Source: Balanoglossus misakiensis (taxonomy: Eukaryota > Animalia > Hemichordata). From it: a DNA stretch of 64,000 nt. The translations under genes were made by a program, and so were the position numbers. The notes beneath the pieces are model-generated. The model was given only the letters and a program-made list of their open reading frames with translations, did no database searches and had not been told where the DNA came from. Shown piece by piece: positions 1-64,000 of the stretch. The stretch is taken from contig CM082597.2 in the NCBI GenBank assembly GCA_040954595.2, forward strand, positions 6,143,244 through 6,207,243. Direction: 5' to 3'. Position 1 is the first letter of the stretch. Each line of letters opens with the position of its first letter.

Positions 1-1286
1 ACTCATGTATGAATGACTACACCAAATTTGATGAAACTTGCTACAGATGTTATGTAACACTACAGAAAGATCTTTAGCAGTGACATGTCTTCTTGTTGAA
101 AATTTAATACTTACTGAACTTTGTAATTTGGGTGATTTGTCCTAGGGGCCTTAAAGACTGGGCTCCATCCATTTCACAATGGTAATATCTTAAGACATGT
201 AAATTGTTTTTAATGTTCATACAAAGACATGCACCTATATGCCATTCATATGCACATCAATTTGATTCACGATTGAGCGATGGCTGCCAGGCAGCAATTT
301 TGTTATGATTTTTTCATATCCCAGGCCAAACTTGTTTCAACCCAATTCATTAAAGTTAGTACATGTATGACATTGGCCTAATGTCGTACATGTACAAGAG
401 CATTGAGCTATGACATACATTGGTACATTGATTTGTTCTGTGATATGATCATATTTCATTCAAAGTTGGTACAAAGACAATTGGCATGCTTAGTTATACA
501 TATTCCTGCTAAATATTTGTGATACAATCCAATATGCCACCTAGTCACCATTTTGTAATGATTTTAAACATGGCATTCATTACAGGTTACTGGAAGTATA
601 TTATACTATATCCTCTCTGATGGTCATATTCCTCATGAAAGTACTGTGCCATACTATACGCAGCCAGAAGGGGTCATGCTAAATGTGCGAAAAAATCAGT
701 TTAATTTGGACCACATATCGAATTTTAAGCAGTTTCAACCCTTGATTGCTGTCATGATCATTGGCGACCAAGAGAGCAGACCGTCTGTTGATATTTGCCT
801 CGAGCAATTTCAGCACCTTCAAGTACAAGGTTATTATATTTATTGTTTCTTTTATTAGCTCCCATGTTCACACACGGGAGCTAATGATATATACCCATGT
901 ATGTCTGTGTGTCTGTGGGCACAACATCTCAATTGCTGGTCACATTGAAACATGCATTATTGTTGATAGCATTTGGACTGATTAGGTTTTGGTGGGCTTA
1001 GTTTGCAAAACATACTGCTTCAAAGTGCTGACTTATAGAAAACAATTTTCTCAAGTAGCAAACAAAAAAGAAAACTTAAGTAAAATATTTGAGGTTAGTG
1101 AGGTCTTCCAAACATAAATTAGTTTTCATGGAAAACTTCAATGCTGATGAGACTGGCATTGTTTAGATATATTAATTCTGTCTTTATCAATGTTTTATAA
1201 GTTGAAAATGATAGTATAGTATGTTTTATGTGTCTGTAACTGTTATACCTAACAGATTTGTTTTGCATGTTTGTTCTATTCTTCAG

Positions 1287-1435
1287 ATTACTTACCAGCA
1301 ACAGTTGAACCAAACAATCAAGAATGTGTGTCAGATAGCAGTAGTGATATCTCTGATGTGATGACAAATCGTTTCCATTTTGAGTCACTAGAAGTGGATG
1401 GGATGGAGCTTCCAACAATTGGTGACATGGCACCT
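1287..1435 (+). CDS. Putative upstream coding exon of the tyrosine-recombinase gene (acidic/Ser-rich linker)
   Basis: Acceptor ttctattcttcag| at 1286/1287 and donor CCT|gtgagt at 1435/1436. Open frame DYLPATVEPNNQECVSDSSSDISDVM...GDMAP. Starts in phase 1 (needs an exon further 5') and ends in phase 0, compatible with 6866-6907 and 10936. Confidence 0.45.
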
Positions 1436-1514
1436 GTGAGTATCATGCTGTTAAAGATACAACTAGCTTATTTACATGCATGTTTGTTACCTGTTTGTAT
1501 ATCAGTGAATACTT

Positions 1515-2357
1515 AGGGGTTATTACACGAAGTTTGGTCGATAACGCATCGTTTTCGAGTGATGTGTCCGTATTTTGACGAGTTGCACAGCAACGATTCA
1601 AAATACGGACACATCACGAGAATGTGACGTGTTATCGACCAAAGTTCGTGTAATTACCCCTTTATCATACGTGCATAGCATGGTGGTCACTCTTTGCGTT
1701 AAAATCGCTGAAATAAGCAAAGGATGACAGCAATCCGATGTTTCTTTTTAGTGACGTAATCTTACAGGACGGTTGTGTTGTGGGTAGATGCAACGTCGAC
1801 CTTGTAACCCAGTGATATCATTCCGCGTAAGAGCTATACCATTTCATTAGAGGGGTTCTAAGAGAATTTAGCACTAAGAATTTTCTGTCTTTAGCGATTT
1901 TTAAAAAGTATATCTCTTCTTTAATGTATATATGTAAGACCAGTAAACTCAGGCAAGGTTTGGGAATAAAATAAATCTGTTTTCGAACGTTAAACCATGA
2001 ACGACCCTTCAGAGTAATATTGTCGTCCGCAGTGACCTTGTGACATGACCTGCTTCCCCGTATTCAGCTGTTTTTGCAGCACAAAATACTGTTTGACTCG
2101 ATCATTCTGATGCATTAACAAATGCAATCTAGATATTTTAGCAGTTAATGTAAGCAGATGAGGGACAGGGTAGACAGGACAAGAAGTGAGTACACTATAT
2201 AGAGCGATAAACAACACTGCAAGCGCAACACGTTGAAGTAGTTCCGGTCACAGTGAAGATATATTCCGTATTTTCACATGTTAAAATACTGGTTCATATC
2301 CATTCTCACTCAGTAAACAAAAGACAAATGTCAATACAGGCATTGCACGTATGATAA
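1515..2357. mobile_element. Non-autonomous element with long terminal hairpin and subterminal inverted repeat (Crypton-like MITE), copy 1
   Basis: 1515-1661 is an imperfect palindrome (aggggttattacacgaagtttggtcgataac...gttatcgaccaaagttcgtgtaattacccct). ttatcatacgtgca (1662-1675) is the reverse complement of tgcacgtatgataa (2344-2357). Second copy at 5947-6536. Confidence 0.7.
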
Positions 2358-2622
2358 TGGCTTATATTGCTAATACTATTGTTGTGACTGGCTTAGTAAT
2401 AGTGCCTGTGCAAGCAACTTTTTTACTCTATCATTGTCAATGACAGTGTTCACACAAATCAAATGTAGTCTGCATTCACAAATTGAACATTTTATCCTTA
2501 GAATTGAAGTTGCCCTCTAAAATAAGCTGACCTCAAAAGTAATGAGCTAAAATACCTCATACTTGACACTCATTAGATTTATATGACCTGCATTAGAGAG
2601 TCCCTAGACTTCAAACATTTTG

Positions 2623-5425
2623 TAACATCGCTGTACCAGCCATGTGAATGGTACAGGGCTGTGAGAGTTTCCCTGTGTACACATCCCTGCACCAGCCATG
2701 TGAATGGTACAGGGCTGTGAGAGTTTCCCTGTGTTAACATCGCTGTACCAGCCATGTGAATGGTACAGGGCTGTGAGAGTTTCCCTGTGTACACATCCCT
2801 GCACCAGCCATGTGAATGGTACAGGGCTGTGAGAGTTTCCCTGTGTTAACATCCCTGCACCAGCCATGTGAATGGTACAGGGCTGTGAGAGTTTCCCTGT
2901 GTTAACATCTCTGCACCAGCCATGTGAATGGTACAGGGCTGTGAGAGTTTCCCTGTGTACACATCCCTGCACCAGCCATGTGAATGGTACAGGGCTGTGA
3001 GAGTTTCCCTGTGTACACATCCCTGCACCAGCCATGTGAATGGTACAGGGCTGTGAGAGTTTCCCTGTGTTAACATCGCTGTACCAGCCATGTGAATGGT
3101 ACAGGGCTGTGAGAGTTTCCCTGTGTTAACATCGCTGTACCAGCCATGTGAATGGTACAGGGCTGTGAGAGTTTCCCTGTGTACACATCTCTGCACCAGC
3201 CATGTGAATGGTACAGGGCTGTGAGAGTTTCCCTGTGTTAACATCGCTGTACCAGCCATGTGAATGGTACAGGGCTGTGAGAGTTTCCCTGTGTTAACAT
3301 CGCTGTACCAGCCATGTGAATGGTACAGGGCTGTGAGAGTTTCCCTGTGTTAACATCGCTGTACCAGCCATGTGAATGGTACAGGGCTGTGAGAGTTTCC
3401 CTGTGTACACATCTCTGCACCAGCCATGTGAATGGTACAGGGCTGTGAGAGTTTCCCTGTGTACACATCTCTGCACCAGCCATGTGAATGGTACAGGGCT
3501 GTGAGAGTTTCCCTGTGTTAACATCCCTGCACCAGCCATGTGAATGGTACAGGGCTGTGAGAGTTTCCCTGTGTTAACATCTCTGCACCAGCCATGTGAA
3601 TGGTACAGGGCTGTGAGAGTTTCCCTGTGTACACATCCCTGCACCAGCCATGTGAATGGTACAGGGCTGTGAGAGTTTCCCTGTGTACACATCCCTGCAC
3701 CAGCCATGTGAATGGTACAGGGCTGTGAGAGTTTCCCTGTGTTAACATCGCTGTACCAGCCATGTGAATGGTACAGGGCTGTGAGAGTTTCCCTGTGTTA
3801 ACATCGCTGTACCAGCCATGTGAATGGTACAGGGCTGTGAGAGTTTCCCTGTGTACACATCCCTGCACCAGCCATGTGAATGGTACAGGGCTGTGAGAGT
3901 TTCCCTGTGTTAACATCGCTGTACCAGCCATGTGAATGGTACAGGGCTGTGAGAGTTTCCCTGTGTACACATCCCTGCACCAGCCATGTGAATGGTACAG
4001 GGCTGTGAGAGTTTCCCTGTGTACACATCCCTGCACCAGCCATGTGAATGGTACAGGGCTGTGAGAGTTTCCCTGTGTACACATCCCTGCACCAGCCATG
4101 TGAATGGTACAGGGCTGTGAGAGTTTCCCTGTGTACACATCCCTGCACCAGCCATGTGAATGGTACAGGGCTGTGAGAGTTTCCCTGTGTTAACATCGCT
4201 GTACCAGCCATGTGAATGGTACAGGGCTGTGAGAGTTTCCCTGTGTACACATCCCTGCACCAGCCATGTGAATGGTACAGGGCTGTGAGAGTTTCCCTGT
4301 GTTAACATCGCTGTACCAGCCATGTGAATGGTACAGGGCTGTGAGAGTTTCCCTGTGTTAACATCTCTGCACCAGCCATGTGAATGGTACAGGGCTGTGA
4401 GAGTTTCCCTGTGTACACATCCCTGCACCAGCCATGTGAATGGTACAGGGCTGTGAGAGTTTCCCTGTGTTAACATCGCTGTACCAGCCATGTGAATGGT
4501 ACAGGGCTGTGAGAGTTTCCCTGTGTACACATCCCTGCACCAGCCATGTGAATGGTACAGGGCTGTGAGAGTTTCCCTGTGTACACATCCCTGCACCAGC
4601 CATGTGAATGGTACAGGGCTGTGAGAGTTTCCCTGTGTACACATCCCTGCACCAGCCATGTGAATGGTACAGGGCTGTGAGAGTTTCCCTGTGTACACAT
4701 CCCTGCACCAGCCATGTGAATGGTACAGGGCTGTGAGAGTTTCCCTGTGTACACATCCCTGCACCAGCCATGTGAATGGTACAGGGCTGTGAGAGTTTCC
4801 CTGTGTTAACATCGCTGTACCAGCCATGTGAATGGTACAGGGCTGTGAGAGTTTCCCTGTGTTAACATCGCTGTACCAGCCATGTGAATGGTACAGGGCT
4901 GTGAGAGTTTCCCTGTGTTAACATCTCTGCACCAGCCATGTGAATGGTACAGGGCTGTGAGAGTTTCCCTGTGTACACATCCCTGCACCAGCCATGTGAA
5001 TGGTACAGGGCTGTGAGAGTTTCCCTGTGTTAACATCCCTGCACCAGCCATGTGAATGGTACAGGGCTGTGAGAGTTTCCCTGTGTTAACATCGCTGTAC
5101 CAGCCATGTGAATGGTACAGGGCTGTGAGAGTTTCCCTGTGTACACATCCCTGCACCAGCCATGTGAATGGTACAGGGCTGTGAGAGTTTCCCTGTGTAC
5201 ACATCCCTGCACCAGCCATGTGAATGGTACAGGGCTGTGAGAGTTTCCCTGTGTACACATCCCTGCACCAGCCATGTGAATGGTACAGGGCTGTGAGAGT
5301 TTCCCTGTGTACACATCCCTGCACCAGCCATGTGAATGGTACAGGGCTGTGAGAGTTTCCCTGTGTTAACATCGCTGTACCAGCCATGTGAATGGTACAG
5401 GGCTGTGAGAGTTTCCCTGTGTTAA
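2623..5425. repeat. 56-bp minisatellite, ~50 copies, five unit variants
   Basis: Invariant 42-nt core cagccatgtgaatggtacagggctgtgagagtttccctgtgt plus a 14-nt variable part (acacatccctgcac, taacatcgctgtac, taacatccctgcac, taacatctctgcac, acacatctctgcac). Explains all repetitive minus-strand ORFs at 2579-5471. Confidence 0.98.
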
Positions 5426-5782
5426 AGGCCGCCGTTGGATAAAAAAGGAAGCTCAACTCGGTGGTAATCATAATGCCGTTTGACTAACAACAGATAACAA
5501 ACAGACTCTTCGCTCCGTGAAATAGGCGAAAAAGGGTCACAGCAAAAAGAATTTTGCCACACAATGACAATATATAGCTTTATAAACACACATGGCATAT
5601 AGTTATCAACAAAATAGTACATGAGCTATCGAAATAACGAAGATTTTAGAAGAAATGGGGTTTCATCGTTTTTCAGAACAATAGACCGCGTCCCTTCGGA
5701 AACAATGGCCACGCCAATCGAACAACACCCGATCAACACCTTGCGTAAGCTGGATCCCGGGCCATGCCACGGCGGCCTTTAA
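5422..5782. mobile_element. TTAA-flanked MITE (Kolobok-type ends)
   Basis: TTAA-aggccgccgt at 5422 and acggcggcct-TTAA ending at 5782. Removing it restores the satellite sequence gtgTTAAcatc. Confidence 0.8.
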
Positions 5783-5946
5783 CATCATCATGTACGCGGT
5801 ATAAAGATGCAATGTATATGAAGTGTGAATTTGTTAAAACAGACATTCCCGTGACAGCTGTACATATGAGAAAGGAGGACATTTTCAGGACAAAAAGATA
5901 AATGACAAGTAGGTTTTGCTTGATACCAAGTACCTACATAATATTT

Positions 5947-6536
5947 AGGGGTTATTACACGAAGTTTGGTCGATAACGCGTTGTTTTCGAGTGATGTGTC
6001 CGTATTTTGACGAGTTGCGCAGCAACGAGTCAAAATACGGACACATCATGAGTTTCATAATTTTATTTTATTTTAAAACCGTTTTCTTGTTTTTTTTTTC
6101 TTGTATATATGTAAGACCAGTAAACTCATGCAAGGTTTAGGAATAAAATAAATCTGTTTTTCGAATGTTAAACTAAACTTTGAACTACCCTTCAGAGTAA
6201 TATTGTCGTCCGCAGTGACCTTGTGACATGACCTGCTTTCCCGCGATCAGCTGTTTTTGCAGGACAAAATACTGTTTGACTCGATCATTCTGATGCATTA
6301 ACAAATGCAATCTAGATATTTTAGCAGTTAATGTAAGCAGATGAGGGACAGGGTAGACAGGACAAGAAGTGAGTACACTATATAGAGCGATAAACAACAC
6401 TGCAAGCGCAACACGTTGAAGTAGTTCCGGTTACAGTGAAGATATATTCCGTATTTTCACATGTTAAAATACCGGTTCATATCCATTCTCAGTAAACAAA
6501 AGAAAAATGGCAATACAGGCGTTGCACGTATGATAA
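5947..6536. mobile_element. Internally deleted second copy of the 1515-2357 hairpin element
   Basis: Near-identical to 1515-1620 and 1925-2357; same tgcacgtatgataa right end; part of the right hairpin arm and about 300 bp of internal sequence are replaced by a T-rich tract. Confidence 0.8.
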
Positions 6537-6865
6537 ATGGGATTAATATCAGAAAATTTCCACCAGTCCTGAACCAGTGTTGGTTCAAGCCAAGTCCAAC
6601 AACTTAAACACATTAGGTTAATGGAAATGGAAATGGTGCAACTTTACCTTGATGCAAGTGGATTGCAAACTGAGCAGGTTGGAAATAGAACAAAATCATA
6701 GAACACAGTTACATGTACATGTACTCTGAGCAAGAAAATTGTAGTCTTTTGCATTCTGTACTTCCGTAATTACTAAAAGTGAAATGTATGTTTATCTGTA
6801 GTTAAAAAGATTTTAATAGAGTTTGTGATTTAGTGAAATCTGTTTGCCTTAATTGCTGTTTGTAG

Positions 6866-6907
6866 ATGAACAGAGCATACAGAGCATACTCTCTGCCAGT
6901 ACTACCG
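6866..6907 (+). CDS. Putative 42-bp exon of the tyrosine-recombinase gene
   Basis: ttgctgtttgtag|ATGAACAGAGCATAC...CTACCG|gtagga; 14 codons (MNRAYRAYSLPVLP), phase 0 to phase 0, joining 1435 to 10936 in frame. Confidence 0.35.
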
Positions 6908-9388
6908 GTAGGAAGTGTACAACTTGTTCCTCCAAGTTCCCTAGTAGGCTCAAGTATAGTATCATTATCATGGTCATCAGCTGCTAGATATGTACGTGGC
7001 AGTTCCGGCTACCCGTCAAGTATGCAAAGTAGGTCATTAAAGTAACTGTACCTTTGATGAAATTTCATCAGAGAAGTAATTATAAGTAGCTATCTGAAAT
7101 TGTCATTTTAAAATTTAAAAAAAATGATTTAATACAGATTCATTATTTCCTGATTTGAAACCCTTTCCATGACAAAATCTGGAAGCAAAGTTTTTTGACA
7201 CAACGCTGAATGACTCAGGACCATGCAGTGACTGAAACATCCATGATGCTCTAAATATTCATAATTAGTTTGTGCTCATGGCTTCCTTGTCTTTAGTGAA
7301 GGTTAGGTCGGAATACTGTATTTTTTGAGTCGCCCCTTAAAGTTTTAATGTCTCCTAAAAATTGAAAGGCCTTTATATTATAACATGGCCCCAAAATTCA
7401 GGTTTATAGCTACATAAAATAACTGATTTAACTGAAAATTAAACTGCAAATTCAATTAGCTAAAGGTACAACATGTACCTTCAGTTGGTCAGATAGACAG
7501 AGGCAAACATGAAAGAAAACCACAAAGACCAAGCAAATGTAAATATTTGTTTATCAATACAATCCATCAGCCACTGCCAATGAAAGCATAGATAGCTTTA
7601 CTTCTTTTTACAGTGATTGACACTGACTTCTCCCCTATGGTTTGTTTTCCTGTAGGCAGCATTATGCAATCACAATTGCAGCATCAACAGCATCAGCATC
7701 AACCAAATCAACCTTTCCCTTCAAATGCCTTTCCACCTTGGTTATACTATATTTGGTTTGGAACAAACACTTGTTTTGTCATCGCCATCATCATTATCTT
7801 CGGGTGGTATTTACTAACTTAAAAAACAAGAAGAATCAAATGAATTCCAGGTGAGCGTAATAAAAAACAAACCAAAAGTCATTCAAGGCTCAAAATTATA
7901 AGTAGAGTGCTGCAGAGATCCCCTAAAAAAATCGAGCACCTGACATGGTGGTACCACATTTGAGTCATATATTATTTTAACCATTAGGGTCTTAGGAGTC
8001 TGAAAAGGCATGATGACATTGTTAAATCCCATGGTGAGCTGAGAACACCACCTTTTTTTAAAATTGGTATATTTCACAAAATCTGCATATTTTTATGTAG
8101 TAAACAGTGCGCACCAACAACACCAGAATGCTGTACATGGTAATACAGTCGCCGCCGTTTTATCGGGACACCACAGGGGCAGACAATTTATCCTGATTCA
8201 CCGGCTGTCCCGATTATGCGGCTGGTATAAATATGGCCGCCCCGCCCACACAATACCAGTGTTGATTCACGCACACGATGTACACACTTCATACAACCAC
8301 GGTTACTAGAAGTAACCGTGATCACAATGTAAAACTGCACCACTAAAAGGTTGGTGTCTTCGTTATTCGGATTTTTTCATCAAAATTTAAAGTGGTGCTT
8401 CGACTTCAGGTAAAAAAACAAACACTAGCAGTTGAAAAGAAAAAGCTAGGCTGTACAGACGTGTTGAAGAAAAACACAAGGTCATGTTATGTTGATTGAC
8501 AAGGGAACGTACGTCTTGGGGAAGGGGCGTGGCCTGATCTGGCTAACACGTTCTACATGTGCGTGACCTTTACAGGCCACGGCAACGGACATCGGCAGCA
8601 GTAAGGCCGTGAAAATCGCTGTTGAATTTTTTTTGTCGCCCCGTATTGTTTTGAGGTGTCAATTCTTACACTTAGCAACTCATTCTCGAGAATAAGATCC
8701 TTTGAATGCGGAAAGCTTTGGTGTTGTGATCCTTGTTCAGCTACCACCTCCCAGGCCGTTCTAACAGCTGGGTTGTTGACGCATACACAGCTGTAAACGG
8801 GACACAGTGTGCCGCAAATGTCCATCTCGGCGTTGGTAAGGGGTGTGAAAATTTATCCATTTGAGGGGGTAACTTTTTTGCCGCCTAAATTTGACTATTT
8901 TCTCGTGAGTTTTCCTTCCATTTTGCAGTTTTGTCCATGGCCATGTTAGAGGATTTCACAGATATATTGTTGTAGTTTTCAAGACTTTCTAGTAGACATG
9001 CAGATGTGTTGTCATATAAATATGATGTCAATTTTATCAATACTAAGGTACAATCAAATTTACTTCAACACATGCACTATGCAGTAAAGAATGGACTCGC
9101 ACAATTATTTGTTTTCAAATTGTCATACTGAAAGACCACCCCTATTAGAAACTAGTGTAACTTTGACTCATCAACCTGAGGCCCCTTGGCAAACTAAATC
9201 ATATTCTTACTTTACATGGCATTGCCTGCCAAAAGCATACAGTATTAAACTTTTGAAATTTGTCAGTTATTTTCAACTGCAGGGTAGATTTGGTTTACTG
9301 GTATTTGTATGCGTATTTTCTACAAATTTCTTCCTAAGATAACTTGAACCGGAGATTTCATGTTTTTTGAATCAAAGATTTCATGTTT

Positions 9389-9541
9389 TATATTTTTTGA
9401 AAACTCGGTGTTTTGATAAACCTTTCAAGAACCCTGTTAGTCCCCGCGGACGAATGATGTATCCATTGTTTGCATGTCTATTCTTTTGCGATACAATCCA
9501 ATATGGCCAGCAGGCAGCCATTTTGTGACGATTTTTTCATA
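9389..9541 (+). repeat. ~150-bp direct repeat, left copy (partner 15088-15240)
   Basis: aaaactcggtgttttgataaacctttcaagaaccctgttagtccccgcggacgaat...gcagccattttgtgacgattttttcata recurs with few mismatches at 15088-15240. Confidence 0.9.
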
Positions 9542-10881
9542 CATGCGTAATTGGTTGGTTTTGTTATCAATTGTCTTATTTGTATCCCTCTGTGTGTATT
9601 TAAGCGATAGGATAAGTCTATCCTTCAAACTTTGCTGTCTTATATTTGCAATTTTGTCAGTTGGGTAGCTTTTTCATGAAATATAATACAAATATCATTA
9701 ACACAAAAGTTATTTTTCATACCTTTAAACACCAACCCAATTCAAAAATTAAATATGTATTTAATTTGATGAGCTGTCATTGTGAATATTATTGTCCCAT
9801 CTATGGCAGTATATAAAGTCTGGCATTGAAAAAAAAGGAGAAAACAAGGAAAAACAAAATCCATTGTCAGAAGTCAATTACAGTTACTAAATCCAAGTTG
9901 CTATGAATGAAAACCATGTGAAGATATCAACTTTTAGACTTTGTTGTAATATTTCTACTTTCTTAAAAATGAGTTTTCGTAAATTGACAAGCACAAAACA
10001 AGAACACTCAGTTGCGTACAGTCCTGTAATAATACACCATATCTTAGTGAAAATTACCAGAATCCTGTAAATCATGCAAACACTGGTTATGTTGCCAGCC
10101 ATAAAGAAACTTTCAAAGTAAGGTATGGAGCCTACTTACACCTGTTTTGCCAAAACAAAAGATATTTTTTTTTAAATGAACACCTTAGTTGGTCACCACT
10201 TGCCTTCAAAAAGTACAGTATTTTGTAGCACATTGAAACTTTTATCATAAAATGTATTTAGTTTCAACCTCTTTTCTCTATCTGAAATTTCTAAAAGTAC
10301 TTTTGTTTAAAATTAATAAATGGTTATTTTAATGCATAGATTTCTCAGAAATATGTGGAGCTGATTAAGTATTTAGAAAGCAAACACTTGTGTGGACATA
10401 TCAGAGAGACTTGTGGGTAATTTAATGAACTCTGGACTTGTCAATATTGGTTTTCTACTATTTATTGCCTCTGCTGTAATTGATGACTCAAAATGAAAAC
10501 AGTCTCAGTATATTGCTACCACATATGCACATAACTCATTTCACTACTCTGTTAAAACTGATATCACAATGAAAGTGGGGACAATGACTTGTTGGCTTTA
10601 GGTTGCTTGTATTCCCATTGCCCTCATAGTAGACTACATGACATACATTAATTGGTGGCTCAAAATGAAATCAGTCACAGTACATTGCTACCACATATAT
10701 GCACATATTTAATTTCCCTGCTCTGTTATAACACAGTTAGTAGACCCTTTCAGTTAGGAAACTCACTGTGTGAGGACTGACTGAATTGAATGTGTTTTGC
10801 AGAATGCATAAGGCATTAGACTTTTGGGCCTATAGTCAGTTAAGTATGGTGTCGCTTAACAAGTATGTGACATGAGATGAC

Positions 10882-13686
10882 ATGAAAAACAGTTTCTTCA
10901 TAGATCATGCAATTGATATTTATTTCACTTTACAGCTGCAAGTTTCTAATCACATCTCACAAGAGCTGGAAGATGCCCGACCCATCTCTTCAGACCTACA
11001 AGTTTCCAGACCTATCTCTCCAGAGCCACAAGTTTCCAGACCCATCTCTCCAGAGCTACAAGTTTCCAAACCCATCTCTCCAGAGTTACAAGTTTCCAGA
11101 CCCATCCCTCCAGAGCTACAAGTTTCCAGACCAATTTCTGCAGAGATACAAGTTTGTACACCCATCTCTTCAGAACGACAACTGCCACTTTCTATACCCA
11201 TCTCTCCAGAAATTAGGGGTGGATACACTGTAGAGGAAGCTCAAACAGCGCAACAGCAGCAAACTGGTAATACAGAACCAAACCAAACTGAAATTATACC
11301 AAACCACCTTCCTGAGCAGACAAGTGAGCAAAAAAGTCATGTGACAGAAGACAAACAACACAAATCTCAGCAATCCATAAGAGCGAGTAAAAGTAGACCA
11401 TATGTAGTATGTAGTACTAAATTATCAACACAGAAAAGAAAGTGGGACAAATATGCATATTGCTTATATTGCAACAAAAAGCAACAGAAACTAGTACGAC
11501 ATCTACAGCGAAAGCATGGAAATGAAAAAATGGTTGCGCAGGCTATGGCTCTACCACAACGACACGAAAGAAATAGATTGTGGTTAAGAATGAGGAATCT
11601 TGGTAACCATTCTCACAACAAGAAAGTGTACTGTGGACAGTCTGACGATTTCATCGTCCGCAAGAGGCCGAGGTTTGGCAGTAGACAATCCATGACAAAA
11701 TATTTAGCATGCTTCAGGTGCTATGGGTATTTTAGCATTAAATCATTGAAAATGCATGCTTGCCCAAATAAACCTGAAGAATCTACAAGTTCCCCTTCCC
11801 AACATGTAAAGAAAGGGAGAAGGTTACTTCCTTTCAAAGATGATGTATCGGGTAACCTTGCAGAAGTAATAAGCAGGATGAACCTTGACAGTATTGCTCT
11901 TGTTGTCAGAAATGATTCTGATATTTTGAAAGTGGGACAGAATGAACTTGACAAAAGCAACTCTTCGAAGAAAGAAGACCTTTGTCGCGAGAAAATGAGA
12001 ACACTTGCTAAAGTTTTGCTACAGGCAAGACAGCTTGATCGTAACATAGCTCATGCAGCTGATCTCGTGTCACCACGGTCGTTTCAAACTGATGTCAAAG
12101 TTGCACGAATGATGTCAGGCTATGATGATGCTACGCAAACACACAGGGCATATTCAACTGCCCTAAGGATTGGTTTTGCTCTTCGTGATCTAGCAATGGT
12201 TGTAAGAAGTGGTTATATCACTGATGAGTTGCACGAGCGGACCAGAGAGGTTGATGATTTCCTGAAATTGCGAGAAACAGATTGGAGTGTCAAGGTAACG
12301 GCATCAGCTCTACGGCAAGGTAAGAAGTTGAGCTGGGAGAAGCCAAAACTCATTCCTCTAACGGAAGACACTGTTGCATTCAACAGACATCTGAACAAGA
12401 AAGAGAAAGAAATCAAAGAGGAAATAAAAAGAACTGGACACATGACTGCTGATACATACAAACACTTATCTACTGTCACACTTGTGCAGGTGATACTGTT
12501 CAATAGAAGACGGCCAAGAGAAGTTGAAGAACTGCGCATCAGTGATTATGTCCATCAAGTAGCTGAGAAAAAGCCCATCCATGACGAAGTCTTCAAATCA
12601 TTAACTGTGTCTGAAAAATCAGCATTAGATGGCCTAACTTTAATCATGGTCAGAGGGAAACGGGGCAGAGGTGTACCTATTCTCTTTACAGAGAACACTG
12701 TGCAAAGTATGAAAATGGTCATAACATACTTGCAGGAGAAGATGCCACAGAGTGAATATGTCTTTACAAGAAGTACACCTGGTGCCAGTACTCCTATCAG
12801 AGCCTATGATGCTATCAGAAGGTTAGCGAATGAAGCTGGACTTAAGCACCCAGAAACTATCACAAGTACCAAATTGAGGAAACACCTGGCAACACTTTCT
12901 CAAATTCTTTGTCTAAAGAAACATCAGCTTGAGCAGTTGGCAAACCATATGGGTCATGATGTGGCCATACATCGAGAATATTATAGACTTCCCCAGGAAA
13001 CCATGCTACTAGCAAAAACAAGCAAACTGCTGTTTTTGGCAGCGGAGGGTAGACTACATGAGTTCCAGGGCAAATCACTTGATGATATTCACATTGATTC
13101 TCATGAGGCAGTTTCAATTGATGCTGATGAAGATGAGGAGTGTATGGAATCTGAAAACGAAGAAACAGTGTGCATGGAAAAGGGCAGTTCAGCAATCTCT
13201 ACACACAGAAAAAGGCAGAACTCGCATCAAGAAGATGATCCAGAAACTTACCCGCCCCTGCGAAAACAACAATGTACAACTTCAAGAGATGAAGACTTAC
13301 CAGTACAACAGTTACGAAGATATGTCAAGTGGACGAAAGAAGAGGTTGATTTTTTAATGAAACAACCCCAAATAATCAAACATATAAAGGCAAAATCAGC
13401 CCCTGGAAAGAAAACCTGTATGCAAGTCATTGAGTGCAGCAATGGTATGTTTGGTCATAAAAGTTGGACAGAAATAAAAAACAAAGTCCATAACATAAAT
13501 AACTGTGAAAAAAGTAAACTGAAAAGAATCCAAAACAAAAGAGCTGTCACCAAATCAGCAACCAAAGTCTGTCCAGCAAACCACCAGCGAGCTGTCACCA
13601 AATCAGCAACCAAAGTCTGTCCAGCAAATCACCAGCGAGCTGTCACCAAATCAGCAACCACAGTCTGCCCAGCAAACCACCAGTGA
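10882..13686 (+). CDS. Tyrosine recombinase (phage-integrase fold, Crypton-like) with Cys/His zinc-binding motifs and C-terminal Myb/SANT-like domain
   Basis: 934-codon intact frame; probable splice acceptor tttcactttacag| at 10935/10936 (phase 0). Catalytic-type motifs in integrase order: LFNRRRPREV (Arg, ~12511), VRGKRGR (Lys, ~12658), TSTKLRKH (HxxR position, Arg ~12877), LANHMGHD (His, ~12955), HREYY (Tyr, ~12976). N-terminal YCLYC...RHLQRKH and CFRC...HAC; C-terminal KWTKEEV...KSWTEIKNKVHN. Confidence 0.9.
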   Translation: MKNSFFIDHAIDIYFTLQLQVSNHISQELEDARPISSDLQVSRPISPEPQVSRPISPELQVSKPISPELQVSRPIPPELQVSRPISAEIQVCTPISSERQLPLSIPISPEIRGGYTVEEAQTAQQQQTGNTEPNQTEIIPNHLPEQTSEQKSHVTEDKQHKSQQSIRASKSRPYVVCSTKLSTQKRKWDKYAYCLYCNKKQQKLVRHLQRKHGNEKMVAQAMALPQRHERNRLWLRMRNLGNHSHNKKVYCGQSDDFIVRKRPRFGSRQSMTKYLACFRCYGYFSIKSLKMHACPNKPEESTSSPSQHVKKGRRLLPFKDDVSGNLAEVISRMNLDSIALVVRNDSDILKVGQNELDKSNSSKKEDLCREKMRTLAKVLLQARQLDRNIAHAADLVSPRSFQTDVKVARMMSGYDDATQTHRAYSTALRIGFALRDLAMVVRSGYITDELHERTREVDDFLKLRETDWSVKVTASALRQGKKLSWEKPKLIPLTEDTVAFNRHLNKKEKEIKEEIKRTGHMTADTYKHLSTVTLVQVILFNRRRPREVEELRISDYVHQVAEKKPIHDEVFKSLTVSEKSALDGLTLIMVRGKRGRGVPILFTENTVQSMKMVITYLQEKMPQSEYVFTRSTPGASTPIRAYDAIRRLANEAGLKHPETITSTKLRKHLATLSQILCLKKHQLEQLANHMGHDVAIHREYYRLPQETMLLAKTSKLLFLAAEGRLHEFQGKSLDDIHIDSHEAVSIDADEDEECMESENEETVCMEKGSSAISTHRKRQNSHQEDDPETYPPLRKQQCTTSRDEDLPVQQLRRYVKWTKEEVDFLMKQPQIIKHIKAKSAPGKKTCMQVIECSNGMFGHKSWTEIKNKVHNINNCEKSKLKRIQNKRAVTKSATKVCPANHQRAVTKSATKVCPANHQRAVTKSATTVCPANHQ
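10936..11170 (+). repeat. 30-bp coding tandem repeat (SRPISPELQV, ~7 copies) in the recombinase N-terminus
   Basis: Unit agtttccagacccatctctccagagctaca, in frame with the ORF. Confidence 0.9.
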
Positions 13687-14258
13687 GCTGTCACCAAATC
13701 AGCAACCACAGTCTGTCCAGCAAACAGCCAGTGAGATGTCACCAAATCAGCAACCACAGTCTGTCCAGCGAATCACCAGTGAGCTGTCACCAAATCAGCA
13801 ACCACAGTCTGCCCAGCAAACCACCAGTGAACTGTCACCAAATCAGCAACCACAGTCTGTCCAGCATATCACCAGTGAGCTGTCATCAAATCAGCAACCA
13901 AAGTCTGTCCAGCAAATCACCAGTGAGCTGTCACCAAATCAGCAACCAAAGTCTGTCCAGCAAACCACCAGTGAGCTGTCACCAAATCAGCAACCACAGT
14001 CTGTCCAGCAAACAGCCAGTGAGATGTCACCAAATCAGCAACCACAGTCTGTCCAGCGAATCACCAGTGAGCTGTCACCAAATCGGCAACCACAGTCTGT
14101 CCAGCAAATCACCAGTGAGCTGTCACCAAATCAGCAACCACAGTCTGTCCGGCATATCACCAGTGAGCTGTCACCAAATCAGCAACCACCGAGTGTCCAG
14201 CAAACAGCCAGTGAGCTGTCACCAAATCAGCAACCAGTCTGTCCAGCAAATCACCAGT
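13541..14258 (+). repeat. 48-bp minisatellite (~15 copies) overlapping the recombinase stop codon
   Basis: Unit gagctgtcaccaaatcagcaaccacagtctgtccagcaaatcaccag(c/t). The first three units are translated as RAVTKSATKVCPANHQ before TGA at 13684-13686. Confidence 0.97.
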
Positions 14259-15087
14259 CAGTGAGTTACGTACTTTGTTTTTTCTAAACTTGTGAAATAC
14301 AAATTGTAATGAAGAGCAATTAGGTTGAATCTGATAATTCCAGTAATAGACTGTTTGGTAAATTATATAGGTATTATGTAGGCTTGCCTCCCTGGCTTAT
14401 TTCACACAACAGTTGTATAATCTCCACAACAGGTTATCACTGATATAAGGTTTCAAACTAAGTGCTCTTCACTAGACTCTGTATTTAAAACGTCAAGATA
14501 ACATAATAATATTAGACTGCACAATGCTGATCTCCAATCATTCTTTTGTGTGTGATTTATTCGTTTTATAAACATTCACTCATTGTAGTCATTGGCATCT
14601 GGTATTTCCTTACCTTTCATCAATCAACATTTGTGTTGACAGTGTTCTTCAAATGAAAATAATAAGCAGATTATCAGAATGGTATTATCAGATTGGTATC
14701 ACTTCTTTATTACATGTATACTGCTTTATGTGAAGGGTAGGCTCGAGTATGACTATTTTAGAGTAAGTAATTGTGAAAGTCCATTACTACATGTGCTGAT
14801 TTAAGTTTTATGTTACCTTAGTATTGATAAAATTGATGTTGTCATGTGTCTATGGATCAGTGGAATAGAATGTCTTGGAAACTACACTATTCATAATATA
14901 TTGTCAAAACATGCAAATCGTGAAATAGTTCTTTCGGTCAGATGTCTGAAACTGCAATCACTGATCACAGTGTTTTCATATTAGGTACATGTACACATAT
15001 CATTTGGAAGTGTCTTCATGATGCTCTTCATTTTACTATTTGAAGCTCTGAGTAAATTAGAAACTGCAAAGTTTTTACCAGACAATA

Positions 15088-15240
15088 TATATTGTTTAAA
15101 AACTCGGTGTTTTGATAAACCTTTCAAGAACCCTGTTAGTCCCCGCGGACGAATGGTGTATCCATTGTTTGCATGTCTGTTCTTTTGCGATGCAATCCAA
15201 TATGGCCAGAAGGCAGCCATTTTGTGATGATTTTTTCATA
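15088..15240 (+). repeat. ~150-bp direct repeat, right copy (partner 9389-9541)
   Basis: Direct sequence match to 9389-9541. Confidence 0.9.
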
Positions 15241-15549
15241 TTTGGAGTTTTTGTTCATTGATACACAGTGTTTTCTCCATTTTATACTTTGGGGGGATTT
15301 TCGCCCCTTTACTTGAAATCAAGGGGGGGAAATATTTTATCAAGGGGCACCTTGTTTCATTTGCATATTCACGAATTGTGAATGAGGTAAATGAGAAATA
15401 GTTTTGAAAAGTAATATTAGTGGTTTTTATATAGTAATAAAGTACTTCAGACACATTATTTACCTTTCATCTCATTTATTTAGAGACAAAAACATGCTCA
15501 TTTTGACATGTCAAACTGGGATCATTTAGACAGTCATTTCTGGCTCCCA

Positions 15550-15868
15550 CCCTGGAAAATACGTCTAGTCTTTGCACTTTGCACTATTCCACAAGAGGAG
15601 GGCCCTCAACAAGTATAGTGAGCAGGCGATTTAAGGAATTCTCTTCCAATCCATTTCTGAGGGAAGTTTTGACCTTGTTTTGGGCCGAAAAACCCCTCTC
15701 ACAGATTGCAGTATTAACTGGCAGTACAACCAAATTTGGTACTGTGTGCTTATGATTAATAGTAATCAACTTCCACGGGTAAGTAAAATTGTCACAGGGA
15801 TATGCCTGTTGCATAACCAATGTTTTTAACAAAAACCACTCATGTCTGGTGTTCTCAGGGTTAATCAT
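15550..15868 (-). pseudogene. Degenerate hAT-family transposase fragment (C-terminal dimerisation domain)
   Basis: VVLPVNTAICERGFSAQNKVKTSLRNGLEENSLNRLLTILVEGPPL matches the hATC motif LPxxxAxCERxFSxxxxxKTxxRNxL. No intact upstream frame. Confidence 0.8.
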
Positions 15869-16459
15869 AGCATTGCATCAGTGTTGTCAATTATACAGCA
15901 AATAGTGCAGAACAATCAGCAAGTTTGCTGGGTAATCGACCTGATTGATGAGGGGAATAGGGCAGCACTTGTATGTTGCTGTAAATGTCTTGCAGGTTGA
16001 TAGAATGGGCGAGTGTGAGATAAAATATCCAAAACGATTGTGAGAATTCTCATCGCAGGTCTTTGGTGTGTGAGATTCTTTTTCTCACATGACCTAAAAT
16101 GCGGTATATTCACCCTAGAAACACAGAATCATTGTCAGACTGCATCAGTGGTTGTCCAACTTCGTGGTACATTTATTATTCTGTGTTTCTAAATATAATC
16201 ACAAATTTCTCCCCGTTCACACACGTACACTGCTCATGGACATGTTACACGTCAACAAAAGTGATCTTTTTGTCAATGTTCAATTTTATGGAAAATTCTG
16301 TCGTTCTTGTGTCTTTCACCAGGGAGAAATGACATTTCCGAAGTCATCATGACACTGTTGTCTGCTACTGTACTGAGACCTAATAAATTTATAGTTCTGG
16401 TCCTACAGAGCACCTATCCAACCCTGCCTGTGGCCAGAAATGTGAGAAAAACTGCTTTT

Positions 16460-17725
16460 CCTCTGTTTAATTTCACCACCATGGAGTTAAAGAATTCCAT
16501 TGTTTTATTTATGGTTTGATCTCTCCAGAGAAAACAGACAGAGGTCTGTTTTTGTATTGTCATGCTACAAATTCCTGTTGTTGAGGTGATGATCTGATCG
16601 AGTAAAACAAGTATAACCTGTTGACTTTAATATGAAAACATACTATTAAATAGAGACTTTCCAATGTAAATGGCCAGTGAAGTGGAGACATATGTATGTA
16701 CTCGCAATATATGGTGGGGAGTTTAAAATGAAAACATCTTTTTAAAAGGGGACATATTTTTTACACCATGTGTTTGGGGGACTTTAATCTGAATACACAA
16801 TGAAGAGTGGGGACATGCAAAAACTATGTTAGGTAATCAACCAGATTTGTGAGGGGAATACGGCAGCACCTGTATGTTGCTGTAAATGTCTTGCAGATCT
16901 GCTGTTCCTTTGTTTAATTTCACAACCATGGAGTCAACAATTCCATTTTTTCCATGGCAAAGTTAAATGGCCTCGCCAGAGAAAACAGGTCTGTTCTTTG
17001 CAGTGCCATGCTACAAAACAAATTCCTATCATTAAGGTGATGATCTGATCGAGTAAAACAAGTATAACCTGTTGACTTTAATATGAAAACATACTATTGA
17101 ATAGAGACTTTCCAATGTAAATGGCCAGTGAAGTGGAGACATATGTATGTACTCGCAATATATGATGGGGAGTTTAAAATGAAAACATCTTTTTAAAAGG
17201 GGACATGTTTTTTACACCATGTGTTTGGGGGACTTTAATCTGAATACACAATGAAGAGTGGGGACATGCAAAAACTGTTAGGTAATCAACCAGATTTGTG
17301 AGGGGAATACGGCAGCACTTGTATGTTGCTGTAAATGTCTTGCAGATCTGCTGTTCCTTTGTTTAATTTCACAACCATGGAGTCAACAATTCCATTTTTT
17401 CCATGGCAAAGTTAAATGGCCTCGCCAGAGAAAACAGGTCTGTTCTTTGCAGTGTCATGCTACAAAACAAATTCCTATCATTAAGGTGATGATCTGATCG
17501 AGTAAAACAAGTATAACCTGTTGACTTTAATATGAAAACATACTATTAAATAGAGACTTTCTAATGTAAATGGCCAGTAAAGTGGAGACATATGTATGTA
17601 CTCGCAATATATGATGGGGAGTTTAAAATGAAAACATCTTTTTAAAAGGGGACATATTTTTTACACGATGTGTTTGGGGGACTTTAATCTGAATACACAA
17701 TGAAGAGTGGGGACATGCAAAAACT
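16460..17725. repeat. ~450-bp tandem repeat, ~2.7 copies, rich in GG(G/A)GAC motifs
   Basis: gatctgatcgagtaaaacaagtataacctg at 16591, 17042 and 17491 (spacing 451 and 449). Confidence 0.95.
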
Positions 17726-18680
17726 TGGTGTCACAAGATTTCTTAATATTTTGACACTTAGTAGTTTGCTGTGGGATTATTTTATTATGTGAAGTCACTT
17801 TAAACAATTTTATGAAACCAGTTTTCAAGTTTATGTAGTATTGCATACCACCTTAATGGTTAAACGACTGTAAAATTGCTCTGCTTTCTTCAGGAGCAGC
17901 CGAGTACTGGGCTTTAAAAATGAGCATTTATCATTGCAAAATATGTTTGGATGATTATGAATATGAATATGAAGTAACTTTAGGTCCAGAGGGTAACTCC
18001 AAAGCTGTTCATAATTAGCCCTCCAGCTGAAAAAGGTACTCTCTAGCTCTAAAACCTCAAATTTTACCCTCTCCCCACACCATTTTAACTACTCCCCCCT
18101 CCTGCGGCGTACAGATTTTGTCAACGCCCCTGCCCTGAAAAAGTGCTATTTTTTCCTCCCTGTAAAATCGTTTTGATGATTGTTTTCCCTTTGAACGCGT
18201 TCAATGTTCCCACAAACTTACTGCTGCCTGCAAAATAGGCTATGGCCCGTCCTTCCATTGTTTCTCACCATTGGTAATCAAGTGATTTCTACCCTCCTAA
18301 AAAAATGTTGCCTGCAAATTAAAAACACATGTCGCCCTGCCCGGGAGATAATTTTGAAAAATTCCCGTCCTTAAATAAAATATGAATAGCTTTTCCAATG
18401 AATAACTCTGTTTGCTGCACCTGTGTCTTTCTTTTCTGTGTGCTTTATTTTCTGTATGTTTATGGCATGTATTTTGTGAATTCAAAATGAGAACACACTA
18501 TTACATGGAGACATATGTATACTTTGTTAAACTGGGGAACTAAGTAGGGAAATAAAATATGAAAACATCAATTAATTCGAGGAATTAAAAATTGGTACCC
18601 TTATAACCTCTGAGATCCATATTGGTCCCACTTTCTATTCACTTATATGTGTGAAGAGCCGGTCCCTAAAATGCTGACAA

Positions 18681-19027
18681 TGTATGTATGTATGTATGTA
18701 TGTATGTATGTATGTATGTATGTATGTATGTGTTTTTATTGCAAGATTGTGTACCTACCTATATCCTAGCTGACGACACACAACAATTGCATCGGTATTG
18801 CCGAAGCTGTCATCACAGACTGTTCCCCACTGATTATTGTGGTATATTTCTACTCGGCCTTCAGACGAGTGCGAGCCATCTACCAATCGAATATGACCTT
18901 CGCCTGTATAAATGACAATTTATATTGCTACATAACACACGATTTTAAAACAACAATGTGTATCAAATTGAAAATGTTTACAGAATTCTTTGAATAATGC
19001 ACCGGCTACAAATTGAATGTAAAATTT
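18681..19027 (-). repeat. (TATG)n microsatellite plus ~300-bp segment duplicated at 24105-24403
   Basis: tgtttttattgcaagattgtgtacctacc...caaattgaatgtaaaattt is almost identical in both places. On the minus strand it reads AATAAA followed by a (CATA)n tail, like a retroelement 3' end or a duplicated 3' UTR. Confidence 0.9.
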
Positions 19028-19763
19028 GACCGACGTCAAAGTTGTCAAATCGTGCGCGAGACATGGGCAGACGACAATATCTGCACGTACACGGTACAGC
19101 CTTACAGTATTAGGATGCAGTCTCTCAGACCAAACGATGATAACATTCATGATTATTTAACTATTATTTTTGTAATTATTTTAATCGCTGCGTCATTTTT
19201 CATCGGCCAACACTGTATTTGGAGGTCATCAGTTTTCGCCAAAAATGTGGAAACCCACTACATTTCCGTTGGACTGCAACACCGGCAGAACGGGTCAAGT
19301 TGGCGAAATATGTCCGAAAGCCAGTGCGGCAGGCATTTAAAAAGTTGGGTGCACACAATACATCCCGTTTCTGTGAAAATGTTGTAAGCATAGCACCATC
19401 AAAGAGAGAATTCACCAAATTCTACGATGACATTCGTTGTGTGAAGGTAAGTGAAAGATTTGCTTTGTTTATGGGCCGAGGGCGCTCAAAATGTAAACAA
19501 CAGCTGTGTGCCATTTGACCTCTGATCTTTAGGGGAAAGGACGTCGAGAAGCTTTCTTCTTCCGTAGTACACTTGCGAACGGGAAATCACGAAACCTAAT
19601 AGGTTTTGTCCCTTGTGATCTTTTTTTTTTGAGGGGGGGGGGCGTTCTATTTCCGTCCACTCTACACGTACATGACGTACGCTACGTCTGCTTATCACGT
19701 GACAATGACGCTACGCGTACTGATCGAACGTATTTACGTGTAACTAAACCTCTCTAGTGTCTA

Positions 19764-25453
<5,690 letters not shown>

Positions 25454-25917
25454 CTTGCTCGATAGCTTGAGAACTAAGTGCCCCAAAGTTAAATAATATT
25501 GACTTAATATTGGCTCTTAAGTTCGACGTTAAAGCTCCCCAAGTGTGTAGAATTTAGCCGAAATGAGGTTGAGAAGGGTCGGATTCTCCTTTAAGAACCG
25601 AAACTGACAATATTTCGTGAATATTGAATTAGCCGAAAATGCCCGAAATGGGTCAGGGGATTATGTATTATGTATTCGGAGTTATCTTTCGAGAAATGAT
25701 AATCACTTTGTAAAAGCTGATCCACATCTCTCAGCTGTTTTTGGGTTGGAATCACCGTCACTATTGCCGTCGTTGTCGTGGAAATCGCCATCATGTTTCC
25801 TTGTTTCAGACATTTACTAGCATTCTTGGCCTTAATATTTGGCATATACCTGTCAGATCGTTGTCCCTTTCTTTAATATTGCGGTCACTTCTTCGCAGAG
25901 TTGAAACATATGTACGA

Positions 25918-28250
25918 CCTAAGTGTTATTTAAGACGCCGTTGTCAAATATGCGATGAAATTTCACCCGAAACTGCCCGTGGGGTTTAATACAAGGAAAT
26001 ACATTGGTTTCGAACAATACAATGCGTGTGGTTGTCTTTGCTTTTTAAAAAATGCCCCAAAAATCAAAGTCCTACACTTTTGTCTCGTATTTTGCTGGAG
26101 TCGAGGCATCTTCAGATTATTCTCTTTAGAAATACTATAAGTAATGGTGAAGTTCTCTGGGCTGCTTTTCAAGACAGAATCACAGAAACACAAGTCTTAC
26201 ATTCGCCGTGTGTAAAGGAAATTCTGATCAGATTTGTTTCCTTACTTACAATCTCTTACCACTGTGACAGTCACAATAGTAAAAATTCAAAATGTTTCAG
26301 AGACACTATTTGCCTAAGGTAAACACAGAGAATTAGTCCTTTGAGTCGCGTTGTGTCCACACACACAAAGTTTATGTATAGGTGCTGAGGCTCGGCCCCA
26401 TTTACCAGGTTCAGACAGGGAAAAATTTGAGACACTATTTCCCTATGGTAAACACAGAGAATTAGTCCTTTGGGTCGCTTCTGTCCACACACACAAAGTT
26501 TATGTATAGGCGCTGAGGCTCGGCCCCATATACCAGGTTCAGACAGGGAAAAATTTGAGACACTATTTGCCTATGGTAAACACAGAGAATTAACCCTTTG
26601 AGTCACCTTGTGTCCACACACACATAGTTTATGTATAGGCGCAGAGGCTCGGCCCCATATACATTGTACCAGGTTCAGACAGGGAAAAATGTGAGACACT
26701 ATTTCCCTATGACAAACACAGAGCATTAATCCTTTGAGTCGCCTTGTGTCCACACACACAAATTTTATGTATAGGCGCTGATGCTCGGCCCCTTTTACCA
26801 GGTTCAGACACATAAGTGTTATTTAAGACGCCGTTGTCAAATATCCGATGAAATTTCACCCGAAACTGCCCGTGGGGTTTAATACAAGGAAATACATTGG
26901 TTTCGAACAATACAATGCGTGTGGTTGTCTTTGCTTTAAAAAAAATGCCCCAAAAAGCAAAGTCCTACACTTTTGTCTCGTATTTTGCTGGAGTCGAGGC
27001 ATCTTCAGATTATTCTCTTTAGAAATACTATAAGTAATGGTGAAGTTCTCTGGGCTGCTTTTCAAGACAGAATCACAGAAACACAAGTCTTACATTGGCC
27101 GTGTGTAAAGGAAATTCTGATCAGATTTGTTTCCTTACTTACAATCTCTTACCACTGTGATAGTCACAATAGTAAAAATTCAAAATGTTTCAGAGACACT
27201 ATTTGCCTAAGGTAAACACAGAGAATTAGTCCTTTGGGTCGCTTCTGTCCACACACACAAAGTTTATGTATAGGCGCTGAGGCTCGGCCCCATTTACTAG
27301 TACCAGGTTCAGACAGGGAAAAATTTGAGACACTATTTGCCTATGGTAAACACAGAGAATTAATCCTTTGAGTCGCGTTGTGTCCACACACACAAAGTTT
27401 ATGTATAGGCGCTGAGGCTCGGCCCCATTTACTAGTACCAGGTTCAGACAGGGAAAAATTTGAGACACTATTTGCCTAAGGTAAACACAGAGAATTGGTC
27501 CTTTGGGTCGCGTTGTGTCCACACACACAAAGTTTATGTATAGGCGCTGAGGCTCGGCCCCATTTACCAGGTTCAGACAGGGCAAAATTTGAGACACTAT
27601 TTGCCTATGGTAAACACAGAGCATTAATCATTAGAGTCGCCTTGTGTCCACACACACAAAGTTTATGTATAGGCGCTGAGGCTCGGCCCCATATACCAGG
27701 TTCAGACAGGGAAACATTTGAGACACTATTTGCCTAAGGTAAACACAGAGAATTAATCCTTTGAGTCGCAGAAACACAAGTCTTACATTCGCCGTGTGTA
27801 AAGGAAATTCTGATCAGATTTGTTTCCTTACTTACAATCTCTTACCACTGTGATAGTCACAATAGTAAAAATTCAAAATGTTTCAGAGACACTATTTGCC
27901 TAAGGTAAACACAGAGAATTAGTCCTTTGGGTCGCGTTGTGTCCACACACACATAGTTTATGTATAGGCGCTGAGGCTCGGCCCCATATACATTGTACCA
28001 GGTTCAGACAGGGAAAAATGTGAGACACTATTTCCCTATGGTAAACACAGAGAATTAGTCCTTTGGGTCGCTTCTGTCCACACACACAAAGTTTATGTAT
28101 AGGCGCTGAGGCTCGGCCCCATTTACCAGGTTCAGACAGGGAAAAATTTGAGACACTATTTGCCTATGGTAAACACAGAGAATTAATCCTTTGAGTCGCG
28201 TTGTGTCCACACACACAAAGTTTATGTATAGGCGCTGAGGCGCGGCCCCA
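25918..28250. repeat. Composite tandem array: ~129-135-bp monomers interleaved with duplicated longer blocks
   Basis: Monomer gagacactatttgcctaaggtaaacacagag...gaggctcggccccatttaccaggttcagacagggaaaaattt. Block 25920-26300 repeats at 26813-27195 and partly at 27769-27885. Confidence 0.95.
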
Positions 28251-28597
28251 TAGACAATGGGTTGCGGGAAGATGTTCATATGATTAACGCACATATATCG
28301 CACATGCGCATAAGAATGTCTCGGGTAAAACACTGGCCAGATTTGAGGAGCAGGGTCCGCCAGCCTACCTCTAGGCAGGGAACGCTCTCATTTGGAAATG
28401 GCTCCTGGCACAGAACGCTTATATGCATGATGGTATTTACTGTTACGTTACCCCTTTACCATGCTAAACTGTTTTAAAAGGCCAAAGTGGTTCGGTTGCA
28501 CTGTTCAGGTAGAAAGAAAATAGGGATTAGTGGGACACGAGTTTCCATAGGGAGGAATAACGACCACAGTAACTTCACGGATAAAGTAAACGCCAGT

Positions 28598-28603
28598 TTT
28601 ATT
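28598..28603 (-). terminator. Candidate polyadenylation signal of the lectin-pseudoprotease gene
   Basis: AATAAA on the minus strand about 275 nt downstream of the TAG at 28878. Confidence 0.45.
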
Positions 28604-28877
28604 TAAGCAGTCAACACTATTTACATTGTACATGGCCTGAGCACATCAAGAGTAAATCAAATCGTGTCAAACGACAAATTCGTTGCACGGTATTGGAAAT
28701 ATAGACTGACATCACAACTACGTTCAAACAGTACATTTGAAATGTATAAAGCATACACTCAATTTCAATGTGAAATCAAATAGGATCAACGACACTATAA
28801 TATATTTTAATTTAAATTATTTTACAATTTTTTAAGAAGTTTAATAGACTATAGGATTTATAAATCTGACTAAGTTT

Positions 28878-34647
<5,770 letters not shown>

Positions 34648-34699
34648 GGTCACAGCTCAAACAAATACTGGGTGTGACCGTACAATGCCGCGGCAATGC

Positions 34700-34706
34700 T
34701 TTTATA
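34700..34706 (-). promoter_or_regulatory. Candidate TATA box of the lectin-pseudoprotease gene
   Basis: TATAAAA on the minus strand about 53 nt upstream of the ATG at 34647. Confidence 0.55.
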
Positions 34707-36139
34707 TGGTTCAAACACAACCACCTGGTCAAAACTAACATGCAAATACCCCCACCAGCGAACAAGTCGTTGCTCATGAAATTAATTTAATTTGCATATA
34801 TTTGAATTTCACGAGAGAACTGAGATGACGTGTACACGCGCGATATTAATAACTGGCGAAAATCGTTTCCAAATTAAATTATCATAGAAACTTGATTCGT
34901 ATTTTTGAACGTAAGCTGTACGTATAAACTTTAATTGGAAAAGACCAATTAACGTATATAAGCGATATTCAGGTTCTAAATATCACGGTATTCTCCCCGA
35001 ATAAAATCAGATAGGCCATTGTGTATTAATCGTGATGACAGATGTGTTTATTGTTAAAGTATGGAGGGTGAATTTCATCTTTTAAAGGGTAGGGGTCGTC
35101 GCGCCGCGTTGGTGTCCCCCTTGATGAGGATATGTCCTCTCATACCAGCACAAACCACACTGCAGTCGCCACGACCTTCTAGGATCTTCAGTTGCTGTCA
35201 TGCCCAGTCTACGCTACGGTTGGCTGCTTCGTTCATTCTAAGAATGACCAAATTTCATAGATTTGTGGTTGAATTCTAATGTTTGTCTACAAACAAACGC
35301 GGCGCTTTATCATTCGTGTATTGGGGAATTTGTAGCGACGAGGTAACGGGCTCTGACGAGAACAGTGATCCACGGAGACAAGTATCTGATTCACGTTCAT
35401 TTATTGTCGAGAATTAATATAGTACTTCAAATTCGTCCAGTTAAGTACATGAGCCCAGTAGCCAGAGGTACTCCAATCTCCTGTCAGATTCCACTCATGT
35501 ACGCGCAGAACACAAACTGATAAACAGTGCATGTGTGTCTTTTTCCCATAGGATTACATTGATAATTGCTAGAAAACAAACTTCTACTATTGTCATTTTC
35601 ACGAAATTTTACACATAGCTCAGTCAAGTAAATATAAATTCATTGGTCAAATAAAATTGTATGGTCACCGCGCTCTAGTTTGAGATAAATTGCGTTAATA
35701 TTTTTTGCCCATTGAAAAACCATAGGTGAAAAATGATGAGTCAGCAGTTTTCTTCTATTATCGACTAAATTCATGGCTCTGTATTAAAAAATAAGCGCGG
35801 TGACCCGTATATTTTATCACGGCTTTTCATTATACATACATAGGATAATCCAAAAATCAACAATTGAAAGAAATGACAATACTTTCAATTTTGACGAACG
35901 TACATCCTTAAAAACAAATTCTTACAAACACTTTTCTCAAGGCGTGGATAAACATGTGTAGTATGATAAAAGTAAAATCACTACAATTTAACAGAACAGT
36001 CAGTACAATACTTCATTGCAACCAGCTCTCCCTATCTACCCCAAATACATTAAATCAAATATATATTATCCAGCATCGCCTCTATCGCATTGCCATTCCC
36101 GAGATCTGGATTAATAGACCTCTAAGATTAGGCCTATAT

Positions 36140-36497
36140 TTAAAGGGACAAAGTCTCCTTCACCGTGCCATTTTTCTATTAATTTTGTTTGATACAAGAC
36201 ACATTTATGTTATTCTACATTGTGGATATATAGTGAATCGGCATTCGACGACACACAACTTCCATCCCGTTTGTAGGATATGAGAGTAAAAACTCGCCCA
36301 AAATGAATAAATAATAGAGACTGATTATTCATTTTGGCGAGTTTTTAACTCGCGTGTCTACAAGTGGAATGGAAGGTGTGCGTGGTTGAACGTTGATTTA
36401 CTACATATCCACATGTACATTAACTTAAACGGTGTCTTGTATCAAATATAATTAATGGAAAAAGGGCAGTGAGAGAAAGACTTTAATGTCCCTTTAA
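36140..36497. mobile_element. TTAA-flanked palindromic MITE family A (ttaaagggacaaagtc...); other copies 42935-43159 (partial), 44853-45194, 51045-51389, 61046-61322 (partial)
   Basis: TTAA-agggac...gtccct-TTAA ends, long internal inverted symmetry, five recognisable copies in the window. Confidence 0.85.
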
Positions 36498-36572
36498 CCT
36501 TTATACAGATCGCAACACAGGAAGACACTCGAGTTCATTGAACTGACATCATGGTTCAATCTTCAAGAAACG

Positions 36573-37487
36573 TCAATATTTCGCAACGTTCAAACCCCTA
36601 TTCTTCACCTCCATAGTTAAGTGTCGGTCGAACCAATCGCTTTGTGCCACTGTAAAGTGTTCTTTCCAGTTACCGGCTTGGCCTTTGCGTATATATTGGC
36701 CATCGGCCTCAAAACTCGCCTCGTCTGTAATCGCCCATCGAGACGCGTCTCCTCGCTCCCTCATCGCAGCGACGCTACTAAGCTGAACCACGTGATCAAT
36801 GTGGTCTTCAGTGACAGGTCGACCGAGGAACTCTGCGATTTTCCGCAAGACCGACTTGAGATCTTCCTTCATGTCTTCATACTGCAGGTGTAAGACGTTA
36901 TCTTCTCGGCCAAACTGTTGCCAGGACGACACGTGGCCCAACCAAGGCCCGTACCAAACTTTGCCCTCGACAAACACGCGAACCCAGTCGTCCCAGGTTA
37001 GATCCATTTTGCTGAATTTGATCGACTTCATGAAGTAGAACATGGACACGCAGACGTCTTTAGGATTTCTTGTGACGTAGATGATCTTACATTTCCTGTT
37101 CCCTTCTCTCCACGACGTGTGGAAGTGTTGAGGGTGCACGTGGCAGGCTAGCAGGCGTGGAGACGTCATCTTTTTGAGGTTTTCCTTCACGTTCCTGACG
37201 TGTTCACCGTACGCCCCTGGCACGAATTCGTCTGTGCGCTCGTAGATGTAACCGAGTCGAACAATCCTGTCTGTACCGGGCAGCAGCGTGTTCAGGTCAC
37301 CATACATCAGAGAGAGGACCTTCAACGTCCAGAGGGTCCCCGATTTCGGGAAAGTCGACACGATGACGTCATCGTCTCTGATATCCCAGACGTGGTCAAT
37401 ATGACGGTCTTTGATCGCTGTGACGTCGTGAATATGATCCACAAAGTAGCTGGAATCTTGCAAGAAAACTGGCCACTCTGTCGCCAT
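36573..37487 (-). CDS. Cytosolic sulfotransferase (SULT family), single coding exon
   Basis: 304 aa; 5'-PSB loop STFPKSGTLW, catalytic-region ACHVHP, 3'-PB motif YVTRNPKDVCVS, C-terminal RKGQAGNWKEHFT. Confidence 0.95.
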   Translation of the reverse strand: MATEWPVFLQDSSYFVDHIHDVTAIKDRHIDHVWDIRDDDVIVSTFPKSGTLWTLKVLSLMYGDLNTLLPGTDRIVRLGYIYERTDEFVPGAYGEHVRNVKENLKKMTSPRLLACHVHPQHFHTSWREGNRKCKIIYVTRNPKDVCVSMFYFMKSIKFSKMDLTWDDWVRVFVEGKVWYGPWLGHVSSWQQFGREDNVLHLQYEDMKEDLKSVLRKIAEFLGRPVTEDHIDHVVQLSSVAAMRERGDASRWAITDEASFEADGQYIRKGQAGNWKEHFTVAQSDWFDRHLTMEVKNRGLNVAKY

Positions 37488-39452
37488 TTTGATGTCAAAG
37501 TGTAATCAGGGTTGTCTATATAAAGCAAATATAGGTTGGACTCGACTGCGCATCCAGGTGCAGGTCACTCAACGCATAAGGGGTGGACCATTTGATTTCG
37601 CGGGGGTGGAGGAATTGGGTATGGCAACAAGGTAATTTCACCAACCGTGGCAGCAGTTTTTCCCCAAACGGTGATTGTGCAATTTATTTTAAAGCGGTAA
37701 AAGCCCTGTTGAGGAAGAATGTAGACTAGTTCCTTGCCCGATGGGGGCGCTGTGCTACACTCCGACTTCGGAACGGCTGTGCGTAGGCCAGCGCATGCGC
37801 GCACCCGTTGGGCAAGGAACACTTTCAGACAATTTGGATTGTCCAATGCGAAAAAAATTGATGGAAAGTGTGAATATCAGCTACTCAACTTTGTGAATAT
37901 TCATAATTTGCGGGGTTACCTGCATAAGGCCAATTAAAAAAATATGAGCTTTTCTTATTACCAGACCAACTCAAATTTTAGCCCGCCGACCCTAAACTTT
38001 TTAGAGCTTCGTAACAGACAAGATGGCCGCGACCATAGTCTGCGTGGCAGATCGGGAAAAGACAGAAAATTGGGTGAAAAGAATTGATCCCTGTGTGACC
38101 CCATACAACAATCACGGCACAATGTAGAAATTAGATATTTGTAGAATGAAACATAAATTTTATTTATAACTTACTTGATTGACACCTGTCATTATTTACA
38201 TACAACTATACTCTTATAGTACATCAACTCTGAGTGTCTTTGTAGTGGTTTCCAGATCAACGAATCATAGCACACCATCCGACAATATTCAAATAGGGGT
38301 CAGGGTTCAAAGGTTAAAGATTACATAAATTTGTCAACAATAACATTTGCGTTGATGTTTCCTGCATGACGAAAGTTATTTTGTTGCCAGTGTTTTCCCT
38401 ACAACAGTTACAGCAACAGTGGCCGCCACCCTGTAATTTTCTGAAAACAATAGAAACATTTAACATAACAACGAAATACATTGTTATGCAAAATAGCCAC
38501 AATGCTCTGGGGAGAGCACGAAAATCACGCACATGCGCATAAAGACGATCGTCTGCATTTAACATCGGCTGTCTCTAACCCTAAAAACGTACATTTCAGT
38601 CAAATCATTAAATTTTAAGAAACAAGATATAAAGAACTTTGCAAAATATGAATGAAAACATTTCATTTTGTAAGCACATAAAGATCATCCAAACGAATTT
38701 ATAACAAACTTACAAAGTGAGAATGAAACTGTCCGAAAACTGAACAGACCAGTACATATACGTAACGATCGACAAATTCTCGGATGATTTTAATGAATGG
38801 AAACTGTTTCGTTCTAAATTTTCTCCAGTGTATTGTCTAAAATATATTTGTTAATTTCAGTATCAGAACTACACCGTCAAATACTGTTTCCATGGATACA
38901 AAACCACACCGTCAAATACTGTTTCCATGGATACTCATGTAAATAACTTGCCAAATAACACTGTGGTGTTACTGTTGACAAGCGAAATGGCTGAAGATGG
39001 GGTTTTAACTTGATTGGAAAAATAAAATGTTTGAAAAAATAGCTATGTACCACATGGTATGTACTTGTGCTGTTTCATGAATCTGTGGATAAAATCTGAC
39101 AATATATGATCTGTAATACAAACACAATTTTCTTTTGTGAAATACTGAATACTGATGGGTTTATGATAAATCATAAAATAAGGATCAGATTTTTTTTTTT
39201 TTTTTGCGAGCTGTCTGATGTATCTTGTCACTGTCCAATTGCCGAGACTTCGACCCCTCCCCCACCCCCGTTTCCCTGTATAGTGGTCCAACTTTACCAC
39301 AGAAAACAAAGGAGTTTGGATCAAACCACAGAGGTGAAGGGGTTACGTTGGATCTGATACCAGAGTTCATAAGTGACCGCCAGTTTTCTCTTAGTATGAT
39401 TCTGTCCTCCTACGAAAGCAGTCAGGAACTTGGTTTTGTGTTTTCTAACTTA

Positions 39453-39643
39453 TACTGTAAACCAGGAAATTTTCGCGAAAGGAAATTTTTCGCAGTATCA
39501 AAAGCAGCAACGGTTATGATATGGCTAATTTTCGCGTTCTCTTATTTCACTCCATTGCTATCTCTAAATATCATTTTACGCAACTTTTTATTTTCGCAAT
39601 TTTTGGGCTCTCGTGTAGTTCGCGAAAATTTACTGTTTTACAG
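39453..39643. mobile_element. TA-flanked MITE (ctgtaaa...tttacag); related copies 55159-55353 and ~60180-60374
   Basis: tactgtaaaccaggaaattttcgcg ... cgcgaaaatttactgttttacagta terminal inverted repeats. Confidence 0.75.
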
Positions 39644-41587
39644 TATCTACCAGTTCTTGCTGTGTTATCTACATCTAACCAAAGAAGTTTGCCGTACATG
39701 TCTATCTCCATATCTGTCTCGTCTACAGCAAGTGAATCAGTCAAAAGACCACTAGTTGAGAACATGACAGTTGACACACAGTATTGCAATAAATAAAACA
39801 TAACTTCATTGAGTACACATCAGACTTTCAATCGACAGAAAAAGTCCTGTAACTTGCAAACCTCATGTATCATCCTGATACTGAATATTGTAAAATAGAA
39901 ATTTGAAAATATGAGATCTGAAAAAAAAATGAAAATTGCACCTAGTCATAATTACACGAGACATCTTGTCTATATTAAAGACAATACATCAATGATTCCC
40001 AGTACTATGTATTTTGGAAAGCACATGAAAACATGGCTATCCTGACCACAACACTGCCCCCACAGTCGATATTATGCTAATTCTCTTGTTTTCCCTTTTG
40101 CAGATACAAAATTCTGTTTGAAACTTCCAACAACACACATTACACATGTGTTCTCACTATTATATTTTTAGTATTGGAAATTACATGAAAAAATGGAAAA
40201 AGTACAAATATTGGTAAATGTATGATTGGTAATTTAAGACTGCGTTTTTCATCTTAAAAATCTTATTATTGGACGTTGGGGGCGCTGTCCCCTGCTCTGA
40301 TCATGGAAAAATGATAATATTGATATTGCCTATGATACGCTGAAGAAAACCAACAAAATATACACAAAGGAAGGGAGATTATTCATGTACCTATGATTAT
40401 TTTCCCAGACCCAATCTGGAAATTTACAGACCAGAAATGCAAACGAGAGAACCTCACACCTGTTGGTCCTCATTGAATAATAGGTTAAAAGCACCTGGTC
40501 ACCTACGCAAATTTAGTCACAGTTGCCATGATGCAGTGAGATCTAGCCAATGGCTGATTTTCACAGGGTGGCTATGTAAAAACAGTATGACACAACATGG
40601 TTGTTTGAAGGCTTAGACACACCCCTTCAATTAAGCTTCACTTTGAAACAGTTGCATATTTTGGTGGTTCCTAAAATTGGATCTTGTATCTTTGGCAGCA
40701 TGTTGCTAAAAATATGCTTGTCTTTGTTTGTGCTTATCAAAGGGTAAACAGTAACAAAGTCAGGTCTGCCTGGAGCCTAATTGAAGGATTATACGGTACA
40801 TGTTCATAAGTGTACTTTGACTGTATACCTTTAAAGCTGGCTTTACATCAAGTCAATTTTGGCAACTTTAGAATTGCTGTACAATTATGTACTTTACAGT
40901 CCAACCTGTCTATAGTGGCCAGTCGAGGGACTTTCCTAAACTGGCTTTTGTAGACAGGTGGCCTTTATAGACAGGTCAATTAATGTGCATGTCAAACACA
41001 CAGGGACTGTAACAAAGTGGCCACTATATAGAGGTGACCACTATATAGGGGTGGCCACTAACACAGGTTTGAATGTACATGTAAATTGCACAGGGACTGT
41101 AATAAAGTGGCCACTATATAGAGGTGGTTCTTAACACAGGTTTGAATGTATAAGTGACACTCACTGTTAACTGTGAGAAGTGTAGGAATTGAGAGAGTGA
41201 TTCTCAAAAAAGATTTCCTAAAATAATCAGAGGTTAATTAATAATAGGAATTTGATACCTCTACAGTATGGATTGTCTGTGAATTGTTAGCACACTGACA
41301 ATTCACCTAGCCTTTTAAAACTTCAATTTGAGTTTGACTCCTCAAAAAGGCATGTACTTTCAAAAAATGACTGTCCATTGTATTGCATGTAAATGTTGAA
41401 TTTGTAAAATCCCTGCAAATGGTCTCTCGTCAAATCGTCTCACCCCTATTTACTGCCATGGTTTGGTCTAACCCACAGTGTTCAACAGGGTGGGGGTTAC
41501 ATACACTAAGAAGGAGCAGGGGTGTGTGGATATTTCGATGTGGCACTGTCTATCTAAGCCACGGGTAGAAAACTACAATCACACTGT

Positions 41588-41946
41588 TTAAAGCCCCTAT
41601 AGTTGCCAAATTTCACATATTTTTTCCACAGTAAAATACTTCAAATTATATTCCCTATACTCTAAAATCCTCACCATTGAGCCATATTAGTTGTATTTGG
41701 ATCAGTTTGTCATCTCTTGGTGACGCATACCACGATAGCTGCGTACTGTTTGTATGGAGGCTGATTAAATCAGTGCAACACCGTTTTAATACATAGCGTG
41801 TTCAAAATTGCAACATGCAGTCACAATCGGGCATCGATAAGGTGTTCATGTATACCTATCAGTAGGCTTATTTAGATGGACCAATTTAAGCTGGAAAATA
41901 AAATCACGAAAAATAATGCAAAAAGTGGCAGCTCTAGAGGCTTTAA
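41588..41946. mobile_element. TTAA-flanked MITE family B (ttaaagcccctatag..gcc / ggcagctctagaggctttaa); copies at ~44416-44630 (partial) and ~51868-52193
   Basis: Terminal inverted repeats with TTAA at both ends; shared internal sequence among copies. Confidence 0.8.
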
Positions 41947-42669
41947 CGCTTGGAACGGAATTCAAGCCAAGCACCCATATGCACCGACTTCTCCCATGCC
42001 AAAAATCATGGATATTTCTACTAAAACCTGTACTGTTGTCATAAACCCTGTCGTTAGAAATTGCCTTGGTACATGTGTGCCTGTTCGTACATGTATCAGT
42101 TACAGTACATACACCAAATTCATACAATATAAAGATATAATTTGCCAAATCTGGTCGGGTACACTCAAATATACATAAACTCATAACCTACGTCTTAAAA
42201 TAATGAAACGTCAATATTTCCCACTGAAAATGTGGAACTGCTGGCCAGCCAGCATTTTTGGGTACAATGTAACCAGACCTCAAATTACCCATTTACTCCA
42301 GTTGTATTGTGTAGCTATGGCAGTAGATCAGTACAGGCACATTAGGACGTGAAAAAAATCCTTAGATATTGACCACCAGACACTCTTAAAGGGAGGGGGT
42401 CGTCGCGCCGCATGGGTGTCCCCCTTAATGAGAATATGTCCTCCCACACCAGCACAAACCTCACTGCAGTCGCCACGACCTACTAGGATCTTCAGTTGCT
42501 GTCATGAACAGTCTACGCTACGGTTGGCTGCATCATTCATTCCAAGAATTATCTAATGTCAGGGATTTGTGGAGGAATTAGAAACAAACAAACATGGCAC
42601 GATGACAGCTTCCTTTTCATTCCATGATATTGCAATGTAATGTGGAATCACAGATGACACGTCCATCAT

Positions 42670-42700
<31 letters not shown>

Positions 42701-42765
42701 ATCATCATCCTCCAAATTTGGCAATTCCTTGATAGGACAAGAAGTGGACACTCTTGATCCTGGCT

Positions 42766-45700
42766 TTACATTTCATCCTTCGCAGACTTCTGTCTTTCGG
42801 TCGGTGTCCTGATGTCCCTCTTGAGTTCAACTAGAGTTCCTTTCATCTAACAAATCAAAGACAAGAGTTGAAATCAAAAACACAAACAAAATAGCTTATC
42901 TTCTTCATATGTATACCTATTTCAGGTTGGCCATCCATGATACGAGAGTAAAAACTCGCCCAAAATGAATAAATGGTAGAGACCAATTATTCATTTTGGC
43001 GAGTTTTTTCACTCTCGTGTCTACAGGTGGGATGGAAAGTGTGTGTGGTCGAACGTTGATTCACTATATATCCACATGCACATTAACATAAATGGTGTCT
43101 TGTATCAAACATAATTAATGGAAAAAGGGCAGCGAGAGAGAGAGAGACTTTGTCCCTTTCACGGTGTTCTGAACATACCTGATCTAACAGCTGTATACTA
43201 ACTTCCAATATCTCTCGCCATCTTTCAAGTTCTGCATCATGATAATATTGTTGTTGTTTCAAAATTTCTGACCAATCTTGGGATGTCTTTGGAATATCAC
43301 TGAAATGAACACGTGGCAACAGATAGTGTATATTATGCATATACTTAGAACTGATCACATTTAGGACTGCATCAAAACTTTCACTCTATGTACAACATCG
43401 GGACCTTGGATGGAGAAAGGCAGACAGGCAGGCAGACAGACAGACAGACGGACGGACAGACAGAAAGGCAGGCAGACAGGCAGACAGACACAAAGACAGA
43501 CATACATACAGACAGACAGACAGACAGACAGACGGACGGACAGAAAGACAGGTAGACAGACAAAGCCTTGAACAGACAGAAACAGAGACTTACACAGTAA
43601 TGTATAACAGTAAGTCAACTGACATATAAAATTGATGTTTTCCCTTTAAAAATCTAGACTTACCTGAAAGAGTTAATGACTTTCTCGACTTTCCATGGAG
43701 ACAATTGATTGGCGGAGTGTTCTAATGACTTCAGGCGATAGAACAACAAAACGTTGAACAGTAACAACACAACTAATCTGTTAGGAAAAGCAGAAAATAA
43801 AAATTAAATGTCAGATTTACGAACTTAAAATGCTGTAGATGGATCAGAGTTCCTTCAATCGCTCAAATTCACCAATAAATATTTCTAACATTTCTTACAA
43901 GTAGTTGAGGTTAAAGGTATACGGTCACCTCCAATTTACTTATGCCCATATATGTCAGAAATGGAGTATTTGAGTGTTCTGAAGAACATATGGTGGCGCT
44001 CTTTTTTCGCGTGTGCCACCCACTGAAAATCTGGGATTGGCTAGATCTCAATTTGCCATGGTAACTGTAGCTAAATTTGCATAGGTGACCTATGGTAATC
44101 CTACGGTATTTTTGCAAAGTAATAAATACATAATTGTGTCCAAATTGTTTATGCCATGATGATCAGCAACTGATATGCTAGCAATGGCACTGACCAATTT
44201 TCCATATTTTTTTCCAGGCATTAATTTCATTTCTCGATTTTCAAAGATTTTCCAGTAGTTTATTAATAATTATTATGAATGAAATACTCACACAAAACTG
44301 ATTAATACCATGAACTTCTTTGTTTCCAGTTGAATACCAAATAATTCTAAAACTGTCTCCGATGATAATGACCTTTGTATCGGGGTACCTGAGAAAGAGA
44401 TAAATATCATTTCATTAAAGCCCCTATAGCTGCCAAATTTCACATATTTTTTCCACAATAAAATACTTCAAATATATTCCCTATCCTTTAAAATCCCCAC
44501 CATTAAGTCGTATTACTTGTTTTTGCATCAGTTTGTCATCTCTTGGTGATGCAAACCACGATAGCTGCGTACTGTTTGTATGGAGGCTAATTAAATGGGT
44601 GCAGCACCCATTTAATATATAGCCTGTTCACTTCCCTCCAATGTATCTTTGCATGTGTGTGTATTGGACACGATATTTGTTCCATTACACATTTCAGTGC
44701 AGGGCCAATATGGCCGCCTGCACAGACAGACGTTGAATCCACGCAGTACACCCTTCTGCTTTACATTGTTGGCAGATGGTCACTAAATTGAGCAGTCATA
44801 CAACAGTGAACACTTCAAAACCTTGCTTTCTTCTTGTTTTGATGGATTTTTATTAAAGGGAAAAAGTCTCTCTCTCGCTGTCCTTTTTCTATTAATTATG
44901 TTTGATACAAGACACCGTTTATGTTATTCTACATGTGGATATATAGTGAATCAGCGTTCGACCACACACAACTTCCATCCTATTTGTATGATATGGGAGT
45001 AAAAATCTCGCCAAAATAAATACATTGTAGAGACCGATTATTCATTTTGGCGAGTTTTTTCACTGTCATGTCTACAAGCGGGATGGAAGTTGTATGTGGT
45101 CGAATGTGGATTCACTATATATCCACAAATGATGTCTTGTATCGAACATAATTAATGGAAAAAGGGCAGCGAGAGGCAGACTTTGTCCCTTTAACATCCA
45201 TTTAATGTTATTTTATCTTCTACGTGTACTGTAGATTCCATACCTTTAGATGCTGCTGTATGTGGTAATGCTGTTGGTGTACCAGTCTGATAATCATTGG
45301 GAATAGTCGTCTGCTCATCCCGTCCATCGGATGGAGCCCTGTTCTGTGAATGCTTTCGTCTCCTCATTGCCTTCTTCTTCTTGTAACGAGGATTCGTAGA
45401 CAAGGATGCCTTGGATAAATATTCATCTAAGATAAAGAAAGAGAAAATAAATCAAGAAAGACAAAACACACTGGCCTGCTGGGGTGCATTAAAAGTGTGT
45501 GGAGTATCTGAGGAATTTACAGTACAAAGTCAAAATTAGTAACTTATGCAAATGTGTCCAGGAAGTGTTAACATCACAGATGGTCCTATTTCTGAATAAA
45601 AGCTGGTCTTTCAATTAAAGGCTGACGATCGTGTTATGTGCATGTGCGTAATTTCGTGTGTACAGACATTATGTCCAATCCAAATGTTCAGCAAATTTTG

Positions 45701-46338
45701 TGTTCGACGCATTCAAATAGTGGACTGCCTTCGCTTCCTTCATATTTCATGTGCACCGTATAAGCAGAATTTAGATTTGTCTGTTTTTTTTCACCCAACT
45801 TCCTGTCTTTTTCCTGATCTCCGGCACAGACTATGGTCGCCGCCAACTTGTCTGTTCTTTGGACAGCACACTCCCTTATGGCATTGACTGTATACAATTT
45901 TGGTAGCAAGAGTCTCCGGTTTAGCCCATGTGCACATCAACACAAATTTTATCATTGATGTAACCGTGGAACATTTGAATTCAGGCCCAGACTGCAGTTC
46001 ATTTGTTAACTACTAATAATGGCTATGTTGACAAACGGAGTGGGCCCTACTCATTACATTAATTAATCTTCCCTCTAGATCAAGATTGTAGATGGATGGT
46101 ACATTACCTAACATTCTGTAATTATCTTGTATTCCAGCACCTGCATTCTTCTCAATAATTGTCTTCACCAAACCCCAAACCGACTTCCTGTATTTGATCT
46201 CGCAAGTTATTCTGGAATGTAAAATACACACACCAAAACATGACAAATTTATTTAGCTTTCACTCAAAACAACTCTTTTGTGTTGTAAATTCTATTTCCT
46301 TTAACCTCGTAAATGTTACCATATTTTTTAACTTGCAT

Positions 46339-46381
<43 letters not shown>

Positions 46382-49300
46382 AGACTTGTAGATAATGGAC
46401 AATAATTTTACATTTTTCCCCTAAAATTTTGATAACGACTTGTAGACTATGGAAAATTATGCACATGTGGTCTAACATTAAGGGGAAAAATTGGGAAAAA
46501 TGTGTGATTATGATAAAAATGTGACAGTGGCAAATGTGTCGTTCAAAGGGTAATGACAATATGCATGTTAAAGACTTCACTAACCTGAGTCTTGACTGGT
46601 TACTGGACACCCTTGTGATGCAGTATTTATTGGTAACATAGAAATTATCCCCATATGGTATACCATGGTTGACTATTTCAGTTTCTACCACATAACACTG
46701 TCCTTCTTTGCTCAAATCTTTGCAGTAGGTCTGTGTCATAAGATCACAAGAAATACCATTAGTAACAAGGACTTACTGTTTCTTTTAAAGGGACGTTAGC
46801 AGTAACTTTTGGCTTTATTTCCAGTATTTATCTTCTGTGTACCAAATGAAATTTCTTGTTCTACTCCGAACAGCATGTTAATATACCCAGTACTCCACTT
46901 GTCAAACATAGCCTGTTTGTGTGTAACGGCCATTGTAATTGTTGACAAATGAATTCTAGTCTGGACTTGGATTCAAATTTTGCACAATAACATTTCTGAC
47001 TATACATATGTACTAATAGACTGCATACTGGATACTGGGCATTTCATCATGCTTCAGAGATCGACTTCAAGAGGTATGTGGCTTTATTGGGCCAGTGGCA
47101 TGCATGATGCTAGACGTCGTTTTGGAAGCAAAGCGGACAAAATACGGCCAGATACTAGACTCTACCAATTTATATACAACAATAAATATTGATGCGATAC
47201 ATTCAGCGGTGAAAATAAGTGCACGTTGACATGTCATGGACTTCACTGAAGCTACTTACTGATGACCTCTGACATGCATTAATGGGCTTGCAAATGAAAG
47301 TTTTATGTTTTGTGACAAGTGAAATGAGAATGATGTCTACATACAGGAAAGTTGCCATAGATACTGCTATTATTCTGATAATGATTGCATTCAGGGATTG
47401 AACTGAAGTGGTTTCATGTGCACAGGCTGACTTTTTTGCTACATGAATTGGTATGAGGGGTTCAAATACTGGTATTTGGGGGGTTCAAATCCTAGTAGGG
47501 ATGTGATATTACAAACTTTGATTCAGTGTCATGATACAAGAAGATAGTAACGTCTTTTCCTGTCAACTGTAGCATTAGAATATAAGCACAGTAAAACTCC
47601 AATTATCCGAACTGACAGGGGGACATTGATTTTGTTCAGATAGGCAGACAGTTCAGTTATTCAGATAGCGATTGTATACAATAGAACTGTTTGGGGGACA
47701 TGACAGCAGTTCGGATAACCAAACAATTCGGATAATTGGAGTTCGGATAATTGGAGTTTTACTGTGTGTGATTATGGTACCACTACAGTAATCATACTCG
47801 TGGCAATCGGTGTTTACAGGAAAAGACGCTGTTTCCATCTCCCTGTTCAATGAACACTGAATCGAAATTTGTGACAATGCCACCCCTAAACACTGAATTG
47901 ATCAAGCTTTGTGAATATTTCCTTGTGTTGTGGATGGATTAAACCATCAGGAATAGGGGGGGAGGTGTTTAATTGCTATGTTATTGTTTCAAAATGGATT
48001 ATTTGAGCATGAAATGACAGCAGTGTGGTCTTAAAATGATCGACAAAGGCTAAAGAATTAAATTACAGTGACTGATTGAAGCAGATGTGGAGATCATTGG
48101 CACAAGAAGTGGAATAGTGAAATATAAAAGCAGAATTACGTATGGCTGTATATAAAAAGTGATTTTTTTAGCATTTACTTAAAAAAATCTTTAAACAAAT
48201 ATTGACACAAAACTCCATTTTTTGGTACATTTTTGAATCTCTTCAGACAAATAATTGCTATGATTCAGCAATTTTGTTCACTTTACCAAGTATTACTCAA
48301 AGGCTTCGATATATTTATATTGATGCTTGAGGGCGCTGTTAGCCATTGTTTGTTCGTTCCAGGAGTGTTGACATTATCAATCTTTCTATTTGTGACTATG
48401 GTCTAAATACAGGAATACATACAATGCACTCTGCATTATATTGTGAAAACACTTGTTTCATAGGGTGAGTTTAATCAGACACTTTCGTGCAATATTGGGC
48501 TCTTTAAGAACATTATCTTTGCACCCCAAAACACACAGCTTAGTTTACTTAAAGTTTAAAGGGACATAAGCTGTAACTTTTGACTTGTTTTCCAGTATTT
48601 TTGTTATGTATATCAAATGCGATTTCTTTTTCTACTCCAGTAAGTAGTAAGCAATATATAGAAACTGAAGACTGAACATTTCATAAAGCTCTCCAGAGTA
48701 GAACAAGAAACTGGAGTTGATACACAAGAGAAAAAAATGGAAAAAATAACTAAAAGTTAAGGGTTACTGGGGCTTTGATCAAGCATTGTGGCAACCTCAA
48801 TCAACAAGCATACCTGGGGATATCTATCCTTTCTCTATTTTCATGCAAATGCTATCATCCGAGCTATTCAGAAAATGTAAACATTACTTGACCTGGCAAC
48901 AACATCTACAGGCAGACATCAAACAGCCAGATGTCTGTCGAGTATGTAATAAATTTCTTTCCAGAAATCTTTCTGATTGATTGATTACCACCAGCAAATG
49001 TTCCAGCCAAGTCAATGTTTACGACTAACATGCGTGGTAAATTTAGGAACAAATTTACAAACCACCTGTAGTATAAAGTAAGCAATATATTTCTGTTTAC
49101 TTTCATCTAAGGCTTTTACTAAATTCTCCCTAAATGGTTGGAGGTTTCATGCAATGCTCTACTTCATATTTTGAGGGGATATAATTGTCACTCACAGCCA
49201 TCTGCTTCAAATTGTCAGCTCATTTTTTAAAACAATCTAGCTTACGAAAAGGTGCCCTCAAGATTTATGTCTTTCAGTTGAAATTCAGGGTTGTAAGAAA

Positions 49301-52300
49301 TATTGTAAAAAAAGTAATGTACTGTTGAATTTTAGGATTGTATTAAAAAATTGTAAAAAAAATGACTTGAATATCATTGTTGTATGAAATATTGTAAAAA
49401 AAGTAATGTACTGTTGAATTTTAGGGTTGTATTAAAAAATTGTAAAAAAATGACTGTTGAATTTCAGGGTTGTACAAAAAATTGCTATAAAGAGTCACGT
49501 TGGGTTGTAGGAAAAATCGTTACAAAAAGTAACATTCTGTTAAAAATACTGAAAAGAGACAAAAGTTGACAAAGAAATGGAGCCTTAATGTCAGATTAAA
49601 TGACTAGAGATGATTAGCATATTAAAGATAAGCACCTGGACTTCGGATGATTCAGAGGTCTTGGGTCCGAATGAAGCAAATAACGTGAGTGTATAAGTCA
49701 TGTTGCGCACCATTTTGTGTTTATCATCTTGCCAGGGGAACATAACTATGTCTGAAAGAATTATGAGAATGGGGAAAGAAGAAACATGAGTAGGATGGAA
49801 TGATGGGAGACAAACAGGGGGCGGGTGGTGAACGAGGTAAAACACTGGTATGGAGGTTTTCAGAAGCATTGTACGCTGATGCACCCCTACGAAAAAAGGA
49901 ATGGTTGATCCCGGGTTATGTCACAGCCAATCAAATCGTTTCCTTCGTTTTAAGGACAAACCGGTTCCCATCATGCATCTAGGTTCCCATCATGCATCAC
50001 TATTGTGTCCCAAACCTGAATATCCATCACTACTATATTTCCAAAACAGTAAACAGAGTTCAACAAAACAATAGAGTTTAAACAGCTATCTGGTTTCGCT
50101 AGATTGTCCCTAGCTTATCAGGACATATGCGTCATTTCTTTTTATTGCCAATTTTTTGTTCTCCTTTGTGAGAAGTCTTTTCAAAATCTGTGACAAAAGA
50201 GATGACGGTACTTTCAATTATACCGAATGCTATTGCCAACTGGTTGAACTCTCCTGAAGTAATAATGTTTAGAGTGAAGCCTATCTATTAAGGACACTTA
50301 TGGGACAAGAAAAATTGTCCTTAATATAGAGGTGTCCTTAATAGACAGGTAATATTCAATTCAGAGACATTTGTCTCAAAAATCTGTCCTTAATAGAGAG
50401 GTATCCTGATTAGAGAGATGTCCGTAATAACAGGTTTCACTGTAAATGTAATGGGACATGCGACTTGGACTGTACCATTCCTTATTACGTAGGGGGGTTG
50501 TACAATGCTTCTGAGGGATTAAAACGCTACAGTGTGCAGGTGGGTGTGGTTGCTTGGTGTACGACACTACGGGGTTGAGAGACTCCACCTGTGTCCCTGT
50601 GGTTGGTACAGTCGTCGGTCCGATCTTGGACGGGTTTGTGACGATGTAACTGACTTGTCGTATCGCTCGGTCGCTACTCACCGGCTCCCAGGGTTCAACC
50701 TTATAATCTGAATGGAACGGACCTTGGTTATGTCATATGGTCTTGTCTCTCAATTCTCACTGCACAGTTGTCCTCATTCACTGCCACAACCATCAAATGA
50801 TTACCCCTATTTGAAATCAGTTTTACGTCCCTTGTTTTGTTTCACTTGGTAGGACGACTCAAAAATTTAAAATATGATAATATTCCTGATTTGTCGTTAT
50901 AAATAATGCAAATGTAAGTTCATATAATGTGTTTGTGGCAATAAAAGATTTTTTTTTCAAGTCTCAAACTGGACAGTCAAATTCCCAGGCTTTGGTTTGA
51001 CAATACAGCCTCCATTTATACAGTAGCTATTGGTGAACACAGAATTAAAGGGACAAAGTCTCTCTCGCGCTGCCCTTTTTCTATTAATTATGTTTGATAC
51101 AAGACACCGTTTATGTTAATGTACATGTGTATATGTAGTGAATGAACGTTCAACCACACACAACTTGGATCCCACTTGTATGATATGAGAGTAAAAATCT
51201 CTGAGTCGCCAAAATGAATAAATGGTAAAGACCAATTATTCATTTGGGCGAGTTTTTCACTCTCGTGTCTACAAGTGGGATGGAAGTTGTGTAAGGTCGA
51301 ATGTTGATTCACTACATATCCACAAGTAGAATAACATAAACGGTGTCTTGTTGGAAAAAGGCAGCAAGAGAGAGACTTTGTCCCTTTAAAGTCTGGACTT
51401 GGTGTTGAACAGTTTATGCTAAACGTGAACTCCTGTACAGACTGTGTTAGCAAGACCATTATTGGGAATTTTGACATGATTTAAGGGAAGAGGTCGTCGC
51501 GGCGCGTGGGCGTCCCCCCTCAATGAGAATATGCCCTCCCATACCAGCACAAACCTCACTGCAGTCACCACGACCTACTAGGATCTTCAGTTGCTGACAT
51601 GCCCAGTCTACGCTACGGTTGGCTGCTTCGTTCATTCTAAGAATGATCTTATTTGAGGGATTTGTGGATGAATTGTACTGTTTATAAACAAACAAACGCG
51701 GCGCGACGACCCCTTCACTTTAATATTACAAGAAAATTTGAGATTGATATATGGAACGTAAATAATCCAATTTTTTTAAATATTACATATTCATTTACTG
51801 CCCTATTCAGCAAAATTGAACAAGTGAATTAGAGATTGATACATGGAACACAAATTATCCAGTTTTTTTAAAACCCTCATAGCTGCCAAATTTCACATTT
51901 TTTTTCCACAGTTATATCCTTCAAATATACAATGTATTCCTCTAAAATCCTTTGCATCATTTTGTCATCTCTTGGTGACACATACCACGATAGCTGCGTA
52001 CTGTTTGTTTGGAGGCTGATTAAATCGGTGCGGCACCGTTTTAATACACAACAAACTGCAACATGCTGTCACAATCGGGCATCGATAAGGTGTTCATGTA
52101 TACCTATCAGTAAGCTTATTTAGATGGACCAATTTAAGCTGGAATATAAAATCGTGAAATAAATGCAAAAAGTGGCAGCTCTAGAGGCTTTAAATGTTAC
52201 AGATTCATTTACTGCCCTGTAGGACTTTCCCTTTCCGAGTGTTTATACTCACTCATGGTTTTCCTGGTTTCCAGGAATTCCCTGTAGAAAGTGTTTGTTT

Positions 52301-55300
52301 CTGAGAAGAGCATTTCGAAGAGTTTAGCCGCTGAAAAGTCATAGATTTCGTTGATACACTTGCGTCCTGGGTGCTCCGAGCAAGGACATACCACTTCACC
52401 TGATGAGGAAAAAAAAACAAAAAAATAAAAATGAGTATTTTCACCCCTTTACAGTTACACCCCCATTTTCCTACAAATGGGTCCAACCATGCCTTTAAAA
52501 ACAGCATGGTTGAACCAATCGGTGGAGGTGAATGGGTAGTTTTTCAAATTAAAGTTACCATAGCAACCAAAGCGTGTCTTGTCACCATACCAACCTTGTG
52601 TGTTTGTGGCTTCCTTACACATGTCCATATCACTCTACCATACACTCATACCAATGAGACTTTCTAACACTACTGGCAGTAGAAGCTTTTAACATGTCTA
52701 TAGGCTGAGCACTAGCTCCTCCACACACTCACATTTGAATGTCATACCAGTGTACGATCTCGTACTGTGGCAACGACATTAAGTATTCAATCAACCAATA
52801 TATCAATCAATCAATTACAATCCCCCGAGTTCATTAGCATGATTCAGAAACACGTAGTATTTAGTACCAATGAACACATTTTGTGTATTTACTATCCTAT
52901 TATACTGGGCGGAGCTACAGCCTGGATTACTGCTATTGGTAAATTACTTATTCACTGGGAGTGCATGTCTTATTATGCAATGTCACCTGCACAGTGATTC
53001 AGTATCAAGTTCTGGCTGCATGACTTGTTGACTGTGCAAACACATGTAAAGTACATCACTTTATGATGAGTCATGGGTCATGTGATAGACAGACATTCAG
53101 GTCACAGTTACCAAAGACCCCATTCATTATTAACAGTTTCCGTGCCAAAGTCAAAACTTGTCGTCATTGTTCCAAAATTTACATCTCACAAATTTTTCCA
53201 TATTTTTGCAAAAATTTTGATTAAAACCTGTAGGCAACGGCAAATTATATCTACTTGGTCCAAAATTATGGAACAAATTGCAGAAAAATGCATGAAAAAT
53301 GAGGAAATGTTGCACTGACATTCGGACAGGTCAAACTATGGCGTTTACAGGGTTTAAACTGACCAGACTATGCTTAGTATGACACTCCAGTATACGACTA
53401 AAGACTAGAATTTTGAGACTATCAAACTGAGAAACTTTAAAAACTTCTTTGGGTCAGCCATTATCATATATGCTGAGGTAAGAAAATCTGTTAAACGATC
53501 ATTTCATTGTCTTCCGGATGACTCCCAAGGTCAGTGGGTTTGTAATAACTCTAGTGGTTCCGTCTTCAAGTAACTACACAACTATTCAGCAAGTTATCAG
53601 GAAAGGGCTGACTTCTGCTCACCACACACAAAAATTCACCATCTTGACACTCAACCACAGCATTCATTAATCCTACATGTATATGAAATATGAAAATTGT
53701 CGATCTTCATTAAAAACAGAAGCACAATGATTTAGGAATATTTCTAGACTGATATTAGCGCACAGTGCTGTTAGCATTCCTTCTCTCCTAGACATCTGCA
53801 CAAAAGCTGTTTCATTCTCACGACACGCAAATATCTCAAAACAAACTTTGCTATTATTCTGTCACAAGCAAACCCTGGATTAGGTTACAGGATAATACAC
53901 AACTGGTGTGTACACTGGTTTCAAGCAAACACGCAATGTATAACACAATACCGTTTAGGTCTAGAGGTAATGTCAAATACAGACTGTATGTAGACCATTT
54001 TCGAAGACACTGCGATACAAATATCGCGCGTAGCTAGACAGTTTCTATGGGAGGACATTCTCATTGATATTAAAGTTACAATCTCTGCACCGATTTTAGT
54101 GCCATACAACAAAGGCTGACTTGCATTACTTAGCTAGAACCTGTTGCCATGGTAATAAATAAACTTGCAAGATCTATTGACTGACATGGTCTACGGGAGG
54201 CTGGGATTAAAATATTTGTGGAGTTCTAGTTTAGACCTGGTTATTTTGTTGAGTTTTTTTTTTTTTGCCTGTCCAAGATGTACCAGTTCTTCTTAGAATG
54301 TGAAGTTGAGTGCAGTAGATGCAGCCACGAAAACAAACCAATCCTCAATATCTTCAACAAATAACAGATTATGTAATTATACTTTTTGTTATCAGAGCAA
54401 ATAACAGTTAAATGAGATAACTGATGGTTAAACACAAACATATTATCAGCCTCTGATTGTGGCCGTACATTTAAATATGAAAAATTTAAATAATAAACGG
54501 GTGCCACACCAGTTTATTCCACTGCCCATTGTAAGACTCTATTGTGGTATGCACACAAAGGTATTAAAATCCCCTACAAAGTCAAAATACTGTCATTACA
54601 GTCAATTGTAGACTAAGAATAAGGAGAATATTGAAATATTTTTTATCGTAAATAGTAGAAATAGCAGCTATTTTGAGCTTTAATGAGTCATAGAAGAATA
54701 TATCGTATTTGATCCAACTAAAAGTGGAAATGTTGGCCGGGCAATCCCAGATAGAACAGCGGCTACTATTAGAAATGAAATGAAATGACGTGATCTTCAG
54801 GAGACTGCCATGGAAAGTTTTTGCTATTTATGATTCATTATTTTGGTGTGGTAAGATTTGCTTTGTTTCATTACAATGGTTTCTAAGATGGATTTAGAAA
54901 CTGTGTAAATGGTGTGACGTCATATTGTACACACTGCAGAGTCTACTAAATATACAATGAGCATCTATATATAGTTGTTGTGACGTCCTACGCTTTGTTT
55001 AGACCGGTCCCTGTTTAGACCAAAAGAAAGTTACTACTGACATGGACCCACAATAATCTATTGTTCTTTCAACAAAAGGAATTACAACAATACTTGACGT
55101 CACAGCCATTGTTATCCCAAATGCAGACTGGCTGGGTTCCAATGAATGAACTTAATACTACTGTAAAACGGGAAATTTTCCGCGAACGATAAATTTTTGG
55201 CGATCGAACTACGCGAGAGCCAAAAAAGCATGAAAATAAAAAAATCACGTAAAAATGTTTTTCGTGAGAACATGAACATTTATCGTCGCATAACAGTTGC

Positions 55301-58017
55301 CTCTTTTGATATCGCGAAAAATTTCCTGTCGCGAAAATTTCCCGTTTTACAGTAGTGATATTGGCTGAGTCAGAGTGAGTACTCTTATCACGGTATTCCA
55401 AATCAGGACTGAGACAATGAATGGCAAACCAGCAGATACATCTCCCGTGACACTGCACGAATCTAAAACAGAGCAGAAAACTGGAATATGCATGCAAATT
55501 TCCAAATTGGAAATTCTGGACGCTGAATGATTCAGAAGCCATGCAGGTATAGTGCAAAATGACGCATTGCATATCGCAATATTGAAATGTAATATTTAGG
55601 CCGTACATAATATAATTACAAGCTAGGACGTCATGCTGTGTAATTAAAGCAATATGGAAGATTTGATTGCAACTTGTGGAGGGAAGTATGTGTGTTGTGT
55701 ATGCAGTACAGCTATAAAAGGTAGAATATAATATGAGCAGATGTAATGACATACATAGTAGACAAAATGCTGATAAAGGCTCACTACCTGAAATAAGAAA
55801 TCATTACATGTGAGAATTTGACTGGCCTAGGTGGTCAGATCCTATTTCAGGTTGTGAGAATTTGACTGGCCTAGGTGGTCAGATCCTATTTCAGGTTGTG
55901 AGAATTTGACTGGCCTAGGTGGTCAGATCCTATTTCAGGTTGTGAGAATTTGACTGGCCTAGGTGGTCAGATCCTATTTCAGGTTGTGAGAATTTGACTG
56001 GCCTAGGTGGTCAGATCCTATTTCAGGTTGTGAGAATTTGACTGGCCTAGGTGGTCAGATCCTATTTCAGGTTGTGAGAATTGGACTGGCCTAGGTGGTC
56101 AGATCCTATTTCAGGTTGTGAGAATTTGACTGGCCTAGGTGGTCAGATCCTATTTCAGGTAGTGAGAATTTGACTGGCCTAGGTGGTCAGATCCTATTTC
56201 TGGTTGTGAGAATTGGACTGGCCTAGGTGGTCAGATCCTATTTCAGGTAGTGAGAATTTGACTGTCCTAGGTGGTCAGATCCTATTTCAGGTTGTGAGAA
56301 TTTAACTGGCCTAGGTGGTCAGATCCTATTTCAGGTTGTGAGAATTTAACTGTCCTAGGTGGTCAGATCCTATTTCAGGTTGTGAGAATTTAACTGGCCT
56401 AGGTGGTCAGATCCTATTTCAGGTAGTGAGAATTTGACTGGCCTAGGTGGTCAGATCCTATTTCAGGTTGTGAGAATTTAACTGGCCTAGGTGGTCAGAT
56501 CCTATTTCAGGTAGTGAGAATTGGACTGGCCTAGGTGGTCAGATCCTATTTCAGGTAGTGAGAATTGGACTGGCCTAGGTGGTCAGATCCTATTTCAGGT
56601 TGTGAGAATTGGACTGGCCTAGGTGGTCAGATCCTGTTTCAGGTTGTGAGAATTGGACTGGCCTAGGTGGTCAGATCCTGTTTCAGGTTGTGAGAATTGG
56701 ACTGGCCTAGGTGGTCAAATCCTATTTCAGGTTGTGAGAATTGGACTGAGTGCATGCATATAGCGTATTACCTGTATTGCTGTCCATACCACTGAAGTCA
56801 CTTGGAGTCAGTCCGCTACATCCAAACGTGTACTCTGTTTGTACACAGCCACAATGTGCAAGCATTGCCACAGAGTAAATTTTGTGATGAGAAGAATTGG
56901 AGGATGGTGGTGTCGTGAGTGATGGCAAGCAGGAGCAGTGATCACATTTTGTGTAAAACACACAGCATTTTAGGGTGTTTTATGAAGTGAGAAAGAGAGA
57001 GAGAAGAGACAAGGGTAAATTTGCATGATTTGCATGATTAACCAGATGTAGAGATGTGAGGGCTGATCCTGGATACTTCTGGTACTATTGCCAGTAGCAC
57101 CTTTTTCACTAACCTAAGTGGTTACATCACTTTTTGACAAACCTAGGTGGCAGTACAATTCTGGCTACCTTAAATAGGATTTTATTTCGTGCTAGGGGGT
57201 CAATTCGCTCTATAAAACTGCATTCTGGGTAAAAGGTCGACACCTCACTGTATTCATGAATTCCTTTTTTCAAAAATTATGTCTATAGTTAGTGCATTAA
57301 ACTTATTCAACTTTTTTCACACTTTATGTTACAAAGTTTCAGAATGACCCATCATCACTTTAGCTTATGAACTCCTATTCCTTAAACATGGCAAAAATCG
57401 GCCATCTTGAATTGTGTCGACCATACGAGATTTTCATCCCTCACCTAGGTAGCAAAAACCTACTTAAGATAGTGAGAATTGACTACAGTGGCAACATATT
57501 TCACTAACTTCGATACAAACAGATTTTCACTGACATGTACATACGTATCAACAGACAATAAGCTAGGGGGTCAACAATGGTGGACACACACGTACCTTCT
57601 CCGTCCGTGAAATCGCTTTCATCAGTCGGTAAATCATCGGATGCAGGTTTGGCTTTTTTGTTTTCGGGAATCTCTAATCTCGCGGGTTTTACGGGACTGG
57701 GCGTCGTGGGTACAGATTTGGGTGTTGTGGGTGTCCTGGCATGCTTCCCGGCTGGTTTGACTCTCACAGTGTCATTCGGTGTCCTTATATGGAGCGTTTC
57801 TTCGTGCTTGTTGGTGAAACTGATGTCAGATTCTGTGTTGAGGGAGGAGTCGTCTGCACCATATGCCGGACTCTGCACTGTAGAACTCTCCTGTTAAGGA
57901 TGTACGATGGGAAAAATGATTGCCATTTCTTTTAATTGTTGACTTTTGGATTATCCTTTGTATGTATAATGAAAATCAGAAAGAAAGAGAGAGAGAGAGA
58001 GAGGGAGAGAGAAGAGA

Positions 58018-58077
<60 letters not shown>

Positions 58078-61000
58078 AGAAAGAAAGAAAGAAAGAGAAA
58101 GAAAGAAAGAAAGAAAGAAAGAGAAAGAAAGAGAAAGAAAGAGAAAGAAAGAAAGAAAGAAAGAAAGAAGAAAGAAAGAAAGAAAGAGAAAGAAAGAAAG
58201 AAAGAAAGAGAAAGAAAGAAAGAAAGAAAGAGAAAGAAAGAGAAAGAAAGAGAAAGAAAGAAAGAAAGACAGAAAGAAAGAAAGAAAGAAAGAAAGTAAA
58301 CAAATAAACAAACAGACAATCTTACCTGGGCCGACTCGAGAGTTGTACTGCTTGGTGATTCAAGTGTCATATCGAATCTGTCCACAAACAGATTGACACC
58401 TTTGTTGGATTTCTTGTTACTTCCACTAATTTCCATGTTGGGCGTCGTGCCAATATTTTCCGTCTCTTCTTCCTTCACTCCGAGCAATGTGAATTCCGTG
58501 TCGTCTGATTCTACATGCGCTTCATCACCATAGTTCATTTTCACCCATGCCCAGAAATCTTGCGGCTGCATTGGCTGGTTCACAAAAACAAGAATCGAAA
58601 TCAGGACAAGATTAAAGGTATACTGTCACCTATGCAAATTTAGCCACAGTTACCATGGTAAAAGTGAGATCTAGCCAATCACAGATTTTCAGTGGGTGGC
58701 AGACGCGAAAAAAAGAGTGCCACCATAGGTTATTTAGAACGCCCAAATATGTCATTTCAGCCATATATGGGCGTATGTAAATTGGAGGTGACTGTATACC
58801 TTTAAAGGGACATTAGCTGTAACTTTTGGTTTTATTTCCAGTATTTTCATTCTGTATATCACATGCAATGTCTCTCTGTACTCTAAACAGCATGCTAATA
58901 AAATACCCAGTACAGTCCAACCTGTCTATAGTGGCCAGTCAAGGGACTTTCCTAAACTGGCCTTTATAGACAGGTGGCCTTTACATAGAGATTAATTAAT
59001 GCACATGTGAATTGCACAGGAACTGTAACAAAGTGGCCACTATGTAGAGGTGACCACTATAGGAGTGGCCACCATAACAGGGGTTTGACTGGACTCCACT
59101 TGTCAACATATCATGTATGTGTGTAATGGCCGCTGTTATTGTTGATAAATTAATTCTAGTCTAGACAATAACAATGTTGACTATACACATACACCTTGTG
59201 TTGATAAGCTAAATTCTGGGCATTTCATCATGCTTTATAAATTTGAACAAGAAACTGCAGTAGATACACAAAACAAAAATACTGAAAACAGCTAGCAGAG
59301 TTTAACGAAAGAAAGGTCTAGCTTTGCTGCACCACATTTCAGCTATTTCGTTGGCAACATAATGAGATGATCTTTTGACATTCAATAATGACACCATCAG
59401 AGAGCTCAGCACGAGACGAAATATCAGCATTTTTAAATTTCATTCAGAACAAAAATAACCCAGGAAAGCTGTTCAGTTATGGATTGTCTTGTTTCACAGT
59501 GTCAAACAGTCTGCCTGCTGCTGTTATGATGTCGAGTTCTCCGCGATTACACTGAAATAAAAGCACCAATCTGTCTGATATAAAATGCAACTCAGGTCTG
59601 GCTGTGCAATTATCTTGTCATTAGGAGCCGACAGGTCACGGAACAGACAGCTGATGTCACAAACAGGGCAGTAACTACCAGATATTTGCTCAATTTTCTG
59701 CGTTCAGCTTGTCAACAAATAGTGGCGTCCATGATTACAAAGAGTTCAACGCTAACTCTGGAAAGGCACAGATCAAACTACATATAATTTCAGCTTCGTA
59801 CTTTTGGCATCTATTCCTATTATACAGAAACATGAAAATCTATAGAAAGCTATAGAAGTCTATAGAACATTTTCCGTATGGGACCCAATCCAGACACTGG
59901 TTCTTTAACCCTTTCACCCCCAGATCTCTCTAAAGAAGTCCAACTTTGCCATGGAAAACAATGGGTTTTGGACTGCACCATGGTGGTGCAAGGGTTAATA
60001 TAAGATCTCTCTTACCTGATCTAGTAGTGCGTTTTGCCATAGTCGAAACAAAATCATAAAACTCTTGTCTCTTGATCCAAAAGATGTGAAGAAATACTGT
60101 GAAAGTGAGAACAGATGTGCAGATGATATTATTCCACTAGCAAATTTCACTTATTCTTTTCCACAATAAAATATGTCAAATCAGGAAATCTTTGCGATAT
60201 CAAACGGACAATTGTGACACAACGATTAATTTTCGTGTTCTCGCATTTCACTGCATCGATATCTCTAAAAAAAAAAAAAAACATTTTTAAGCGACTTTTA
60301 TTTTTTGCATTTTTTTGGCTCTTGTGAAGTTCGCAAAATTTATCGTTCCCCCAAAAATTTCCAGTTTTACAGTACATGTATGTCACACCAGCAAAAACCC
60401 AGGATGTAAGGTCACTCAGGGGTCACGAATTTGCCTATACTGACATCACCGCAGATGTGAACACAGCCATAGCCAACCTACCCTTTCACTGTCTGTACAT
60501 ATCTGTATTGCGTTTGGAATAACTCTGGCTGTCTTCTCTTTAGTTATTGCTGTGATGTCTCTGCATCTAATAGTAATCTGAAAGATAGAAGACAGTTTTC
60601 TGATCATACCTTTCTTCCAAAAATAAATAAAATTTGCAGACCCTACAATATTATTACTAAAAACAATACCTGTAGTAGTCTCTCTTTCATTCACGTACCA
60701 TTGCATTGTGAGGTCTGCTTTCAACTTGAGAAAAGTTGCATGATACAAACATTTATTAATTTATTCAGCCACATTGACCTCTTTGCTTATAGGTGTAGGG
60801 TCAAGGGTCAACAATTTCAGTGGCAAGCTACATGTACTTTGATGCTGGGGGGAGCTGTACTTTTTTAATATGGCAGGATCCATTTGTTATGTTATACAAT
60901 GCTATAACAAAATAATGACAATCACATATCACTCGTAAGGACTACCTAATCATGATTTAGTGGCATTACACTCGGCTGTTTCAATAAACCTGATAAAGTT

Positions 61001-62679
61001 GTTCTGTACGTGAGCTGCACTGGTATGTACAGTGAAACCTGTCTATTAAAGGGACAAAGTCTCTCTCTCGCTGCCCTTTTTCCATCAATTATGTTTGATA
61101 CAAGACACCGTTTATGTTAATGTACATGTGGAAATGTAGTGAATGAACGTTCAACCACACACACCTTCCATCCTGTTTGCAGGATATGAGACTAAAAACT
61201 CGCCTCAAATGAATAAATGGTAGAGACTGATTATTCATTTTGGCGAGTTTTTTACTTTTTTTACAAATGGGATGAAAGGTGTGTGTGGTCGAATGTTGAT
61301 TCACTATATATCCACATGTACATTGAGAGCTATTCATTTTCTGGTTGGAGGGGTGGGATTGGCTTCAAGCCTGCCCCAAACCAAACTCTTAAAAATCTTG
61401 ACCTATTTCTAATTCGTTATGGTCACTGTTGCATATAAATAATGGAGAACAGGACCTAACACGACCCATTTCTGAACCAGACCCTGAAAAGGACAATTCA
61501 CCCGTGTACAGCTCGTCTATGAAAGCACACCCTCTGGTCTCATTTTATTTGATTCTCACATTAACCCTAACGCTGCCAAGTCGGTTGAAACATTTGATTT
61601 CCAGGGTGCCTAGAATCCTGGCTCCCAGGCCCGTTAGGCTGCCAAGTGTGTGTTAATCAGTAGGGCCTATAAAAGACCCTCAGACCAATACAGTACAAAC
61701 CAGTGCGATTTGGTACATTTTACAGGGGGCTCAGACTGCCAAGTGTGTCTAAGTACGTATGAGAGCCATGACAAGACAGTCAAAATACGTTTAAGAAAAA
61801 TAAAATTGCAACTACATGTACGTCTTTTAAAGGACTTGACACTCTAAACAGGTATGACACCCAGTAGCATTAGGGTTTTAATCAAGACAAAAATGATCAC
61901 TTCAAGTGATTCCATGACACATGGAATTTAACAGCAAAAAATTCAAAGCATATTAACATAAGAAATAGACCCTGCCATATCAAAAAGTACAAGTCCCTCT
62001 CAAAAGTAAGCCCTGAAGCAAAATGTGAGGTTAAAATGGCCCCTGATATTTATTTTGATAGCACATTTCCCTGAGGAAGTACGACTTAAACTCTCTGACA
62101 GCATCAATCAATCAAAACATGTACTGTTAATAACGTGTCTGTAAATGAACCAGGTCTTTTAGCTACATAATTGTCTGTTATAAGCAGAACCCAGTCTTTT
62201 TGCTACATAATTAATTTTCTGTTATATGCAAATGACCCCAGTATTTTGGCTAAATAATTAATTGTCTATTATATGCAAATGAACCAATTCTTTATGCTGC
62301 ATAATTGTCTGTTATATGCAAATGTACCCAGTCTTTTTGCTACAAATTGTCTGTTATATGCAAATGAACCCAACGTAATATTGTGATGTTATGAGCCCGC
62401 GGTCGTACATGCTTCAGTGGTAGACTGTCCTTGTTGTAAGATATGAAATAAAGAGCTTCAAGTCAAACGTACGGCTTAGAGAGATATAACATGCAGACAG
62501 AGGGAAACCTCTTCAGCTGGAGTGTATACATACAGGGACCATTGATCATGCACACACACTTGATATAATACTTACACATGTCTCCCATCTGAAGATATTA
62601 GCATAGAAGCAAACCCAGTTCTGAGTCAGATACAGCCGACCATGGACGAGGATATCCTTCTGTAGAGCGCACGAGTAAT
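42766..62679 (-). CDS. GRAMD1: GRAMD1/Aster-family sterol transfer protein (GRAM, VASt/StARkin, transmembrane helix, luminal helix); 5' exons lie beyond the window
   Basis: Exons (minus): 62679-62576 (DYSCALQKDILVHGRLYLTQNWVCFYANIFRWET), 60577-60482, 60096-60016 (YFFTSFGSRDKSFMILFRLWQNALLDQ), 58574-58326, 57890-57596, [56834-56772], 52399-52253, 50707-50589 OR 49751-49636, 46730-46585 (GIPYGDNFYV), 46211-46108, 45426-45244, 44388-44292, 43777-43664 (TM LVVLLLFNVLLFYRL), 43299-43179 (PKTSQDWSEILKQQQYYHDAELERWREIL), 42846-42766 (stop). Phases compatible. Confidence 0.93.
43418..43565. repeat. (CAGA)n-like microsatellite
   Basis: cagacagacagacggacggacagacag... imperfect tetranucleotide tract. 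Confidence 0.9.
47588..47766. mobile_element. Tc1/mariner-type MITE
   Basis: cagtaaaactccaattatccgaact ... agttcggataattggagttttactg 25-bp terminal inverted repeats. Confidence 0.75.
51481..51723. mobile_element. TTAA-flanked MITE family C (..ggggtcgtcgcgccgc..); copies at ~35081-35310 and ~42387-42620
   Basis: ttaagggaagaggtcgtcgcggcgcg ... cgcggcgcgacgaccccttcactttaa; internal sequence shared by three copies. Confidence 0.8.
55809..56748. repeat. 44-bp minisatellite, ~21 copies, in a GRAMD1 intron
   Basis: Unit tgtgagaatttgactggcctaggtggtcagatcctatttcaggt. Confidence 0.98.
57157..57481. mobile_element. MITE, inverted relative of 22174-22531
   Basis: Ends caattctggctaccttaaatagg ... cctacttaagatagtgagaattg. 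Confidence 0.75.
57978..58295. repeat. (GAAA)n/(GA)n purine microsatellite
   Basis: About 320-bp polypurine tract; source of the K/E/R-rich and F/L/S-rich spurious ORFs. Confidence 0.97.
58612..58805. mobile_element. TTAA-flanked MITE family D (ttaaaggtatac...gtatacctttaa); relatives near 43911 and 40830
   Basis: ttaaaggtatactgtcacc ... ggtgactgtatacctttaa. Its right TTAA is also the left end of another element (ttaaagggacattagctgt). Confidence 0.8.
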
Positions 62680-64000
62680 CTACCAAACAGACGAACAAAC
62701 AGTCACCGGTTAAACATCAGAAGGTTTCGTTAATCATCAAATGAACCCAGCGTGTCACATGACACACCAGTGCTCCCTGCGATACACAGGTAATGACCTT
62801 TGACCTACTACTCAAACCGTATTTGCATAAGTGATTACACTTGACGGTGTTGACGCAGAGAGACACAGTTATATTGAAATTTGAATTAAAACTGCAATCA
62901 ATTTATAATTGTCGTTTACACTTACTTGTATAAATAAACTGATGGTGGGGTGAAAATGCTACCGTGTGTATCTCAAGCAATTATTTGACTTTTCTCAAAT
63001 ACATGTCAAAATCTTTAACAGTGATAGCTTCACCTGTAGGCTGGTTTTAGTGTTCATAACAAACCTTCACCACAGTATATAGCACAGAGCAGTTCATATC
63101 ATTAACTGCAACAGGTAACAAGTCAGAAGAGTCGCCATGGTAACAGCTGGATGAACCACATGCTACTAGTTCCCATGGTGAAAATGAGAGTTAAACCAAA
63201 ATGTGAGTTTGGGGACAGATCTCCATACCATATGGCTGCAACGACTGTCTATGCTACGACCGACCGACGTGGTGAGTTGTTAGATGCATGGCTCTTGTGC
63301 GAATGTAACCAAAGTGACAGCTATATGAATTATACATCCCTACATGCTGAGTGACATCATTTACCCCTCCCCCCCTGACAAATTGCTAAGGGGTGAACCA
63401 CCGACCCCCACCCCCCGGCCCCATCTAGATGAAACACTGAACCTACACTTTCATTATTTCTTCTACTAAATTTCATAATATAGTATTTCCACAGTTTCAA
63501 ACAAGCCTTACATTATCTTGAGTTTATGTCATAACAACACAACCATCAGAAAATATTATAATACATGTTTCTTTTAAGATAGATGAGTTAATTTTGGGCA
63601 AATTAGAACAGCTTTCCGTGTTGTTTTAACACACACAATACTGGACCCCTGACAAACACAAGCCAACAGGTTATGCCGATAGTTTCCATAGCAACAAACA
63701 AACATGCACTCTGAGAAAATGTGTCCCTGGAGACAGCTATGAAATATGCATGGATGTTTGAGATGCTATTATGTGTCATCCAGATGGCATTTACAACTAC
63801 TTGTTCTGGGCGTTTACACAGGATGGCCCCTGACAATCGCTCTGAAATCAACCTTTATCTCTGTATTTGACAAGTTCATCTGCAGCTGCAAAATGGCCGT
63901 GTCGTACGGGGTCAAAGTTCAAGTAATTCTGCTTTGTAAAAATTTTGTAAAAAATGGGCCGGTATCTGTAACTTTTGAATATTTTTGAGTATTTTTTGCT

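Follow-up and report, generated by a model that had tools for sequence, protein, structure and literature searches.

The window analysed here is a stretch of 64,000 nucleotides from the hemichordate Balanoglossus misakiensis (assembly GCA_040954595.2, contig CM082597.2, forward-strand positions 6,143,244 to 6,207,243), in which an earlier note, made from the letters alone, had pointed to an uninterrupted recombinase-like frame of 934 codons. The frame is present, and every motif quoted for it was found (Table 1). A contig from run X1 spans 10696-13530 with two differences from the window, one upstream of the frame and one synonymous within it, and since this contig (from a run that is possibly the window's own source data) reproduces the stretch, the frame is not an assembly artefact. 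The first 18 codons close in a pyrimidine-rich tract and an AG at 10935 and are probably intron, amino acids (aa) 19-100 are encoded by a 30-bp tandem array, and over its last 48 codons the frame reads on into a tandem array with a 48-bp unit; we infer that the frame is probably the large last exon of a longer gene. The surrounding DNA had been described as otherwise decayed, a view that does not hold, as the window also carries SRCR, trypsin, C-type lectin, sulfotransferase and VASt-domain exons. Three further points had escaped that first look: the probable status of the frame as a last exon, the very large size of the family and the N-terminal SET domain of many of its members. Searching the window with tblastn and 94 relatives gave no match outside the frame at E ≤ 0.01, and a SET profile of 11 relatives reached a best E of only 0.33 there. 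A 153-bp direct repeat flanking the frame (9389-9541 and 15088-15240) was considered as an LTR and rejected, as it forms part of an interspersed repeat. Nested high-copy repeats lie inside the proposed element.

Table 1. Features at the locus, with positions counted from the first letter of the window.
Feature	Position	Strand	Remarks
Candidate upstream exon, acidic/Ser-rich, ending in phase 0	1287..1435	+	One of four found by a crude scan for splice sites
Minimal proposed extent of the element	5430..18679	+	Left end probably beyond the window start
Open frame, 934 codons	10882..13686	+	Repeat-rich linker, two zinc fingers, tyrosine recombinase, acidic linker, HTH tail
30-bp tandem array, 8.3 copies	10934..11181	+	Codes for the N-terminal linker
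Likely terminal exon	10936..13686	+	Putative acceptor AG ending at 10935, phase 0
Zinc finger 1, C2H2 type	11461..11517	+	C194, C197, H207, H212
Zinc finger 2, CCHC type	11710..11763	+	C277, C280, H292, C294
Core-binding and catalytic tyrosine-recombinase domains, aa 344-719	11911..13038	+	R544, E547, K593, T663 (for His), R666, H692, Y701
Three-helix HTH tail (homeodomain/Myb-type), aa 810-884	13309..13533	+	From the structure model
48-bp tandem array, 15 copies	13541..14258	+	Frame stops within the third copy
449-bp tandem array, 2.6 copies, three GGGGAC per unit	16567..17725	+	Candidate internal binding array
Two subterminal GTCC motifs (18625, 18662)	18625..18667	+	Opposite in orientation to the internal array
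(ATGT)13 microsatellite, likely target	18680..18731	+	Junction placed at 18679-18686
Host SRCR first-half exon	18756..18865	-	No second-half partner to its left; adjoins the element end

At the level of primary structure the protein scores just above the Pfam threshold for Phage_integrase (PF00589; aa 574-693, E 3.7e-6, 27.3 bits, the cut-off being 27.1), and a sequence search of solved structures found no recombinase. A structure model of aa 170-885, built from 87 sequences (mean pLDDT 87), gave the integrase fold that the motifs had suggested, matching XerH, XerA, IntI and Cre over about aa 344-719, which corresponds to the core-binding and catalytic domains; the zinc-finger region was little covered by the fold search. 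All six Foldseek matches at E ≤ 0.001 were XerH, followed by XerA, IntI, Cre and Tn1549 Int, and a wider structure search returned XerA (Z 14.1, rmsd 16.1), XerH (Z 13.1, rmsd 4.4 over 303 aligned), IntI (Z 12.7, rmsd 3.5 over 262) and Cre (Z 10.9). Topoisomerase IB cores gave similar scores on the catalytic part of the model, and a separate model of that part from 13 sequences was poor (pLDDT 68).

The catalytic order R, K, R, H, Y and the replacement of the HxxR His, both read from the motifs by the earlier note, were borne out, the conserved Tyr being the second of HREYY (Y701). Among the 330 of 347 collected proteins that span all sites (isoforms included), 295 keep R544, K593, R666, H692 and Y701 together and 301 have Thr in place of the HxxR His, a distribution that marks the His-to-Thr change as a family trait and not as decay of the window's copy. 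The putative roles of these residues are taken from conservation, spacing and the canonical order. Fold and R-K-R-H-Y order together place the protein in the tyrosine recombinase superfamily, with strand cutting and resealing through the Tyr as a prediction. With XerH/XerA, IntI, Cre and lambda Int it shares the core-binding and catalytic fold, the R, K, R, H, Y order and a nine-residue spacing from H to Y (order and spacing judged against the canonical arrangement), whereas identity is only 9-16% and the family has Thr for the HxxR His, zinc fingers, an HTH tail and an optional SET domain.

Both Cys/His clusters claimed earlier are conserved in the family: in the first, C194 is kept in 284 of 285 relatives, C197 in 284 of 286, H207 in 287 of 291 and H212 in 260 of 294, and in the second, C277 is kept in 307 of 308, C280 in 305 of 308 and H292 in 311 of 312. 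They show a weak likeness to Sgf11 and Ros zinc fingers (E 0.07-0.12). Of the Myb/SANT-like C-terminus, the three-helix HTH tail stood, though it may be of Myb or of homeodomain type; the structural matches (Z about 7) were homeodomains and one telomere-repeat-binding protein, and the tail had no match in Pfam.

The recombinase belongs to a very large animal family. A family profile run against 1.84 billion clusters at 50% identity matched 4,737 of them at E ≤ 1e-30, fragments included. The first search had yielded 94 relatives among 7,994 scored candidates, those with names coming from echinoderms (the best, at 37-46%), fish, molluscs, nemerteans, insects and one hydrozoan, and later searches added hemichordate, isopod, Clytia and zebrafish relatives (the zebrafish member is si:ch211-235f1.3). 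In a midpoint-rooted tree of 110 cores, from which six redundant isoforms and cores shorter than 400 aa were excluded, the window protein falls in a clade with support 0.998 whose named members are all echinoderm and which includes SET-bearing sea urchin and sea cucumber proteins. The dN/dS ratio was 0.11-0.17 in three of seven locus pairs, the remaining four being saturated.

An N-terminal, KMT5A-like SET domain is present in 51 of the 347 relatives and in 42 of the 88 that have at least 300 aa ahead of the first zinc finger; at one locus (L009) it lies in separate upstream exons. It was not found in 79 of 80 related loci, including 5.7 kb upstream of the gene in L040, nor in the window, and we therefore regard it as optional in the family. 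For the SET domain of a sea cucumber relative (P0010) the best solved match is the H4K20 methyltransferase KMT5A/SET8/PR-Set7 (E 1e-25, against 4e-9 for MLL), from which it differs in having ND where SET8 has NH; its activity is a prediction, and the window has no SET domain. Other extra domains in relatives are OTU, BRCT, Chromo and THAP.

Some relatives appear to have been domesticated. Among 18 long gene models scanned, seven fuse the recombinase to ZMYM/QRICH1 domains and one to ATF7IP (all predicted models). Four percomorph fishes carry a tandem pair of recombinase domains ahead of a ZMYM-type gene, with SET between the pair in three; these pairs form two sister clades that have lost catalytic residues, and a piranha and a knifefish protein form a separate dead clade. 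Each of 13 ZMYM/QRICH1-linked or long-model domains lacks at least one of R-K-R-H-Y. The catalytically dead ZMYM fusions of fish give a picture of domestication that the window copy does not fit, and the alternative of a domesticated recombinase, raised when the frame was first noticed, is disfavoured, as domesticated members have lost the catalytic set that the window copy retains in full.

To the right of the frame lies a minus-strand host SRCR gene that extends from around 25.5 kb towards lower positions; it has four first-half and three second-half exons, and no SRCR exon was found in the window left of 18680. The segment 18680-19027 (349 bases) is 99% identical to 24055-24403, and the copies diverge left of the microsatellite: in the 24-kb copy the intron crosses a TGTA tract and continues to a second-half SRCR exon, and in the 18.7-kb copy it crosses (ATGT)13 and then meets unrelated DNA. 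On the inner side of this junction, three GGGGAC per 449-bp unit were reached in none of 2000 shuffles. The 449-bp array sits 1-2 kb inside the right end. The pattern of motif plus repeat occurs once in the whole window; it had been widened to fit the window, and the window shuffle control breaks up microsatellites and overstated its significance, a fairer figure being ~0.9% for GTCCY in a 6-base slot. Depending on the reading, the spacer in the window measures 15 or 19 bp (18-19 in relatives), and 37 bp separate the window's two GTCC motifs, compared with 26-28 in relatives. By analogy with related loci, the layout at 18625-18731 is likely a right end with the microsatellite as target. No TG/TATG tract of at least 14 bases was found in 1-10880, so the window holds no left end of the expected kind, and no long terminal inverted repeat was found in 14260-18760.

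The related loci come from a metagenome scan, in which 80 of 127 were kept. Five of them (L022, L027, L030, L034 and L040, about three lineages) have a motif, 13-21 bases and then a TATG/TG tract, in every case downstream of the gene and on its strand, with spacers of 18-19; another, L035, has equal spacing and a different motif and was chosen after the fact. Among the 30 loci with at least 2 kb past the gene, four match this end pattern (five with L035) and the others show none in the available DNA. The ends track the enzyme tree, related enzymes having common ends (L030 and L040, 79% over 85 bp; L034 and L017, 89% over 276 bp, together with L027), and L030 and L040 also carry the inverted internal GGGGAC cluster. 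In L040, TG tracts lie on both sides, 13.6 kb apart, with TATG(TG)n flanks and two unlike ends, and this locus appears to be a complete element; its only long frame is that of the recombinase gene, beside a broken nested RT insertion. The start of L040 repeats the last nine bases of its own right end, as would be expected of a head-to-tail copy or of an assembly join. Motif-plus-TG units also occur away from gene ends (L005, L045-L049), and because they stand alone there, some of the end-like units could be small non-autonomous elements lying beside a gene by chance.

Copy relationships within the family point to mobility. Four loci in Alosa, on scaffolds of four different lengths, are 84-97% identical over the whole protein, and one Alosa pair reaches 98.8% over 755 aa; judged by their sequences, we count these loci as suggestive of movement within the family. 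For the window copy, the contigs of run X1 contain no second contig of at least 80% on the frame and no pile-up at the right end, and therefore no large family of diverged copies and no derivative elements. Neither a left end nor an empty site nor another copy of the element was seen in the window and the X1 contigs, which stop short of bridging the microsatellite. Long single X1 contigs have a depth of 86-116 on the element side and 25-70 on the host side, and across 6,760 bases three of these contigs show 8 differences from the window. These figures hint at a small number of almost identical copies in X1 but not clearly in X2, where depth was erratic (80-576 versus 74-445); depth is no copy number, and we do not count it as evidence.

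The proposal that the frame is a Crypton-V-like mobiliser gained support from the tyrosine-recombinase (YR) fold, the kept catalytic residues, the absence of a visible RT or RNase H and a right end at a microsatellite as in related loci, and CryptonV may be the identity of the recombinase, a placement made by description and not by sequence. CryptonV was reportedly described by Kapitonov and Jurka in Repbase Reports in 2012. It is known from cnidarians, and the recombinase family also occurs in Hydractinia and Clytia; both are animal DNA transposons with a tyrosine recombinase and microsatellite insertion, the last of these seen here, at the right end only, at the 18680 junction and in five of 80 loci. 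Some CryptonV families insert specifically in microsatellites, as stated in part of PMC8869645; the name also appears in sections of PMC5753468 and PMC4455052, and CryptonV-1_NV is listed in part of PMC6681497. Crypton-H, a RepeatMasker label given to three zebrafish families in an excerpt of PMC10942377, may equally be the right label, compared by name only, and the accessible portions of PMC13465017, PMC9004415 and PMC7599744 give further labels only. In the searchable literature, outside which lie most subscription papers and Repbase Reports, we found no description of the SET fusion, the paired zinc fingers, the HTH tail, the His-to-Thr change or the motif arrays, and the family motifs were not found in the supplements of PMC13465315, PMC6681497 (12 of 13 files) and PMC10871703.

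Other classes with tyrosine recombinases fit less well. CryptonA and CryptonI, YR-only animal transposons without TIRs according to part of PMC3212892, resemble the present family in their repeated domestication in vertebrates (the DUF3504 genes ZMYM2/3/4, QRICH1 and KCTD1 in the same text), but lack a C-terminal domain, whereas the recombinase family has its HTH tail; CryptonA/DUF3504 was rejected on this tail and on the absence of a PF12012 match in the window protein or 41 relatives. Starships were set aside likewise, no PF11917 (DUF3435) match being found in the same proteins and the named relatives being animal (background on DUF3504 and DUF3435 is in part of PMC13465315). DIRS/Ngaro, already thought unlikely for want of a visible RT or RNase H, was rejected, with no such frame near the gene and none intact in L040. 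Among the long frames of the window there is no RT, RNase H or DDE transposase, the left part of the element lying outside the view, and L040 has only the broken nested RT.

We consider it probable that the frame belongs, likely as the last exon, to the recombinase gene of a large DNA transposon of Crypton type, which would leave its site as a circle and reinsert into TG/TATG microsatellites. Tyrosine recombinases act through a 3'-phosphotyrosine and two strand exchanges by way of a Holliday junction. By this chemistry, four recombinase subunits would pair the two element ends, Y701 would form the 3'-phosphotyrosine, and the two exchanges would release a free circle whose joint holds a short TATG/TG core. 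Recombination of this core with a tract of like sequence would then insert the element, with repeat on either flank and without a fixed duplication. At a guess, the zinc fingers and the HTH tail would bind the GTCC/GGGGAC arrays in the manner of lambda integrase at its arm sites, and SET, where present, might, again at a guess, methylate H4K20 at the element or its target. A circle model of this kind has been put forward for Cryptons (part of PMC3212892).

The window copy could instead be an old, now immobile insertion, or a gene en route to domestication, still intact and copied only with the duplication of the SRCR region. The SRCR flank is indeed itself duplicated, nested repeats lie inside the element, run X1 has no diverged sister copies, and the gene probably has introns and a frame that runs into a tandem array; nevertheless we think this reading unlikely, as the copy retains every catalytic residue, in contrast to all 13 of the ZMYM/QRICH1-linked or long-model domains, and has not lost its end motifs, and as introns are normal in the family. 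Far less probable is that the gene is mobile while the 18680 junction is part of another, small element or of a rearrangement, in which case microsatellite targeting would not apply to the window copy. Small motif-plus-TG units do stand alone, as in L005, and the window's spacer is unlike that of relatives, but the contigs keep an even, low depth as far as the junction, in contrast to the high-copy small elements on the host side, and the internal inverted GGGGAC array is arranged as in L030 and L040.

Scarcely more credible than a separate junction is an integrase of a much larger element or endogenous, nimavirus-like DNA virus with its remaining genes to the left of the window. The telomere- and 28S-specific tyrosine recombinases of nimaviruses, as described in part of PMC10871703, have a C2H2 domain, five of seven key residues and insertion into simple repeats, so that, compared by description, they resemble the present family in animal context, zinc finger, incomplete canonical residues, simple-repeat targets and, in some, multiple exons; moreover, the left end of our element is beyond view. 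They are, however, encoded in viral genomes of 265-580 kb, whereas neither the window nor L040 has viral genes, and L040 is apparently complete at 13.6 kb with the recombinase as its only long frame. Two scans of viral contigs found no relative of the recombinase, and the viral structures that matched the model were generic integrases, just 8-21% identical.

The window holds a real and intact recombinase that would act like a microsatellite-targeting Crypton, with variant features on a known type of transposon, and the surprise is limited because the window copy is one among thousands and the family may already be in Repbase as CryptonV. A bolder reading, doubtful though not far-fetched, is that the family would be an undescribed superfamily of animal transposons, distinct from CryptonV and with thousands of families from cnidarians to fish, in which a Thr-variant recombinase puts elements of 14 kb and more into TG/TATG microsatellites; many would carry an active H4K20 methyltransferase that sets the chromatin at the landing site, and at least twice in fish they would have been tamed into ZMYM genes, themselves derived from an older Crypton. 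We know of no test of the movement and target choice of animal Cryptons. As the present family has intact enzymes, definable ends and a simple target, the circle-and-integrate model can be tested directly in it, including in zebrafish with si:ch211-235f1.3. If the model is true, an enzyme that inserts over 13 kb into TG repeats, which are abundant and for the most part neutral, would be a candidate as a tool for large insertions, and the fusion of a transposase with a SET8-like domain would be rare as an example of a histone writer borne by a transposon. Many animal gene models now called 'uncharacterized' or 'KMT5A' are likewise accounted for by the family.

The helix-turn-helix (HTH) tail of the recombinase is placed differently among subfamilies, as a comparison of the window with loci recovered in the metagenome scan shows: it occupies a separate downstream exon in L008, L017, L027, L034, L035, L041 and L068, and lies within the main exon in L030, L040, L050 and the window. 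In L040, a seemingly complete element, the contig opens (1-43) with the same 9 bases that close the element at its right end (13636-13676), and a TG tract comes next; this start may represent a tandem copy, a circle joint or an assembly join.

Across the 48-bp array of the window the other two plus frames are open for ~250 codons (13518-14287), and one of them encodes Ser-Pro-Gln-rich repeats resembling the N-terminal linker of P0001, the window's recombinase. Further repeats and the host genes are listed in the table; the 56-bp array is probably intronic. The SRCR gene has a signal-like start, then a coiled coil with a 117-bp repeat and finally the SRCR domains, each of which is formed by two exons, and the VASt-domain exons presumably belong to a GRAMD1-like gene.

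Repeats and host genes in the window
Feature	Position	Strand	Remarks
Interspersed repeat pair	1917-2357 + 6094-6536		nested in/near element
56-bp tandem array	2621-5422		50 copies, 96% alike
Interspersed repeat pair	9389-9541 + 15088-15240		nested in/near element
hAT dimerisation fragment	15584-15877	-	weak (E 0.009); nested in/near element
SRCR gene	18680-25516	-	secreted-type; interruption at 18680
129-bp tandem arrays	26177-28259		nested; 500-bp spacer duplicated; upstream of SRCR gene
C-type lectin + trypsin exons	30487-33285	-	
Sulfotransferase	36573-37505	-	without introns
VASt-domain exons	46338-58625	-	

Among the relatives of P0001, the core is almost unchanged in one subfamily from herring, cichlid, loach and carp (P0041, P0049, P0050, P0055 and P0074; tree branches 0.00-0.11), and this near-identity suggests that the subfamily may have been transferred horizontally between fishes. 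Several gene models join a dead recombinase copy, lacking at least one catalytic residue, to ZMYM-type, QRICH1-domain and ATF7IP genes (P0223, P0240, P0242 and P0335, all from percomorph fishes, and P0318, P0238 and P0250). These gene models point to at least two independent captures of a P0001-family recombinase by genes that either descend from an older Crypton or have one within them.
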